Source: a virus. From it: DNA of 64,000 nt. The position numbers and the translations under genes were made by a program. A model generated the notes under the pieces. It saw only the letters and a list, made by a program, of their open reading frames with translations. It ran no database searches and was not told where the DNA came from. The DNA is taken from positions 37,674-101,673 of the IMG/VR virus record IMGVR_UViG_3300034284_002638; one strand, 5' to 3'. Numbering within the stretch: the first letter of the stretch is position 1; every line of letters begins with the position of its first letter. Of the stretch, positions 1 to 64,000 are shown one piece after another.

Positions 1-243
1 GCGTATTACAATTCCGACCCTTGGCCTCCGAAGAGCGAGGACTGGCTGAGGCGCATACTCCGAACGGGAGCCTGGTTGGCAAGGGCGGATAACGCTGAAA
101 TTCAACTTGAGAAAGATCCCAACCTTTGTTCGTGTGCGGATCCCGGAGACTTCATGTGCCGGACATTCGGCGTCGTGGAGGCGACCATGATCCTCGTCCC
201 GAAGGAAATCGCAATCAAAATCATGACATTGGGGCTGCCGTGA
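1..243 (+). CDS. Partial small protein, member 1 of the 'LGLP' paralog family (5' end outside window)
   Basis: Frame 1 is open from base 1 to TGA at 241-243 and ends ...MILVPKEIAIKIMTLGLP; absent from the ORF track; the stop overlaps the next GTG start. Confidence 0.8.
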   Translation, partial: AYYNSDPWPPKSEDWLRRILRTGAWLARADNAEIQLEKDPNLCSCADPGDFMCRTFGVVEATMILVPKEIAIKIMTLGLP

Positions 244-530
244 ACAGAGAATCAATCTCCAAACTGGAGCACATGTTTCGTGATAGTTTCTTTAGGCTTT
301 ACGACATGTATTTCAGACATGAGCCCGTCATCAAACACGATTGTGTCATGCTGAAGTGGACCGAATTCTTGAAGGGTCATGGATGCTATTTTCTTTTAAA
401 GGGCCGTCTTGTTGAGCCAGTGAATCATCCGAAAGGCTTCGTGCTCGTGTCCGACCCCATCAGGTGCAGAACAATAGCGGCCCCGACAGAATTCGCCCTA
501 AAGGCTCTGTATTTTGGCGAAATCCCATGA
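240..530 (+). CDS. 'LGLP' paralog family member 2
   Basis: GTGA overlap start at 240; KWTEFLKGHG core; ends IAAPTEFALKALYFGEIP. Confidence 0.75.
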   Translation: MNRESISKLEHMFRDSFFRLYDMYFRHEPVIKHDCVMLKWTEFLKGHGCYFLLKGRLVEPVNHPKGFVLVSDPIRCRTIAAPTEFALKALYFGEIP

Positions 531-847
531 GCATGGATACTTTTTTAGACCAACTCAACCTCAAGGTGTACCGGCTCTTCAGAGAGAAGGGCAAGGAACT
601 GAAGGGTGCGGGCTTGTTCTCCGAAGAGGGTTGGCTGGAGTACATACATTCGCTGGGGTGCGAAACCTCCGACAAGCAATCCTGCACCCGGTGTGGCAAG
701 ACCAGCATCATCCCTTATGACTCAAAGATGATTGTCTTCAGGGACGAACATTTTATTCGGGAAAAGGACGGATCAAAATACTACGACCGAATGATATTGG
801 TAGACACAGAAACGGCATTCAAGATCGTCGCACTGGGACTGCCATGA
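527..847 (+). CDS. 'LGLP' paralog family member 3 (contains a CxxC insert)
   Basis: ATGA overlap; GWLEYIHSLG core; ends MILVDTETAFKIVALGLP. Confidence 0.8.
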   Translation: MSMDTFLDQLNLKVYRLFREKGKELKGAGLFSEEGWLEYIHSLGCETSDKQSCTRCGKTSIIPYDSKMIVFRDEHFIREKDGSKYYDRMILVDTETAFKIVALGLP

Positions 848-1140
848 TAACCCGAGAAAACAAGGACAAGATCGCCCAACTCATTCAAGAGTCCACCTCG
901 CATCCGAAATTGAAGTTCTCGGACACGCTCCCGAAGAAGTCCGGGATGAGCTTCTTCCAAGAGGAACTCCTCAAACTCGGGATAAAGGAAGTAGAGAAGG
1001 ACAAGGGCAAATTCGACAGCAAGAAGCACATAATCATTGATCTGGGGTGGCCCGTCAGAAGCGGCAAAGTGCTGAAAGTTCCAACCCCGTTGGCCATAAA
1101 GATTCTGGCGTTGGGCTTTTTTCCTTGGAAGATACAATAG
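844..1140 (+). CDS. 'LGLP' paralog family member 4
   Basis: ATGA overlap; ends LKVPTPLAIKILALGFFPWKIQ. Confidence 0.8.
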   Translation: MITRENKDKIAQLIQESTSHPKLKFSDTLPKKSGMSFFQEELLKLGIKEVEKDKGKFDSKKHIIIDLGWPVRSGKVLKVPTPLAIKILALGFFPWKIQ

Positions 1141-1154
1141 TTTTGGAGACACTC

Positions 1155-1397
1155 ATGGACGACGCCGAGAAACAAGATTTTGAACTCAATCCCGTCTCCC
1201 TCAAGACGGCCGGAACTATGAAGGTGCGCTATGTAAACGGGGACAAACTCAAGCCAGTGCAACTTGAAGATGGCGGACTAACATCCGGACAGCGGGATGC
1301 GATAAGAATCGCCTTGGTACATTTGATCTTGGCCTCGGTGAAAGACCCCTCGCTAGAAAAACACATTGAAACACTCAGGGACATGATTGAAGCATGA
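1155..1397 (+). CDS. Hypothetical protein
   Basis: GGAG Shine-Dalgarno before ATG 1155; stop coupled to the next start. Confidence 0.6.
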   Translation: MDDAEKQDFELNPVSLKTAGTMKVRYVNGDKLKPVQLEDGGLTSGQRDAIRIALVHLILASVKDPSLEKHIETLRDMIEA

Positions 1398-1612
1398 GCA
1401 AATTGGGAAGAACCGCGTGGTGCCTGCGTTCGCCGAAGGGGAGGCTTGTCATCAAGACGCTCCATTCAAGCCGATCCGCATGTCTGGAGTTGAGCATCCC
1501 GTGCTTCAGATTCAAGCATAACTGGCTCCAGCCTTTTAACAGGACATGGAAGGAAGCCAGAAGTCTCGGGTGGAGCGTTGTCCTTGTGGATATCAAGGAA
1601 AAATCAAAATGA
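1394..1612 (+). CDS. Hypothetical basic protein
   Basis: ATGA-coupled at both ends. Confidence 0.55.
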   Translation: MSKLGRTAWCLRSPKGRLVIKTLHSSRSACLELSIPCFRFKHNWLQPFNRTWKEARSLGWSVVLVDIKEKSK

Positions 1613-1719
1613 ACATTTTTCAAAAACTCAATACTCCGATAACTGTTCCTAAATGGAAGTATGCTCTTTTGTGGCTTTTGGTGTTTATGACCGCCGTCAC
1701 TCACATGTTTAAGAAGTGA
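1609..1719 (+). CDS. 36-aa hydrophobic peptide (MNIFQKLNTPITVPKWKYALLWLLVFMTAVTHMFKK)
   Basis: ATGA overlap with the previous stop; single hydrophobic stretch; below the ORF-track cutoff. Confidence 0.45.
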   Translation: MNIFQKLNTPITVPKWKYALLWLLVFMTAVTHMFKK

Positions 1720-1763
1720 CCGTCGGCCAAAGGAAAAACACATGACTGAGTCAAAGGTGAATA

Positions 1764-2126
1764 ATGAGTGAACAAGAACCTGTGGCGTGGGCTCTTTATC
1801 CGCCTCTTGATGAAACGCCAAAAAAGCCAGTGATGGTATTTCAATGCCTAAAAGATGCGAATGATGAAGCGATTGAGTCCGGGTGTGATATCGTCCCTCT
1901 GTACCGCCAATCGCGGTGGATTCCTATAACGGAACAACTCCCCCCAGAGGGCGAGCGCGTTTTGTTTTACTTGGACGATCCGTTGACAGAGGTGAATCTT
2001 GGATGGTGGGAGGGCAAGCACACGCACGGCAAAGCGATTGCCATGGAGTACGGAGATGCCGACGGCGATTGGCTCCCGTGTAGCCACTGGATGTCGCTTC
2101 CGACCACAACGAGTGAACAAAAATGA
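1764..2126 (+). CDS. DUF551-like phage protein
   Basis: 'EPVAW', 'RWIPITEQLPPEGERVL' and 'SHWMSLP' are typical of DUF551 proteins. Confidence 0.75.
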   Translation: MSEQEPVAWALYPPLDETPKKPVMVFQCLKDANDEAIESGCDIVPLYRQSRWIPITEQLPPEGERVLFYLDDPLTEVNLGWWEGKHTHGKAIAMEYGDADGDWLPCSHWMSLPTTTSEQK

Positions 2127-2240
2127 GAAGAACAAACCAGATAGTCGGCATGGTCAACTTCCCGGTGGACTCGGATCAGTACGAGAGCACCAAGGTATGA
2201 TTAGGTTGCATACGCTGCCAACCCCAGTGACGAGATGTAG

Positions 2241-2651
2241 ATGAAACCGAGAAAGCAAAAAAAAATGAACGACGAACAGAAAACTTGGTTGAAAGTTCTC
2301 CTTTATTTAGTTGCAATCATATCATTGGTTTCTTTCTTGTGTTATTTGGACAATGAGTGGAGAGAGAAGATGGGCTCCGCCATCTTTTGCCCCAAGGGCG
2401 TCAAGCCGAACAATGTGGTGGAACGCTTCCACGAACACCAAGAAGTCAAGGTCTTGGAAAAGGGTACCGACGAGGTCGTAAGGACCTACGGAAGGGTGCG
2501 GCTCACTTTCCTCTCCAAGGATTCGTTCATGATACAGGACGACAACACAGGGAACCCCATCCTGCTTCTCGTGCAACTCAAACCCAACGAATATGTCACG
2601 GCGTTCACGAAAACTGAAAATTTTGAAGCCAAGGCTTGGGGTTTAAAATGA
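2241..2651 (+). CDS. Hypothetical protein with N-terminal transmembrane helix
   Basis: WLKVLLYLVAIISLVSFLCYL hydrophobic segment. Confidence 0.6.
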   Translation: MKPRKQKKMNDEQKTWLKVLLYLVAIISLVSFLCYLDNEWREKMGSAIFCPKGVKPNNVVERFHEHQEVKVLEKGTDEVVRTYGRVRLTFLSKDSFMIQDDNTGNPILLLVQLKPNEYVTAFTKTENFEAKAWGLK

Positions 2652-3061
2652 ATGAGTCTTGTGCCGATCCCGACGCCCCGCTCGAGAGCTGCTTCGTGTG
2701 TGGAAAATCCATCCACACCTGCGAAAGGAAAGAGGCCGTAAACAACAGCTATCTCTGTCCCGTTCATGGCGACGGGTGGCAGAGGGGCGATGGGGCTTGG
2801 ATCTGTAGCGAGGAGTGCGACCAGAAGTATGAAGCCGACAAGCCCCGCCACTCCAGCTTAAAGTTCTTCCACCCCTTCAACTTCGTCTTCGTCAAGAGGC
2901 CGAAGACGGACGATCCCAACTGGCACCCCAGTGACGACCTTCACCAATATGGATTCAGCCTTGACCTGACTACCGAACTTTATTTCTACACCTACGACTG
3001 GGGCCGGGGTTTTAACTTCAGGGTATTGGGATTCGGATTCGAGGTGTGCTTCAACCCATGA
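2648..3061 (+). CDS. Hypothetical Cys-rich (possible zinc-binding) protein
   Basis: CFVCG, CPVHG and CSEEC motifs; ATGA-coupled. Confidence 0.6.
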   Translation: MNESCADPDAPLESCFVCGKSIHTCERKEAVNNSYLCPVHGDGWQRGDGAWICSEECDQKYEADKPRHSSLKFFHPFNFVFVKRPKTDDPNWHPSDDLHQYGFSLDLTTELYFYTYDWGRGFNFRVLGFGFEVCFNP

Positions 3062-3267
3062 ATATCGAAAACGAGTTCCACACGGCGATCCTTCTGACGA
3101 TCGACCTGCACCGCCTGGTCACCGCCGGGCAAGGCGAGTCGGAGGAAGCCGACATCGTCCGCGAAACGCTGGGCAGTCTGCTGCTGACATTAGAGAAGGA
3201 CGACAGCGACCTTTGCGCTAAGGTATCGGCGAGGCTAGACTGGTACGAGAGATGGTATAGACAATGA
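3058..3267 (+). CDS. Hypothetical protein
   Basis: ATGA-coupled ORF. Confidence 0.55.
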   Translation: MNIENEFHTAILLTIDLHRLVTAGQGESEEADIVRETLGSLLLTLEKDDSDLCAKVSARLDWYERWYRQ

Positions 3268-3339
3268 AAATAAAAAAGCTCACGGCGGACCTCAGCCGAA
3301 GTGCAACCCGTACACAGCATTCGATGAAAAGGTGGATGT

Positions 3340-3594
3340 ATGACTAAAACTTGGGATTTCACCCTCGTGCTGAAGGGGGTGTCGGACTTGACCGACGATC
3401 TGGCCGACGCCCTTTTTGAGGCGGGATGCGACGACGCGACCCATAGCATGGTGGGCGGCAAGCCTCTTCTTGATTTCTCCAGGGAGGCGGAATCGCTCGA
3501 GGAAGCCGTCTTGACCGCCTTGGAAGACATCCGGCGGGCCGGCGAGATGCTGGGTGTCCCTTTGGATGTGGAACGCATTGGAGATGAACTGTGA
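3340..3594 (+). CDS. Conserved small protein (LADALFEAGCDDAT family; possibly HicB-like fold)
   Basis: FTLVL...LADALFEAGCDDAT...LDFSREAESLEEAVLTALEDIRRAG resembles a family I recall from Planctomycetes and other bacteria. Confidence 0.6.
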   Translation: MTKTWDFTLVLKGVSDLTDDLADALFEAGCDDATHSMVGGKPLLDFSREAESLEEAVLTALEDIRRAGEMLGVPLDVERIGDEL

Positions 3595-3833
3595 AACTCT
3601 CCGACGACAACATCAAAAAGCTTGAAGTTCTTCTTCGCAACGCACTTGCGATTAGATCAATGGGTCCTGAGGCTCTGCCTGCGAGTAGCGGCATTTTTTT
3701 GGCAGACATGATGTACGATTTCAGCGAATTCCCGAAGGGTTTCGTGCCGGTGAATCTCGGGATGGAGTATTACGCCTTGATTCCCAATGAACTAGCCATG
3801 AGGGCGTTGACCCTCGGCCACCTTGAATTTTAA
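3591..3833 (+). CDS. 'LGLP' paralog family member 5
   Basis: GTGA-coupled; N-terminal DNIKKLEVLL; ends ALIPNELAMRALTLGHLEF. Confidence 0.75.
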   Translation: MKLSDDNIKKLEVLLRNALAIRSMGPEALPASSGIFLADMMYDFSEFPKGFVPVNLGMEYYALIPNELAMRALTLGHLEF

Positions 3834-3836
3834 ACC

Positions 3837-4223
3837 ATGAATTCCGATAAATTCTGGGCACGGGAGGCCCTCAACAAACTCACCGAAGTCCTCACTGGAG
3901 CCATCGGCCCGCCCTTCCCGGTTCAACAGAACCAGCCCTTGCCCCATCCTCCATTTTTGGAGAAGTGGAGGGAATTCTGTATAAAACACAAAATCAAGCC
4001 GGGAGCCCCCGACTTCTATGTCAAGGGCGCTCACTACACCGACAAGTCCGTTGCGGACTTCTATGATTTTGAAGAAGTGCCAATGTACTACGATCATAAA
4101 AACACGGTCGTTGTCCTCAACCCCTTCTTCGGCCAAAAGTCAGAGGAAGACTTTCTCAGATACAAATGGCTTGAAATAGACGCGGAACTGGCGGTGAGGT
4201 TCCTTGTGCTAGGTCTCCCATGA
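3837..4223 (+). CDS. 'LGLP' paralog family member 6
   Basis: KWREFCIKHK core; ends LEIDAELAVRFLVLGLP. Confidence 0.8.
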   Translation: MNSDKFWAREALNKLTEVLTGAIGPPFPVQQNQPLPHPPFLEKWREFCIKHKIKPGAPDFYVKGAHYTDKSVADFYDFEEVPMYYDHKNTVVVLNPFFGQKSEEDFLRYKWLEIDAELAVRFLVLGLP

Positions 4224-4615
4224 GCGAAAATAAAAGCATATCCAAGAGGGCTTTTGAACTCTTGTACGACGAGTTCAGCAAGATCACTCACATGTCTCAC
4301 TGGTCTTATGGCGATCATCGTCGCCCCACGGGCACGAACCGAATGCTATACAGATGGGACAGATACCTCAAGAAACTCGGTGGGGTTCGAAGGGAGACGC
4401 TGAAGGATTTCCTGATCGACTTCAAGCCGAAACTGAGGGATGACCAGTTCGTAGCCGTAGATCCGGCCACGAAGTTCTACAACAGGGGCGGATCTGACGG
4501 CAGGGTCAGGATGCTCGTCATCGACAAGGACTTCGCGCTCAAGATGCTTACGATTGGCCCCCCAGACATCAGGGAAATGAAGTACAGGGTTCCACGGGAC
4601 TGGGAGGCGGAATGA
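4220..4615 (+). CDS. 'LGLP' paralog family member 7
   Basis: RWDRYLKKLG core; LVIDKDFALKMLTIGPP followed by a short extension. Confidence 0.8.
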   Translation: MSENKSISKRAFELLYDEFSKITHMSHWSYGDHRRPTGTNRMLYRWDRYLKKLGGVRRETLKDFLIDFKPKLRDDQFVAVDPATKFYNRGGSDGRVRMLVIDKDFALKMLTIGPPDIREMKYRVPRDWEAE

Positions 4616-5007
4616 GTTCCACGAACTGGTCCAAGAAGAAATTAAAAAAGGCTCCCCTTCCTTGGATTCGTGCTCCATGGGAACTCAAAGATCCGACCCA
4701 TCGGAAGATCATGCTCGTAATTAATCAATCCTTTGAAAGAATGTTCGGTCACAAGTTCACGCTCAGTTGCTCCGAGAGGAGATTGTGGGGAGAGTTCTTG
4801 AACGAGAGAGCCATACATTGGAAGATAAAACTCCCCCGACAGCCCGCGGATTGCGACTCCTGGAATGGTTGGAATTTTGTGGTGTGCCCAAAGGACTCGG
4901 TTCTTTTGGCCCAACCAAAGAACCTAGAGGGCTATGTGGAGGTCGGCAAATTCTTTATTCCTGAGGATCTAGCCACAAGAATGCTGGTTCTGGGGGAGCT
5001 GCTATAA
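4612..5007 (+). CDS. 'LGLP' paralog family member 8
   Basis: LWGEFLNERA core; ends FFIPEDLATRMLVLGELL. Confidence 0.8.
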   Translation: MSSTNWSKKKLKKAPLPWIRAPWELKDPTHRKIMLVINQSFERMFGHKFTLSCSERRLWGEFLNERAIHWKIKLPRQPADCDSWNGWNFVVCPKDSVLLAQPKNLEGYVEVGKFFIPEDLATRMLVLGELL

Positions 5008-5008
5008 A

Positions 5009-5323
5009 ATGTATTCAAGCAACGGAACAAGTCTCATCACCGAGATCGAGGCCAAACTAGGAGATCTGATGAGGGATGGTTTTCCCCACGACGGAACATA
5101 TTCAGAATATCACAAGGCCAAAGATAAATTTCTCGCATGTATAGAGGCCAACGGAATAAGGCTTATGTCCTTCTGGGATTATACGGAAACGAAGAAGAAA
5201 AAAACGACCGGGATCAACCTTGCCCCAAGCCCGTTCTCAACTCCAGGCAGGGAAGACCATTATGTCGTATTCGACGACGAACTAGCGACGAGGGTGTTGG
5301 CGTTGGGCTTTCTTCCTAGATAA
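5009..5323 (+). CDS. 'LGLP' paralog family member 9
   Basis: Ends VVFDDELATRVLALGFLPR. Confidence 0.8.
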   Translation: MYSSNGTSLITEIEAKLGDLMRDGFPHDGTYSEYHKAKDKFLACIEANGIRLMSFWDYTETKKKKTTGINLAPSPFSTPGREDHYVVFDDELATRVLALGFLPR

Positions 5324-5989
5324 TCATTCGTCTATTGCTTGGCGTCTGACCTCTTGCCCCAACTTGTTGATCCTCTGCTCGGTGTATACCTCAAACTTCC
5401 AGCCCCGCACCTTGCACGCCTCCTCTGCCGCACGCCACTTGTTCTTGTTCATCTCAAGGTCGGTCTGGTTGGACGGCTTGATCTCCCAAAGCTGCTTGGT
5501 GCCGTCCATGAAGTTCACGATGAGGTCGGGCGTGTACCTGTGGGCCTGCCCTTGGTGTATGTAATCTATCTGGAACGGTTCGGAGTAGAACGACTCAACA
5601 TCGTCATGCTGATCCAGTATCTTGTAGACCTTCTCCTCCAGGCCGCTCCTGTAGCCCAAGACCCTCCCCGTCTTCGTAGATTCGTACTTGCCCTGCTTGA
5701 ACTTGGGCTTCCTCGTCTTCTTTCCCTTCTGCGAGAAGTCGTGCCACAGTATGGCCCGGGCCTGCCCGGCATAGTTTCTGAAGTCAAAGTTGGGATGCTT
5801 GACCTTCATATGAAGTTTGACATCCCTAACAGGTGCCCCGCAGTGCTCCAGGGGGCATCTCACAAACTCCCTGCCCTCCTCGTGGCTTTCCAAGATGTGC
5901 GACTTGAACTCCGCATAATCCTCGAACTGGACCCCGCAACAAAAGCACACGTATTTCTTGCCGGAACCGTCTGCGAAGGGGAGAGTCAT
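5324..5989 (-). CDS. TnsA-like / T4 gp4-like head-completion nuclease with N-terminal C2H2-type zinc fingers
   Basis: YRSGLE...SEPFQIDY...YTPD...WEIKP PD-(D/E)xK motif; N-terminal CxxC...HxxxxH and CxxxxC...HxxxxH. Confidence 0.8.
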   Translation of the reverse strand: MTLPFADGSGKKYVCFCCGVQFEDYAEFKSHILESHEEGREFVRCPLEHCGAPVRDVKLHMKVKHPNFDFRNYAGQARAILWHDFSQKGKKTRKPKFKQGKYESTKTGRVLGYRSGLEEKVYKILDQHDDVESFYSEPFQIDYIHQGQAHRYTPDLIVNFMDGTKQLWEIKPSNQTDLEMNKNKWRAAEEACKVRGWKFEVYTEQRINKLGQEVRRQAIDE

Positions 5990-6165
5990 CTTTCTCCTTG
6001 GTAGTTCGACCTGATATCTTCAAGGATTTGATCCATGACCTCATCGGCCGAACGGCACTTCTTTTGCGTCACGGATCCTTCCTTGTACCAGACATAGCCG
6101 TCAAAGTTGTCCTCCACGACATATCCTATGCTGCTGGCCCAGCTCTCTATGTTTTTGTACGGCAA
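5986..6165 (-). CDS. Hypothetical 59-aa protein
   Basis: TTG start after GGAGGAG; LPYKNIESWASSIGY...NYQGER; stop overlaps the ATG of the nuclease; not in the ORF track. Confidence 0.55.
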   Translation of the reverse strand: MPYKNIESWASSIGYVVEDNFDGYVWYKEGSVTQKKCRSADEVMDQILEDIRSNYQGER

Positions 6166-6168
6166 TTT

Positions 6169-6561
6169 TCACTCCTCCCCATAAGTCTTGTCGCCATCCT
6201 CGTCATCGGACACGACAATCATTTTCTTGCCCTTCTTCTCTAAGTGCTTTTCTGCCTTTTCCTGGGTGACCACTTCTATTTCGTCAATGTCGCCGCTGTG
6301 GAATACGGACATGGACTTGTCTCCGTCTGTAGATTTTTCCAAGTCATAGGCGGAGAAGCTGGCCTCCTTTGCCCAATCCTCGTCCTCCTTGGACTCGGGA
6401 CTTTTCATGCGGGCGAAGGTTATGCGTCCCGTCTCCGTAGCCCCGTACAAGACACCGTCCTTCTTGAAAAAAAGACAAAGGTCATTCTCTGTGAACAGTC
6501 TGGAGGCGGTGTCCCATTTATCCATCAGTTCTCGAAAATTAGAAAATGCCGGACTGTCCAT
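6169..6561 (-). CDS. Hypothetical protein
   Basis: ORF in a co-directional run; N-terminal 'FSNFRELMDKW' resembles the dispersed leader motif. Confidence 0.7.
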   Translation of the reverse strand: MDSPAFSNFRELMDKWDTASRLFTENDLCLFFKKDGVLYGATETGRITFARMKSPESKEDEDWAKEASFSAYDLEKSTDGDKSMSVFHSGDIDEIEVVTQEKAEKHLEKKGKKMIVVSDDEDGDKTYGEE

Positions 6562-6637
6562 AATTCTTCCTCAATTCAAGATGAACCAACATCACTCATA
6601 GAAGGTTCTTCACCGCCGAGGATATATACACCTAAAC

Positions 6638-7045
6638 ATGAGCAAAAAAACATTTAGATCGTTCCTGGAGGAGGATCAGTCCTACCTTTCCTCGCTTGAG
6701 GATACGCTCGGAATAGACCCGAGAGACATGGAAATAGAGCCCCAGATAGGCAAATTCTTCTCCTTCAGCCAAGAAGCCTCCAAAAGGCTTGGCCTAACCA
6801 GCAATGTTGGCCCCTACGAGATTAAAAAATTTAAAAGAAACAGCGAAGGAAAAATAACCCATGCGGTCGTAGTGAAAATAAACGACCCCTTCATTAAGAG
6901 TTCAGAGTACAAGGACGAAGACGGAAATGTCGTCCGAGTGGACAAGGATAAAGAAAACCAGACTTTCCTCGTGGACATAAAGGATCTTGAGGGGTTGCTC
7001 AAGCAAGATCTGGAGCCCTCTCCGGGTCAAGGCGGAATAGCCTAA
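6638..7045 (+). CDS. Hypothetical protein with capsid-targeting-like N-terminus (MSKKTFRSFLEE)
   Basis: N-terminal motif; TATATA 9 nt upstream of the ATG. Confidence 0.7.
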   Translation: MSKKTFRSFLEEDQSYLSSLEDTLGIDPRDMEIEPQIGKFFSFSQEASKRLGLTSNVGPYEIKKFKRNSEGKITHAVVVKINDPFIKSSEYKDEDGNVVRVDKDKENQTFLVDIKDLEGLLKQDLEPSPGQGGIA

Positions 7046-7629
7046 TTGGAGAATTCCAAGAAAGGCAAAATAAGATCGTCAATCTTGGAATAAAGTTGAT
7101 CCAGGCTGCCGTCGTTCACCAGGAAAAAGTCCACCAGCCCGAAGTCCCCAGTTGAGCAATTGACCCGACCCTCAATGCCCTCCTTCAAGAAATATTCAAC
7201 AAACTCTCTTATCTGAGATTCTGAATCGTTCGGGTCATTGTTGATAAAGCCGGGTCTATAAATAAGTATATTTTTCCCACCCCTCTCTCTTACCGCAAGA
7301 AGTTCGTTCTTGTATCTGACATCGCTTATTATCAAAGATTTATGATCTATACGAAGAAGCATCTCGATCCATATTTCGTCTTTTATGCTCCTAAATCCGT
7401 CCCCTATAAACTGAAGGGCTTGTCGGACAGGTATCTTAAATCCCGGAGGAGGTTCCGAGACGGTCTTCCACTTCTCTATAAAATCAAGATCTACGCCAAA
7501 TGTCTCGCAAAAAATGCGTTTGACATTTGAGGCAAACGAGCCCCTACCCCAACCCAGCCTTTTGGCCAGATAGTCCGCCGTGACGTCCTTGCCCTGACGG
7601 AGCTGTCCCGCACAAGCCAACAATCTCAT
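7042..7629 (-). CDS. Deoxynucleoside monophosphate kinase (T4 gp1-like)
   Basis: P-loop GQLRQGKD, SFA, RQALQFIGDGFR, IISDVRYKNE, NDGSL. Confidence 0.85.
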   Translation of the reverse strand: MRLLACAGQLRQGKDVTADYLAKRLGWGRGSFASNVKRIFCETFGVDLDFIEKWKTVSEPPPGFKIPVRQALQFIGDGFRSIKDEIWIEMLLRIDHKSLIISDVRYKNELLAVRERGGKNILIYRPGFINNDPNDSESQIREFVEYFLKEGIEGRVNCSTGDFGLVDFFLVNDGSLDQLYSKIDDLILPFLEFSN

Positions 7630-7701
7630 TTTTAAACCTTTTCCTCACTGAGATTATACTCTTTTATTCAACAAGTTCAATACATACATTTGGAAAAAAA
7701 T

Positions 7702-7950
7702 ATGAAAGAGCCCAGATGCGGCAACTGTCTTCTTTTTGACAAAACAAAAGAAACCTGCGGGGTGGCAATCCTTATCGAGGGAAATAGATACCACATGCCA
7801 GTAGATCCCAAGGACAAGTGCCACATGGACGAATTGGGCATACCGGTCAACCAAGTAAGATGGTGGGTGGAGGATCCTAGCACTGGGGAAAAGACCGATA
7901 AAGATGGAGTTGTAAAAATTGAATATCCAGAAGACTTTTTTGGGAGCTAA
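7702..7950 (+). CDS. Hypothetical Cys-containing protein
   Basis: CGNC...C...C; start of a tightly packed + strand run. Confidence 0.65.
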   Translation: MKEPRCGNCLLFDKTKETCGVAILIEGNRYHMPVDPKDKCHMDELGIPVNQVRWWVEDPSTGEKTDKDGVVKIEYPEDFFGS

Positions 7951-8229
7951 ATGGGAGACTGCTGCGGACAACAGTTCAAACGAGGCCGGCCTGGGTTGGC
8001 GGCCGATCCTAGTCAACAGTGCTTTGTGGACTGCTGCGACAAGTCTTGTCCGCCCGAAAACTGCTGCGATAGCATAACCATACACTTCGAGTGCGGACCC
8101 AAGGAGCCTCCAGAATGCACTTGCGACTGCATTTTTAATGGATACAGCTTCGGCGGCGTGACATTCAAGAAACGAATGCTTCCCACACCAACCCCAATTA
8201 CAACCCCTGGAGGGGGGTCGTCGCCATGA
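7951..8229 (+). CDS. Very Cys-rich small protein
   Basis: Multiple CC and CxCxC motifs; abuts both neighbours. Confidence 0.65.
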
Positions 8230-9488
8230 TTGAAAATGAATGGCTAAAAAATAAAGCCGAATTCTCGGCCCTTAATTGCAACATGACCGTATCTGTCACA
8301 ATCCCGGCTGGGTATGCGGCAGATGTTTCAATAGAAGACGACATCAGTCCAGAAATATATGTAAATGTATCTGGGGTGGTCGGAACAGCAAGTTATACAG
8401 TTTCTAATATTGACCCCGATGCACTTCAACTTTGGGTCAATATTAGAAACTTTAGGTGCCTAGGCGGATCTTCGTTTGGCCTATCTTATGACCAGAGATT
8501 TTACAGAGATGTAGATTGCGGTGGAACAGTTTCTGTAACATATAACTCCGGTCCTGACATAGGCGGAGTACCAAGCATACCTTCTTGCTCAACGCCTACG
8601 CCTACACCTAGTAGAAGCCCTACACCTACCGCTACAGTCCCGCCCCCTACCCCTAGCAGAAGCCCAACGCCAAGCGTCACGGCAACCAGAACACCCACGC
8701 CAACGCCGAGCCGAAGCCCAAGCCCAACGCTCAGCGGCACAGTCACGCTCACGCCAACGCCGAGCCGAAGCCCAAGCCCAACGCTCAGCGGCACAGTCAC
8801 GCTCACGCCAACGCCGAGCCGAAGCCCAAGCCCAACGCTCAGCGGCACAGTCACGCCCACGCCAACGCCGAGCCGAAGCCCAAGCCCAACGCTCAGCGGC
8901 ACAGTCACGCTCACGCCAACGCCGAGCCGAAGCCCAAGCCCAACGCTCAGCGGCACAGTCACGCTCACGCCAACGCCGAGCCGAAGCCCAAGCCCAACGC
9001 TCAGCGGCACAGTTACCCCTTCACCCACCCCTTCGCCGTCCCCGTCGCCGACCCCTTCACCCACCCCTTCGCCGTCCCCGTCGCCGTCCCCGTCGCCGTC
9101 CCCTTCACCGTCCCCGACATGCGCCCCATGCGAATCGGTCCAAGTGACATTAACAACAAGCGGGTGTTGTCTTTACATGGCATCAAACACAATAGAAGCC
9201 GTGGGAAGCGGAGTTGTTTCAGCAACAATAAACCAGCCAGAAAACTGTCAAGTAACTTTGGCTCTTAACGGAATTGAAACGGATTCAATCGCGGTAGAGG
9301 ACGGAGATGAAATAACTGTGGAGATACACACAGAATCAAAATGCAAATGCTGCGAAACAAAAAGAGACTGCTCGCCCAATAGTTCGGGATTTATTGCCCA
9401 AGCAAGGAGCGGCAAAATATCCATAAACAAAAATGAACTAGCCAGAAGAATAAGGTTTATAGCAGAAAGATCAATATCAAGAAATTGA
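8226..9488 (+). CDS. Mucin-like Pro/Thr/Ser-rich protein flanked by Cys-containing domains (likely virion surface)
   Basis: Central PTS-rich linker of about 180 aa between two beta-rich domains. Confidence 0.75.
8697..9020 (+). repeat. Six tandem 54-bp coding repeats ([17 protein letters not shown][L/P]), followed by (SP)n
   Basis: Unit acgccaacgccgagccgaagcccaagcccaacgctcagcggcacagtcacgctc repeated with few changes. Confidence 0.9.
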
Positions 9489-11498
9489 TTTAACGCTATT
9501 CAATATTTCATGAATCTTCTCGTCCTTCATGTTCAAAAGGCGCTTGACAAGATGAGGATTCTTCAAAAGGTCAATTGGGCGCCTGAATCCAGCGGAATAC
9601 AACTTTTCTGCCCTTACCTTGCCAATGTTCGGAATCTTGCACAAGTCTATGAGTTCGGGGCGGACTCCGTAAACAACCCTTAAATACACGGAATTGAAAA
9701 AGTCCTTCCTGTTCCATTTTGCCGCCATAGAATCCAACATATTCAAAACAGAAACAAGACGCTCAGCGTCCATTTGAAGACCACGGGCAAAAGCAGTAAA
9801 AGAGCCGAGCTGCATACCATTTAAAAGACAATAATACGAATAGGCTCCCTTTATGGATGACTCAGGGTACTCTGATCCATGGGCGTCATAAACTTTAGAG
9901 GCAAAATCCTCCATCTCATCCTTCTCGGCTCTAGTGACAAATCCAGACCGTATTGAGTCTACATTGCCCAAAGCAAGAGACAAGGCAAAATCACTCTGAT
10001 CCAGGCCTCTTGAAAATAAAATTCTGAAATTCCTTCTAAGGTCGGCGACATCAAAAGGACTGTAGTACATTATGCTCGAGACCTTGCCGACAGAGGTAGC
10101 CTCGTAGTTTCCATCCACTTCCTTGATTGCGCCGACACGGGTCAAAAGATCTATTGTTTTGTCAACGATGGTGTCGTCTAGATCCTCATACTGGAAGTAT
10201 GCCAAGGATCTACCGTACCAATCATGAACATCGCTGATAGTTTTAATCTGTCCGTAATGAATCTCACTAACCAAGTGAAAGGCCAAAGTTTTATAGCGAG
10301 GATCATCCTCTTGGCCTACATAACTAAGAAGCTGAGACTCTATGTTCTTGGGCGAAGAAAGACGATCTATGTGATAATCTGATTCTCCGTAGGGAAGAAG
10401 TATGTGAACATCTCCCTTCGGATCATAACCCGGCCTACCTGCACGACCAGCCATCTGGAATATGTCGTATGTTTCAACTTCTGTCCTTCCTCGATGAACA
10501 CCAGCTATTATCACTCTGCGGGCGGGGAAATTACATCCCCATGCCAATGTGCTCGTGGCGACTATGACCCTCAAGTCACCAGATTTAAACTTCTGCTCTA
10601 CCTTGTGGCGCTTATCTTTGTCAAGGTCTGCGTTGTGCAGTTCGCACACGACACCACGCTCTTCAAGGGCCGACCTAATCCTCTCTCCCGTGGCCTTGGA
10701 ATGGACGAAGACTAGAAACTTATCCTCCTTGTGCTCCTTAATTAGATCTACGGCCGCACTGACCTTGTACTCCTCGGTGAGATCGTAGGTTTCGCCCGCG
10801 TCGTATTCCTCGTAGTGAATATCCAAAGGGCATGGCCTGTATTCCGAATGAACTAGATAGGTGTCTTTTTTAACAAGGCTGCACCCGACCCAATTTGCTA
10901 TCTGATCCACATTTGGCATTGTAGCCGAGAGAAAAACTATTCTAGGATCTCGGGCTATTTGAGAAAATTTCATGAGCCCAACTTCCAAATGGTCGCCCCT
11001 GGAGGGAACCGTCAGAAGATGCGACTCGTCAACGACAAGAGTCCCGCAATCCCTAAGGAATTCATTTTTTTCGGATTGAAGGTTCCGACATCTGGAGTTG
11101 AGCATCTCCGAAGTCATCACGATTATGTCGGCCTCGTTCAATTCCTTCATGCGGGCTTCCGTGAGACGGTAGTCGCCCGTGCATATTGAAATTTTAAGAT
11201 CAGAAAACAGCGACTTTTCCGAGAGCCAGTCATCTATTTTCTCCTTGGCCAAGGCTCGGAGAGGAGCGAGATATATTGCCTTCCCGCCGCGAGCCCTGAC
11301 CTCATGGCTCATAAACATCTCGGCGCAAACCGTCTTCCCAACACTAGTTGGAGCGGCAATTACGCAGTTGCAGTTCTTGTCATATATTTCAAAAACTCTA
11401 CTTTGAACTTGATTAAATGAATCAAAGGCGTACTTGCCGTAAGGAAACCTGGATGTTTCGACAAGACAAGTCTGATCAGACACTTTGATTAGAGACAT
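9477..11498 (-). CDS. Ski2/Hel308-like SF2 helicase
   Basis: [53 protein letters not shown]; C-terminal Hh[17 protein letters not shown]. Confidence 0.9.
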
Positions 11499-11539
11499 AA
11501 AACACCATTGAATTTGCCGAATACAAAACCAGTCAAACT

Positions 11540-11581
11540 AAAACGGGGAGGGGGGATAAGTCTATTCAGCCCCCCTCCCCG
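11540..11581 (-). terminator. Intrinsic terminator-like hairpin (12-bp G/C stem followed by TTTT on the - strand)
   Basis: cggggagggggg (11544-55) pairs with cccccctccccg (11570-81). Confidence 0.65.
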
Positions 11582-11606
11582 AACCCGCACCCCCACACCC
11601 AAACTT

Positions 11607-11891
11607 CTATCCCGCCTTAGTTTTCTTTGCCCTGGAGTCTGCCTCAATCAATGCGAATTCCCCGATGCTGTCAACTTTGTTAAACCAATCGTCAGGTCCA
11701 CTGGCCAGGGAAAGCCATCGGTCAATTTCCTTATCTCTCTGGAGGATTGAGCAGGCAAAAGAACGATCCCCCGCGACCTTCTGCGGCAGGGATTGACTTA
11801 TGTTTGCCAGATCATCGTCCGACATTCTAGAACAATATTCCTTAATCAATGTTATTTCCGATTTACCCAAGTTCTTTTTCACTTGAACCAT
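11607..11891 (-). CDS. Hypothetical protein
   Basis: ORF downstream of a sigma70-like promoter. Confidence 0.65.
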   Translation of the reverse strand: MVQVKKNLGKSEITLIKEYCSRMSDDDLANISQSLPQKVAGDRSFACSILQRDKEIDRWLSLASGPDDWFNKVDSIGEFALIEADSRAKKTKAG

Positions 11892-12006
11892 ATATGGAAT
11901 CGCCCCATGCTAAAAGACTTAAAAAGTTAGGTTCTGAGTACACCCCAGAATATTACCATCACCGAGGCCTTAACTCCAACAAGAATTGTGCCCCAAGTTG
12001 GATTCA

Positions 12007-12035
12007 CATCCTAATAGAAAAGAATAGAAAAGTCA
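12007..12035 (-). promoter_or_regulatory. Sigma70-type promoter TTGACT-17-TAGGAT
   Basis: Read on the - strand, about 115 nt upstream of ORF 11607-11891. Confidence 0.55.
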
Positions 12036-12044
12036 ACGCCAATT

Positions 12045-12347
12045 TCACACAACGTCAAAAACTTTCACATTAGTTCCGTCTTCGGACATGGCGGAATATT
12101 CGCAGACTATCTCTTTTTCTCCAGAATACCTCATGCCGAGATTGTATCTGTCTATAGATACGGAACGATTTTTTTGCGAGGCGACGACCCAACAATAGTC
12201 TTGAATTTTCTCTAGATCTCCATACCTGTTTTCTTGTGTAATTCCCACCTCCAAGACCATGCCGTTCGGAAGAGCCAATTCCACAGAGCCTTCCTTAAAC
12301 AAATGCTCCATGAAAAGTTGCTGGAGCTTGTTTCTTGCAGTCTTCAT
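12045..12347 (-). CDS. Hypothetical protein
   Basis: GGAGG Shine-Dalgarno before ATG. Confidence 0.7.
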   Translation of the reverse strand: MKTARNKLQQLFMEHLFKEGSVELALPNGMVLEVGITQENRYGDLEKIQDYCWVVASQKNRSVSIDRYNLGMRYSGEKEIVCEYSAMSEDGTNVKVFDVV

Positions 12348-12392
12348 GGGATACCTCCCTATAATGAGACCAATCTAGATCAAATGTATGTA

Positions 12393-12416
12393 TCCACCCA
12401 TTTTTGAAATGGGTGG
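12393..12416. terminator. Intergenic hairpin (ccacccattt / aaatgggtgg)
   Basis: 10-bp inverted repeat in an intergenic gap. Confidence 0.45.
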
Positions 12417-12476
12417 GCTTTGGCATAATTTTAAGTAAAAAATGACCTATGCATTTGACTTTTAGGATTTACAAAG

Positions 12477-12926
12477 TCAATAAAGATTCAGCTGCTCGGG
12501 GTTCATATACATGTATTCAAAACCTTCAAAAACCATAGGGGTAGTCTTTTCCTTTATAGGAGACAGTATCGGGCGGCCACGAGGATCCAAACAAACACTC
12601 CAGCAGTAAACCTTCCTGTCCTCTTGATAAAATTCTATAAGAGAGAGAAAATGTCCGCCCAGAACCTTTTTGGCTAGTTTCGCAACAATATGGAACGGTA
12701 AAAAAGGAGCATATTTGTTGTATACCTGAAAAGTCTCCAGGTAATGATCATTATATAAAGCGCGATTAAAATGAAATACTATGGTGTATCCATCAACCTC
12801 CGCCTCGCACTTTTTGAGCGGAGCTATATGATACTCCATCTCAACAGGACCCATCGGAAAATTGTATGGAACTAAGTCCGAAGCAAGATTTTTCATAATC
12901 TCTATCTTTTCATCGAACTTGGCCAT
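12477..12926 (-). CDS. Hypothetical protein
   Basis: Clean ORF with GAGGA Shine-Dalgarno. Confidence 0.7.
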   Translation of the reverse strand: MAKFDEKIEIMKNLASDLVPYNFPMGPVEMEYHIAPLKKCEAEVDGYTIVFHFNRALYNDHYLETFQVYNKYAPFLPFHIVAKLAKKVLGGHFLSLIEFYQEDRKVYCWSVCLDPRGRPILSPIKEKTTPMVFEGFEYMYMNPEQLNLY

Positions 12927-12993
12927 CTATTTTTCCTCAAAATTATTTATCCCTTTTAGGATTAGAAAAATCCAAAATGCATCAAAAAACGCA

Positions 12994-13022
12994 TTGACCA
13001 ATTATACATTGGCTGCTATATT
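12994..13022 (+). promoter_or_regulatory. Sigma70-type promoter TTGACC-17-TATATT
   Basis: Directly upstream of AGGAG and ATG 13043. Confidence 0.6.
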
Positions 13023-13042
13023 AGATGCAATAGGAGAAAAAC

Positions 13043-13276
13043 ATGTCCACAAAATGCTTGCTTCTGGAGACCAAGGACAAAAAAAGAATTTTTACCTTGA
13101 TAGGAAACAAAAAGCACCTCAAGGAATATTGCAAGGCCTTTGGAGCAAAAATGTTTGTAGTCAAGGCAGAAATAGAAAAATCAAAGATAATGGATCTTCA
13201 ACAACTGGTTCCGGCCTTGTGCGACAAAAACTACAAAAGTTTCAAGGTGGAATTTGAGGTAGTTAAGTCCGAATAG
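13043..13276 (+). CDS. Hypothetical basic protein
   Basis: AGGAG Shine-Dalgarno and its own promoter. Confidence 0.65.
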   Translation: MSTKCLLLETKDKKRIFTLIGNKKHLKEYCKAFGAKMFVVKAEIEKSKIMDLQQLVPALCDKNYKSFKVEFEVVKSE

Positions 13277-13286
13277 TCTGGGTGCT

Positions 13287-14474
13287 TCAATCCGACTCGC
13301 CCAAAAGATTGCCAACATCCTGGTGCGTGTCGATCTGCTCTACGTCTTCACTGTTCGTAAGAGCGATAGCTTCCGACCACTCCTTCAAATATTCCTTGAC
13401 CTCATCCGCATTCTCAGCATCTATGAGAGCCGGATACTTTATCAGAATCTCAGGGTCAAACGGGGCGGACTTGGCCTGCTGGAAGGTGGCCTCCTCGTCG
13501 CCGCCATTCCAAGGCGAAAGTATTCTGTATTTTCCAGCCCCCTTGCCGGGTTCAACCCTTTTGGACATCAAAATGGCATCCATGAGGCCGCCAAGAGGGT
13601 TGATTCCAGAGTCATAAAAAAGAGGCACATTTTCAATCTTGATCCCGGGCGTGAAATGTCTGTTTTTCTTGTTCACTATGGTCATGTTGGTTCCAAGCGA
13701 CAACTTCGTACTCTTGTCCTGGAAGGCTTTGGGAGATCCGGTGCGGAACCTCAGGGAGGCATAAAACTTGAGAGCCTCGCCGCCGCCAGAAGTGGTCTCA
13801 TCATTTCCATAAATTACGCCAATCTTCTTGCGAACCTGGTTGATGACATAAAGGGTCGCATCCTTGTCGTTCAAGAACGGATTGAGACTCCTCAGAATCT
13901 TGTTGGCAAATTTCGCCCGCTCGCCGGGACGCTCATTGCCCACCGCGTCGCGCTCGGCCTTGGTAGCATTCTCGGGAAGGTCAACCTCGCTCCACTCCCT
14001 ATCGGTGGGATTGACGCCTATGGAGTCCCAAACGATCCCGATTGGCTTCTTGGGAAACTTTGCCCGAATGGCATTCACCACTGTGATTATCTTCTTTTCA
14101 ACCTGCTGGAGGGTTACGGGATCAAAGACCAAAAGCTTATCAGGATCAACATGGCCACACCGCTCGGCAAAATCAGAGCCGCTCGAGCGTTCGCAGTCCA
14201 AAAGGACTGCAATTCCGCCCTGCTTCTGAATGGCTCCGAGAAAGCAGTAGCCCAAGAGGGACTTGCCAGATGCCTCAGGACCAAATGCCTCAATTATTCT
14301 TCCTCCGGGAAACCCTCCCTTAATGAATTTGCCGCTGCAGGCGTAATTGATGGCCAAGTTGCCGGTGTTTACATAATAAGGCACCTGCCCCGCGTTACGC
14401 AGCAGTTCGCCACCGGTGGACTCCAGTATTTCGTCCAAAACGGAATCATCGTTCTTTGTTTTTGACTTGGCCAT
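13287..14474 (-). CDS. uvsX: RecA/UvsX recombinase
   Basis: GRIIEAFGPEASGKS, DCERS, WDSIG, INQVR, TSGGGEALKFYASLR. Confidence 0.93.
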   Translation of the reverse strand: MAKSKTKNDDSVLDEILESTGGELLRNAGQVPYYVNTGNLAINYACSGKFIKGGFPGGRIIEAFGPEASGKSLLGYCFLGAIQKQGGIAVLLDCERSSGSDFAERCGHVDPDKLLVFDPVTLQQVEKKIITVVNAIRAKFPKKPIGIVWDSIGVNPTDREWSEVDLPENATKAERDAVGNERPGERAKFANKILRSLNPFLNDKDATLYVINQVRKKIGVIYGNDETTSGGGEALKFYASLRFRTGSPKAFQDKSTKLSLGTNMTIVNKKNRHFTPGIKIENVPLFYDSGINPLGGLMDAILMSKRVEPGKGAGKYRILSPWNGGDEEATFQQAKSAPFDPEILIKYPALIDAENADEVKEYLKEWSEAIALTNSEDVEQIDTHQDVGNLLGESD

Positions 14475-14520
14475 TTATTTTTCCTGTGTTTGTTAAATGT
14501 TGTGCGTTTTTGAATCATAT

Positions 14521-14556
14521 GCCTCTCCCCGGAGCCCGATTGCTCCGGGGAGAGGC
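14521..14556. terminator. 15-bp perfect hairpin between ssb and uvsX
   Basis: gcctctccccggagc-ccgatt-gctccggggagaggc; no clear U-tract, so possibly a processing or stabilising element. Confidence 0.5.
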
Positions 14557-14574
14557 GATCTTATCGAATCCAGA

Positions 14575-15510
14575 CTAACCCAACCTTCTCAGTTCTTCAA
14601 GAAAATCCTTGTCCGCCATCTCCTCGTCTCCAGACTCTTCCGACTCAACCTCGACCTTCGCCTTGGCCTTGGGAACCTCGGCTACAGCGGTTGCCGGCTT
14701 TGCCGCAAACTCGGAAGGATCAAAACCGCTGGGGGATTCCTGCTTGAGGCCGAGGTGAACAGCAAGTTCGTGCTTGAGCTCATCGGCAGTCTTCAAAACC
14801 CTCAACGAATTGAGGTCGTGAAGATTTTCCATCCACCTCTTGCACTCATCAGGATCGCCGGCGGGGGACTGCTCGAGGAAATGACTGCCCTCGTAGTTCG
14901 GGTAACTATTGTCGCCCGACTTGCGGATCGTCTTAATCAACTTGAAGTCGTAGCCGTTCTTGAAATCGGTCACATCTCCAAGCCTAGGCTGGTTCATCTC
15001 CGTGTCGCCCAAGATGCCCCTGAGAATAATCTCATGGAGAGTCTTGCCGACAGAAAGAATCTTTGGCCCAACATTCTTCTTTACATTCCCGTTCTCATCC
15101 CTTTCCTCGCGAACAATGCAGTTGTAGTAATACCTCTCCACGGGCTTGAGCTGCCTGTAGAGACCTTGGAGACGGTCCCGCTCTGCGGGTGCGGCCTGCT
15201 CGGATTTCTTCCAGCAATCCTTGATATAGTCAACGATGGGATTGTGGCCGACCCAGCGTCCTGTTTCACGGCTGTATTCGCGAATGTCGTGCAAACTCTT
15301 TCCGTTTACGCGATGAAGAGCCGTGACGAGATAGAAAGGATTGCTTTCGCGGCCGAAAGTGCCTTTGGGAGCGGGAGGAAGAAGGCGCAGCACCACGCTG
15401 CCCTTGCCCTCGGGCATCCTCACAAAATTTTCCAGAAACGAGCCAGAGGATGTTTCTGAAGTCTTCAAGCCCTTGTAATCGTTCTGAAGGGCACCTAGAT
15501 CAAGTGACAT
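14575..15510 (-). CDS. Single-stranded DNA-binding protein (T4 gp32-like)
   Basis: VVLRLLPP, RYYYNCIVR, GPKILSVGK, GYDFKLIK, YPNYEGS, acidic C-terminal tail; adjacent to uvsX. Confidence 0.85.
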   Translation of the reverse strand: MSLDLGALQNDYKGLKTSETSSGSFLENFVRMPEGKGSVVLRLLPPAPKGTFGRESNPFYLVTALHRVNGKSLHDIREYSRETGRWVGHNPIVDYIKDCWKKSEQAAPAERDRLQGLYRQLKPVERYYYNCIVREERDENGNVKKNVGPKILSVGKTLHEIILRGILGDTEMNQPRLGDVTDFKNGYDFKLIKTIRKSGDNSYPNYEGSHFLEQSPAGDPDECKRWMENLHDLNSLRVLKTADELKHELAVHLGLKQESPSGFDPSEFAAKPATAVAEVPKAKAKVEVESEESGDEEMADKDFLEELRRLG

Positions 15511-15556
15511 GTTGTTCTCCGTTGTAAAAGTTAAAGTTCACGAATCAAGTTCGCAA

Positions 15557-15585
15557 GTTATAAGTAATATCGGCGCATCTGTCAA
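15557..15585 (-). promoter_or_regulatory. Sigma70-type promoter TTGACA-17-TATAAC for ssb-uvsX
   Basis: Near-consensus hexamers with 17-bp spacer. Confidence 0.7.
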
Positions 15586-16322
15586 TAGACTTTAGCATAT
15601 TTTCTTAGATACCAGTGCAGAGACGCATAGTCACAGTCCAAATCGTTCAAAGAGGCTGCATTTTTCCACTCCAAGCGACGAAGTTCAACCAGATCCGGAC
15701 GGTAGAGAAGCATGAAATTAAAATAAATTTCATATTCGGACGCTCCTGAAAAACCAACCCCTCCAGGAGAAACATGCCTGAGAAAAGCCCTCCAGAACTC
15801 TTGGTCGTTGTAGGACTCCACCAGACCGAAAAGGCCGGAAAGGCATTCGAGATCGAATACCATGTGGTGGCATATTCCAGAAAGATCCGGATTCATCCTT
15901 TTAAGACTAGGATGTAGCCTGGCCATGTGCTCAAAGTATGGAAGATGATATTCGGATCCGAAATTAAAATAAATCTTGTCGGGGTCGGATCTAAAAAAAC
16001 TTGTCGGACGAAGAAAAAAGGTGTCGGAATCCAAGACAAGATATCTTTTTGAAATTCCGGAAATAACGAACCCAGAGTAAAGCTTTAAAAGCTGCTGAAA
16101 GTACCAGCCGTTTCTGTCCCTTTTGCCGTGAATGCACTTGACATCTTCTATAGAAAAAGGAAATGAAGACTCATTAACATGCTTGCACCCACAAATAGAA
16201 AGCGGAAATCTTGAAACCAGATAAATGTCCCCGCAGTCACGAACATTAGACCTTGTGTAAGACACTTGGGAGTGAATGACATCAAGATCATTTGGCCCGA
16301 CTGGGATGACAACATCAATCAT
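15582..16322 (-). CDS. GT-A-fold glycosyltransferase-like protein (DUF6492-like)
   Basis: IDVVIP, GWYFQQLLKL, YLVLDSDTFF (DxD), SEYEIY. Confidence 0.7.
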   Translation of the reverse strand: MIDVVIPVGPNDLDVIHSQVSYTRSNVRDCGDIYLVSRFPLSICGCKHVNESSFPFSIEDVKCIHGKRDRNGWYFQQLLKLYSGFVISGISKRYLVLDSDTFFLRPTSFFRSDPDKIYFNFGSEYHLPYFEHMARLHPSLKRMNPDLSGICHHMVFDLECLSGLFGLVESYNDQEFWRAFLRHVSPGGVGFSGASEYEIYFNFMLLYRPDLVELRRLEWKNAASLNDLDCDYASLHWYLRKYAKVY

Positions 16323-16743
16323 TCTTGGAAAGGTCTATCTGTCCGGACTGGGCTTCAGACTCCGTCATGGAGCATCTGGCCTTATCCTCCAAGGCGTTTA
16401 TCTTGTCCTTGAGTGTGACATGGCCTTCCGCCTCCAAAGTTTCATTCAGAGTCTTTTTCATCTCCTTTTCCTTGAGGTACTCGTCCTCAAGAGCCTTGAG
16501 AATTTCAAGATTCTTTTCTATCTTTTGGCGAGACTTCTTGGCTTCAACTTCTTCCATGGCCTTTCTCTTTTCGGGATCCTTTATGAAAGGAACAATCTTC
16601 TCGCGAAACTTTTTATCAAGCATTGCTTGGCGACGCTCGCCCTTTTTTAGGATCTGCATCTTGTGCCTCTGGGCAGCAACCCTGGCTCGTCCCTTCTGCT
16701 CCCTAGCCTTTTTCTTCTTCTCTAATTGCTTTCTTGTGGCCAT
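16315..16743 (-). CDS. Hypothetical charged coiled-coil protein
   Basis: Lys/Glu-rich helical ORF in an operon. Confidence 0.7.
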   Translation of the reverse strand: MATRKQLEKKKKAREQKGRARVAAQRHKMQILKKGERRQAMLDKKFREKIVPFIKDPEKRKAMEEVEAKKSRQKIEKNLEILKALEDEYLKEKEMKKTLNETLEAEGHVTLKDKINALEDKARCSMTESEAQSGQIDLSKND

Positions 16744-16745
16744 GT

Positions 16746-17462
16746 TTATCTCCTCCTAATATCGGGCATGTCTACTTGTTCGTAATTTCCCCAAAGATTA
16801 ATCTCTTCCTTCTGCGTCTCGGCCCCGACATACTTTGGGCCCTCGTCGGCTTCAATCAGTCCAGACCCAACAGCAACAAAGTACTCGGCACTAACTTTAA
16901 CATCCTTGCCCGAGTCGTCGGTAGTGTTGTAAACCAATGTGGATCCCAATGACTCCTCGGAATAAACAGGATATTTCTTGCCCAAAGTGAACTTCAAGCC
17001 CTTTTGCCTGACCTTTTGCTGCCCTATGGGGTCAGGGTCGTACACTTCCTGTCGTATTGCTCTACGGGCAAGGTTCTGGGATTTCTGGTTCCTCACGACA
17101 GGGCATGACCTGTCGGCCAACTCCTTGGAGGGGGAAGGCACGGGCTTGAAATCATCTTCGGATTCAAACTCTTCAGTAACAATGACCCTGCCCGAATCAA
17201 AACTGAATTTCTTGTTTTTTATGACTATGCCGTCGCTGGTTTCTCTGTAGCCAAGCTTCTTCTTGGCATACTCATAGATCTCCACATCAACTATAAGGAT
17301 ATTTCTTCTGGCGAGTTGCGACATTATCTTTCCGGCAATAGCGTCCAGCTCTATTTCTTCCGTTATCTTTCCTACCTTGCAGTTTCTGGTCTTGATCTCG
17401 TCTTCATAAACGCCGGGCCGATCTGTCGCGTCTTTATAGTGAAATACAATTTCATATCCCAT
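16746..17462 (-). CDS. Hypothetical protein
   Basis: Likely start MGYEIV at 17462 after AAGGAAG. Confidence 0.7.
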   Translation of the reverse strand: MGYEIVFHYKDATDRPGVYEDEIKTRNCKVGKITEEIELDAIAGKIMSQLARRNILIVDVEIYEYAKKKLGYRETSDGIVIKNKKFSFDSGRVIVTEEFESEDDFKPVPSPSKELADRSCPVVRNQKSQNLARRAIRQEVYDPDPIGQQKVRQKGLKFTLGKKYPVYSEESLGSTLVYNTTDDSGKDVKVSAEYFVAVGSGLIEADEGPKYVGAETQKEEINLWGNYEQVDMPDIRRR

Positions 17463-17505
17463 CTGGGTCTTCCTTGTTTTGCAACCTATACTAGTAAGAC
17501 TGGCG

Positions 17506-18120
17506 TCATTTCTGGGCGAGCCCTGTGCCGTATCTTGTATTAAAAATGACAAACGGCCTATTCTTCGCCTTGCAGAAGTCGGAAAAAACATCCTTGTTAT
17601 CTGCTAAGTGATCGACGCAAATGAATCCATCCAAATTCAAATACTCCCAGCAAGCCTCCAAATCTTCCTTGATCTTATCGCCATTGACCTTCTCCGTGAC
17701 CATGATCAAATCAAAACTAGAAGACATTTTGCCGATGAACTCTGCATCCACCACGCTCCCGTAGTGGTAATCTACAAGAAAGTTCTTTCCCTTTATGTCC
17801 CTTATATTGGAAATAGCTATTCTAGGAGAGTAGAAATCCTTGCTTGACCTCTGAAAACAAAGCATCCGTTCCACTGAGGGGCAGCCTTGCAAAAAACAAC
17901 AAGAAGGAAGACCCAAGTTGAATCCCAAGTGAAGAAGAGATTTAGTTTGGATCAGCTTGCCAAGATGATAATAAAAAGGCAGATAGTTTGGATCTTGATA
18001 TTGGCTGCTTTTTCTGGAGGATTCGTCTATGAGACGCAACTTGTCAAGGAGAACGCGGGGGCCAACCGCCTGGCCCTTGAGCTTGGCCGACAAGACCGGA
18101 TGAATCTGTTCTATGGTCAT
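17506..18120 (-). CDS. Divergent class I SAM-dependent methyltransferase-like protein
   Basis: LLHLGFNLG, FDLIMV, LNLDGFICVDH and RYGTG resemble the Methyltransf_24 pattern. Confidence 0.6.
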   Translation of the reverse strand: MTIEQIHPVLSAKLKGQAVGPRVLLDKLRLIDESSRKSSQYQDPNYLPFYYHLGKLIQTKSLLHLGFNLGLPSCCFLQGCPSVERMLCFQRSSKDFYSPRIAISNIRDIKGKNFLVDYHYGSVVDAEFIGKMSSSFDLIMVTEKVNGDKIKEDLEACWEYLNLDGFICVDHLADNKDVFSDFCKAKNRPFVIFNTRYGTGLAQK

Positions 18121-18767
18121 GCAGCACCACTCAAAAGGCAGTGCTCCAACCCAATCAACTGCAAAAACACTCTCATGTCCTTCTCCGAAGACTCATCTCT
18201 AGATGAGTAATAATTCCATATCAAAAGATCAACCTTCGCTACAGACATTCCGGATCTGTCTACAAGACCCAAAAATTCGCCTTCAAGAAACAAATAGGAT
18301 TTTTTTCCAGGCGTGGTCTTAGGAGCATCGTAGCCGATCATCCTCATGAATTTTAAAAGATGCACATCAAGCCCAGCAAACCTCGCTCCTCTCCTGCTGT
18401 GGAGCAGAAAACACCTTGCCGTTTTGGGGCCAATGCCTCTCACGGACTCAAGATCATAAACGGAACAAGTTTTAAGGTCTAATCCCTTTTGGGCAAGATC
18501 CATCATGGATTTGCCTTTGTTGTTGTAGCATCCGATACCATGAACCCTAAGTTCTTCTGAAAGATCAGCCCCAAACATCCGTATAATTTCAAAAGGCTCG
18601 TCCGCTACAAACTTGCCCTTGCCGCGCAACATAAGACGGTTCAAATTGGCTGCTGCGGTGGAGGCCTTCTTCCCGGCGGCACATATCCAAAACAACAACA
18701 TAAGTTGCAACTCGTAATCGTTGCAGTCAAATTTAGTTATATTGCTCGGGTCTATGAGGTAGTTCAT
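18117..18767 (-). CDS. HhH DNA glycosylase/AP lyase (Ogg2/endonuclease III-like)
   Basis: LESVRGIGPKTARCFL (HhH with catalytic Lys) and LDVH; likely start MNYLIDP. Confidence 0.75.
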   Translation of the reverse strand: MNYLIDPSNITKFDCNDYELQLMLLFWICAAGKKASTAAANLNRLMLRGKGKFVADEPFEIIRMFGADLSEELRVHGIGCYNNKGKSMMDLAQKGLDLKTCSVYDLESVRGIGPKTARCFLLHSRRGARFAGLDVHLLKFMRMIGYDAPKTTPGKKSYLFLEGEFLGLVDRSGMSVAKVDLLIWNYYSSRDESSEKDMRVFLQLIGLEHCLLSGAA

Positions 18768-18769
18768 AG

Positions 18770-18985
18770 TTATTGAACATAAGGCGGAGAAGGAATAATC
18801 TCTCCCTTGGGAGAAACAATCGCCCAAACAGGATGCTTTGAACTCCATCCGCCCCCCAGCACATAGATCTTGCATCCTTTCATCTCGGGAGGAAGTTCGT
18901 ACTCTCCGGTAACTTCAAGGTAGGGGGCGGGATCATGTGACACGCAGCCAGAAACGAAAAAAGCCAATAATAGGACGAATTTCAC
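18770..18985 (-). CDS. Small putative lipoprotein
   Basis: MKFVLLLAFFVSG-C lipobox. Confidence 0.6.
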   Translation of the reverse strand: MKFVLLLAFFVSGCVSHDPAPYLEVTGEYELPPEMKGCKIYVLGGGWSSKHPVWAIVSPKGEIIPSPPYVQ

Positions 18986-19482
18986 TCGGAACCTCCGCGA
19001 ACTATGTCGTTAACTCGATCATCCTTGTTTTTGAAAACTATGTCCGTATGAAGTTTGTCCATCTCCTTTCGAACCATATGTCCTCTGCTCATGGCGTTCT
19101 CGTGCGCCTTGTCCCACGCCTTGAGATGCTGCTTTAGAAGAGTGACCTTGTGCTTGGCGCCTATGATCTCCCTCTTGGCCTCACACACATTTGAATCCTT
19201 CTTGGCGTTCGCCTCCGCCAACTTATCGGTACATCCCTCCTCCTTGCTTTTCTCGTACGAGGCTGCAAAAAGCACATCGTGCTCGTACTCTTTAAAAGCC
19301 AATATGGCCTCCGCCTCGGCAAGCTTCTGGCTGAAGTAGTCATACCATAGAGCCAGATTCTCCATGAAGTTATTAAGACTAATCTCGTTAAAGGCAAGTC
19401 TGGAGTTGTCCAGCGTTATGTCTTGCCCTCCGACCTTTATAGATGTCTGAACTTGCGGGGGCGAATTATCAAAATTTGTCAT
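18982..19482 (-). CDS. UvsY-like recombination mediator
   Basis: Helical protein with TDKLAEA...D motif, coupled to the replicative helicase. Confidence 0.55.
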   Translation of the reverse strand: MTNFDNSPPQVQTSIKVGGQDITLDNSRLAFNEISLNNFMENLALWYDYFSQKLAEAEAILAFKEYEHDVLFAASYEKSKEEGCTDKLAEANAKKDSNVCEAKREIIGAKHKVTLLKQHLKAWDKAHENAMSRGHMVRKEMDKLHTDIVFKNKDDRVNDIVRGGSE

Positions 19483-21086
19483 GCTTCCTCCAAACTTGGT
19501 TGTATATCAGGCGAGTCAGGATCGTCATATCCGACATCATCCTTAAACTTGCCTACCTTTTTCTTGAGTGTATCAACTTGGGCGTCGACATCCGAAGCCT
19601 TGTTGGTCTTCTTGAAAGAGTATTCGCGCCATATTTTATTGTATTCTGCTTCGCTTATCTGGTTCATCTGCAGGGTGTTTTTTGTGCCCTTGCCGCTCTC
19701 AAATTTAACCCAGCATGTAAATCTACTTTTTCCGTGTCGATGCTTGATGACAAATATCCTGCCTATGCCTGCTTCCTTTTCTGCCTGCATTTGGTTGATA
19801 GACCAACAGCCGTCAAGGGGCCGAATCTGTCCGTAAGAGTCCGCAAGGTTCGTGTCGTCTATGACTCCGTCCCCACCATGAAGGCCACCGTCCTTCTTTT
19901 GTGCTTCTCTGGCGTCCTTGTTCGGCTGCATGGCGGTGAATATGCAGATGTTATCCTCGGTCGCCAGACCTCTCAGATCCCTAACTATTCTGTATCTGGA
20001 TTCATATGTCGGTATTCCAGGATAATCCTTCATCTCGCCGATGTAGTCAATCACGAGAAGATCCGGCTTAAAACCAACCATCTGAAGCTGCTGCATGTAA
20101 GCCCTGAGCGTGGCCACGGTCATGCTTCCGGCTGGAAACTGCTTTATGACAAGAGTGCGTTTGTCTTCGTGATCCTTGATGTGCTCTTCAAAAGCAGCCT
20201 TGACCTTGGTCTTGAGTTCCTGAAGTTTGTTGATATCAACCTCGGCGAGCTGGGCATCAAACCTTTCGGCTATCGCATCCTCGCCCATCTCGAGCGATAT
20301 ATACAAAACCCTTTTGCCAAGTTGCTTTACATTTTTGAGAGCGGCACCGACCAACGCAAGACTCTTTCCGCTTCCACTGAGGCCTATCCAAGAGTATATC
20401 TCGCCCCTGTGAGGTCCGCCTCCAAGAAGCGCGTCGTCTATCGCCTCAAACCCGCTCGTGAACCTCTCGCGGGTCTCCTCTTCCTTCTCCATCCTCGCAT
20501 ACCTCTCCTCAAAGGTATCGAAGTAGATCAAGCCCTCCTCAAAATTTCTGTCCACAAGAAGCGCGTTCTTAAGGAGATCTTGAATCTTAGCCCATGTCGT
20601 CTCGCTTTCTGGGTCGCGACGAATCAATCCAAGAGACTGGTCGAAAGCAGACTTAAGTCCCATCAACTTGGCAAAGTTAACTATCTTGTCTAAGAGACAT
20701 TCTCTGGTCTCGAGGCCGGGTACATATTTTTTGTAAATAAGTTCAGCTTCGGCAGTATAGTGAAACTTCGTCTGATCGTCCCTATTTGCGATCTTGTCCT
20801 TGACCTCCTGCATAACGAGGGTCTTGATTGGAATCAACTTATATTTGTCTATGTAGTCAAAAAGAATTCTACAGATAAGCTGGTGTCGCTCATCTATAAA
20901 ATAGGACGGCTTGATAAGGTCGCGACACTGGGTGCAGAACCACCTGTCGTTCAACAGAAGGCCAACTATCGTCCTCTGGAAGTCCTCGTCCCATTGATAT
21001 TTTTCATTGGATTCTTGGGCGTCCGGATCCGTCAGCGCCTCAATCTCCATCTGCTCCTCGGGGGACAAGTATTCGTTTTCTTCCAT
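19479..21086 (-). CDS. DnaB/gp41-like replicative helicase
   Basis: TSGFEAIDDALLGGG, GLSGSGKS, YISLEM, VIDYI, FTAMQPN, LADSY, IKHRHG. Confidence 0.92.
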   Translation of the reverse strand: MEENEYLSPEEQMEIEALTDPDAQESNEKYQWDEDFQRTIVGLLLNDRWFCTQCRDLIKPSYFIDERHQLICRILFDYIDKYKLIPIKTLVMQEVKDKIANRDDQTKFHYTAEAELIYKKYVPGLETRECLLDKIVNFAKLMGLKSAFDQSLGLIRRDPESETTWAKIQDLLKNALLVDRNFEEGLIYFDTFEERYARMEKEEETRERFTSGFEAIDDALLGGGPHRGEIYSWIGLSGSGKSLALVGAALKNVKQLGKRVLYISLEMGEDAIAERFDAQLAEVDINKLQELKTKVKAAFEEHIKDHEDKRTLVIKQFPAGSMTVATLRAYMQQLQMVGFKPDLLVIDYIGEMKDYPGIPTYESRYRIVRDLRGLATEDNICIFTAMQPNKDAREAQKKDGGLHGGDGVIDDTNLADSYGQIRPLDGCWSINQMQAEKEAGIGRIFVIKHRHGKSRFTCWVKFESGKGTKNTLQMNQISEAEYNKIWREYSFKKTNKASDVDAQVDTLKKKVGKFKDDVGYDDPDSPDIQPSLEEA

Positions 21087-21114
21087 TGTTGGCCTAATAG
21101 AGCGAGCGAAGGGT

Positions 21115-22149
21115 TCAGTTTTCGAAAATTCTGTTGTGCGTGTTGTTCACTCTAATGAATTTGCAGCATTTGCTCAAGTCCTTGAGGCTCTCGGTGCCAA
21201 CATATGTGCAAGTGCTTCTTAATCCACCGAGAATTTCCTGGATGGTATGTTCTACAGGCCCCTTGTACGGAACTTTTGCGGAACGACCCTCGGAGGCTCT
21301 ATAGTTCGCAACTCCTCCGTTGAACTTCTCCATAGCCTCCTTGCTGCTCATTCCGTAAAAATTCATGAAGGACTTCTTGCCGGACTGATCGTACTCCCAG
21401 TCGGCCTCGCACTCGTCGTGGCCCGCGAGCATACCACCGAGCATCACAAAGTCGGCTCCGGCGCCGAAGGCCTTGGCTATATCGCCAGGGCATGTGCAGC
21501 CTCCGTCGGCGACGATGTGTCCACGCAATCCATGAGCGGCGTCTGCGCATTCAAGGCACGCACTAAGTTGGGGAAACCCCACGCCAGTTACGATTCTCGT
21601 GGTACAAGCCGAGCCTGGGCCTATTCCTATCTTGACAATATCCACTCCTCCCGAAAGCAACAGTTCTTGAACCATCTCCGGAGTGCAGACATTGCCGGCC
21701 ATCAGAACAGAATCTTTGAACTTGTCCCTCAACTGCTTGCATTTTTCCACGAAAAACTTCGTATAACCGTTCGCCACATCAAGACAGATGTGCATGGGCG
21801 CGGAGCCGAATGCCTTTTGAAAGGCGGACAACTTTTCAAAATCCTCGTCCTTGATCCCTAGGGTGTAAAAAGCTTGATCTTTTCGGAAAAATTCAACAAG
21901 TTGCTGAATTGAGTAGTGCTTATGCAAACAAGTGGCCAAGCCAAATTTAGAAAAGACCTCACTCATGGCAAAGGTGCCGACCGTGCTCATGTTGGCCGCC
22001 ACTATAGGAACGCCTTCCCAGTGAGAGCCGGAATTCAAAAAAGTGAATTTTCGGGTCAGTTCAACATTTCGGCGGCTTGGAGATTCAGACCTCTTCGGAC
22101 AGATGAGAACATCCGAATAGTCCAGCTTCACTTCGTTTTCAATCCTCAT
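21115..22149 (-). CDS. guaC: GMP reductase
   Basis: [51 protein letters not shown]. Confidence 0.95.
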
Positions 22150-22168
22150 GTCAACACCTCATTGCCCA

Positions 22169-22197
22169 AATTTAACACACATCATTTTTTTTGTCAA
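22169..22197 (-). promoter_or_regulatory. Sigma70-type promoter TTGACA-17-TAAATT for the guaC-helicase run
   Basis: Hexamers upstream of GAGGT and the ATG of guaC. Confidence 0.6.
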
Positions 22198-22215
22198 TTG
22201 AACTTGTTTAACAAT

Positions 22216-22494
22216 ATGGGAAGAAAAAAGAAAATTATAGACAAGGTCATAAAGAAAAAGGTAGACAAAAGATGCAAGTTCTGCGGAGAAGAGGAATACT
22301 GCTTGCTTGATGTTCACAGGATAGTGCCCGGGTCATCGGGCGGAAAATACACCGAGACAAATACAGTCACCTCATGCAGCAACTGTCATCGAAAAATACA
22401 TGATGGAAAAATCAAAATTGACAGAAAGTACCCTTCAACAAAAGGATGGGTTCTGCATTATTTTGACGAAAAAGGAATAGAACACTGGGACTAG
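22216..22494 (+). CDS. Small HNH endonuclease
   Basis: CKFCG...LDVHRIVP...GG...NTVTSCSNCHRKIH. Confidence 0.85.
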   Translation: MGRKKKIIDKVIKKKVDKRCKFCGEEEYCLLDVHRIVPGSSGGKYTETNTVTSCSNCHRKIHDGKIKIDRKYPSTKGWVLHYFDEKGIEHWD

Positions 22495-23048
22495 TTCCCG
22501 CCAAGGTAATCAAATTCCGACAGAGAAACCATGCCGGTTCTTATGCTCTTTTCTCTCGTGATTCTCTTTCCAAGAGATTTTTGGGCATTCCATGTGATTG
22601 CCTTGCAGTAAGTTGCAAACTTAGAGTCCATTTTCAAATGGGCTTTTTTGTTGGGCCTTTCCTTGGCCGGAACCAATACCTTAGAAAGTTTATCCAGCAT
22701 CTTCTCTTGGTGCGGACCAAACTTCTGCTTGTTGGCGCCATGCCTTGTCTTGTTTTTCCATAAATTGGCAAGCCTTTTCAAAACTGACTTGATTACGGGA
22801 TCCTTGGCGTACTTCTTGCAAGCCTCAAAGCAAGCCTCAATATAACACTGCCTTTTGTAATACGAGGCCGCTCGCAAAAGAGCCATTCGCATATCTTGCG
22901 CTATATCTTCCTGGCTGTCGGTGTGGTTGTTGCGAGTGTTTTTCTTTATCAACTGCCACGCTTGGTATTCACAAAGTTCTCCAAACTTGCTGTCTAAAAG
23001 CAAATATTCCTCTTCTGTAACCGGAAAAGAATCTTGAATTATCTTCAT
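22491..23048 (-). CDS. Hypothetical protein with sigma region-2-like segments
   Basis: 'QEDIAQDMRMALLRA' and 'SKFATYCKAITWNA' separated by an insert of about 75 aa. Confidence 0.45.
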   Translation of the reverse strand: MKIIQDSFPVTEEEYLLLDSKFGELCEYQAWQLIKKNTRNNHTDSQEDIAQDMRMALLRAASYYKRQCYIEACFEACKKYAKDPVIKSVLKRLANLWKNKTRHGANKQKFGPHQEKMLDKLSKVLVPAKERPNKKAHLKMDSKFATYCKAITWNAQKSLGKRITREKSIRTGMVSLSEFDYLGGN

Positions 23049-24367
23049 GCTGGAACTCCTTCTTTTATATTTTGCATATCATTCAAGCTGTGTCCGAACT
23101 TACAAGTTGTTTTTAGTCTGAGTCCTGGGAACATAGGATCTTCCTCCTCCAAGGCGGCAGATCCTATCTCTTGGATAAATCCGACTTCGTTCTTGTTGCA
23201 AAGGACACAATAACCGTCATGTACATGAAAGCAGATGCCTGCCTTGCCCGAAAGGGCTTCGTGCAAACGCACCAGTTTTCTCAAACAAATCATGCTCGCT
23301 GGCGACTGGATACAAAAATTTTTAATCTTGTACAGTTCGTGGTCTTCAAATTTTCTTCTCCGACCAAAAACATCAGTCGCCGTGTTGTTGCCATCGGTGG
23401 TCTGGGAGTTAACCCAGTCAAAGGCAACGGGAAAGGTACTATTTAGCTTATATATGAGTTTGGAAGCAATTTCTTCCTTTATGCCCAACTTCTTGGAGAG
23501 AGACCTAGCTCCTTGTCCGAAAACAACGGGAAGAAATATATTCTTACACAATGTCCGGTGAGAATCGGTTGGATGATCTTGCTGCGTAATCCTACTCCAT
23601 ATCTCCCTATACAAGTCCTTGCCGGAGTCTAATATCCCTGCAAGGGCAGCATCTCTGCTGAGCCACTGGAGAACATTTACCTCCATGTTCTTATAGTCAA
23701 AGTATACGAAAACTTCATCATAGTCTTTTGGCCTCAGATTGGCTTTCTCATTGGCTCCTATCGAATGAGGGTTATAGGAGGAGAGGCCGTTTTTTACCGC
23801 CTTGAGACGCCCGTTTATCTGGCCTTCTATAACATATGTCGGATATACGCACCTTCTTTTCGCATTGTCTATTAAACAATGCGTTTCAATGTCAGGCATG
23901 ACCTTGGAAAACAAGGGACGATAGACCGACCGATAAAAATCGCAAAATCGAGTCCAGCCAGATTCGTTCATGGCCGCACGAAGAATAGCGGCGGCGGAGT
24001 TAAATGTTTTAGGCTTGTCTAGCGGAAAACCGAAATAAGAACAAATGATTGATATGTCGTAGATTCGGCCGACCATCTCTAGGTCTATTTCCGTCTTTCC
24101 CTTGAGATAGGTGAACAAATCCTTGATGCCCCAGCACATAACCACGCTATTCTCGTCAATAAAATGATAAAGAGAAGAGGCGAGGTAGGAAGAACTTTCA
24201 ACATCGGCCAAAGAAAGGGACGCCTTCTTCCCGCCATAATGCAAAACAAGTTCGACACACTCCTCGGAACTCGTCCAGTCCGGACACTCCTTGGAAAGGT
24301 AAAGGTAGAGATCCTTCCCCTTCAGCTGCGGCAGAACTTCTGCGAATTCGGTCATGGTTAAAATCAT
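23045..24367 (-). CDS. Compact family A DNA polymerase-like protein
   Basis: GRL; motif A FDYKNME; motif B RTLCKNIFLPVVFG; FGRRR; NFCIQSPAS; motif C VHDG. Confidence 0.8.
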   Translation of the reverse strand: MILTMTEFAEVLPQLKGKDLYLYLSKECPDWTSSEECVELVLHYGGKKASLSLADVESSSYLASSLYHFIDENSVVMCWGIKDLFTYLKGKTEIDLEMVGRIYDISIICSYFGFPLDKPKTFNSAAAILRAAMNESGWTRFCDFYRSVYRPLFSKVMPDIETHCLIDNAKRRCVYPTYVIEGQINGRLKAVKNGLSSYNPHSIGANEKANLRPKDYDEVFVYFDYKNMEVNVLQWLSRDAALAGILDSGKDLYREIWSRITQQDHPTDSHRTLCKNIFLPVVFGQGARSLSKKLGIKEEIASKLIYKLNSTFPVAFDWVNSQTTDGNNTATDVFGRRRKFEDHELYKIKNFCIQSPASMICLRKLVRLHEALSGKAGICFHVHDGYCVLCNKNEVGFIQEIGSAALEEEDPMFPGLRLKTTCKFGHSLNDMQNIKEGVPA

Positions 24368-24399
24368 ACCCGAAAAGGTTTTTTAAATCCAGAGAGATC

Positions 24400-24609
24400 T
24401 CACCGCTTGTACAGAGAATACAAGAGATTTTTATCTAAATCCTTCAAGGACTTGACTTGGTAGAAGCGAAGTATTGCCATTTCATAAGTGATTCCCTTCC
24501 TCTCGGCCAATCTTCTTATGTTCCTCCTCAATCCCTTGTTCGTCTTCTTACTCTTGCAGGAACTCTTCCAAACAATCTCGGGAACAAGTCTCTTAATATC
24601 TTCTTGCAT
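24400..24609 (-). CDS. Small basic hypothetical protein
   Basis: Likely start MQEDIK; upstream of the polymerase-like gene. Confidence 0.5.
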   Translation of the reverse strand: MQEDIKRLVPEIVWKSSCKSKKTNKGLRRNIRRLAERKGITYEMAILRFYQVKSLKDLDKNLLYSLYKR

Positions 24610-24659
24610 CTTCAATCCTTTGTTCCTCTGAGAATTATGTTTGTGTAAACCGGGGGCCA

Positions 24660-25000
24660 TCCCTTAGGGTACACCCTTAATAGAACCTATTCTTTATGAT
24701 CGAATATGGTCTATTTCAGGATGTGCCCTAAAGTTCATTCTTCCTTTTGATCCTTTGCAAGTCCCCCGGCTTGAATTATACGACTTTTATTTTTGTACCC
24801 ATTACGGACCGTGACCCAGGCCCCATGACGCATCAAACTAGCGTCGGGTTACACGGGAAAACGCATAGATTTCTCTATGCCAAAAGTCTTTCATCAAGCG
24901 GTTCTGCCCCTTAGTTATTTCATACGCATCTCAGCGTAAGGCGTAGGACTACAAGGTCGTATAGGACCTTGCGTTCGTGACCCAACACGATGATCAATCG
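24660..25000. ncRNA. Candidate structured non-coding RNA or origin (multiple hairpins)
   Basis: Longest intergenic gap in the window, with at least six short inverted repeats; no family recognised. Confidence 0.35.
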
Positions 25001-25111
25001 GTTTTTTGAAGTTCAAGGTTGAAGTTTTCGGTTTCTTAGGTTATAGTAGTTCATGTTCAAGTTTTCGTTGCCGCGAATCATATCTAATTCCGTTCAAATT
25101 GCAAGGTCAAA

Positions 25112-25792
25112 ATGAGAGAGCTAGAGCCCATCCTCAAGTACAAGATGGACGAGGTCGAGTCCAAGGCCTACAAAATAGCGATAATGTGGCAAGAAGAATG
25201 CGAGAGAGAGCTGCCCAAAGAACAGACCGTCAAGCTCAAGAAAAACTCAGACCCCAGAAAATCTACGCTTTTTAAATACTGCTACAAACTTGCCAAGGAA
25301 ATGAAGGGGATATTGCCCGATAACGATTTCAGGTTTTATATAAGGGCTCAAATACAGATCCTCAAAAGCATTAGAGAAGGCGAAATTCACGCATTGGTGG
25401 AGCCTCATTGTCTTGTAGGCGAAAAGGCATGGAAAAGATGGAAGGTTTGGAAAAGCAAGTACCAGAGAAAATTGAGAGAATCCTTGACCTCCGATGAAAT
25501 GGAAATATCAGCAAAGGACTCAAAGGTCATCGGAGACCTGGAGAATTCATTCAATCTCCTTTCTAGAAGGGGATGTCTTGTTTTTGAAGAATTAGAAAAG
25601 AATCAAGAAAACATAGGCAGATGGGTCAGCAATGGAGAATTATCTTGCTATTACATGGTTATTTCTCCTTGGATGAGAAAAATATTTGGAGATTTAGATG
25701 AATTCAATTTTGACAAGACATACTACAGATCCGCAATAAATCCTCATATTGATCAATTTTTTAGGACCAAGTTCAGCCATGAGTATCTTTGA
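25112..25792 (+). CDS. Hypothetical protein
   Basis: Clean 226-aa ORF. Confidence 0.75.
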   Translation: MRELEPILKYKMDEVESKAYKIAIMWQEECERELPKEQTVKLKKNSDPRKSTLFKYCYKLAKEMKGILPDNDFRFYIRAQIQILKSIREGEIHALVEPHCLVGEKAWKRWKVWKSKYQRKLRESLTSDEMEISAKDSKVIGDLENSFNLLSRRGCLVFEELEKNQENIGRWVSNGELSCYYMVISPWMRKIFGDLDEFNFDKTYYRSAINPHIDQFFRTKFSHEYL

Positions 25793-26189
25793 TAAAGATG
25801 ATGAAAATAAAGATGATATAACTAGGTTTCAAATACTTAATAAGAGAGGCTCTTACTTTGTCATGTACAAAGGGTGGGCCTACAATCTCTCTCCCTCATC
25901 ATATACTCAGATGAGTCTTTCCCCCGCGATCCTTGGTGTGGATTCTTTTTTGAAAGAAGGATCAAAAATAAAAGGAATTGACGGTAACTTAACGCTGGCG
26001 AGTTGCCCAGACTGGTTTTTGGGCTGTGATGTTAGGATAGAATTTCAAGAAAGGCTTCTTGACGGATGGGTTTATTCGCTCCATGCCGAGTCACTTAATG
26101 TAAAAAACTTTCACAGAGTTTGGATATGTCCATACTTGAAGTTCTTTTTTGAAAATCCTCCACCTAAGCTTTTCCTATCCTTGGAATGA
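25779..26189 (+). CDS. Hypothetical protein
   Basis: Start MSIFDK overlaps the upstream gene end. Confidence 0.7.
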   Translation: MSIFDKDDENKDDITRFQILNKRGSYFVMYKGWAYNLSPSSYTQMSLSPAILGVDSFLKEGSKIKGIDGNLTLASCPDWFLGCDVRIEFQERLLDGWVYSLHAESLNVKNFHRVWICPYLKFFFENPPPKLFLSLE

Positions 26190-26543
26190 TTTGGGATGCA
26201 CAAGATAAGCCTCGTCGGCCACGGTGAGATATATCGACTCCTCATCTATCTTCAAACATAGCGAAGAAAGGAATTCAACAAAGTGCTTGAATTTTTCATC
26301 GCCATGAAATGCAACTTCGTATCGCTCATGTTTGTCTCGGACTATTTCCCCAGCATTGACCCAATAGCCTTTTATCTCACTTGATTCATGCGTGTAGGCG
26401 CAATACTCCGACACAAAAAAATCATGTATTTTATCCCTGACCTCATCGGTCAGTTTCTCTACTGGAACATAAAAAACGGCAACCTTGCCGACATATTTAA
26501 CGAATTGACTGTTGTCAATCATCCACTTTTTGAAAACTTCCAA
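26175..26543 (-). CDS. Hypothetical protein (N-terminal VFKKWMIDN)
   Basis: TTG-start ORF with an N-terminus like the dispersed leader motif. Confidence 0.65.
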   Translation of the reverse strand: MEVFKKWMIDNSQFVKYVGKVAVFYVPVEKLTDEVRDKIHDFFVSEYCAYTHESSEIKGYWVNAGEIVRDKHERYEVAFHGDEKFKHFVEFLSSLCLKIDEESIYLTVADEAYLVHPKSFQG

Positions 26544-26547
26544 TTAA

Positions 26548-27306
26548 TCATTCCGTTTTTATCTTCATGTTCTCCGCCACCCAGTCGACATACAGACTGA
26601 TTCTCGTATGAGCGCATTCGTCGCCGTAGTCCGAGTTTGACTTCCCATCCGTGGCCATCACGAAGGAATTTATCCCGGCCAGCTCATTGCCTATAAACAA
26701 ACCTCCTCCGCTGTCTCCGCTTGCTATCATATATTCCAACTGGGTTTTTTTTCCTACGGAGTTTGAGCACACAAGGACATTCCTTTCTGTCCTTTCTATT
26801 ATGTTAGATCCTGCTCTTCTTATTCCGTCTGATTTAACATATCCTGTGGAAAAGGTTCCGGTCATTCCATATCCTGCCATGCTTACTACTTTTGACACCT
26901 CATCGTCTTTTTCGTACAGCTTTGGATAAAAATCCATGACTAATTCGCTTTCGCAATATCCTAAGGCTATGTCGTGATATCCTATTTCATCTTCCTTGAA
27001 GTCCTTGTTTATTATGATTTTTTTTATGTCATAATCCTTGCCTTTAATTGAAACCTTTACATCTTCCGCTCCGCTAACTACATGAGCCGCAGTAAGGATC
27101 CAATGAGGGTCAATCACCACGGCACTTGCGTAGAAAATGTGCTTATCTTCCTTCTTCTCGCAGCAGCATATTCCTTTCAAGCTTACCACGCACTCAAATT
27201 TGGATCCATAATCCCTGTATTTCGAATCAGGAACCGAAGGGTCTATCGTACCCCCGAGCGAAAGAGAACTCATTACAAGTAAGATCAACATCCATGAGTA
27301 TCGCAT
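26548..27306 (-). CDS. Trypsin-like (S1) serine protease with signal peptide
   Basis: WILTAAH, HDIAL, GDSGGGLF catalytic triad; hydrophobic N-terminus. Confidence 0.9.
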   Translation of the reverse strand: MRYSWMLILLVMSSLSLGGTIDPSVPDSKYRDYGSKFECVVSLKGICCCEKKEDKHIFYASAVVIDPHWILTAAHVVSGAEDVKVSIKGKDYDIKKIIINKDFKEDEIGYHDIALGYCESELVMDFYPKLYEKDDEVSKVVSMAGYGMTGTFSTGYVKSDGIRRAGSNIIERTERNVLVCSNSVGKKTQLEYMIASGDSGGGLFIGNELAGINSFVMATDGKSNSDYGDECAHTRISLYVDWVAENMKIKTE

Positions 27307-27392
27307 GATACTTATTTATATCTAAGCGATTTTAATATATTAGGATTTTTTCCAATAATCCGTCGTCAAAATTACGAATAATTCGCTTGGAA

Positions 27393-27641
27393 TCATTGAT
27401 TATTCTCTTCTTGACTAAGCCAATTTTTGAAACTTTCGTTTTTAGTTGCCAATTTCTGGAATGTGTTTATCTGTCTGGACGGGTCGTTAAGTATCTTCTT
27501 TATTTCTCGTTCTCCCGCCTTGCTGGTTATCTTCTCCCATGCTTTTATTCTTGTTTGTCTGCTGTATTTCTTGAATGTGCTCTCCAATCCTTTTGCAATG
27601 TCCACAATAGCGTTTTTGACATTAGTCTTATTAGATTCCAT
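27393..27641 (-). CDS. Hypothetical protein (C-terminal ESFKNWLSQEE)
   Basis: GAGGA Shine-Dalgarno; leader-like motif at the C-terminus. Confidence 0.6.
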   Translation of the reverse strand: MESNKTNVKNAIVDIAKGLESTFKKYSRQTRIKAWEKITSKAGEREIKKILNDPSRQINTFQKLATKNESFKNWLSQEENNQ

Positions 27642-27642
27642 C

Positions 27643-27792
27643 TTATTCCTCCTCTACATCCGTGAAAGATACCGTTATTTCGCTTGCGTCTTCGGGATAT
27701 AAGTCCTTAGCCCTAGACTCGGCCTCAAAAAGCGATTCGGATATTATGTAACCCTTGTCCTCTTGTCCCAAATACACGCCATATGTCTTCAT
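27643..27792 (-). CDS. 49-aa acidic hypothetical protein
   Basis: MKTYGVYLGQEDKGYIISESLFEAESRAKDLYPEDASEITVSFTDVEEE; ATGA-coupled; below the track cutoff. Confidence 0.55.
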   Translation of the reverse strand: MKTYGVYLGQEDKGYIISESLFEAESRAKDLYPEDASEITVSFTDVEEE

Positions 27793-27968
27793 TTTTTGTT
27801 ATTCCTCTTTGAAACCCAATCCTTGAATTTCATCTTGATGACTTTTTCTTTCTCTTGAGGACAAGAGTCCGACATGGCTCCCCATACTTGAAAGTTTGGG
27901 TTTTTTCTGTCCTTGCAAGAAACTATTCCGAAATTTCCTGTCATTTCATTGATCATTTTTATGCTCAT
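27789..27968 (-). CDS. 59-aa hypothetical protein ending MKFKDWVSKRNNKK
   Basis: Fills the gap between co-directional genes; below the track cutoff. Confidence 0.55.
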   Translation of the reverse strand: MSIKMINEMTGNFGIVSCKDRKNPNFQVWGAMSDSCPQEKEKVIKMKFKDWVSKRNNKK

Positions 27969-27973
27969 CCGTA

Positions 27974-28774
27974 TCAGTAAGTACTAAATGCAGCGGCTAT
28001 AGCTTCCGCTATTTCATTTTGATGCTGGGATGGTGCAAAGTATTCCTCCCACTCCGAAGGCTGAGGATACCAAACATGTCCCTTTGCAGGAGATTGAACA
28101 TCATGGCCGAAACTCTTGATCATTCCAGTTGACGGATCATAACTCATATCGATCATGAATTGTTCCACCCTCGCGGATCCGGGAGCCTCAACTCCTTGCC
28201 CCCGGGGTTCAAAAAATATCAAATAGTTTTGCTTATTCTTTATTTCTTTTACTCCTCTGAAAACAAATATTTCTGGAATTATATCTTTTCTTCGGCATAA
28301 GTTAGATATTTTTAGCGTAAGTGAATCTAACTTTTCGTAATCATTTGAAGGCGACTCAGTGTCTCCATTACTTGCTTTTTTTATATGCTCAAACAATTCT
28401 GCGGCAAAAGACTCGTCAAATTTTTTATTAGAATGCATTAAGTCCTTGTAGGGTATTATTTTTTTGCACACCCACACGCTTTCTCCCTTCAAATTCGTCT
28501 GGAGCCTTCTCACTATGCTTTTAAAGGATCCTAGAGGACTTATGACCATCTGCATGGCTCCGGGCTCCCTGCCCCACTGAACTTGGTCCGGGTAGTCGGA
28601 AAAAGCCTTCCTTCCTCCAATTTCGTTAAGGAGCATGGTCTCTATCAATACTTCCGGATTGATAGGTATTATCGGACTTTCGTCCACGATTCTCGCAGGC
28701 ACGACACGTTCTTTTTCAAACCCGAATATGTCCCTACCTTCTTTCAAATCCATCCATTTTTTAAATGTTTTCAT
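27974..28774 (-). CDS. Hypothetical protein with capsid-targeting-like N-terminus (MKTFKKWMDLKE)
   Basis: N-terminal motif; TATATA 6 nt upstream. Confidence 0.75.
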   Translation of the reverse strand: MKTFKKWMDLKEGRDIFGFEKERVVPARIVDESPIIPINPEVLIETMLLNEIGGRKAFSDYPDQVQWGREPGAMQMVISPLGSFKSIVRRLQTNLKGESVWVCKKIIPYKDLMHSNKKFDESFAAELFEHIKKASNGDTESPSNDYEKLDSLTLKISNLCRRKDIIPEIFVFRGVKEIKNKQNYLIFFEPRGQGVEAPGSARVEQFMIDMSYDPSTGMIKSFGHDVQSPAKGHVWYPQPSEWEEYFAPSQHQNEIAEAIAAAFSTY

Positions 28775-28803
28775 GCCAGATATATAGGTTCGAGGATGGC
28801 ATT

Positions 28804-29265
28804 ATGATTCCTAATTTCAAGAGGTGGGTGGTCGACAAGTATCCCGAAACATTAAAGGAGGGATCTAATCCTGGTTCTAAGACGGGCCTGTACGCTTTGA
28901 GTTATGGAGGAATTGGCCTATACCCGCCCGCTTGGTACCTAACTAGAAGCGCCGACGCCATCTTTTATCTTTCTATAGATGAACGGATATACAAGGGAGA
29001 CGACGCCGGAAGTTTCGACATCAGCAAGATCCCAGGATCCACGCCACAAAATTTAAATTCTGGGGAGGGCGGAGTTTGGAGCATATCCCATCTTGAAGGA
29101 CGCCCCACCCACGCCACCCAGAAAAATTATGCAGCCAGGAACGGAGAGAGAGGTCCTTGGGACATAACCCACATCAAGGGCAAGTCCACATGCCAGAAGA
29201 ATAACGATTTCGTTCCAGATCCTGGAGATGGCGGAATGTGGAAAATAAGCCACCTTCCATCTTAA
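28804..29265 (+). CDS. Hypothetical protein with four internal G[D/E]xGxWxISH repeats
   Basis: N-terminal NFKRWVVD; repeats visible in the translation. Confidence 0.7.
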   Translation: MIPNFKRWVVDKYPETLKEGSNPGSKTGLYALSYGGIGLYPPAWYLTRSADAIFYLSIDERIYKGDDAGSFDISKIPGSTPQNLNSGEGGVWSISHLEGRPTHATQKNYAARNGERGPWDITHIKGKSTCQKNNDFVPDPGDGGMWKISHLPS

Positions 29266-29957
29266 GCGAAGTTCATAGACTTAAGTTTCTGCCTTACCAT
29301 TTCAAATTGATTGAACTTTTCTTCCTTGGATATCGCGCAATTGGCGTGGTGTAGAAATATAGGAGCGTCTATGACTCCTATGGTCATGTTCCATATCTCC
29401 TTAGGAAACCTTTTCCACAACAACTTTTCATTGTTCTTGTATTCTACAATATTGTCTTGCATTCCCGATATATTATCATAAAGAACCTTGTTCATCACCA
29501 TCTGATCCCACTGACCTTCGCCCAGCGATATTTCATAAACCTCTTTCCAAAAATTCCTCACCCTATCGTTGTTCTTCATGGCCATGAATCCCATGTTCAC
29601 CATTCCGTTCAGATACTCCATCTGCGAAACTAGATCCACTTCTTTTTGAATAATATCGTTGCCTATTTTCACCCACTGCCTTGCCAAGAATTCTTGCATG
29701 ACCACAGAGAAGCATGGCTTGTAGAAAACTATGTCCACATCTGCCATGATGAATATTTCGTTCTCAGCGGAACACTCAAAAGCCCTCCAGAGTAAGTTCT
29801 TCCTCATATGATCGCCCGCCGATCCGCCCGCCATGGCGTTCTTTATCTCAAAATTTTCTATCTTGGATGGCATCAATTCCCATCTATCCTTCATGGAATT
29901 GATGAAATTGTCGTGCATGTCCTTGAAGTCTTCATTGTAACTATAGAAAATTTTCAT
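29262..29957 (-). CDS. Nucleotide-diphospho-sugar transferase (GT-A)
   Basis: MADVDIVF (DxD), NMGFM, WDQMVMN, LHHAN. Confidence 0.75.
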   Translation of the reverse strand: MKIFYSYNEDFKDMHDNFINSMKDRWELMPSKIENFEIKNAMAGGSAGDHMRKNLLWRAFECSAENEIFIMADVDIVFYKPCFSVVMQEFLARQWVKIGNDIIQKEVDLVSQMEYLNGMVNMGFMAMKNNDRVRNFWKEVYEISLGEGQWDQMVMNKVLYDNISGMQDNIVEYKNNEKLLWKRFPKEIWNMTIGVIDAPIFLHHANCAISKEEKFNQFEMVRQKLKSMNFA

Positions 29958-31351
29958 TCAATTATGGTCACATCGTGACCTTCCTTCTGCAATATTTTTA
30001 TTCTCTTCTTGCTGTGCTCAAGAAGATATTCGTTATTGTGAAATACAAAATCGTAATAGTTCAACACTTCCTTGTCGTCTGCCGTTCTTAGTCCTCTTCC
30101 TACCCTTTGTATTATGTGGTGATCGGCTTGTCCTCCGGCAGCATTGATTACATTGTGAGTCATGACATTGATTCCTGCGGTCATTATTTGTTGTGTAGCT
30201 AGAGCCGTTACTTTTTCTTTTGAGGTCTTGAGTTTGTCTATTACCATTTTTCTTGTCTCCAAGTCGTCCTTACCTTGAACCCACAATGCCCCAGGAATCA
30301 GAGAGGCCAAGGCGTCTCCTTGGGCTATTCTTTCAACAAGAATCAAGGTTCTCCCCTCAAGTTTCTCTGCCAATTCCTTTATCATCTCATGCAGGTGCCA
30401 GTTTTCAGCGATACCTCTCGTGACAGCATCCATGTACACCTCATATCTCAAGTCGGGCTCTCTCACCGGCATGAAAGTACATTTGGACTTAGAAAGAGTT
30501 CCTCGCTCTTGGAGATGGCTGGTCGTCAATGCTCCACCGACGCTCTTTGACTTGAGGGCTGGACCGAAATATCCCTTCACCAACCATTTTTGGCATTGGT
30601 CTTTCCCCCCGAACTTGAACGGCGTCGCACTCACCGCGGCACGGACGCTGCAGCTCTTGAGCTTGTTGAAGTACTTCTTGGGCTGCTTGCTCATGTTTTC
30701 ATGTATTTCGTCTACTATCAAAACGCGGATCTTGTCGAGCAGAGGCTCCATCTTGTGCAAGCTTTGCACGGTCGAGCATGTTATTATGTTTGGACTGGCG
30801 TGCTTTCCATAAAGCCTTCCCACATTATCGAATCCGTATTTGACTATTTCCTCGTAATTTTGCTCCACAAGGCTCTTCTTGTTGGCGAGGACCAAAGCAG
30901 GGCAGTTTTTGGGCATGGCCTTGAGTATCGCAAGCATTATCAGAGTCTTGCCGGCCCCGGTCGGAGCACATATCACGCCCCTCTTGTGCTTGATCAGCGA
31001 GTTCGTCAAGTCCACTTGGTAGTCGTACAAAGTCATTCCGCCGCCCAAGAAATTTTCATCTATCTCGTTGGCGACAAAGTTAAACTCGCCTCTCTCATCC
31101 ATGATCTTGTATTCCTCGCCTATGTGGGCGAGGGCGGCCTTGACCTCGGGAAGAAGCCCCGTGAGGAACCTACCCGTCTTCTTGCTGAAGAACTCGGTGT
31201 ATCCGTCCCACAACTTTTGCTTGTAGAGCCTGCTATGGAAATACCCCCTCTCCCTGAACCTCATGTTTTCATGGAGTACGCTCAGGACCTCGGGCTTTTC
31301 ACAATATAGCCACGAGTAGCAGTTTTGAATTCTTAGTATCGTTTCCTTCAT
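29954..31351 (-). CDS. uvsW: UvsW-like SF2 helicase
   Basis: KLWDGY, YDYQ, APTGAGKT, DEIH, SATP, QRVGRGLR, YYDF. Confidence 0.88.
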   Translation of the reverse strand: MKETILRIQNCYSWLYCEKPEVLSVLHENMRFRERGYFHSRLYKQKLWDGYTEFFSKKTGRFLTGLLPEVKAALAHIGEEYKIMDERGEFNFVANEIDENFLGGGMTLYDYQVDLTNSLIKHKRGVICAPTGAGKTLIMLAILKAMPKNCPALVLANKKSLVEQNYEEIVKYGFDNVGRLYGKHASPNIITCSTVQSLHKMEPLLDKIRVLIVDEIHENMSKQPKKYFNKLKSCSVRAAVSATPFKFGGKDQCQKWLVKGYFGPALKSKSVGGALTTSHLQERGTLSKSKCTFMPVREPDLRYEVYMDAVTRGIAENWHLHEMIKELAEKLEGRTLILVERIAQGDALASLIPGALWVQGKDDLETRKMVIDKLKTSKEKVTALATQQIMTAGINVMTHNVINAAGGQADHHIIQRVGRGLRTADDKEVLNYYDFVFHNNEYLLEHSKKRIKILQKEGHDVTIIE

Positions 31352-31380
31352 AATTGTTGACTATAGCACAAAATCCCCAA

Positions 31381-32196
31381 TCATGGAACAGATCCAAGCA
31401 GTTCCTTCCATCCGGGGCTGTGTACGCATGTCGCTTTTACGAGCGTCGATCCGCTGGAGTTGAACCACGGCTCATACATGAATTTCTTTTCCTGCCTTAT
31501 GACTCTTGGATCATGGCTCATATTGAGTTGGCAAATTCCGTTTCTGCAAATATCGGGAGTTTTGTACTCGGGGTACATGTCCGCCAAAATAATGGAGAGA
31601 ACCAGTTCGTCGTTGGAGCCTCTTCTTCCGTAGAAGTTTTTTATTTTGTGTGTCCATTTTTTAAAGGCATCGCATATTAATTCAATCTTTTCACAACTGA
31701 TCACTATCAATCCGCCATTGACATTCTTCCACTCTTTAAAGCCATTTTCTTTTGCGAATTCCTCGTGTCTTTGAAAGGTTTGTCCTTGCCACGACCACCC
31801 TCTATTGATCCTGCTACTTACCTCCTCGTTTTCGGTGACTATGGACTGGCACCAAGCAGAGTAGAAGTCAGACTGATATATGCTCTCGTCAAAGTGCATT
31901 TTGTCAACGCACTCGCAGTCGCTGTCCAAGTATATTAGTTTTTTGAAGTCTTTGAGTATGTCTTTCATGCTCAAGAGCGATCCAAGCTTGAACGAGTACG
32001 ATTGACCCTCCAAGCAGAAATCATTTATATCTCTGTCTAGCAGAACATGGATGTCACATAAGTTCGGCTTATTCGGAGACAAGCATGCGGTCACCGCCTC
32101 CTCGTTGAAATTCTTTATCGTCCTGAACAAGTTGGAAGCCATCCGCTCAAAGACAGAGCCTTGAGCCACGGTGAATATCAATGTGTCGCTTTTCAT
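31381..32196 (-). CDS. GT8-like glycosyltransferase
   Basis: KLIYLDSDC, NVNGGLI, NDELVL; likely start MKSDTL. Confidence 0.7.
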   Translation of the reverse strand: MKSDTLIFTVAQGSVFERMASNLFRTIKNFNEEAVTACLSPNKPNLCDIHVLLDRDINDFCLEGQSYSFKLGSLLSMKDILKDFKKLIYLDSDCECVDKMHFDESIYQSDFYSAWCQSIVTENEEVSSRINRGWSWQGQTFQRHEEFAKENGFKEWKNVNGGLIVISCEKIELICDAFKKWTHKIKNFYGRRGSNDELVLSIILADMYPEYKTPDICRNGICQLNMSHDPRVIRQEKKFMYEPWFNSSGSTLVKATCVHSPGWKELLGSVP

Positions 32197-33332
32197 TTGT
32201 TTTTTTGCAGCACGATCATGACGCTGTCGTATGTTCCTTTGTTTCTCCTCTGATCTATCACTTCGGCATTTAAGAACTTCCAATGCGAACCCCAGGACTC
32301 AAAATTTTGAATGTCTTCTATGACATACATTCCGCCGTTTTTCAACAAAGGCCATAAATTCCAAAGGGTTTTGAGTTGCGAGTATGGATGATGATCGGCG
32401 TCATCGACTATTATGTCAAACTGCTTCCAACGAAGAAGATCGCAGACCTCGATCTTTTGAGTGTCCGCACGAATTATTTTGGTTTTTTGCAAATCTATCG
32501 AGGGTAGTGAATTCAGGTAGGTTCCGTCATCAACCCCATATATTTCCGCTTTGGTGAACCACTCCCTCCACATCAATATGGAACTTCCCCTGAAGACCCC
32601 AAGTTCTAGAAATGATATTTCCTTGTGCCTATAGTTTTCAAACAATCGTTCGTAAACTTCGCAATAATTGTGTCTTGAGTGCTTGTCGGTCCCGAATCGT
32701 ACGGCGAGCCTTGCCAATTCGCCCGAGCCCGGATCTTCTTTTATTCTGTTATAGAAGCACAAATTCCTCTGCTCTAGCCACGGTTTAACTTTTGGGCTGG
32801 ATATCATTCTGCACACAAAATGACCATCCCCTCCATAGGTCAAAGGATAGTCTATGCCTTCGCACGCAGTCTTGTTGAAGATGTACATGGCCGCATCAAC
32901 TACGCCCACCCTTATATCCTCCAACTTTCTTGGAGAGTACCTGTTGAGCTGCCAGAAGCAGAACAAGTTGCAGTCTGGATGTTCCGCAAGCATTATTTTG
33001 AAACTATTCACGAACCCTGGGAAGAGTTCGTTGTCGTCGTCCACTTGATAAATCCAACCTTTTTCCGTTGATTTTATCAATGTGTCTTTTCCATGATTTC
33101 CGCCCGAAGCCTTGTTGGCCTCGTGCTTCAAGAAAGAGAAACTTATCCATTCTGATCTGCTGACAAGGAAGTCTTCCACTTCCTTGTTTAAAATTCCATC
33201 TTCTCTATTGAAATCAAATATTATCCTCCAGAAATAACCGCCTTCCCACTCTGATTTTTGCCTCTCTATTTCTAGAGCCACCTTGGGAATATTTTCCGGA
33301 CGAGCAGATACAGTAATAAATGTCAGTTCCAT
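32193..33332 (-). CDS. Fusion of GT2-like glycosyltransferase and class I SAM O-methyltransferase
   Basis: N-half WIYQVDDDN, GGDG; C-half GTDK...HNY, LELGVFRGSS, FDIIVDDADH, GGMYVIEDI. Confidence 0.8.
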   Translation of the reverse strand: MELTFITVSARPENIPKVALEIERQKSEWEGGYFWRIIFDFNREDGILNKEVEDFLVSRSEWISFSFLKHEANKASGGNHGKDTLIKSTEKGWIYQVDDDNELFPGFVNSFKIMLAEHPDCNLFCFWQLNRYSPRKLEDIRVGVVDAAMYIFNKTACEGIDYPLTYGGDGHFVCRMISSPKVKPWLEQRNLCFYNRIKEDPGSGELARLAVRFGTDKHSRHNYCEVYERLFENYRHKEISFLELGVFRGSSILMWREWFTKAEIYGVDDGTYLNSLPSIDLQKTKIIRADTQKIEVCDLLRWKQFDIIVDDADHHPYSQLKTLWNLWPLLKNGGMYVIEDIQNFESWGSHWKFLNAEVIDQRRNKGTYDSVMIVLQKNK

Positions 33333-33333
33333 T

Positions 33334-33543
33334 CTATAACACCCAACGCCACAGAAAATTAAGAATGGTACATACGCCAGAAAGGAAACACACACAATAA
33401 AACGCAACCAACAAGCATCCGGTCACAACAAACTGAGCCTTTATTTCTTCCTTTTTTGCCTTGTTTTTGGCATACAGAATGTAGGCCAGCGAAGTTGTGA
33501 ACAACACTGACGAGATAATCAAGTAAAAATTGTAAATATCCAT
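33334..33543 (-). CDS. Small two-TM membrane protein
   Basis: Two hydrophobic segments; GAGGT Shine-Dalgarno. Confidence 0.6.
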   Translation of the reverse strand: MDIYNFYLIISSVLFTTSLAYILYAKNKAKKEEIKAQFVVTGCLLVAFYCVCFLSGVCTILNFLWRWVL

Positions 33544-33570
33544 TTTGCACCTCAAATTCTATATATTAGC

Positions 33571-34173
33571 ATGATCGGCTTCAGAGAGTGGCTCGGAAAT
33601 ACCGTCGGAACGGAAAATGTTGACAGCAGCAAGATTGAATCCTTGTACAACAAGGCCAAATATGCTGTCAAACTAGTCCAATTATATGACAGTAAGACAA
33701 ATCAGAAATTGCTTACCAATATAAGTACCATAGCCAACTTGAACATGTCCGGAGTTTATGGACTCTACAATTCGGCTGAAAACAAAGATGTGATAGGGCC
33801 GGCCGCTTCCAAGACTAAATTTTTGTTTGGAAAACAAACATACAATCAGTACAAAAATAATTTGTCAAATTTGCCTCCTGCCGTCGTCAATCAATACAAG
33901 CCCGACTTGGATCCCGGAAATTTGGTTCCTTCTGATGTGATACATGTTAATGTTCGGGAAATAGTATCCAGATTTGGAGATACAAAAGAAGCGATCATAG
34001 AGATAGCGGGAACAATAGTTCACGAATGCACCCACCAAATAGAATTCAGAACAAAAGGTAAGACAAGTGAGGCGGGACCCGTAAGAGCCAAAGAAGCGTT
34101 TAAAGTTTGGGCCGACCCTGCCGGCCCAAACTGGAAAACCATAATTTCCGCGATTCCTCAGCTTAATTTTTAG
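33571..34173 (+). CDS. HEXXH zincin-motif protein with capsid-targeting-like N-terminus
   Basis: MIGFREWL; TIVHECTHQIE; TATATA 5 nt upstream. Confidence 0.65.
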   Translation: MIGFREWLGNTVGTENVDSSKIESLYNKAKYAVKLVQLYDSKTNQKLLTNISTIANLNMSGVYGLYNSAENKDVIGPAASKTKFLFGKQTYNQYKNNLSNLPPAVVNQYKPDLDPGNLVPSDVIHVNVREIVSRFGDTKEAIIEIAGTIVHECTHQIEFRTKGKTSEAGPVRAKEAFKVWADPAGPNWKTIISAIPQLNF

Positions 34174-34349
34174 TCTTTGAGAACGACATAAATGCCGTGT
34201 ATCAGTCCCGCCAGATATAGGCCAAAAATGGTCAGAGCCAGGTTCACGCAAAAATGAAGGCCGAATCCCTTTTTCAAAGCCACGCCCAGAGGGGGCACAA
34301 AAATCGTCACCAAAAGAGTTGCGATATCCCTATTGTCCATATTCTCCAT
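34170..34349 (-). CDS. YqaE/Pmp3 (UPF0057) membrane proteolipid
   Basis: IFVPPLGVAL...NLALTIFG...GLIHGIYVV; GGAGG Shine-Dalgarno. Confidence 0.85.
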   Translation of the reverse strand: MENMDNRDIATLLVTIFVPPLGVALKKGFGLHFCVNLALTIFGLYLAGLIHGIYVVLKD

Positions 34350-34407
34350 GAGAACCTCCTTGTTGAAATCATCCACAATTATCTATTGGAAGCCTATATA
34401 AAATCTG

Positions 34408-34776
34408 ATGAAGACTTTTCACCAATTTCTTATATCTGAGGCCACCCCTCCCGCTCCCCCTCCATCTAAATCCGGCGGAGGACCGGCGTCTGCCCCGCCT
34501 CCGCCGTCAGGCCCCCCAGGAGCCCCTCCGGGGCTCGGAGGCCCGCCTGGAGGACTTGGAGGCGGCATGGGCGGAGGCCCGCCTCCGGGTCTTGGAGGCC
34601 CGCCGGGAGGGCCATCTTTCAGCCCGGGAATGGGCGGCCCAGGAGACGGCCAACCGCAAGGCCAAAGCCAATCCGCAATCGTCAAAAGAATTGGATCCCA
34701 TGATGTATGGACTTTTCTAAAGAATTCCTTGAAGAATAAGGCATCTGGACAGAGATCCAAAAATTCATTAGAATAA
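34408..34776 (+). CDS. Pro/Gly-rich low-complexity protein with MKTFHQFLISEA leader
   Basis: Leader closely resembles the T4 capsid-targeting sequence; TATATA 7 nt upstream. Confidence 0.7.
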   Translation: MKTFHQFLISEATPPAPPPSKSGGGPASAPPPPSGPPGAPPGLGGPPGGLGGGMGGGPPPGLGGPPGGPSFSPGMGGPGDGQPQGQSQSAIVKRIGSHDVWTFLKNSLKNKASGQRSKNSLE

Positions 34777-34797
34777 AAATCCCTATTGTGGATTTTT

Positions 34798-35889
34798 ATG
34801 CAAATATTAGTATTCAGCGACCTGCACATCCATCCCCACAAAAGATCCACGGAGAGGCTGAATCACTGCCTCGAGGTCTTGGACTGGGCATTTGGGACAG
34901 CCACGCAACGAAAAATCAAAAACATCGTGTTTTTGGGCGACCTATTTCATGACCGCCAGAAGATAGACGTCCTCACCTACCAGAGAACTTTTGAGATATT
35001 TGAAAAGCATCTTTGCTCCAACGAACTAAACATAAGTCTTCTTTTGGGAAACCACGACTTGTGGCATTATGAAAAACTCGATGTATCCAGCGTGAATCCA
35101 CTCAGGAATCTGCCTGGCGTTCGTATCATCAACAAGCCTTGTGTGGAAAAGATTTCCGACGAGTCAGAAGATTTCTTTTTTGGGTTTTTGCCATACACGC
35201 ACAATCCAATACAAGATTTAAAGTCCATAGAACAAGAATGGGACGAAAAGGTCTCCAAAAAACAGAAGAAGGTTTTAGGAGGCCACATATCTGTTGATGG
35301 AGCGGTTTGGAATGTCAGATACAACACCATGTCCGAGGTAACCATAGAGCATGATGGAGACATGGTGAAGGTAGGTCCCAACATATTCAAAAAATGGGAC
35401 AAGGTTTTTCTCGGCCACTATCACGCCGAGCAAAAACTCAATGACAATGTAGAGTATGTCGGATCCCCACTGCAGCTGAGTTTTGGAGAAGCCTTCCAGA
35501 ACAAGCACATTTTGGTGTTCGACACGGATTCCGGAAAATCGGAATACATAGAAAACAATTTTAGTCCAAAGCATTACATTTTGAATCAAGCTCAACTGGA
35601 GGAGTACAACCTTGAAGGACAGTTCGTTCGCCTTGAGGTAGAGGACATAGCGAGCCGCGAAATGAGCGAAATAAGACAGAAACTTGTTGAGTCCTCAAAA
35701 GTTTCTTCTTTGGAAATCAAACAAGCTCAAAAAAAAGAAGACCATGTCGTGAAGGATGCAAAGGCGATCCTTTACAAGGAAGAGGAGATGCTTGAGAGGT
35801 ATGTAGATCAAGCCAATGTGGAAAATCTTGATAAGTCAATCCTAATCAAGATTGGTACTGACATTTGCCAACAGAGCGCAGCAGAATGA
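34798..35889 (+). CDS. Mre11/SbcD nuclease (T4 gp47-like)
   Basis: SDLH, LGDLFH, GNHD, GGH, GHYH, GSPLQLSFGE. Confidence 0.92.
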   Translation: MQILVFSDLHIHPHKRSTERLNHCLEVLDWAFGTATQRKIKNIVFLGDLFHDRQKIDVLTYQRTFEIFEKHLCSNELNISLLLGNHDLWHYEKLDVSSVNPLRNLPGVRIINKPCVEKISDESEDFFFGFLPYTHNPIQDLKSIEQEWDEKVSKKQKKVLGGHISVDGAVWNVRYNTMSEVTIEHDGDMVKVGPNIFKKWDKVFLGHYHAEQKLNDNVEYVGSPLQLSFGEAFQNKHILVFDTDSGKSEYIENNFSPKHYILNQAQLEEYNLEGQFVRLEVEDIASREMSEIRQKLVESSKVSSLEIKQAQKKEDHVVKDAKAILYKEEEMLERYVDQANVENLDKSILIKIGTDICQQSAAE

Positions 35890-37889
35890 AAAGCCTAGAC
35901 ATTAAGTACATATACGCTCAGAACTTTCTTTGCTTCGGATCAGATGCATTCGAGATGGATCTGAAGAAGTACGGCAACATAGTCCTGGTCACAGGCAGCA
36001 ACTTTGATGTCGTAGACAGTGAATCCAAGACGGCAAGCAACGGAGTTGGAAAAAGCAGCATACCCGAGGTAATAGTTTACACTCTTTTTGGAAAGACAAT
36101 AAAGCACCCCAAGAAGATAAACCACAAGGATGTCATAAACAATCAAATTGGAAAGGCCTTAAAGACCGAAGTAAGGTGGGGCGATTTTAGGGTGGTCAGA
36201 ACGAGGAAGCCAGATTCTTTGAGGCTTTGGGAAAGTTCCAAGGGCATTTGGGACGACACCACGGAGATAACCCTCGGCGGCCAACCGGCAACTCAGAAAT
36301 TGCTTGAAGAAAAACTCGGTCTCAATTACGAGACATTTGTCAATGTAGTCGTCTTTACGGACAATAATGCCGGAAGTTTTCTGGAGTGCGATGCGTCCAA
36401 CAAAAGAGAGATAGTAGAAAACCTTCTCTCTTTGGACAAATATAAAGCCTTCGCCGAACGAGCGAAAAATTTGAAGAAGGAAAGGAAGGATTCCATAAAA
36501 ATCCTTCAAAGCGAATATGACAACATCCGACAACAACTCGATCAGGCAAAACAGAAGATAAAAGCGGCAAGGGATCAAGAGTCCTCTTGGCGGTCAAAGC
36601 AAGAACAGGAGCTAGAGACGCTTCGCTCCAAAATAAAGCTGCTTAAAAAGCAGTTGGAGTCAACCTCGGAAGGAGCGGGGCTCATCAGGTACCAGGAAGC
36701 CCAGGACAAAATAGAAGTTCTGAATTCGGAAATACCGGAAATTGAGAAAAAGCAAGTCAAAATTCAAGAGATAATAGACATCGCCCAGGAAAAGCTAAAT
36801 TCCTTGAAGCAAAAGCAAGGCGAAGTCCATGTTGCTATAAAAGGCTTGGATCTTTCAATCAAGAACATAAGCCTGCAGATTTCCGAAAGCAAAAAGGAAA
36901 TAGCCCGCCTTGAAAACAACGAGGGGGCGACATGTAAGTTCTGCCTTGGCACCGTATCCAAGGAGAACTACAAGAAGTATACCGATCAGATGATCAAAAA
37001 GGTGAACGAACTTGAAAGTGAATTGCGCGACGAAACCGAGAAGAAGACCTCCGCATCCGATAGGCTAGAGGCACTCGAAGTCAAAGAAAAAACAATATCT
37101 TCCGGCATATCCTCCGCGAAGAAAAACATGCTAGAGTTCTCTTCAAACTTGTCGCAAAAGAGAAGGGAACTTTCCGAACTTAATAAGATAGAAAAGCCTC
37201 AAAACAAGAACATATCCGACCAATTAATAGAACAGCAAATTCAAAACATATCCGAGCAGATAGAAGGCAAAAAGAAGGAAATTGAATCTCCGACCCCTTT
37301 TGAGAGCATCATAAATTCTCTTTCCGAAGATATAGATTCCAAGAATAAGGAATTTGATGCAAAAAATAAGGAACTAGAAGATTTGGAGGGCGAACTTCCT
37401 TATTATGAATTCTGGGCCACTGCATTTGGAGACTCCGGAATCAGGAAGTTCATAATAGATGGAATAATACCGGCTCTTAATTCCAAGGTCGCGTACTGGC
37501 TCCAGTTCCTAATAGATGGGAAGATAAGTTTAGAATTTAATAACGAATTGGAAGAGAGGATAGAAAGAAATCCTTCTGATGGAGACCCGTTCGTTTATTA
37601 TGCAATGAGCGGCGGCGAGAGAAGAAGATTGAACTTGGCGGTCTCGCAAGCCTTCGCCCATGTTATGATGCTGAGCTCCGGAATGGCCCCCAGCCTAGTT
37701 TTTCTAGATGAGGTCACAACTAATATTGACCAGATAGGTGTGGTTGGGGTATATAATATGATCTTGGAATTGGCGAAGGATCGGCAAGTCTTCATAACCA
37801 CCCATGACCAAAATCTATTGGACATGCTAGAAGGGTGCGAGTCGATAAGGCTGGAAAAAAGAAAAGGCTTCACCAGTCTAAAAAAGTAA
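35886..37889 (+). CDS. Rad50/SbcC ATPase (T4 gp46-like)
   Basis: NGVGKSS, CKFC zinc hook, MSGGERRR, LDE, ITTH; long coiled coil. Confidence 0.93.
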   Translation: MKSLDIKYIYAQNFLCFGSDAFEMDLKKYGNIVLVTGSNFDVVDSESKTASNGVGKSSIPEVIVYTLFGKTIKHPKKINHKDVINNQIGKALKTEVRWGDFRVVRTRKPDSLRLWESSKGIWDDTTEITLGGQPATQKLLEEKLGLNYETFVNVVVFTDNNAGSFLECDASNKREIVENLLSLDKYKAFAERAKNLKKERKDSIKILQSEYDNIRQQLDQAKQKIKAARDQESSWRSKQEQELETLRSKIKLLKKQLESTSEGAGLIRYQEAQDKIEVLNSEIPEIEKKQVKIQEIIDIAQEKLNSLKQKQGEVHVAIKGLDLSIKNISLQISESKKEIARLENNEGATCKFCLGTVSKENYKKYTDQMIKKVNELESELRDETEKKTSASDRLEALEVKEKTISSGISSAKKNMLEFSSNLSQKRRELSELNKIEKPQNKNISDQLIEQQIQNISEQIEGKKKEIESPTPFESIINSLSEDIDSKNKEFDAKNKELEDLEGELPYYEFWATAFGDSGIRKFIIDGIIPALNSKVAYWLQFLIDGKISLEFNNELEERIERNPSDGDPFVYYAMSGGERRRLNLAVSQAFAHVMMLSSGMAPSLVFLDEVTTNIDQIGVVGVYNMILELAKDRQVFITTHDQNLLDMLEGCESIRLEKRKGFTSLKK

Positions 37890-37937
37890 TTTAATACGCT
37901 TACATACCCTCGCATCAAACAAAAAGCAGGAGTTTTT

Positions 37938-38909
37938 ATGATTTTTGAAGAGCAGATCAGCCGCAAGCCGGACAGATATCCTTGGACTCAGGATTTCATA
38001 GAAGCCATGCACAATGGATTCTGGACAGATAAAGAATTTAGCTTCCAGAGCGACATACAAGATTTCAAGGTTTCTCTCACCGAACAAGAACGAGAGATCA
38101 TAATCAGAGCCCTCGCGACGATAGGCCAACTTGAAATAAGCGTCAAGAAGTTCTGGGCGAAACTGGGCGACAATCTCCCCCATCCGAGCATCAACGATAT
38201 GGGATATGTAATGGCCAATACCGAGGTCATTCATGGCGATGCGTACGAGAGGCTCCTTGAGGTCCTCGGAATAGATGACGCATTTGACAAGATTCTGGAA
38301 CTGGACATCATCAAGGGGCGCGTCAATTATTTGAGGAAGCACCTGCACAAGTTTCATTCAGACAATAAAAAGCAGTTCATATATTCGCTGATACTCTTCA
38401 CACTTTTTGTGGAAAATATCGCATTGTTCTCTCAGTTCTACACCATAAGTTGGTTCGGAAGATACAAGAACCTTCTTAAGGACACGAACAAGCAAGTCGA
38501 ATACACCTCCAGGGAGGAAAACTTGCACGCGATGATCGGTATGAAACTGATCAAGGTCATGCGGAAAGAGCACCCGGAACTGTTTGACGATGAGCTTGAG
38601 GAAAAGATACTCCATGAGGCCGGAGAGGCCGTAAAGCATGAACTTCAAATAGTCGAATGGATAGTCAACGGATACGGCGAGGAAAAATTGAACTCCGAAT
38701 TGTTGAAGGAGTTCATAAAAGATCGCATGAACAATTCCCTTAAGGAAATAGGGTACAAAAAAATATTTGAAGTTGACAAAAACCTCATTGCCAAAACGAC
38801 ATGGTTTGAGGAACAAGTTCTTGGAAATAACCAATCGGATTTCTTCCACTCCAGACCCGTCGAATACAGCAAGAAATCCAAGAGTTTTGCCGCAGAAGAT
38901 TTGTTTTGA
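37938..38909 (+). CDS. nrdB: Ribonucleotide reductase class I beta subunit
   Basis: FWTDKE, EVIHGDAY, VENIALFSQF, REENLH, SDFFH. Confidence 0.93.
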   Translation: MIFEEQISRKPDRYPWTQDFIEAMHNGFWTDKEFSFQSDIQDFKVSLTEQEREIIIRALATIGQLEISVKKFWAKLGDNLPHPSINDMGYVMANTEVIHGDAYERLLEVLGIDDAFDKILELDIIKGRVNYLRKHLHKFHSDNKKQFIYSLILFTLFVENIALFSQFYTISWFGRYKNLLKDTNKQVEYTSREENLHAMIGMKLIKVMRKEHPELFDDELEEKILHEAGEAVKHELQIVEWIVNGYGEEKLNSELLKEFIKDRMNNSLKEIGYKKIFEVDKNLIAKTTWFEEQVLGNNQSDFFHSRPVEYSKKSKSFAAEDLF

Positions 38910-38963
38910 GCTTCCTTCACTCTTTTAGAAAAATCATCTAAAAGAATCATCCCGAGAACAAAA

Positions 38964-41048
38964 ATGACCAACAAAGAGTATTATTGGCTCAATTCACACA
39001 GTAGACTTTTCCTGGAGCGCGGCTACCTTGAGCCAGGAACTACGCCTGAGGAAAGAATAAGACAGATAGCAGAAAATGCCGAAAAAATACTCAAGAAGAA
39101 GGGTTTTGCCGACAAATTTGAAGGCTACATGAAGAGAGGCTTCTACAGCCTTGCGACACCTGTATGGTGTAATTTCGGCAACAAGAGGGGCCTGCCCGTC
39201 AGTTGTTTTGGAAGTTACATTGACGACAAGATGGAGGCGATACTCACCAAGGCTGCTGAAGTCGGTATGATGAGCAAAATGGGCGGAGGAACCTCTGGAT
39301 TCTTTGGATCTTTAAGGCCCCGAGGAACCAAAATAAGTGTCGGAGGAGAAAGCAGCGGGGCCGTGCACTTCATGGAGATTTTTGACAAGGTCAGCGAGGT
39401 CATAAGCCAAGGCAGCGCCCGCAGGGGATCGTTTGCTGCTTATATGCCGATAGAGCACGCGGATATAGAAGAATTTCTCCAGGTTAGAAGCGAAGGCCAC
39501 AGCATTCAAAACATGAGCATCGGCGTGACCGTCACCGACAAGTTCATGAAGGATCTGGTTGATGGGGACAAGGAGAAGAGAAGGATTTGGGCAAAAGTCA
39601 TCCAGAAGCGATTTGAGACCGGATATCCGTACATCATGTTCGTGGACACGGCAAACAAGCAGGCTCCTCAGGCATACAAGGACAAGAAGCTCAAGATTAA
39701 AGCCAGTAACCTCTGCGTCTCGGCCGACACACGGCTTCTTACAAGAAAGGGCGAAATCAGAATAGGCGACCTTGAAAATCAAAATGTTGAAGTTTGGAAC
39801 GGCAACGAATGGTCGGAAACCACCGTTGTGAAGACTGGGTCTGAACAAAAACTTTTGAGAATGAGGATTATCAAAAGAGAGCTTGACGACGAGGATACAG
39901 AAAACCTTTATTGGATAGACCTTGACACGACAGAATACCACAAGTTCTACCTCAAGGATGGATCAGAGGTTCGTGCGTCCGAATTGTCCGAAGGGGACAG
40001 GCTTGTTAATTTCCTAGGCCCCAACGGCAGAACCTATATGTGCGAAGTCATCAAAATAGAAGAGCTTGATGGGCTTCACGACACATACTGCGTCAATGAG
40101 CCCAAGGAGCACAAGGCCGTATTTAACGGAGTTTTAACCGGCAACTGCTCAGAAATACAACTTTATTCGGACGAACAGAACTCTTTCGTGTGTGTGCTTT
40201 CTAGTCTCAATCTGCTTCATTGGGATGAGATCAAGGAAACAGATGCCGTGGAAACGATGGTGTACTTCCTTGATGCCGTCTGCGAGGAATTCATACAAAA
40301 GACAGAGGGCGTGAAGTACCTGGAGGCTGCGAGAAACTTTGCCATAAACCAAAGGGCTCTTGGTCTAGGGGTTCTTGGCTGGCACTCTTGTCTTCAAAGC
40401 AAAAATATCGCCTTTGAAAGCATGCAGGCTAAGATGCTCAATATTGAGATATGGAAGGCGATCAGAAGCAGAGCCGACAAAACCACGGAAGAAATGGCCA
40501 AGGAGTACGGCGAGCCGGAACTTCTAAAGGGATACGGAAGAAGAAATGTGACCACATTGGCTGTCGCCCCGACAACCTCGAGCAGTTTCATACTCGGACA
40601 GGTCAGCCCCAGCATAGAACCCCTCAACAGCAACTATTTCGTCAAAAACCTTGCAAAGGGGAAATTCACCTACAAGAACCCTTATCTCAAGGAAATACTC
40701 AAAAAATACGACAAAAATAATGATGATGTATGGAAGAGCATTCTTGTCAAGGGCGGATCCGTACAGCACTTGGACTTCCTCAGCAAGGAGGAAAAGGATG
40801 TGTTCAAGACATTCGGGGAAATCAGCCAAAAAGAAATAGTCATCCAAGCGGCCCAACGTCAAAAGTACATAGACCAAGCCCAGAGTCTGAATCTCACAAT
40901 CCCCCCCTCAGCTTCCCCAAAGGATGTCAACAGCCTTCTGATAGAAGGCTGGGAGATGGGAATTAAAACCTTCTACTACCAGAGATCTGCAAACCCTGCA
41001 CAGGAGCTTGCAAGGAGCATACTTACTTGTTCCTCGTGCGAAGCATAA
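38964..41048 (+). CDS. nrdA: Ribonucleotide reductase class I alpha subunit containing an intein
   Basis: LPVSCF, GGGTSG, SQGSARRGS, SNL|CSE, APTTSSS, KTFYYQR, C-terminal CSSCEA. Confidence 0.95.
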   Translation: MTNKEYYWLNSHSRLFLERGYLEPGTTPEERIRQIAENAEKILKKKGFADKFEGYMKRGFYSLATPVWCNFGNKRGLPVSCFGSYIDDKMEAILTKAAEVGMMSKMGGGTSGFFGSLRPRGTKISVGGESSGAVHFMEIFDKVSEVISQGSARRGSFAAYMPIEHADIEEFLQVRSEGHSIQNMSIGVTVTDKFMKDLVDGDKEKRRIWAKVIQKRFETGYPYIMFVDTANKQAPQAYKDKKLKIKASNLCVSADTRLLTRKGEIRIGDLENQNVEVWNGNEWSETTVVKTGSEQKLLRMRIIKRELDDEDTENLYWIDLDTTEYHKFYLKDGSEVRASELSEGDRLVNFLGPNGRTYMCEVIKIEELDGLHDTYCVNEPKEHKAVFNGVLTGNCSEIQLYSDEQNSFVCVLSSLNLLHWDEIKETDAVETMVYFLDAVCEEFIQKTEGVKYLEAARNFAINQRALGLGVLGWHSCLQSKNIAFESMQAKMLNIEIWKAIRSRADKTTEEMAKEYGEPELLKGYGRRNVTTLAVAPTTSSSFILGQVSPSIEPLNSNYFVKNLAKGKFTYKNPYLKEILKKYDKNNDDVWKSILVKGGSVQHLDFLSKEEKDVFKTFGEISQKEIVIQAAQRQKYIDQAQSLNLTIPPSASPKDVNSLLIEGWEMGIKTFYYQRSANPAQELARSILTCSSCEA
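39714..40145 (+). mobile_element. 144-aa mini-intein in NrdA (no homing endonuclease)
   Basis: Starts CVSADT, has TEYHKF block B, ends FNGVLTGN before Cys; removal restores SNLCSE. Confidence 0.92.
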
Positions 41049-41420
41049 ATGCAATACGATCAAAGGAAAACTTGGTTTTTAGACTTTGATGGAACTTTGG
41101 TTGCTCAAAAAAGCCACCATGGCGATGTGGATTACATCCTCCCAGGGACAAGGGAATTCTTTGCGAACACAGTCAAAGATGATGACTTCGTAATAGTAAC
41201 GACCGCCCGCGAAGGGGATGTGCACAAGGAAAGAATAGCATTGTTCATGAAAACTCACGGGCTCAAATGCGACATGATCATATGCGACATACCTTCTGGC
41301 CCACGTGTTGTAGTAAATGACAAGAAGCCGGATGGTTCAGAGACTGCTTACTCTTTTAATCTTGAAAGAGATTCTGGAATAGGTTCTAATATATGGAGCA
41401 AAAATGGAAATAAAGTTTAA
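41049..41420 (+). CDS. HAD-superfamily phosphatase
   Basis: DFDGTL, TTAR, VVVND. Confidence 0.8.
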   Translation: MQYDQRKTWFLDFDGTLVAQKSHHGDVDYILPGTREFFANTVKDDDFVIVTTAREGDVHKERIALFMKTHGLKCDMIICDIPSGPRVVVNDKKPDGSETAYSFNLERDSGIGSNIWSKNGNKV

Positions 41421-41826
41421 GAAGACGCATATCCTAGCATTCGCGCCAACAAGGTCTAATTCAAGCGACGCCGGCGCGGATCTGTATTCTGTAGAAGACT
41501 GTGTTATACAACCCCTCGAGCGACTTGTCGTAAACACCGGACTGTGCGTAGAGATACCCGAGGGATATTACGGAAGAATAGCCCCAAGGTCGGGACTTGC
41601 TGCGAAACGAGGCGTTGATGTTTTTGCCGGAGTCGTAGACTCCAGCTACAGAGGCGAATTGCGCGTGGTTCTGTTTAACTCGGACAAAAAGATGCCCTTT
41701 TATATTGAGGCCGGTGATAGAATAGCCCAATTGATAATAGAGGATCACTTTAACTTTGAATTTGTTGAAACGGAACTCTCCGCCTCAGAAAGAGGCAGCC
41801 TGGGCTTTGGGTCTAGCGGACGATGA
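41404..41826 (+). CDS. dut: Trimeric dUTPase
   Basis: AGADL, PRSGLA, GVVDSSYRGE, RIAQL, RGSLGFGSSG. Confidence 0.95.
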   Translation: MEIKFKKTHILAFAPTRSNSSDAGADLYSVEDCVIQPLERLVVNTGLCVEIPEGYYGRIAPRSGLAAKRGVDVFAGVVDSSYRGELRVVLFNSDKKMPFYIEAGDRIAQLIIEDHFNFEFVETELSASERGSLGFGSSGR

Positions 41827-42206
41827 AAGAATACCTTCCGTATATTGACGGGCGCCTTCGCATAGGGTGGATAGAAGGCATAGGACATGGAGTTTTCTCA
41901 ACTGAGGATATAGAGAAAAACACATTCGTAGAAGTTGCTCCCGTCATAATATGCCAGCCGGAAGTCATGAAAGACCCCAATCTTTCTAAATATATGGTTC
42001 TTTGGGGCGACAAAATAGCCATGTGCCTTGGCTGGACAATGATCTACAATCACAGTGACGAAAATTGCTGCGAATTCGCTTGCAATTTCCATGATGGACT
42101 AATGGCCATTTTAACAACAAAAGATATTAGATCCGGAGATCAATTGACTGTTAATTATGGCCCACAATGGTTTGACTCCAGAAACATTGAAAAAATAATG
42201 ATGTGA
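41823..42206 (+). CDS. SET-domain protein-lysine methyltransferase
   Basis: GHGVFS, IYNHS, DIRSGDQLTVNYG. Confidence 0.85.
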   Translation: MKEYLPYIDGRLRIGWIEGIGHGVFSTEDIEKNTFVEVAPVIICQPEVMKDPNLSKYMVLWGDKIAMCLGWTMIYNHSDENCCEFACNFHDGLMAILTTKDIRSGDQLTVNYGPQWFDSRNIEKIMM

Positions 42207-42553
42207 AGCCCATGAAACACTGCCCCTTGTGCGGACAGAAGATGGATGTTTTCACTTCTTCCTACAAAAACTCTCCATTTGTAGACAACAAGACCTATGC
42301 TTCGCTTTGTTTCACTTGTTGTCTTGTTCCCAAGACCCTTGAGCAAACCTATAAGCCCGATGGATCTATCTCCGAGGAGAAGCATCTGGATTTTTCCTGC
42401 GAGAATCTGCACACTGCCAAGGAACTTTACGAACAAGGCTCCGCCGACACTCTAAAATACGCAAAGAGATGCGTAGAGGCAGTAATTAATTCTTGCAAGG
42501 GATCTAAAAAAACAGCCAAATCAAGGATTAAATCATCATGGAATATTTGCTAG
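42203..42553 (+). CDS. Hypothetical zinc-binding protein
   Basis: CPLCG...CFTC; coupled start. Confidence 0.65.
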   Translation: MKPMKHCPLCGQKMDVFTSSYKNSPFVDNKTYASLCFTCCLVPKTLEQTYKPDGSISEEKHLDFSCENLHTAKELYEQGSADTLKYAKRCVEAVINSCKGSKKTAKSRIKSSWNIC

Positions 42554-42594
42554 ATAAACATACATAATGATAATCATCCTTTCCAACAAATAAA

Positions 42595-42948
42595 ATGTCA
42601 AGTTTTAAAGATTTCGTCCTGAATGAGAGCAAGGTATACCTCCCTCAAAGGGTGGCTGACATACTGAGTGCGGTCCAAGATCTCATTGATTCCGACATGG
42701 GAGCAAGACAACTTGTTTCAAATGCTCAAGCCATAGTCAATCGCATAAGGAGAATAATCCATACGCATTGGCCACAAAGCGACGAACCGAGCCTCTTGGT
42801 GCTCCAAAAGTGTGCAGTTGCCATAATGAAGGCAATAGACGAAAAGGGCGATGTGGCCGAGGTTCTGAAATCTTGTGAAAAATATCTTTCAAGAATTTCA
42901 GGAAAAAATGAGTCCCCCATAAACGACCTGGGTGCAGACAAGACCTAG
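42595..42948 (+). CDS. Hypothetical protein with capsid-targeting-like N-terminus (MSSFKDFVLNES)
   Basis: N-terminal motif. Confidence 0.7.
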   Translation: MSSFKDFVLNESKVYLPQRVADILSAVQDLIDSDMGARQLVSNAQAIVNRIRRIIHTHWPQSDEPSLLVLQKCAVAIMKAIDEKGDVAEVLKSCEKYLSRISGKNESPINDLGADKT

Positions 42949-42953
42949 CGGCT

Positions 42954-42982
42954 TTGACAAACCTCTGCGGATCGGCTAGAAT
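42954..42982 (+). promoter_or_regulatory. Sigma70-type promoter TTGACA-17-TAGAAT
   Basis: Upstream of AGGAG and ATG 43010. Confidence 0.7.
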
Positions 42983-43009
42983 CAGCCATACAAACAGGAG
43001 AACATCTAT

Positions 43010-43432
43010 ATGGATTCTTTGAAGGTGCGTTGGATGAAAAGGGACGACTTGAGTTCCGTCATCAAGATGCAGCAGATTAGCGGAGAGTTTTCTGAAAATC
43101 ACACCCAAGAGTTCATCAATAGAACTAACGCCATATGCAATGTAGTAGAAGTAGAAAAGAAGGTTGTTGGATTCATATTCTACGAAATAGACGCCGTAAA
43201 GATAGAGATTGATAGCCTTCTCGTGGATCCGTCTTTTCGTCGGAGAGGCATAGGCACAGAACTCATATCTAAACTCACATCAAAACTCAATAAAAAGAGG
43301 CGAACCATTGAGTTCAAGGTATCAGAATATGACCTCCCTCTTCATCTTTTTTTGAAAAAGGCCGGATTCAAGGCGACTGGAGTGATTAAAAATCACGCAT
43401 CCAGCGACTATCTCTTTTGCTTCCCGGGATGA
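43010..43432 (+). CDS. RimI-like GNAT acetyltransferase
   Basis: VRWM...VVGFIFYE...LLVDPSFRRRGIGTEL...FLKKAGF. Confidence 0.85.
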   Translation: MDSLKVRWMKRDDLSSVIKMQQISGEFSENHTQEFINRTNAICNVVEVEKKVVGFIFYEIDAVKIEIDSLLVDPSFRRRGIGTELISKLTSKLNKKRRTIEFKVSEYDLPLHLFLKKAGFKATGVIKNHASSDYLFCFPG

Positions 43433-43722
43433 GAGCAGAGTTTGCACTCGCGCAGCTTTTCAATCTCCAGGTCTATCGCATGAAGCCTGTAGTTCAATTC
43501 GGCTTCCAGAAGATGCTTGTCATTCTCTGAATAAACGGCCTTGATCTGTTCGTATCTGGCCTTGTAGAATTCCGCCTTCAGTTCCGCCTTGCGGATCATG
43601 AGGCTTTTCAAGGATTCCTTTTTCGTAGTCAAAAAGGGCATTTGAACTCTTGGATCCTTGGTTTTTGACTGCCACGCCAATAAGATCATCATTAAAAGGG
43701 TCAAGATTACGATTTTTTTCAT
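43408..43722 (-). CDS. Hypothetical secreted or membrane-anchored coiled-coil protein
   Basis: MKKIVILTLLMMILLA N-terminus. Confidence 0.6.
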   Translation of the reverse strand: MKKIVILTLLMMILLAWQSKTKDPRVQMPFLTTKKESLKSLMIRKAELKAEFYKARYEQIKAVYSENDKHLLEAELNYRLHAIDLEIEKLRECKLCSHPGKQKR

Positions 43723-43759
43723 GTATTATATAGGTTTTCTCCCTCATATATAATACATG
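43720..43759. promoter_or_regulatory. Divergent TATATA-ATAC-ATG elements forming a 13-bp inverted repeat
   Basis: catgtattatata-N14-tatataatacatg; each arm contains the start codon of one divergent gene. Confidence 0.6.
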
Positions 43760-44305
43760 GAAGAAGACGCAGAAGTAGAAGACATATTCAATAAGAAGCC
43801 AAAAAAAATAAAGTCCGGAAAAAAGGGCAAGCGCGTCGAACTAGAGTTGGTAAAAAACCTCAACCATAGGTTCCAGAAAATCCTCGCCTCCAACCCCGAC
43901 TTAGGTAGCTTCTCGCGCTCAATAGGGTCTGGAAATAGATGGGGCCAACATGTTCATCTTTCTAAGAATGCTAGCAACACCTATTCAGGCGACATCGTCT
44001 GCCCCGACAATTTTAAGTTCGTTCTAGAGTCCAAAGGTGGCTATAATGATATAGACCTTTGCTCGGTCTTTGGTGGCGGGCAGTCGGAACTTGATGGATT
44101 CTTGGATCAAGTCACATCGGATTCGGAGAGGTGCGGAAGGAAGCCGCTCCTCCTATGGAAGAAGGACAGGAAGCCCAGGTTGGCCTTTTTGAAGGCCAAG
44201 GACTTGCCGCCCATGGAGTTGAAATGCTCCATGAAATACAAGGACTGGATTGTCGTTAACTACGACGATCTTATGAGCCTGGACGACGGTTTTTTCTTTT
44301 CATAG
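43757..44305 (+). CDS. PD-(D/E)xK Holliday junction resolvase-like nuclease
   Basis: KKGKRVELEL, SGSG-like SIGSG, GDIVCP, VLESKGG. Confidence 0.75.
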   Translation: MEEDAEVEDIFNKKPKKIKSGKKGKRVELELVKNLNHRFQKILASNPDLGSFSRSIGSGNRWGQHVHLSKNASNTYSGDIVCPDNFKFVLESKGGYNDIDLCSVFGGGQSELDGFLDQVTSDSERCGRKPLLLWKKDRKPRLAFLKAKDLPPMELKCSMKYKDWIVVNYDDLMSLDDGFFFS

Positions 44306-44815
44306 TTATTCAACGCCCCAGTCCTTTGTCCAAGAAAAAATATCCTTGGATCTATCAAGTCTTTTTATCTTTTTGCCCATGCAATATTGCTTGCACGCAT
44401 AAAGAGAAATTTCATATGTGGATATGTCATTCTTCTTTCTCTTCGGACCTTTAAGACCCCTGAGCCACAGATAAAAGTGATAGACGGGATCGTCCTTTCC
44501 TTCAAAAATACCTTCCTTCGCCCTTTTCATGAAGCCTATGGCCCGTTCCGGCCCGTACTTGATAGCACACTTGCCGGCAGCCGCGCCGATGGAGTTCATC
44601 CCCCTCGGCATGTGCTCCATGACCGAATCTATGATGTCCTTGTATTTTTCAATGAACGCCTCCACCTCGGCGTCGTCCAGCTTTGCCCCTTTGTTAGACA
44701 CAAGCATCATGTTTTTGGCGACCCAATATTCCTTCTTTTCTTGGGGCGTGATCATACTCTTGCCTCTTTCTTTTTGGGCGATCCTTCGCCTTTGCGAATT
44801 GCCCGAATCGCTCAT
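44306..44815 (-). CDS. Hypothetical protein, paralog of the C-terminal domain of the ParB-like protein
   Basis: YG...FMKR...FEGKDDP...GKKIKRL...DIFSW..DW aligns with YG...FLKR...FESKEDP...GRKVSKL...DIFEW..GW. Confidence 0.7.
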   Translation of the reverse strand: MSDSGNSQRRRIAQKERGKSMITPQEKKEYWVAKNMMLVSNKGAKLDDAEVEAFIEKYKDIIDSVMEHMPRGMNSIGAAAGKCAIKYGPERAIGFMKRAKEGIFEGKDDPVYHFYLWLRGLKGPKRKKNDISTYEISLYACKQYCMGKKIKRLDRSKDIFSWTKDWGVE

Positions 44816-46266
44816 CTTTTCTTCCCCGTAAGTTCTCCGATGACAGACTCCAGACGCTCCTTTTCCAAAAGGTAGGGAGCCCGGAACCTACGCCAGTCCT
44901 CTATTTCCTTGTCTTTCTTTGCCATCTCCTTCTTCACCTCTTGCTCCTTGTCGTCCAGCTTGGAGATGGCCTTGTCAAGTTCCTCCCTCAGCCTCAGTTT
45001 TTCCTCTCTCGTGGATGATACGCCCGCCAGCGTCAACATCAAATCTGATTTTTCGGAGTTGAGGTTGGCAATGATGGTCTCAGTCTCGGATATGTGCTCC
45101 GTAGCCTCCTCCAGCGAGGCGATCCAAGCCTTTATTTTTGAGAGATCATCGGAAGTCAGCCCGGAAATTTTCTCAGGGATGTTCTCTTCCTTCTCTTCCT
45201 GGAGCTCCGGTTCGTCGTCTTCTTGAGGGTGGCTTGCTGGAATCTGGACACAAGCCTCAGCCCTGCACCAACCGGGATTCATTTTCGCTATGACCGAATC
45301 GTGCAAGAATGCCTTGAGCGAATTGATTCTTTTTTCGCCCCTGTGGGTGATCTTGTAACCCCGCACGCCTTCGCCCACCCGACCATCCGAAGAGGTGCAG
45401 TATATCCGCTCCAAGTAGCCGTCCCTGCAAAGGGCCATCGTCAGCGCCCTCATCGCCCCTTGGTGGGTTTCGTATTCCCACTTCCCGATTCCCGAAACAA
45501 ACTTCTTCACGCCCAAGTTGTCAATTATTGAGTCGGACGCAGCCTTCTTCTTCGCGAATCCATCCTCGGCAACGAAACTTATGGCTATTAAGGCTTTGTC
45601 CATGACATCTTGGTCAGACATGGAGACCCGCTCGTCTATTTCAAGCGAAGAGGTTTTTGATACTTGGGGGGTTCCGACCTCGGATGCTATGTCTGAGGAG
45701 TTTAGGCAAACATCCGGTATCGTAGCAACATCCACATCTTGTTTGCCACTGATTCCTTCCTCAATTATCTGCCGCGTCATATCTTCATCAGCCAGGGAAT
45801 TTGTCGGCTTGATGGAATTTTCGTTGCGGATCTTTTGAGCCTCGCGAGGCAAGACTCTGACCACAGGAGGAGGAGGCATATCTCTGAGTTCTGGGTACAT
45901 GATTGCAGCCTTGAGAGCAATTGTTTCGTGTATTTTGAGTGTTTGCGGGTGTACTCTTTCCATGAGGTGAAAAAGAACTCCTATTTCCACATCGTTCGGC
46001 GGCACCAGCGTGTACTCAAAACTCGTGTCGTTGCCACCGGGCTTGCATCGTATGCGAATTCCCTTAACACCGCCGGAGTAGTCCAGCCTAATTGCCTTGA
46101 ACCTCTCGCACCCCTTCTTCCTGACCCTGTGGGGCATTCGCAAACCCCATTCGCCCTCATCCAAGCCGGCGTTTTCAAGAACGCGTCTTAGCATGGCTAT
46201 GGTCGGATTCACTACTTTCTTGTCGGAAACTTTGAGCGAAGCCCGCTCCAGACCGATGAAGAACAT
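44812..46266 (-). CDS. Hypothetical multidomain protein with winged-helix-like segment and C-terminal coiled coil
   Basis: LCRDGYLER...GYKITHRG wing pattern; about 110 aa of heptad-rich C-terminus. Confidence 0.65.
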   Translation of the reverse strand: MFFIGLERASLKVSDKKVVNPTIAMLRRVLENAGLDEGEWGLRMPHRVRKKGCERFKAIRLDYSGGVKGIRIRCKPGGNDTSFEYTLVPPNDVEIGVLFHLMERVHPQTLKIHETIALKAAIMYPELRDMPPPPVVRVLPREAQKIRNENSIKPTNSLADEDMTRQIIEEGISGKQDVDVATIPDVCLNSSDIASEVGTPQVSKTSSLEIDERVSMSDQDVMDKALIAISFVAEDGFAKKKAASDSIIDNLGVKKFVSGIGKWEYETHQGAMRALTMALCRDGYLERIYCTSSDGRVGEGVRGYKITHRGEKRINSLKAFLHDSVIAKMNPGWCRAEACVQIPASHPQEDDEPELQEEKEENIPEKISGLTSDDLSKIKAWIASLEEATEHISETETIIANLNSEKSDLMLTLAGVSSTREEKLRLREELDKAISKLDDKEQEVKKEMAKKDKEIEDWRRFRAPYLLEKERLESVIGELTGKKR

Positions 46267-46290
46267 GATTTTCCTTTCCTTAGGAGGACA

Positions 46291-47301
46291 TTATCGCTTA
46301 GGAACCCGCCAGCCATCTTCCCACTCAAAAATGTCAGTATCGCGTTCTACAAGTTTGGAAACCTTGCGGCCGCTCACATGATGATGAACCGCAGCAAGAG
46401 CCTTCTTGTACAAACTGAGTCGGGTTCTGGATCCTCCCGTGACTTTCACCGCCGCATGAAGGAGCCTTGCGGGATCCTCCTTGCTCTCAAAGAGGACATC
46501 TCCGAACCTTTTGAGAAAAGGCTCCATCAGATCTGTACCGTACCACAGAACAGCCTTCAAGAAGGCTGCGAGAACATCGCTTCTGTAGGTAGGACAAACC
46601 CGCTCCAACCATTCAATTTGAGCCCCGTACATTTCAGCAAACTCGGCAAGTTGCCCTTGCGAAATTCGCTTAGTGGCTCCATTAACGCCTCTCATCGCCG
46701 CTCGACAGATGGCGGGAAGCTTATTCCCAATCCTGTTGTGCAGTTTCAGTTCAATCTGAACCGCCGGCTTCCTCGGAGCACCAACGTCTTCGTCTTCTCT
46801 CGCGGAAACGAGCGTGTTGAATGTGAAGTATAGCCTCTGTGGCCGATCCAACTGCACTATTGCCGTAAGCCTGTGCTGACCGTTATGCAGATACCCCTTG
46901 TAGTCAATCGCGATGGACTGGCTGTTGTCGTTCCACTCGCCCGACTTCATGTCAGAACGATACCGGTCAACCACAGTCTGCATGATCCTTTTTCGAGGGT
47001 TGTTGTTCCACTCCAGAAGTTTTTTGGCCATGTCTGGAGTTACTAGCACGAATTCACTATACTGCTTGGGAAACTTGGTGTTGTGGAACCAAGGCTTGCC
47101 CGTACGCCCCGCGAGCGACAAGTAGTGGCTCTGATTGTCCTCCGCCTCAGCCTCTATTCCGGCAATGGCTCGCTTCTCCGAATTGACCTCGGCAGGCTTC
47201 GGAATGTAGTGCCTCTTTCCCGTGACATCACTCGAGGAAAAGCCCATCTTTTCAAGTTTCGCAAGAATAGCGATCCGCTCTGCATCCAAGTCAACAGACA
47301 T
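46291..47301 (-). CDS. ParB/Srx-superfamily protein (NGQHR variant of DGQHR)
   Basis: VTPDMAKKLL...NPR...VDRYRSDMKSGEW...IAID..G.LHNGQHRLTAI; AGAGGTG Shine-Dalgarno before 47301. Confidence 0.8.
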   Translation of the reverse strand: MSVDLDAERIAILAKLEKMGFSSSDVTGKRHYIPKPAEVNSEKRAIAGIEAEAEDNQSHYLSLAGRTGKPWFHNTKFPKQYSEFVLVTPDMAKKLLEWNNNPRKRIMQTVVDRYRSDMKSGEWNDNSQSIAIDYKGYLHNGQHRLTAIVQLDRPQRLYFTFNTLVSAREDEDVGAPRKPAVQIELKLHNRIGNKLPAICRAAMRGVNGATKRISQGQLAEFAEMYGAQIEWLERVCPTYRSDVLAAFLKAVLWYGTDLMEPFLKRFGDVLFESKEDPARLLHAAVKVTGGSRTRLSLYKKALAAVHHHVSGRKVSKLVERDTDIFEWEDGWRVPKR

Positions 47302-47346
47302 CGCGTCACCTCTGGACATTTGGCAAATGGAAATCACTGTCCTATG

Positions 47347-47374
47347 ACTATACGCCGCCACCCCAAGATGTCAA
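47347..47374 (-). promoter_or_regulatory. Sigma70-type promoter TTGACA-16-TATAGT for the three-gene ParB-like operon
   Basis: Near-consensus hexamers just upstream of the ORF. Confidence 0.65.
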
Positions 47375-47510
47375 CCAAAATTTTTGGAAACCTCTATTTT
47401 TTGGCTGAAAAGACGCATTCTTTGATAGATGGGCATTCCGAGAGTACGCATCAAATCTGGGCAGTCTGGGCAATCTGAGAATTCGCTAAATCGCGATTCT
47501 GCCAAGAATC

Positions 47511-48260
47511 TCAAAATACTTGGAGCTGCAAGTTCTCGGAGATGTAGGTGCTCTCGCCGAAATCAAGTTCGAACCACACATCGTAAATTCCGCAATCCAT
47601 GTTGAGTCCCACGGTATCCAGGAAGAAATAACCCTCAGAGTCCCTTCGGTGCTCAACTTGTCCGCCAGAAACAACCATTCTCAAATCTTTTTCTGCCGGA
47701 ACGCACTCTCCGCATGTTTTTTCTATGTAAATCTTTATCGGGCTCGCTATCGCCAAATTTGTATAATACCTTTGCAAGTCCGAGGCGTTGGGAACATTTG
47801 GAATAACTTCCACTGTTAACCATCTTCGCTCACCTTTTCGTATTCTGTTTGGTCTGAAGCCATAAGAAAAATCATAAACGATGGGCATGTCGGATGCATA
47901 CCAAAGATCTGATATGATCTTGAACTCATTGGTCACCGTTCCGGATTGATTTTCATTGAACTGAACATACCATACATCAATGTAGTCCCCAATGACGTAC
48001 ACTTGATCCAAAAGACCTATGGAGACCTTGTAGTGCCCGCCGAAATCGTCAGAAACCGTCTCTATGTCGGGAGATTCAATGGTTCCTATTAGCCTACGGC
48101 CCTCGGGATTGTCTTTTGTTATGCAAGTAGAATCCAATTGGTATATTTCAACTTTAGATACATTCTGCACGCTCTGACGGTGGTTTGAGTTGTAGGTGAA
48201 CATTCTGAGGTTCAAAACATCACCAACCACTGGATTTTGATTTCTTTCCTTTATTGCCAT
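47511..48260 (-). CDS. Hypothetical beta-rich protein, probably structural
   Basis: Two Ig-like-looking halves ending GDYIDVW and GIYDVW; follows the hub/chaperone genes. Confidence 0.65.
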   Translation of the reverse strand: MAIKERNQNPVVGDVLNLRMFTYNSNHRQSVQNVSKVEIYQLDSTCITKDNPEGRRLIGTIESPDIETVSDDFGGHYKVSIGLLDQVYVIGDYIDVWYVQFNENQSGTVTNEFKIISDLWYASDMPIVYDFSYGFRPNRIRKGERRWLTVEVIPNVPNASDLQRYYTNLAIASPIKIYIEKTCGECVPAEKDLRMVVSGGQVEHRRDSEGYFFLDTVGLNMDCGIYDVWFELDFGESTYISENLQLQVF

Positions 48261-48263
48261 GCG

Positions 48264-48431
48264 TTATCTCTTAGTTTTCGCTTTCCTTCTCGCCGACTCC
48301 ATGGCTTCGTTCTCCTTTTCTTTCTGCTGGATGAATCTGCTTATCAGCCATTTTCTTTCATTGATGGGCAAAGACATGAAGTTCTCTCGGCTCTGGTGCA
48401 TGTGGTAGATGAAGAAGAACATCTCCTCCAT
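48264..48431 (-). CDS. Small tail-chaperone partner (gp51/GT-like), probably the -1 frameshift extension of the upstream gene
   Basis: MEEMFFFIYH...FMSLPINERKWLI; frame is open back to the slippery site at 48509-48500; not in the ORF track. Confidence 0.7.
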   Translation of the reverse strand: MEEMFFFIYHMHQSRENFMSLPINERKWLISRFIQQKEKENEAMESARRKAKTKR

Positions 48432-48448
48432 CAAGTTGCTCCAAAGTT

Positions 48449-49579
48449 CTAGGCTTGAGTCCTCGATATCGTATTTTTCTTTCGCTTTGCCCGCGGGAAG
48501 AAAAAATTTGCTTCAAGCGGAAGTTCTATTTCAAAGTCCCTCATTGTGTATGGATTTGTTATGTTTATCTTCGTATCCACGCCGAACGGAGGCTCGTTAA
48601 CAACTGTTCTCAAATAAGCCACATCTTGAATAGGCAACTTCTTTAGAAGCGTCTGTATTTCCAACTTGTCCGTCAGTCCCTCAATTTCCTCTATGAGATG
48701 GGCTGTTCTAAACAACAGTGTGTCATCGGCCTGACCTGAAAGATCAAAGTTCTTAGCCCTTCTTTCTCTGTATTCCTGAATCAACTGCTCATCCTTGCCC
48801 ACAGCCAGCCGATATCGGAACCTATACTCGGTCGTCGGCAGGACATCCTCCAAATTTTCTGGACCAAAATCCTCTGTGCAGTAGTCAACATAAAGGTCGT
48901 TGAGGTTAATGGTGGTTGCAAAGGTCTGATCCGAATCCGGATCCTTCACCTCTACATCGTATTCCGGCGTATACGATATGCCCCTTAAATAAATCAACAT
49001 GTATGTTCTGTCTTGAGTCAAAAAATTAGCCGAGTCGTAGCTTTCCCTCATGCAGCGATTGAAGATCATATTGATGGCTTGCCCCTTCTTGACGAACCGA
49101 GGCGTAGCCAGTATCTCTTCCTCCTCGCCCGTCATGGGGCGCAAGTGGATGACGCCGTCCTTTGGGCCGTTCTCCCCGTCATAAAACTTTCCTTTTGATG
49201 GAAGCTGGATGGGCTCGAACACCATTGTTCCCTTTGTGCCAATCCCAGCAATCAACTCCTCCAACTTGCCACTCCCCGTCACCCTCATTTCTGACTTTCT
49301 GCTCTGTTGGTCGGGCTTGGAGCCTCCCGATCTAGCATCCATCTTCTTGGAGGCCACAGCCTGCTTGAATGCCTCCGGAATCCTTCCCGTGACCTTCACC
49401 CCGGCCTCAGCAGCTGGATTTTCAAGTTCTTTTTCTACTTCGGCCGCAGCACTCTGTCGCATCGCCGCCATCCTCGCCAGTTGCTCAGCAGCATTTTCGT
49501 TTTCCGTATTTTGAAAATCCCCATCTATCTCCTCTTGGGAAATGCTTCTTTTCTGTGGTCTGAAAGTCTCGTCGGCCAT
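48449..49579 (-). CDS. Baseplate hub / tail assembly chaperone (T4 gp26-like)
   Basis: IQLPSKGKFY, LRPMTGEEEEIL, DRTYMLIYLRGISY, C-terminal PLEANFFFP. Confidence 0.75.
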   Translation of the reverse strand: MADETFRPQKRSISQEEIDGDFQNTENENAAEQLARMAAMRQSAAAEVEKELENPAAEAGVKVTGRIPEAFKQAVASKKMDARSGGSKPDQQSRKSEMRVTGSGKLEELIAGIGTKGTMVFEPIQLPSKGKFYDGENGPKDGVIHLRPMTGEEEEILATPRFVKKGQAINMIFNRCMRESYDSANFLTQDRTYMLIYLRGISYTPEYDVEVKDPDSDQTFATTINLNDLYVDYCTEDFGPENLEDVLPTTEYRFRYRLAVGKDEQLIQEYRERRAKNFDLSGQADDTLLFRTAHLIEEIEGLTDKLEIQTLLKKLPIQDVAYLRTVVNEPPFGVDTKINITNPYTMRDFEIELPLEANFFFPRAKRKKNTISRTQA

Positions 49580-49622
49580 TTTTTCTCCTTTAGATTTTAC
49601 GGGTGAAGTATTCTATTAGAGA

Positions 49623-49985
49623 GTGATAAGGATAAATTTTCAAAATGTGGAAGATCTTATTTTCCACGACAAAGAAGCGTGGAAAAACATGCCCGACTTG
49701 GTTTATCTGCGCGACCAATGGAGGATGAGCAAAATGAGCCCCATGCTAAGGGCTCTCGGAAGGAAATCTTTGTTGGATTTCCTTCGTTCCGCAAAGGATA
49801 GGCATGAAGATGTACTGTCACTTTATTTCAAAGATACAGTGACTATTGATAAAATAGATCGCCACCTTGTTAAGAACATAGAGTTCGGCCTGGACGACGA
49901 GCCCGAACTTGAGTTTGCTGAGATCTATTCTGGATTTTCCACTTTCAGAAAAAAAGATAAGATACATATTACATTCTGGAGATAG
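49623..49985 (+). CDS. Hypothetical protein
   Basis: GTG-start ORF heading a + strand operon. Confidence 0.65.
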   Translation: MIRINFQNVEDLIFHDKEAWKNMPDLVYLRDQWRMSKMSPMLRALGRKSLLDFLRSAKDRHEDVLSLYFKDTVTIDKIDRHLVKNIEFGLDDEPELEFAEIYSGFSTFRKKDKIHITFWR

Positions 49986-49988
49986 TTA

Positions 49989-50309
49989 ATGGATTCTTTT
50001 ACTTCATTTTTACTGTTCGCTCTTTCTGTCATAGGAATGACCAACATCATTGTAGATCCGGCCTACATCATGCAGCCTGCTAGAGACTTCATAGAAAAAA
50101 GATGCCACCCTTGGGTCAACAAACTGGTTTCTTGCTACCAATGTTCTGGAACATGGGTCGGCTTCTTGTTCGGATACATATTGATCGGAAAAGATCCTCT
50201 TGTGGTTTTTTCTTGTGGCATGGCAGGAAGTTTTTTGGCCACTCTTTCGGCCACATATATGAACTATCTAGAGGCGAAAAGCGTCGTGGAAACAAACTTT
50301 AATGAGTAA
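49989..50309 (+). CDS. DUF1360-like membrane protein
   Basis: KLVSCYQCSGTWVG between hydrophobic helices. Confidence 0.7.
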   Translation: MDSFTSFLLFALSVIGMTNIIVDPAYIMQPARDFIEKRCHPWVNKLVSCYQCSGTWVGFLFGYILIGKDPLVVFSCGMAGSFLATLSATYMNYLEAKSVVETNFNE

Positions 50310-50586
50310 AAAGCAAATACTACTTTGCGATTATTGCGGGTGGAAAAAGATCTGCGACCAAGGATCGTCGGGCTTGCATGAGCTAAAGAACGACACGCTC
50401 AGCAGTAAGAAGTTCAGATGCCCAAACTGTGGGCGAGCCGTATCCGCCAGGTCTTTTAAAGACCCGCAAGGCGAAGCCGACAGGAAGTCCCATGAAACAA
50501 AAATTGAAGAAGACAATAAAAAGTGGATGGAAGAAAACACGCAGTTTCAAGAAAAGTTCCTAAAGGAGACGCAAGATGAGCAATGA
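50302..50586 (+). CDS. Zinc-ribbon hypothetical protein
   Basis: CDYCG...CPNCG. Confidence 0.7.
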   Translation: MSKKQILLCDYCGWKKICDQGSSGLHELKNDTLSSKKFRCPNCGRAVSARSFKDPQGEADRKSHETKIEEDNKKWMEENTQFQEKFLKETQDEQ

Positions 50587-50962
50587 AAAGAAGATAACGC
50601 TAATAGATGTGAAGAAGGCACTCAAGGACTCAAGATTCAGGCTGACGCTCCCGAAAGAGATGGAGAAGGAAGTCGATGAATTCTTGAATAATCCCGGGTG
50701 TGCCTGCCATGTTCCCCTTTACAAGAAAATTGTGAAAGAATGTAAAGACCAACTGCGAAAATATTATCCAAACATGGATGTGCCAGACCATGAGGAGGAA
50801 GTCAAAAAGTTAGCCGAGAACAGTTGGTCTGTAATAAACTGCCACATAGACGAACTCGAGAAGAAACTCAGCAAACTTGGACCCGGACGAAAGCAATTAG
50901 ATGTGGCAAGATGGGAAGACCAAGTCACCGTTGTCGTAAACGATCTGGATATTATCTTCTAG
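50576..50962 (+). CDS. Hypothetical protein
   Basis: Overlapping start; NPGCAC motif. Confidence 0.7.
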   Translation: MSNEKKITLIDVKKALKDSRFRLTLPKEMEKEVDEFLNNPGCACHVPLYKKIVKECKDQLRKYYPNMDVPDHEEEVKKLAENSWSVINCHIDELEKKLSKLGPGRKQLDVARWEDQVTVVVNDLDIIF

Positions 50963-51207
50963 TCGCTGGAAGGGACTTCTAAATTTATTGCTATATCGTC
51001 ACGCCAGTCCGAACGATGAAGAACGCAATCCTTGATTCTTTTGCTTATGAAGATATTTTTTTCAGCCATCAAATCAATGAGTTCATGATTTTGCTCAACT
51101 AATTCAAGACATTTTTTCCTTGCTTGTTCGTAATTATCCGCTGCCAATTCAATAGTTTCTTCGCAACAGCAGCCGAAATAAATTATGGAGACCTTGAATT
51201 TCTTCAA
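50959..51207 (-). CDS. Hypothetical protein
   Basis: AAGGAGG Shine-Dalgarno before TTG. Confidence 0.55.
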   Translation of the reverse strand: MKKFKVSIIYFGCCCEETIELAADNYEQARKKCLELVEQNHELIDLMAEKNIFISKRIKDCVLHRSDWRDDIAINLEVPSSD

Positions 51208-51242
51208 TACAACCTCCTTGTATATCTTTATATATCCAAGAT

Positions 51243-52172
51243 TCAGATTGTTTTTTGCACTATGAATTTTGATTGACTAATTAACTGTTGGATATTTTCT
51301 ATCATTTTTTTGGGGTATTCTTTATATTTTGATATTTCTATGGGAAAAGAATCCTTGCTTAGTCTTCTTTTTCCTATTATGATTGAATTTTCATACATTC
51401 GTCTTGCCTTTTCGTATTTTTGATCCTTGTATAAAATGTCCCCCAACAGACACCAGAACTCGGAGAATGTTGGGCAAACTGAAAGGCACGATAGTGCGTT
51501 CTTTGTCGCTTCATTTAGGTTGCCCGTGTGTAAATGCACTTGGGCCATATAGTACCTCAGAAGTATTCCCGATGCGCCCGCCTTAGAATCCATTATCAAA
51601 TACTGATCCGCAAAAGAAAAGAACTCTTTGTACATTCTGTTGGCCAGACACGAACAAGCCATGTAGTAGTAAGGATCCGGCGAGGTTGGCTTTCTGGAGA
51701 TCCATTCCCTACAGATAGACATCTTTTCATTTCGATTGTCGGGCTGAACCCCTGACAAAATAACTACATTCGGGTCGCAATCTGCCGTGTCGTCGACCAA
51801 GGTTTCATATATCGGATTGACGAACTTGATATCCCTCCAAATCCTTATTTCCTTAGATACAATCCCTCCTTGTACAACATATATTCTTGTTGTTCTTTCG
51901 TAATTTTTAATTTTTTCAGCCCCACTAGCCAACACCTCCCACGGATCCAAATAAAGGTTCATGCCTTCGGCGGCCAAATTGTTCCTGACCTTGGCGTAAT
52001 CTCCGTCAAACCGGACTGGAATCACTTCTGCTCCGTATTCGGCACAAATCCGATCTGTTCCGTCCGTAGACCCCAGATTGCCGACTACAATTCTGCCGAT
52101 CCCGGCCAAAGAATCCAAGGTCTTTTTAATGGTTTTGGAGTTATTCTTGATTAGAATTTGTACTGTCAGCAT
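51243..52172 (-). CDS. GT2-like glycosyltransferase with C-terminal TPR repeats
   Basis: LTVQILIKN...GSTDGT...RN...LDPWE (degenerate DxD); TPR-like SEFWCLLGDILY. Confidence 0.75.
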   Translation of the reverse strand: MLTVQILIKNNSKTIKKTLDSLAGIGRIVVGNLGSTDGTDRICAEYGAEVIPVRFDGDYAKVRNNLAAEGMNLYLDPWEVLASGAEKIKNYERTTRIYVVQGGIVSKEIRIWRDIKFVNPIYETLVDDTADCDPNVVILSGVQPDNRNEKMSICREWISRKPTSPDPYYYMACSCLANRMYKEFFSFADQYLIMDSKAGASGILLRYYMAQVHLHTGNLNEATKNALSCLSVCPTFSEFWCLLGDILYKDQKYEKARRMYENSIIIGKRRLSKDSFPIEISKYKEYPKKMIENIQQLISQSKFIVQKTI

Positions 52173-52332
52173 TGAATTTTTCTCTTAAAATTAACTCCAT
52201 GGCCTCCGCCTCTTTTTCCATGCCCATGGCCAAGTAGTGGCTCTTAAGATCCTCGTATCCTTTTTCTGCAAATGGATTTTCCAAAATGAATAAAAGTGAC
52301 GAAAAAATCGCCTCATAATTGGATTTCTCCAT
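52141..52332 (-). CDS. Hypothetical protein
   Basis: AAGGAG Shine-Dalgarno. Confidence 0.6.
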   Translation of the reverse strand: MEKSNYEAIFSSLLFILENPFAEKGYEDLKSHYLAMGMEKEAEAMELILREKFNADSTNSNQE

Positions 52333-52407
52333 TTTTTCTCCTTTAGTTCATCACTATTATAGGGGTGCATATTACTTTTAGATAAGGCCTATGCCATCTG
52401 GAGGACA

Positions 52408-52944
52408 ATGAATGAATATTTGAACAACAAGACCTTTGAAAGCATTATAAATCAATTTCAAGATTCCAAGAGGGAAAAGCAGAGGCTTTTGATAATCATA
52501 GACGAGATAAAAGGCACATTAGACAGAAAAAAAATCAGGAAGGTCAAAAACAACTATAACAAATCGCTTTTGAAGGCCAAAGAAGATCTTCTCAGAGAGA
52601 CGGACGCAAGCCACGAAGACTCAAAGCAAAAGTTGGCCGTCGCCTTCTTCACACTTTCTGAAAACATAGTCAGATACGCCAAATTCCAACTCATAGACGC
52701 GGACGACGCAATACAAGAGGGCGTAATGATATGCTTTGACAAAATAGGAAGGTTTGACTCGAGGAAGGGAAAGGCCTTCAACTACATGACTACATGCATA
52801 CTTAACCACTTCAGACAACTCTACAGAACGGCAAGAAACTATAACGAACTTAAGAAAAAATACTTAAATCATATGCAGATGATTGAGGGAAACTCTTCGT
52901 TCAAAAATGGAAAGGTTCTGTTTGATAACAACAACCATTCATAA
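52408..52944 (+). CDS. Phage late sigma factor (T4 gp55-like)
   Basis: YLNNK, DDAIQEGVMICF...FDSRKGKAFNYMTTCILNHF; no region 4 visible. Confidence 0.75.
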   Translation: MNEYLNNKTFESIINQFQDSKREKQRLLIIIDEIKGTLDRKKIRKVKNNYNKSLLKAKEDLLRETDASHEDSKQKLAVAFFTLSENIVRYAKFQLIDADDAIQEGVMICFDKIGRFDSRKGKAFNYMTTCILNHFRQLYRTARNYNELKKKYLNHMQMIEGNSSFKNGKVLFDNNNHS

Positions 52945-52987
52945 AAGTGGTGTTGATTTGTTTTGCATAATGTGTAATATTTAATTC

Positions 52988-53212
52988 ATGAGCAATATAG
53001 ACCACATTGAAAGACAAGAGTTGATTAAGAAACTCATAGAAAATGGCTATGAGGACATAGTCAATGCCCTTCTGGATGATGAAAAGAAGGTATACACCAA
53101 GAAAGGCAGACTTAACAAAAGCGGAGCATGCCGCAAGTTGAAGTTAAAGGCCAAGCAACTAGAAGATAAGCTTGCGGAAATGCGAGAACTTCTAAAGAAA
53201 GATATGGACTGA
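52988..53212 (+). CDS. Small HTH-like hypothetical protein
   Basis: YTKKGRLNKSGACRKL; adjacent to the sigma gene. Confidence 0.6.
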   Translation: MSNIDHIERQELIKKLIENGYEDIVNALLDDEKKVYTKKGRLNKSGACRKLKLKAKQLEDKLAEMRELLKKDMD

Positions 53213-53218
53213 TCCTAG

Positions 53219-53791
53219 CTAGGCCAGACTTGTCCCCGCACGCGGATTAATGTCCCCAGTGAACAAGGCGCCTGTTTGCGAACAATCTTTGGTGTATGCC
53301 CTGTCGTACCTCAAGGTCATTTCCACCGTAACATAGTCTTGGTTGCTCATATCCAGATCCCCCCATTCTATGTTGTTGGGCCAAATATTGCTGAATACCC
53401 ATTCCTCCATGACCAATCCGCAGCCATTGTACATCCTAAGGCGACCTGTCTTCTTGAAGGCCCCAGGAACCGGAGCTCTCCATGTGCCTTTGTCATCACA
53501 AGGCTCATAAATTTGCTTCAACCATTGAAATATAGGATTTTTATTTCCCTTTAGATCAAAAAGCGTCAAATTTATAGGCTTCCAGTCGGGCTTTCCAGGA
53601 AAGTATATAGTCTCGTTTAGGTGTTGTGCCTCTATTTCCTTGAAGTTAAGGCTGGGTCTAGCCGCCTTGTCCGGAGGCAATGCGTCCGTTCCGTCGTCAC
53701 AAACCCCGTCTATAAAGAAAAGCCAACGGAACTTGCGCATCATGCATAAGTTTTCGCTACCCAGTCTCCCAAGACCCATTTTTTGAGCCAT
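53219..53791 (-). CDS. Tail tube protein, paralog 2 (gp19-like)
   Basis: ARPSLNF, YFPGKPDW, IWP...WGDLD, MTLRYD. Confidence 0.85.
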   Translation of the reverse strand: MAQKMGLGRLGSENLCMMRKFRWLFFIDGVCDDGTDALPPDKAARPSLNFKEIEAQHLNETIYFPGKPDWKPINLTLFDLKGNKNPIFQWLKQIYEPCDDKGTWRAPVPGAFKKTGRLRMYNGCGLVMEEWVFSNIWPNNIEWGDLDMSNQDYVTVEMTLRYDRAYTKDCSQTGALFTGDINPRAGTSLA

Positions 53792-53823
53792 ATTTCCTCC
53801 AATTTAAATATAGTCTGTAAATA

Positions 53824-53853
53824 AAAAAGGCCAGCGTTTCCGCTGGCCTTTTT
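53824..53853. terminator. Bidirectional intrinsic terminator
   Basis: aaaaaggccagcg-tttc-cgctggccttttt. Confidence 0.8.
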
Positions 53854-53877
53854 GTTTCATATTTTACATCATCAATA

Positions 53878-54558
53878 TCAACGAACGGGATCCCCAGTGA
53901 GACCAACCGAGGGCAGAGTTGTCGCTGCGGCCCCGCCGGCGTTCAATCCCATGAGGCTGCCAGCCTGCGTGCTGCATGGGCAGCAGCTGGATCTAGGATC
54001 TCTTCCGCACAGGTTCTTGTATGAAACATTGGAGTATCTGATTGTGACTTCAACAGTGGCCTCCTCGGACGAAGAATAGTCCAACTCGCCGAAATTTACG
54101 GCTTGAGGCCAACAATCACCCAGAGTCCATCTTTCCATGGGATCTCCGCAACCTGTGTACATGGTGCAGATACCAATTCCGGCATAGCAATTTCTTCTAG
54201 AGTTTTGCTGGAGGCCTAGCGGATCGGTGAAGTTATAGACATCGGCAAGCCAGTCCCACAAGGGCATGTTATCGTCACCGCTCACATCGTAATATGTGAC
54301 GGTGATAGTCTCCCAGGTCCCCTTGCCAGGAATGTAAGTCTTTCCATTGAGGAAGTTTATTTCAGTTTCTTCTATAGAAACATTCGGGCGAGCAGCCATT
54401 TTTACGAAACTCGCCGGAACATCTTGTTTGGCAGCTAGCACTCCGCTGCCAGGCCCGCCGCTTCCGCCACTCCTTCTGACCTCAAAAGTCCATCTAAACT
54501 TTCTCTTGTGGGTGACTTGATCTCCGCCCAACCTTCCCAAACCCATTTGAATCGCCAT
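53878..54558 (-). CDS. Tail tube protein, paralog 1 (gp19-like)
   Basis: ARPNV, YIPGKGTWE, CWPQAVNFGELDY, VTIRY; directly after the sheath. Confidence 0.88.
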   Translation of the reverse strand: MAIQMGLGRLGGDQVTHKRKFRWTFEVRRSGGSGGPGSGVLAAKQDVPASFVKMAARPNVSIEETEINFLNGKTYIPGKGTWETITVTYYDVSGDDNMPLWDWLADVYNFTDPLGLQQNSRRNCYAGIGICTMYTGCGDPMERWTLGDCWPQAVNFGELDYSSSEEATVEVTIRYSNVSYKNLCGRDPRSSCCPCSTQAGSLMGLNAGGAAATTLPSVGLTGDPVR

Positions 54559-54588
54559 TTTTATCTCCTCTTTTTATGATTTCTCTTA

Positions 54589-57315
54589 TCAGAAGGTGTT
54601 CGAACCGGCATCGAAACTTCCAGTCCTGTGGATGCTAAACTCAAGGAACATGAATTCCACGGCCCTTGTCGGCTGCACGCCGATTCTTGCCCTGAATTCA
54701 TTCCTGTCAATAACGTCAGGCGTGTTGAGTTCCTCGTCCGCCTTAATGATGAACGCCGTCAGACCTCTCGCTATCTGCACCTCACGCAAGATCCTCGTGG
54801 CTATCTCGATGAACTTCTGGCGGAAGATTTCGTCATGCGGCTCGAACAACAATGTTCTCGAGGCGGCCCTGATTCTCTTCTCTATCGCAAACATAAGCCT
54901 TCTCACATTTACGCGATCCAAGGCTGTAGGCTTGCGCTGCAGCGTTTTCTGACCCCAAACGACATAGTCCTGGAAGTCCGCGTACTGGACGATAGGATTG
55001 ATGGCGTTTCTGTTGCCGTACATCAAGTCCCTCTCTTCCAATGTCGGCCTGCTGAACACATCAGTGATTCCGGGCACCACGCCACGGTTCACGCCGGCGG
55101 GAGCAAACCAAGGAGCAGAAAGATTATCGCTCCTGGCGTAGACCGCCATGATGGAACCCGAGGGCGGAACCCAAACATCAACATTGTTGAAGGTGTCGCG
55201 AATCCTGACCCACGGCCAGTAAAGAGCCGCGAAATCCGAGTCGAATCTCGTCGTGTTCAGAGGATGGGCGCCGTTCTGCCAGTGGATTATCTCTTGAACT
55301 GTAAGTCCGAACGGAGCGTCCACTATGGCCATGCAGTCCATTCTCATGTTCTGGCACATGTCAATCATTGCGAGGACGACACCCGTGGATGTATGACCAG
55401 GAACGGCGACCAGATCTATGTCGATCTGCTCCGGCTCGCTCAAGGCATATATTCCCGTGTATCCGACCATGTTTCCGATGAGGAAGTAATCCTGGTCGTC
55501 CGGATCCGACGGTATACCGTCCGAACCGCCCGACAGATCATATGTTCCATCAAGCGGCGGCGACGGGTTGCTCGTATTATCAACGGCCCTAACAAAGTCA
55601 GAAACTAGGCTCAAGAATGTTTCAACATAGAATCTGCTTGTTTCATCCTTTGTCAGATTTCCCCAAGATTCAACTTGGACTCCATTGTTGTAAACTTCCA
55701 TTATGAAGTTTCCTTCCCTGACATTGTTTCTGACCACGACCTGGGTCGAGTTTCCGTCGATTCCAGGGGAATCGGCAGTGAGCGTGACAGAAACATCTCC
55801 GAACCTATTTGAATCTCCGTTAATTACGCCATAGCTTGATACGGCCGCGGCACCACTGACTCCTCTCGGCGCGCTGCCGGAGGCTGTGATGTACAAGCCC
55901 TTGTTGGATCCGTTAGAGTCAACAACGGCCGGATTGGCCGGATCCAAAAGCGGAGCGTTGAAACCGAACAAATTGAATGTAGAACTTTCGTTCTTGACTA
56001 TAATCCTTGCGTCGTTGCCCGAGTGTAGTGTTCTGAGCGAAACATAGTCACCTACGGAAATCGCCTCAAAACCACCAGGAATAGAACCTGAGTTTATCTG
56101 GTCGTTGATCTCGTCAACCACATCTTCAGCGGTAGCGGCCGAATTGGTGGCCAAGGTAGAAAGATCAATCACTTGAACGACATTGTCAATTAGCACATTG
56201 TCGGTACCATCCAGCACGACTTGCAGATCATACTCATCAAGCGATGTGAAATTGAAATTAGCGGCTGTGCTTCCCGTGAACTGAGCGGGCTCCATTCCGC
56301 TACCCAGCCCTGTCGCTCCTTCCGGACCACATAGGGAATCTTGCACGGACACAAGTTCCAGAACGGCTCTAGGACCGAACGAAAAGGTTGTTCTCAATCC
56401 TATTCTTGATGTCGTATAGGTGTTCGTGTACTTGTAGTCAACAGATATTCTGTTGGCTCCTGCAGAAAGCGAATTCTGATATGTAAGTGTTATGTTTCCG
56501 TTCGGATTGTCAATAGATCCAGCTATGGCCTTGTTTGAAGGCGAAGCAACTATCGTCTTGAAGGAAAACACGCCGCTATCATTTACTTTGAATGTCTGAA
56601 CAACAGTCCCGTCTATGACAATTCTGCCGGTTACCGAACCAGGAACGAGGCCTCCATTTCCGAGGCTGAATGTTACTTGGCTATCTGTTTCCGAAGTTGT
56701 CTGAATTTCTGCTTCTATGAGACTTGTTGTTTCATTTGTAGCGAAGAACTCTATTCCGTCCACCGAAGCATCCAGTTGTACATTGAGATCGTCCGCCAAC
56801 TGAGTGGCTGTGTATCCGCCCGACTGAACGAGAGGATCTGGATGATTGGCATTAGCTAGGGCGACGAGCGTCTTGGAAGCAAGCACGCCGTTTAGCCTCC
56901 ACCTGAAGTACATGTCCTTGCTCAAGTTGTATGGTCCGGCTTGGCTCGAGACGAACACAACTTCGCCACCGGCAGAAGGAAGTTCGACCTGAGCCGTACG
57001 GGCGCGCTCCCAGCTCACTGCGTCGGTGTCAGCCACGCGTACGATATAAAGTTCCGTAGCAACCAACAAGTACTGCTGGGCAGCATAGATGAGGTAAGGA
57101 TCGCCAGCCTCTGGATGAGGATATCCGAACACAGTATTTAACTGCCTTGTGGACTGGATCAATGTGGGAACATTGATTGGACCCTTGCTGGCAAAGCCGA
57201 CCAAACCGGCCCTGTGAAAGGACTGGTCTGGAGCGATGAAGCTCAGATCTTTCTCGGTTATTCTTACCGAGGGCGAAATTGTGTTGGACGGCGGAAAGCC
57301 CTTTAGGATTGCCAT
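54589..57315 (-). CDS. Contractile tail sheath protein (gp18-like)
   Basis: SPSVRITEKD, GFASKGP, ALYWPW, PWFAPAG, INPI, WGQKTL, RVNVRRL. Confidence 0.95.
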   Translation of the reverse strand: MAILKGFPPSNTISPSVRITEKDLSFIAPDQSFHRAGLVGFASKGPINVPTLIQSTRQLNTVFGYPHPEAGDPYLIYAAQQYLLVATELYIVRVADTDAVSWERARTAQVELPSAGGEVVFVSSQAGPYNLSKDMYFRWRLNGVLASKTLVALANANHPDPLVQSGGYTATQLADDLNVQLDASVDGIEFFATNETTSLIEAEIQTTSETDSQVTFSLGNGGLVPGSVTGRIVIDGTVVQTFKVNDSGVFSFKTIVASPSNKAIAGSIDNPNGNITLTYQNSLSAGANRISVDYKYTNTYTTSRIGLRTTFSFGPRAVLELVSVQDSLCGPEGATGLGSGMEPAQFTGSTAANFNFTSLDEYDLQVVLDGTDNVLIDNVVQVIDLSTLATNSAATAEDVVDEINDQINSGSIPGGFEAISVGDYVSLRTLHSGNDARIIVKNESSTFNLFGFNAPLLDPANPAVVDSNGSNKGLYITASGSAPRGVSGAAAVSSYGVINGDSNRFGDVSVTLTADSPGIDGNSTQVVVRNNVREGNFIMEVYNNGVQVESWGNLTKDETSRFYVETFLSLVSDFVRAVDNTSNPSPPLDGTYDLSGGSDGIPSDPDDQDYFLIGNMVGYTGIYALSEPEQIDIDLVAVPGHTSTGVVLAMIDMCQNMRMDCMAIVDAPFGLTVQEIIHWQNGAHPLNTTRFDSDFAALYWPWVRIRDTFNNVDVWVPPSGSIMAVYARSDNLSAPWFAPAGVNRGVVPGITDVFSRPTLEERDLMYGNRNAINPIVQYADFQDYVVWGQKTLQRKPTALDRVNVRRLMFAIEKRIRAASRTLLFEPHDEIFRQKFIEIATRILREVQIARGLTAFIIKADEELNTPDVIDRNEFRARIGVQPTRAVEFMFLEFSIHRTGSFDAGSNTF

Positions 57316-57319
57316 GACT

Positions 57320-57544
57320 TTATTCTCCCTTGTTCAATTCTTTTTTTGTTATGTGCCTTGTCGAAATGAGCCCCATCTTCTCGGCCCTCTCAACGTATTC
57401 CGTGCTCCTCTCATCCTCTAACATGTAGATGTTGTTTCCACCACCTACGCCAGGAACATTCAGTGTCGTGAAAGCCTTGGGTGACCTTCTAGACCTTATC
57501 AGTATCTGAACCGGACCCCTTGTTTTGTTCTTGATCTCGATCAT
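57320..57544 (-). CDS. Small hypothetical protein in the tail operon
   Basis: Coupled between the gp15-like and sheath genes. Confidence 0.7.
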   Translation of the reverse strand: MIEIKNKTRGPVQILIRSRRSPKAFTTLNVPGVGGGNNIYMLEDERSTEYVERAEKMGLISTRHITKKELNKGE

Positions 57545-58518
57545 TAATTCTGCCTTTCTATTTTATCAACACTGTCTTCCAACTTGTCCAACGCCTCAGT
57601 AATTTTGTCCTCGTCGACCCCGTTATAAAAATCCGTTTTTGTTGCTAGAACTGACTTGTTTCGAACAATTGGCTGTGGTATATATGCCTTGACCGTCAAA
57701 TTAAATTCAAACTTGATTATTCTTTGATTTTGGTCGCCCGGCTCATAGTCCACATTATTTGCTATGGAATCCAGATTGACCGAAGTCTCCCAATTGATTC
57801 CCCTAACGCGTATATATGCAATCGGAGAAAATTTTAGCATTATCTGCTCTAGAATCTGATCCATGTCCTCCATGTACATAGTCCATGCCGTCAAGGTATA
57901 GGTTTTGTTGATCGGTATGCCCCTTGCGACACCGAACACCGTGTCTCTCTCAAACTTCTCCTTGGTGGTAAAGCCCGGCTTGCCGTCCGGCCTCAACCTG
58001 CGCATGTAATCTAGAGCCTTGTGGTATGTGTACCTCTCGGGGTCAAAATCCATTCCGTTTGAATATATTGCAAGCACAGGAAGTCTTATTCTTTCTACTA
58101 CAAGACTTCCGTCCTTCCGGACATTATCCTGCAGAATCCAAGTTACCGCCCTTTCCTGCGTCCCCCACAGTATGGGAACCTTGTATGCCTTCCCGTCTTC
58201 GTCAAGAACGACCAAATTAGAAAACAAATCTACCATCGCCTCATCGCAGCCACGAAGACTCTTTGAATACCTGTAGAGAACATGGCGTTCCGGGTCATTC
58301 ATGTCGTCGACAATTCTTCCGGTCTGCATCGGGTCGCACTGGGCCTCTTTGCCGAGTCCTATCTTGGACTTGGCGGCTTCCTCCACCCAACCTGTGCCCA
58401 TGCCCGGCCCATCGCAACTCTTCGGAGCCTTCTCTTTGTTCCTGCTGGTTTCCGCCGGCGGCACGACATTGCAGTCGTTTAGGCTTTTGTTCTGGTGATT
58501 TCCCGGATTGACAACCAT
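57544..58518 (-). CDS. Tail completion / sheath stabiliser (gp15-like)
   Basis: LFSNL...KVPILWGTQE...RLP...DQILEQIMLKFSP. Confidence 0.75.
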   Translation of the reverse strand: MVVNPGNHQNKSLNDCNVVPPAETSRNKEKAPKSCDGPGMGTGWVEEAAKSKIGLGKEAQCDPMQTGRIVDDMNDPERHVLYRYSKSLRGCDEAMVDLFSNLVVLDEDGKAYKVPILWGTQERAVTWILQDNVRKDGSLVVERIRLPVLAIYSNGMDFDPERYTYHKALDYMRRLRPDGKPGFTTKEKFERDTVFGVARGIPINKTYTLTAWTMYMEDMDQILEQIMLKFSPIAYIRVRGINWETSVNLDSIANNVDYEPGDQNQRIIKFEFNLTVKAYIPQPIVRNKSVLATKTDFYNGVDEDKITEALDKLEDSVDKIERQN

Positions 58519-58588
58519 TGTTTTCCCCTCTTGGTCTATCTAGACGAGTGATCTTTTTAATTGGTTGCCCAGCCGATATAATTGAAGA

Positions 58589-59440
58589 ATGATCACAGTC
58601 AAATACAGAACATGGCACCTCGGCGCCCATCCCTCTCCGATCAAGCTTCAGATACCAGGCTGGTCCGGCAAGGACAGAAACCACGGCGATGGAGCAACGC
58701 CCCAGCCATGGCACTGCCCCCCTTTCGTGGAGGGAAGCACATACGGCCACGAGTTGATTTATCCCTTCAAGAGCGAGTGCTGTGTGACGAGGCGTCACGG
58801 CCAAGTTTTTTTCGAGGGCGATTTCTCCGGCGAAGACTGGAACATGAATGAGCAAGGCAACACGATCAACGGACAAGAGCCCAAAAAGACCACGCCCCCG
58901 ATGATGAGCTTCGCGCCGGGTCACTACGGCATGTCAAGCTCGCTGGACATGGAGCCGCCCGAAGGATATGTGATCAGAACGGAACCGCACCCCAGGTTCT
59001 TCACCGACGAAACAGGAACCGTCCCGTGCCTGCTTACGGGACATATTCAAAGGTGGTGGTCAAGAATCTTCTTCGTCGTTTTCAAGGCTCCTAGAGAAGG
59101 CGAGACCCACATCTTCAGAGCGGGCGAACCGTACGGCCAAGTTCTTTTTGTCCCCCAGAAAAATGATGTTGAATTCATCCCGTTCACGGAGGAAGAAAGA
59201 ATAGAAAGGGAAGGCCGAGACAGAAGAATAAGCGAACACGGAAGCAAGATTGCAACCCGCTCGTGGTCGGCAACCCCGCAATTGACGTTTGACGACAAGT
59301 ACAAGGTTCTCAGCAAGGCCTATACTAAAGGCGGCTATTCCGAGGTTGACAACACTATATCAAATAAAATATCATCCGCCTCCACTCCGATAGAGATGAA
59401 GACGAAAATACCCAAGCGTCTCTTCTCTCCCAGAAGATGA
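58589..59440 (+). CDS. Hypothetical protein (possibly DUF6065/dUTPase-like fold)
   Basis: HCPPF...G...PPEGY...FRAGEPYGQVLFVP pattern. Confidence 0.5.
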   Translation: MITVKYRTWHLGAHPSPIKLQIPGWSGKDRNHGDGATPQPWHCPPFVEGSTYGHELIYPFKSECCVTRRHGQVFFEGDFSGEDWNMNEQGNTINGQEPKKTTPPMMSFAPGHYGMSSSLDMEPPEGYVIRTEPHPRFFTDETGTVPCLLTGHIQRWWSRIFFVVFKAPREGETHIFRAGEPYGQVLFVPQKNDVEFIPFTEEERIEREGRDRRISEHGSKIATRSWSATPQLTFDDKYKVLSKAYTKGGYSEVDNTISNKISSASTPIEMKTKIPKRLFSPRR

Positions 59441-59562
59441 AACACTATCCCATAAGAAAGGCCAAAGAAAAAAGAAAACCATACATGCCAGAAGGAATAA
59501 GGCTTCCGTTGCCGAAGCCGAAGTTCCCAAGGACTGTGTTTTGGAAAGTGAATAAAAGTTAA
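59437..59562 (+). CDS. 41-aa basic Pro-rich peptide
   Basis: ATGA-coupled; MKHYPIRKAKEKRKPYMPEGIRLPLPKPKFPRTVFWKVNKS. Confidence 0.45.
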   Translation: MKHYPIRKAKEKRKPYMPEGIRLPLPKPKFPRTVFWKVNKS

Positions 59563-59577
59563 CTTATTTCATTAAAT

Positions 59578-59650
59578 GCGAGTGTAGCTCAATTGGCAGA
59601 GCGTTAGGTTTCCATCCTAAATGTTGCCGGATCGTGGCCGGTCACTCGCT
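59578..59650 (+). tRNA. tRNA-Gly (anticodon TCC), atypical T-loop, CCA not encoded
   Basis: Acceptor GCGAGTG/CACTCGC, D stem GCTC/GAGC, anticodon stem TTAGG/CCTAA, T stem GCCGG/CCGGT, discriminator U. Confidence 0.88.
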
Positions 59651-59716
59651 TTTTTCTAATTCATCTTTCTCCATATTGAACTTTTTGGCTAGGGCGAGCT
59701 TGGAGCACGGAATGGA

Positions 59717-60268
59717 TTAGCCTCTTTGATTAATTTCATTCAAGTCAAAGTCCGGCTTCTTCTGAGAGGCCTTTCCCTCTCCTGTCGTGACGCTTTCTTG
59801 GAAGCGTTGACATAGTATCTGTATCCTCATCTGACTCCAGAGCATCGTTTCCCCTATGTTCCTCTGGATGATGACCCAGTCCTCCTTTCTGTGCGGGCTG
59901 TGTATCCTTGATCCCACCTTAGGCGGGTGTCCTATCTTATTTAGAACATCCCTGTAGTTGAAGTCGAACACAACCTCGTCAGGCGAGTCTATTCCGAATG
60001 CGCTCTGGTAGTTCTGTCCCACCACGGGCTCGTAGGACGCATAGAGCATGACGGGATTGTTCGACCACAGTTTGCCCCTGTCCTCGCGGTAGAGTTTGTC
60101 GAGGGAGCCCGTCTGGATGAACACCTCATAGTAGAAGACGGGCGACCCGTATATCTTTATCCACTCCGCATCCCAGTCGTTCCAGAGGCAGCGCTCCGGA
60201 TTGTCCGGATCAAACTGCTCCAAGCTGCCAACAGGCTTGTACGGCGTTCCGTCGGGATTCTTGATCAA
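59717..60268 (-). CDS. Neck / head-closure protein (gp14-like)
   Basis: EWIKIYGSPVFYY...LYRED...FGIDSPD...PKVGSRI. Confidence 0.7.
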   Translation of the reverse strand: MIKNPDGTPYKPVGSLEQFDPDNPERCLWNDWDAEWIKIYGSPVFYYEVFIQTGSLDKLYREDRGKLWSNNPVMLYASYEPVVGQNYQSAFGIDSPDEVVFDFNYRDVLNKIGHPPKVGSRIHSPHRKEDWVIIQRNIGETMLWSQMRIQILCQRFQESVTTGEGKASQKKPDFDLNEINQRG

Positions 60269-60313
60269 GGCGGTTTCCTCCTTGATTATATATCTTCCCC
60301 GAGGCCTTATTCC

Positions 60314-60922
60314 TCAGACCCCGACCAATCTTCTTCCGCTCGGATCATGAATGTCAGGGCGTTCCGGATGGCTATCATCGCCGCCGTCGTCTTCTCCGTC
60401 TATGTCGGTGTGGTCTATGACCATTTTGACCCACTCAGCTAACTGAAGGGGCGTCTTCAAGGGCGGGCCGTCAAACTCCGAAAGCGCCCCGGGAAAAGAT
60501 ACGCGTTCATCCCGCTCGCTCAGTCTTATGTGGCCGTCCCTGTCAAGCAGACCCCTCATACTTGTGGGTTCGACCCCTGAATGCATTCCGGCAAGCCCTG
60601 TCCTTCCGTTAAATAAAAACATCGTGGCCTTTATCTTCATTTCCGCCCCGCCCTCCACGGAATCGTACTCAGAATCGGGTCGCTCAAGTATCGCGAACGC
60701 CCGCAGATAGAAGAACGCGGGCTTTTCAACCTTGGGGTTGTAGAATGCGGCAGAAAAGTCAAATGAATCCTTCGTGCCCTTGTCGGTTATCCATCCCCTC
60801 GGCTCTACGCTCCACTTGATCCACTCCGCATTGACCTTGAAATCAAGCGTCCTCTTCATCGCCTCGCCCGCTGCGGAGCCCATCACCTTCGCCTCTGCAA
60901 GCCACTGCCTAAAGCCGGACAT
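60314..60922 (-). CDS. Hypothetical protein with capsid-targeting-like N-terminus (MSGFRQWLAEAK)
   Basis: N-terminal motif; coupled to the upstream structural gene. Confidence 0.7.
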   Translation of the reverse strand: MSGFRQWLAEAKVMGSAAGEAMKRTLDFKVNAEWIKWSVEPRGWITDKGTKDSFDFSAAFYNPKVEKPAFFYLRAFAILERPDSEYDSVEGGAEMKIKATMFLFNGRTGLAGMHSGVEPTSMRGLLDRDGHIRLSERDERVSFPGALSEFDGPPLKTPLQLAEWVKMVIDHTDIDGEDDGGDDSHPERPDIHDPSGRRLVGV

Positions 60923-61323
60923 CAGTTGAGCTGAACCTGCGGCCTGATGGATATTTCTCCACCGGCTGACGGAAGAGTGAACGGAGCCCCCGGGAACTGC
61001 TCGGCCCAGAGTATTCTGTTTGAGGTGTCGGTCACATAGTAGCCTTGTATGCTGGCTGCGGCCGTGAATGAGAATGTTATGCTAGAGCTGTACACAGCAG
61101 AAGAAACTCCCGCCGTCGTGCTTGCCGTCCAATTCGCCCCCAGCAATGTGACGGGCGCATATCCGCTTGTCGTCGCCTCGACAAAGCTTGATTCTGTCCA
61201 TGTTTCCGTGGATAGATCCAAGCTGTTGGTGTAGAGGTGCAATATCATGTTGGTAGGGGGCGTCTTGTTCACAATATATTCAAGAAGTCTGCGCTCACCT
61301 GCGTCCGGAACTACTATTGGCAT
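60922..61323 (-). CDS. Probable virion structural protein (tail-fibre/baseplate associated)
   Basis: LHLYTN...GYAPVTL...W...ITFSF...IQGYYVT...LWAEQF pattern. Confidence 0.6.
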   Translation of the reverse strand: MPIVVPDAGERRLLEYIVNKTPPTNMILHLYTNSLDLSTETWTESSFVEATTSGYAPVTLLGANWTASTTAGVSSAVYSSSITFSFTAAASIQGYYVTDTSNRILWAEQFPGAPFTLPSAGGEISIRPQVQLN

Positions 61324-61368
61324 TTTCAACCTCGCTTTTCTCTCGTATATATCAAGAAGAGTCTAAAA

Positions 61369-62043
61369 ATGTCCATTTTAAACAAAGAAGGAAAAGTCTA
61401 TAGGCTTTCGGAACCAAACCCTCTTGTTAAGCAACAAGAGGCATGGGACCCTTCCGGCCTTGTGTTCCACAACTTCGAATGGGATGAGGTCAAGATGTCC
61501 GCAACCCACAGAATACGCCCTCCCAAAAAGGCAGTCCCCGTAATGGAGGAGATGCCTGTTGAGCGCATGCCCATCCCAAGTTCGGATACGCCAAAGTCTC
61601 GATTAGACACCCCCAGCCCCGGCCCCGCACCAAAATATAAAGCTGAACAGACCGAGCAGGAAAAAGAATACGACATGCCCTATATCAAGCACAAGGTTTT
61701 GTCGTACTGCCTCCCCGCCATCATAAAAAAAGGATCCGATAAACTTTATGGCGAATCATGGAAGAGGGTTCAATACGGAAATAAGATGATCTTTCCCTCG
61801 GTTATAATAGAGGCGAGCGACTTCTCGCTCTCCTTTTGGACTAGCGATCCAAACGAACAGATAGGAGAAAGGTCTATCATATATCCTTTTGCATACGAAA
61901 TACACAACCAGCAGACGGACGCTTACGATAGGGTTCCGTACGACGAATACAGGTGGTGGAAGGTGACAGGAAAGGAGCAGAAGGAGGGAGGGTGGCTTTT
62001 TTCAACAATACCATCTGAAGTTCAGCCCGACTTTTCTGATTAA
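61369..62043 (+). CDS. Hypothetical protein
   Basis: Likely start MSILNKEG; TATATA upstream. Confidence 0.7.
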   Translation: MSILNKEGKVYRLSEPNPLVKQQEAWDPSGLVFHNFEWDEVKMSATHRIRPPKKAVPVMEEMPVERMPIPSSDTPKSRLDTPSPGPAPKYKAEQTEQEKEYDMPYIKHKVLSYCLPAIIKKGSDKLYGESWKRVQYGNKMIFPSVIIEASDFSLSFWTSDPNEQIGERSIIYPFAYEIHNQQTDAYDRVPYDEYRWWKVTGKEQKEGGWLFSTIPSEVQPDFSD

Positions 62044-62330
62044 TCAAATATTCTGTTATTGGGATCCTTTGCCCGCTCGGGCGTGGTTATGCCCACACTC
62101 ATGCCCATCTTAAGAAGTTGTTCCTTGTACTCGTCAACAGCCTTGATGAATCCTGTTTCAAATATGTCGGCTATGAATTTTCCAAACCTTTCGTAGTCCT
62201 CTTTGGTTTGGATATTGGTTACTAGCCTGTCTATGAAACTTTCGTTTGCCGGGTATCTTTCCTTTAGTATTTCAAAAAGATATTTCTTTATGGCTATAGA
62301 CTGCGGATTTTGAAACATGAATGGTATCAT
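62040..62330 (-). CDS. Hypothetical protein
   Basis: Clean ORF convergent with the previous gene. Confidence 0.65.
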   Translation of the reverse strand: MIPFMFQNPQSIAIKKYLFEILKERYPANESFIDRLVTNIQTKEDYERFGKFIADIFETGFIKAVDEYKEQLLKMGMSVGITTPERAKDPNNRIFD

Positions 62331-62410
62331 TCCGTAAATTAGTCATAGAAATCAGATAACATCTTCAATATCTAATGTGGACTTTAATCATTGATCAAAA
62401 GGGTAGCCGC

Positions 62411-64000
62411 ATGTCAAGATCATATACACAACGAGAGCAAATCAACGTAGACAATTTGACGCTTGACGGAAATACAATAAGCAGCAAAAGCGGAGATATA
62501 GTACTTAATCCAAATGGTTCCGGAAAAGTTCTTATAGGCAATCAAGAAATAAACGCCCAAGGAATTCAAGGAATTCAAGGTAGTCAAGGAATAACAGGTA
62601 GTCAAGGAATAACAGGTAGTCAAGGAATAACAGGTAGTCAAGGAACAACAGGTAGTCAAGGAACAACAGGTAGTCAAGGAACAACAGGTAGTCAAGGAAC
62701 AACAGGTAGTCAAGGAACAACAGGTAGTCAAGGAACAACAGGTAGTCAAGGAATTCAAGGAATTCAAGGAATTCAAGGAACAACAGGTAGTCAAGGAACA
62801 ACAGGTAGTCAAGGAACAACAGGTAGTCAAGGAACAACAGGTAGTCAAGGAATTCAAGGAATTCAAGGAGCCCGAGGAATTCAAGGAATTCAAGGAGCCC
62901 GAGGAATTCAAGGAATTCAAGGAATTCAAGGAATTCAAGGAATTCAAGGTAGTCAAGGAATAACAGGTAGTCAAGGAATTCAAGGAATTCAAGGAATTCA
63001 AGGAATTCAAGGAATAACAGGTAGTCAAGGAATTCAAGGTAGTCAAGGAATAACAGGTAGTCAAGGAATAACAGGTAGTCAAGGAATAACAGGTAGTCAA
63101 GGAATAACAGGTAGTCAAGGAATAACAGGTAGTCAAGGAATAACAGGTAGTCAAGGAACCCAAGGAATCCAAGGAACCCAAGGAATCTCTGGTTCTGATC
63201 AATGGACGCCCAATGCCTCGGCCAATATAACGATCTCTAATGGCAACACATTCGCCAGATCTTCCGGTAGTGGTTGGGACGCTCAAGTATACTCTACAGA
63301 AGGATACACTAGGGGTGCTTATTGTTCTGCTGTGGCATCTCAAACTAATGGCGCCATAATGTTTGGACTAAACTCTGATCCAACAACAAATGCCAATTTC
63401 ACAAGCATAGATTATGCTTGGTATTTTAATGCCTCTGGTTCTTTGGAGATATATGAAAATGGAACCGGAACAGGTGTTAATTATGGTTCATATACAACCT
63501 CAACTGTTCTTTATATAACATACGATGGCTCAACAATAACATATTGGAAAGATGGAGTTAGTCAAAGAACTATCAGTAGGTCAATAGGAAGCCCTTTGCA
63601 TTTTGATTGTAGTATTTTTAATTTAGGCAGTTCAATTAACTCTGTTGCTTTTGGACCCATGGGAGAAAGAGGTTCACAAGGAATTCAAGGAATTCAAGGA
63701 ACCCAAGGAACCCAAGGAATTCAAGGAAGACAGGGAATTCAAGGTTCTATTGGTAGTCAAGGAATAACAGGTAGTCAAGGAATAACAGGTAGTCAAGGAA
63801 TAACAGGTAGTCAAGGAATAACAGGTAGTCAAGGAATAACAGGTAGTCAAGGAATAACAGGTAGTCAAGGAACAACAGGTAGTCAAGGAACAACAGGTAG
63901 TCAAGGAACAACAGGTAGTCAAGGAACAACAGGTAGTCAAGGAACAACAGGTAGTCAAGGAACAACAGGTAGTCAAGGAACAACAGGTAGTCAAGGAACA
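62411..64000 (+). CDS. Collagen-like tail fibre / surface protein (3' end outside window)
   Basis: ATG 62411, open to the window end: INVDNLTLDGNTISS...LNPNGSGKV, two Gly-X-Y blocks and an intervening beta-sandwich-like domain; missed by the ORF track because it has no stop. Confidence 0.9.
   Translation, partial: MSRSYTQREQINVDNLTLDGNTISSKSGDIVLNPNGSGKVLIGNQEINAQGIQGIQGSQGITGSQGITGSQGITGSQGTTGSQGTTGSQGTTGSQGTTGSQGTTGSQGTTGSQGIQGIQGIQGTTGSQGTTGSQGTTGSQGTTGSQGIQGIQGARGIQGIQGARGIQGIQGIQGIQGIQGSQGITGSQGIQGIQGIQGIQGITGSQGIQGSQGITGSQGITGSQGITGSQGITGSQGITGSQGITGSQGTQGIQGTQGISGSDQWTPNASANITISNGNTFARSSGSGWDAQVYSTEGYTRGAYCSAVASQTNGAIMFGLNSDPTTNANFTSIDYAWYFNASGSLEIYENGTGTGVNYGSYTTSTVLYITYDGSTITYWKDGVSQRTISRSIGSPLHFDCSIFNLGSSINSVAFGPMGERGSQGIQGIQGTQGTQGIQGRQGIQGSIGSQGITGSQGITGSQGITGSQGITGSQGITGSQGITGSQGTTGSQGTTGSQGTTGSQGTTGSQGTTGSQGTTGSQGTTGSQGT
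62561..63190 (+). repeat. Collagen block 1, about 70 Gly-X-Y triplets (GSQ, GIT, GTT, GIQ)
   Basis: 9-bp and 18-bp tandem units ggaattcaa and ggtagtcaagga(at/ac)aaca. Confidence 0.9.
63653..64000 (+). repeat. Collagen block 2 (truncated by the window edge)
   Basis: Same 18-bp units as block 1. Confidence 0.9.

Follow-up and report, generated by a model that had tools for sequence, protein, structure and literature searches.

A 32-gene tandem family of small predicted alpha/beta proteins in a very large uncultivated phage

In this analysis we show that the nine small genes at the left end of the window (the whole stretch of DNA analysed, taken from a 101.7-kb IMG/VR contig of a very large uncultivated phage, of which it forms the 3' 64 kb) are the final nine of an array of 32 family members, all on the + strand between 19.4 and 43.0 kb of the contig. 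About a quarter of this 100-kb phage fragment is given over to one protein family which, judging from sequence comparisons, appears undescribed. The reading that we favour, tentatively, is that the array encodes a co-expressed cytoplasmic set of diversified binders, each pairing a constant face with variable surfaces, which may together serve as a host-takeover or counter-defence repertoire.

The array and its coupled genes

The original prediction had proposed at least nine paralogs with a common C-terminal motif, in an array suspected to extend upstream. All nine ORFs and their motifs are present; the number was understated, a converged profile built from motif-bearing ORFs finding 32 members on the contig, and the array continues upstream of the window edge for about 18 kb more. 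Its last part, inside the window, is as follows, in window coordinates, with E values from profiles that were each built without the member scored:

1..243, + strand: m19, cut at its 5' end by the window edge (full gene at contig 37632-37916, 94 aa); E 3e-8; 4-nt start/stop overlap with each neighbour
240..530, + strand: m20, 96 aa, with a GTG start that overlaps the m19 stop; E 7.5e-16, without the tail 6e-9; 56% identical to paralog m08
527..847, + strand: m21, 106 aa, modelled by AF2; outside homologs at 89% and 67% identity, orthologue in the related phage contig G002 at 44%
844..1140, + strand: m22, 98 aa, four extra residues after the tail, TAG stop; E 2.6e-8; closes a coupled run of 5 genes
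1764..2126, + strand: DUF551 protein, not of the family (Pfam PF04448, E 2.7e-6)
2636..3061, + strand: Cys-rich 141-aa gene, not of the family, with only a weak treble-clef hint; duplicated within the array at contig 23363-23833 (68% identity)
3340..3594, + strand: 84-aa gene, not of the family, regulator/excisionase-like (PHROG phrog_2620, E 6e-13); duplicated at contig 23812-24084 (61%), stop overlapping the m23 start
3591..3833, + strand: m23, 80 aa, the shortest and weakest member; E 2.7e-4, tail-driven; central W helix degenerate in the alignment
3837..4223, + strand: m24, 128 aa, with insertions; E 1.8e-5
4220..4615, + strand: m25, 131 aa, with an 18-residue extension past the tail; E 2.4e-9
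4612..5007, + strand: m26, 131 aa, or 98 aa if a later Met is the start; E 1.5e-6; G002 orthologue at 35% identity
5009..5323, + strand: m27, 104 aa, the last gene of the array; E 3.5e-7
5324..5989, - strand: TnsA-like/endonuclease-I-like nuclease gene (PF08722, E 2.5e-19; PF05367, E 4e-9), the convergent right boundary of the array, its stop abutting the m27 stop with zero gap; G002 orthologue 81% identical

Leave-one-out profiles recognised 32 of 32 members and never their shuffled copies. With the tail cut off, 16 of the 32 were still found at E < 0.01, leaving aside m14 and m30, in which the tail is internal and escapes the cut. Of the nine window members, only three stay below that threshold without the tail (240-530, 527-847 and 4220-4615), and for five (1-243, 3591-3833, 3837-4223, 4612-5007 and 5009-5323) homology is carried by the tail sequence alone. 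The further statement that there is no DNA-level repeat was nearly right, the exception being window 355-530, which is 76% identical to contig 28442-28617 in paralog m08.

The array forms a + strand island flanked by - strand operons, and among its family members stand ORFans, a TnpB and small genes that occur in duplicate. Searches for tRNAs and Rfam families inside it gave nothing, and clpP lies about 13 kb upstream. Its genes are tightly joined, with 28 of the 32 family stops on this contig held in [AGT]TGA overlaps and a longest coupled run of 11 consecutive genes. The terminal Pro codon is never CCC (0 of 35, against 141 of 341 internally, p 4e-8), and TGA is the stop of 54 of 59 family genes, compared with 39 of 72 elsewhere (p 2e-6). 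The terminal Pro codon and the TGA are selected to make the start of the next gene, and this joint is a clean example of one site acting both as a protein C-terminus and as the start of the following gene. At the left edge of the array there is a back-to-back pair of sigma70-like promoters (contig 18566-18631), and promoter-like consensus matches are enriched within the array (27 found, 15.6 +/- 4.4 expected), with no enrichment in its window part (5 found, 3.9 expected).

Predicted fold and conserved positions

The members are stand-alone proteins of 80-130 aa in which the domain fills the whole protein. The AF2 model of m21 (pLDDT 84.8, pTM 0.74) has the order alpha-alpha-beta5-alpha, and when it is compared with that of m24 (pLDDT 71.5, pTM 0.63) the core elements come in the same order. 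The C-terminal motif had been thought of as a free hydrophobic docking tag, a view that the models contradict: in m21 the motif covers residues 88-93, a beta-strand, and 94-103, a helix, at pLDDT about 95, and these are predicted to be the last strand and the amphipathic C-terminal helix that complete a compact alpha-alpha-beta(4-5)-alpha domain. A crude scan of the members found no hydrophobic runs; by eye, a hydrophobic stretch after the domain was spotted in m14 and m30 only.

The proposal of a constant scaffold with variable surfaces is supported by the alignment. Conservation is found in the N-terminal helix (K-L..hh..K), the W..YL..G helix, the D-P turn and the last strand and helix, while the loop columns hold almost no information and the loops and sheet region vary freely. 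Over 207 sequences, the conserved charged positions are K9 (93% K/R), K17 (83%), E84 (94% E/D) and K88 (98% K/R); W38 is kept in 89%, and G46, D70-P71, P82, A86, L90, L92, G93 and P96 are conserved as well. In the same 207 sequences no conserved Cys, His or Ser suggestive of catalysis was found, the only frequent Cys being that at position 47 (38%). Because K9, K17, E84 and K88 lie on the N- and C-terminal helices and are kept at 83-98%, these charged residues may form a common docking site. The pI of the members ranges from 4.8 to 9.8, 13 of them being acidic. In the tail codons the mean entropy is 1.66 bits at third positions and 0.80 at second ones; conservation of the tail acts at the protein level.

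Relatives and searches of known families

At E<=1e-3 the family forms about 700 clusters at 50% identity in metagenomes, of which one or more are false; the count includes some noise, P0123 (745 aa, 5 stretches), first taken for merged phage genes, being a false positive, a fish LMBR1-like protein rich in repeats. Tandem copies are almost the rule: of fifteen metagenome contigs found, 14 show the multi-copy layout, and the family is multi-copy on 13 of the 14 that carry true members. One homolog, P0002, is encoded on a 327-kb contig. The copies were also counted on the related phage contig G002, which has 27 within 16 kb. Between the two contigs there are 18 reciprocal-best orthologue pairs at 41-84% identity, compared with mostly 25-40% between siblings, and orthologue dN/dS, where estimable, is 0.12-0.46, rough values because dS is near saturation. 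These comparisons show that most paralog lineages predate the split of the two phages and have been kept by purifying selection. No non-family gene was consistently linked to the arrays on other contigs.

The family is apparently virus-only. The exact tail pattern had no match in about 185,000 prokaryote species genomes, and two of the three IMG/VR contigs reached with a shorter tail pattern were chance matches. A tblastn search with m12 against 50,697 GenBank phages gave no match, and a single-protein search for related loci gave nothing. The only DNA match of the window is the 595-kb huge phage LR756511.1, which carries no family member. Longer fused proteins, looked for with an alignment of outside homologs, did not turn up, though this negative is weak.

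The original prediction had not recognised the family, and neither do the databases. In Pfam, the nine window members gave only noise at E<=1 and 35 outside members gave no match; there was none in PHROGs v4 (the nine window members, then 64 members) or NCBIfam (32 members), and the lone PADLOC match among 32 members (E 0.0097) is noise. Foldseek found no match in PDB and nothing at E<0.1 in BFVD, and in the ESM Atlas there was no feature match and every structural TM score stayed below 0.45. Against PDB chains, the best profile match of the family alignment was HicB (E 0.078), an antitoxin (PDB 6hpb, 6u0i) with a weak resemblance to the strand-plus-helix tail region. We rejected this lead, as the value is not significant, it is absent from the search with an independent outside alignment, whose best match was a spurious coiled coil (E 0.011), and Pfam gave no HicB match. 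In HicB the secondary-structure elements also follow another order than in the array family.

Possible roles and known multigene families

We propose that this is an ancient multigene family of soluble alpha/beta proteins of about 80-130 aa, encoded in a single-strand array of about 24 kb made of coupled runs. Its genes would be co-transcribed from sigma70-like promoters at the left end and inside the array, and the paralogs co-translated as a cocktail, probably early in infection, a timing suggested only by consensus promoter matches. They would act as non-enzymatic binders, in which the constant face (the conserved Lys and Glu of the two terminal helices) may contact something common while the variable surfaces would give each paralog its own target, making the array a host-takeover or counter-defence repertoire. 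The pI spread is evidence for diversified surfaces, and an anti-defence or host-takeover role is plausible from the context. A fast arms race would leave a different signature from the one-to-one retention of paralogs and the low dN/dS, well under 1, seen here. Knowing what the constant face binds could bring to light a new small binding scaffold or a new strategy of host takeover or counter-defence, and the family is tractable, with small members, confident models and orthologues for comparison. Huge phages carry hundreds of genes without a name, and here a family widespread in metagenomes has no detectable fold relative.

A doubtful but still serious alternative is a hetero-oligomeric assembly, in which contacts between the conserved helices would join the paralogs into one multi-subunit structure and coupling would serve stoichiometry. 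The runs of up to 11 genes with a selected joint, and the one-to-one maintenance of paralogs between phages by purifying selection, are what such an assembly would lead one to expect, and natural tandem fusions occur, P0012 having two full domains and P0053 a partial and a complete one. These fusions are, however, rare (2 of 150 representatives). Copy number and order also differ between the related phages (32 and 27 copies, only partly collinear), and many metagenome contigs, which are short, carry only two or three copies.

Two further readings are unlikely. The paralogs may be modular adaptors whose constant face, Lys/Glu plus the hydrophobic C-terminal helix, docks them on one hub while the variable sheet and loops of each recruit a different host protein, candidate hubs being the phage's own ClpP-containing protease or host RNA polymerase. 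Equally improbable are PAS/PDC-like small-ligand binders or sponges, each sequestering a different small molecule or peptide, such as host immune signals. Periplasmic sensor domains of the PDC/PAS type (ParS 8ju7, RisS 3lr5, WalK 4ywz, CusS 5ku5) are the top-ranked structures for both AF2 models, and resemble them in general layout, with an antiparallel sheet after a long N-terminal helix. In such sensors the domain is extracytoplasmic and lies between transmembrane helices, an arrangement that the stand-alone members of the array do not have.

It is quite unlikely that the members are specific transcription factors or other nucleic-acid-binding proteins. There is a precedent for small putative regulators expanding to large numbers in a huge phage (PMC7824862), Lys/Arg positions are conserved on two helices, and one block is coupled to a small regulator-like gene; yet the wide pI range includes many acidic members, Pfam gives no HTH, RHH, zinc-ribbon or other DNA-binding signature, and conserved Cys residues are absent. 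Very unlikely, too, is a receptor-binding repertoire of accessory proteins on the virion or its tail fibres, acting as adhesin-like tips or as fibre chaperones. In m03 a tail-fibre/hyaluronidase-type N-terminal motif (13 PHROG matches, best E 8.6e-8) is fused to the family domain, and metagenome contig L036 has, a short way upstream of two members, a fibre-like gene carrying the same motif. The m03 fusion is, however, unique among all family sequences compared, the members are small and have no signal sequences, and the tail sheath gene is some 50 kb away from the array, which is surrounded by replication and accessory genes. Finally, the idea that the tail matters at the nucleotide level only, as a coupling joint or as a recombination/cassette site carried by otherwise unrelated ORFans, takes support from nucleotide-level selection on the Pro-TGA joint and from the tail-confined signal of five of the nine window members, but is largely refuted by tail codons with near-random third and fixed first and second positions, by the 16 members recognised without the tail, by the W..YL..G and D-P columns far from it and by its place within the AF2 domain.

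Returning to the set of diversified binders that we favour, one of the closest known systems is Bacillus phage G, which has a lineage-specific expansion to about 35 copies of a zinc-ribbon protein, read by its authors as regulators or binders (Iyer et al. 2021, PMC7824862). Both cases concern a very large phage with about 30-35 paralogs of one small protein. They differ in that the array family has no zinc ribbon or conserved Cys column and an unrelated fold, is laid out in long coupled tandem runs, and consists of old paralogs individually retained between related phages.

Among eukaryotic viruses, the ASFV MGF110/360/505 families and the poxvirus ankyrin-PRANC proteins are tandem diverged paralogs in accessory genome regions, and the latter use a constant C-terminal element for docking on one hub and variable parts for choosing the targets, the same logic that the original prediction had offered for the array. 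The array shows the hallmarks of such a viral multigene family, with diverged paralogs clustered (32 in 24 kb; 27 in 16 kb on G002) and recurring. The likeness lies in the tandem arrangement, with no known relationship in sequence or fold, and the constant element of the array family, unlike the poxvirus docking element, is integral to the predicted fold. If its paralogs do dock on a single hub, they would be the counterpart, in a bacterial virus and on a fold not seen before, of these ankyrin-PRANC substrate adaptors.

Family membership and distribution

Our results firmly show a new small-protein family, widespread and apparently virus-restricted, whose genes stand in long arrays with translational coupling. 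Each of the nine ORFs, with its shared C-terminal tail, lies exactly where the original prediction placed it, and the count of at least nine given there was an understatement. Searching the contig with a permissive regular expression for the tail gave 27 ORFs, every one of them on the + strand and within 19.3-43.0 kb. Run against 1,324 six-frame ORFs, a profile of this set recovered five further members (E 1e-8 to 1e-13, whole profile aligned), with the next match at E 0.011 and no family match on the - strand or off-frame, and a second round converged at 32 members and one 42-codon remnant consisting of the tail only. Leave-one-out profiles found 32/32 members (E 3e-4 to 6e-20) and never their shuffled versions; these searches thus both confirm the family and raise its copy number. 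With the tail cut off, 16/32 members still scored E <0.01 in leave-one-out profiles, a count that leaves out m14 and m30, in which the cut did not remove the tail because it lies internally. Only m20, m21 and m25 of the nine window members did so; in five of the nine, the evidence from sequence is essentially confined to the tail.

Among 1.84 billion cluster representatives the profile gave 700 matches at E<=1e-3, of which 47 reached E<=1e-10, nearly all of them 80-130 aa long with the domain reaching the C-terminus. When 151 proteins (the matches listed plus the outside representative P0002) were compared, 125 showed <50% identity to any member on the contig and 112 ended <=4 residues from the tail; one of the matches listed, P0123, was a false positive. 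'Hypothetical protein' was every name found in ten clusters looked up. The exact tail pattern had zero matches in about 185,000 prokaryote species genomes and matched 15 metagenome contigs, 14 of which carried true members, nearly always as at least two co-oriented copies.

The window covers positions 37674-101673 of an IMG/VR viral contig, which is 101,673 bp long and has a CheckV completeness of about 18%. Since it encodes a DEAD-box helicase, RecA, DnaB, a family-A DNA polymerase, a ribonucleotide reductase and a 908-aa tail sheath, and the sole GenBank phage with DNA similarity to it, a 595-kb uncultured phage, gives a trivial match, the contig is part of the genome of a large tailed phage that has not been cultivated.

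Predicted fold and the C-terminal tail

The AlphaFold2 model of member m21, based on a 32-sequence alignment (mean pLDDT 84.8, pTM 0.74), consists of helix 3-27, helix 33-42, five strands and helix 94-103. The model of m24, the most divergent window member, keeps the order of the core elements and adds insertions (pLDDT 71.5, pTM 0.63). A reading of the tail as a free docking tag was not supported: at the level of predicted structure it is firmly shown to be part of the fold, with a pLDDT of about 95 over the final 16 residues of m21. Column statistics found four conserved regions.

Conserved regions of the family (207 unique sequences)
Region 1: amphipathic N-helix; K9, L10, h13, h14, K17
Region 2: helix; W38..Y41-L42..G46
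Region 3: strand; ends in D70-P71
Region 4: tail; I79-x-V81-P82-x-E84-h-A86-x-K88-I-L-V-L-G93-x-L95-P96

The chain runs past P96 in only about 15% of members, and their pI spans 4.8 to 9.8. Cys, His and Ser show no conserved position across the 207 sequences, which argues against an enzymatic role. The retention of the charged K9, K17, E84 and K88 at 83-98% suggests a shared functional site in addition to the shared core.

In 55 anchored genes, mean entropy in the tail was 1.66 bits at third codon positions (1.9 at the invariant Gly) versus 0.80 bits at second positions, so the tail is conserved as protein and is no DNA repeat, and a mere DNA element was rejected on this measure. The terminal Pro codons were CCA (16), CCG (13) and CCT (6), and never CCC, the commonest internal Pro codon (141/341; p 4e-8 for its terminal absence). 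TGA was the stop of 54/59 family genes versus 39/72 genes elsewhere on the contig (p 2e-6). Because each terminal Pro codon used creates, with TGA, an ATG, GTG or TTG spanning the stop, our data confirm that the end of the tail also serves as a coupling joint, the one nucleotide-level aspect of an otherwise protein-level feature.

Organization and age of the array

The 32 genes fall into 11 blocks, and the coupled runs among them comprise 11, 5, 5, 2, 2 and 2 genes; 28/32 family stops are part of an [A/G/T]TGA overlap, and at 16 junctions the 4-nt overlap leads directly into the next member.

Features of the array and its borders (L007, upstream region of the same contig)
Contig 18566-18631 (L007:566-631), one per strand: back-to-back sigma70-like promoter matches, 10/12 each
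Contig 21981-22424 (L007:3981-4421): m03, extra N-terminal ~50 residues with a phage tail-fibre/hyaluronidase N-terminus motif
L007:4860-5417: m30, long Cys-rich C-terminal extension with a hydrophobic, membrane-helix-like start (judged by eye)
Contig 25305-26585 (L007:7305-8582), +: IS605-type TnpB (OrfB/Cas12f-like TNB domain), mid-array
L007:12924-13835: m14, long C-terminal extension with a similar start (hydrophobic, membrane-helix-like, by eye)
Contig 28614-31838 and G002 60.7-61.9 kb: 'PDSPS-I-E-x-M-R-E' subfamily
Window 2636-3061 and 3340-3594, copy at contig 23363-24084: two-gene cassette, Cys-rich 141-aa and regulator-like 84-aa proteins
Window 5324-5989, -: TnsA-like/endonuclease-I-like nuclease, Cys/His-rich N-terminus, 81% identity in G002

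The array forms an island of + strand genes. On its upstream side lie - strand genes for ThyX, HldE-like, PrkA, YeaH/DUF444, intein-containing SpoVR and ClpP proteins, and downstream lie those for the TnsA-like nuclease, whose end adjoins that of the last array gene with zero intergenic bases, and for replication. The promoter pair coincides exactly with the left strand switch, where the array begins. The upstream 20 kb are enriched for promoter-like sites (27 vs 15.6 +/- 4.4 expected), and the window part shows no such enrichment (5 vs 3.9 expected); no tRNA or Rfam RNA was found within the array. The SpoVR homolog (L008:6555-9389 in contig coordinates, -) is split by an intein that contains a LAGLIDADG homing-endonuclease domain, and sits in the string prkA-yeaH(DUF444)-spoVR-clpP.

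Between the blocks lie the TnpB, a DUF551 protein, a small regulator/excisionase-like PHROG match and ORFans. Five of these non-family genes have diverged duplicates (61-85% identity), which indicates that segmental duplication shaped the whole region. The two cassette copies share 61-68% protein identity, and in the window copy the 84-aa gene ends with a stop codon that overlaps the start of m23. The m14 and m30 extensions have no Pfam matches. In the subfamily of m09, m10, m14, m28 and relatives the tail is lengthened by the conserved segment listed.

A related 73-kb IMG/VR contig, G002 (identity in RecA 92%, DnaB 78%, PolA 63% and the TnsA-like nuclease 81%), carries 27 members on a single strand in its last 16 kb. 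Gene order in the two arrays is partly collinear, and between the phages the array as a whole is inverted relative to its conserved flanks (19-43 kb in the studied contig, G000, vs 55-73 kb in G002). The arrays share 18 reciprocal-best pairs at 41-84% identity, siblings in one genome being mostly 25-40% identical, and for 23/32 members the G002 copy is closer than any sibling. Where dS could be estimated, dN/dS was 0.12-0.46 in family pairs, compared with 0.05-0.15 in core genes. These pairs and ratios establish that the paralogs are old, individually maintained, real genes, and rule out recent amplification. Since the dS of array orthologues (0.6-1.9) is apparently below that of core genes, which is mostly saturated, array segments may perhaps have been exchanged more recently.

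Possible roles and relation to known expansions

Our current, tentative proposal is that the members could be binders without enzymatic activity that are expressed together, each combining a constant face with diversified surfaces. Translational coupling and rare natural tandem fusions, such as that in the outside representative P0012, lend support to a hetero-oligomeric assembly built from members, which we nevertheless consider unlikely. That they are PAS-like ligand binders is improbable, and slightly more so is a role as regulators, which would follow by analogy from the one proposed for the ~35-copy zinc-ribbon expansion of phage G (PMC7824862). The N-terminal motif of m03 has 13 PHROG matches (best E 8.6e-8) and could point to fibre-associated proteins, the least probable of these roles; no second such fusion was seen among the family sequences examined.

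Large expansions of one small protein are known from huge phages and giant eukaryotic viruses, and therefore the kind of array described here is already known. What is new is the family itself, its apparently unmatched fold, the very long coupled runs and the dual-use C-terminus.
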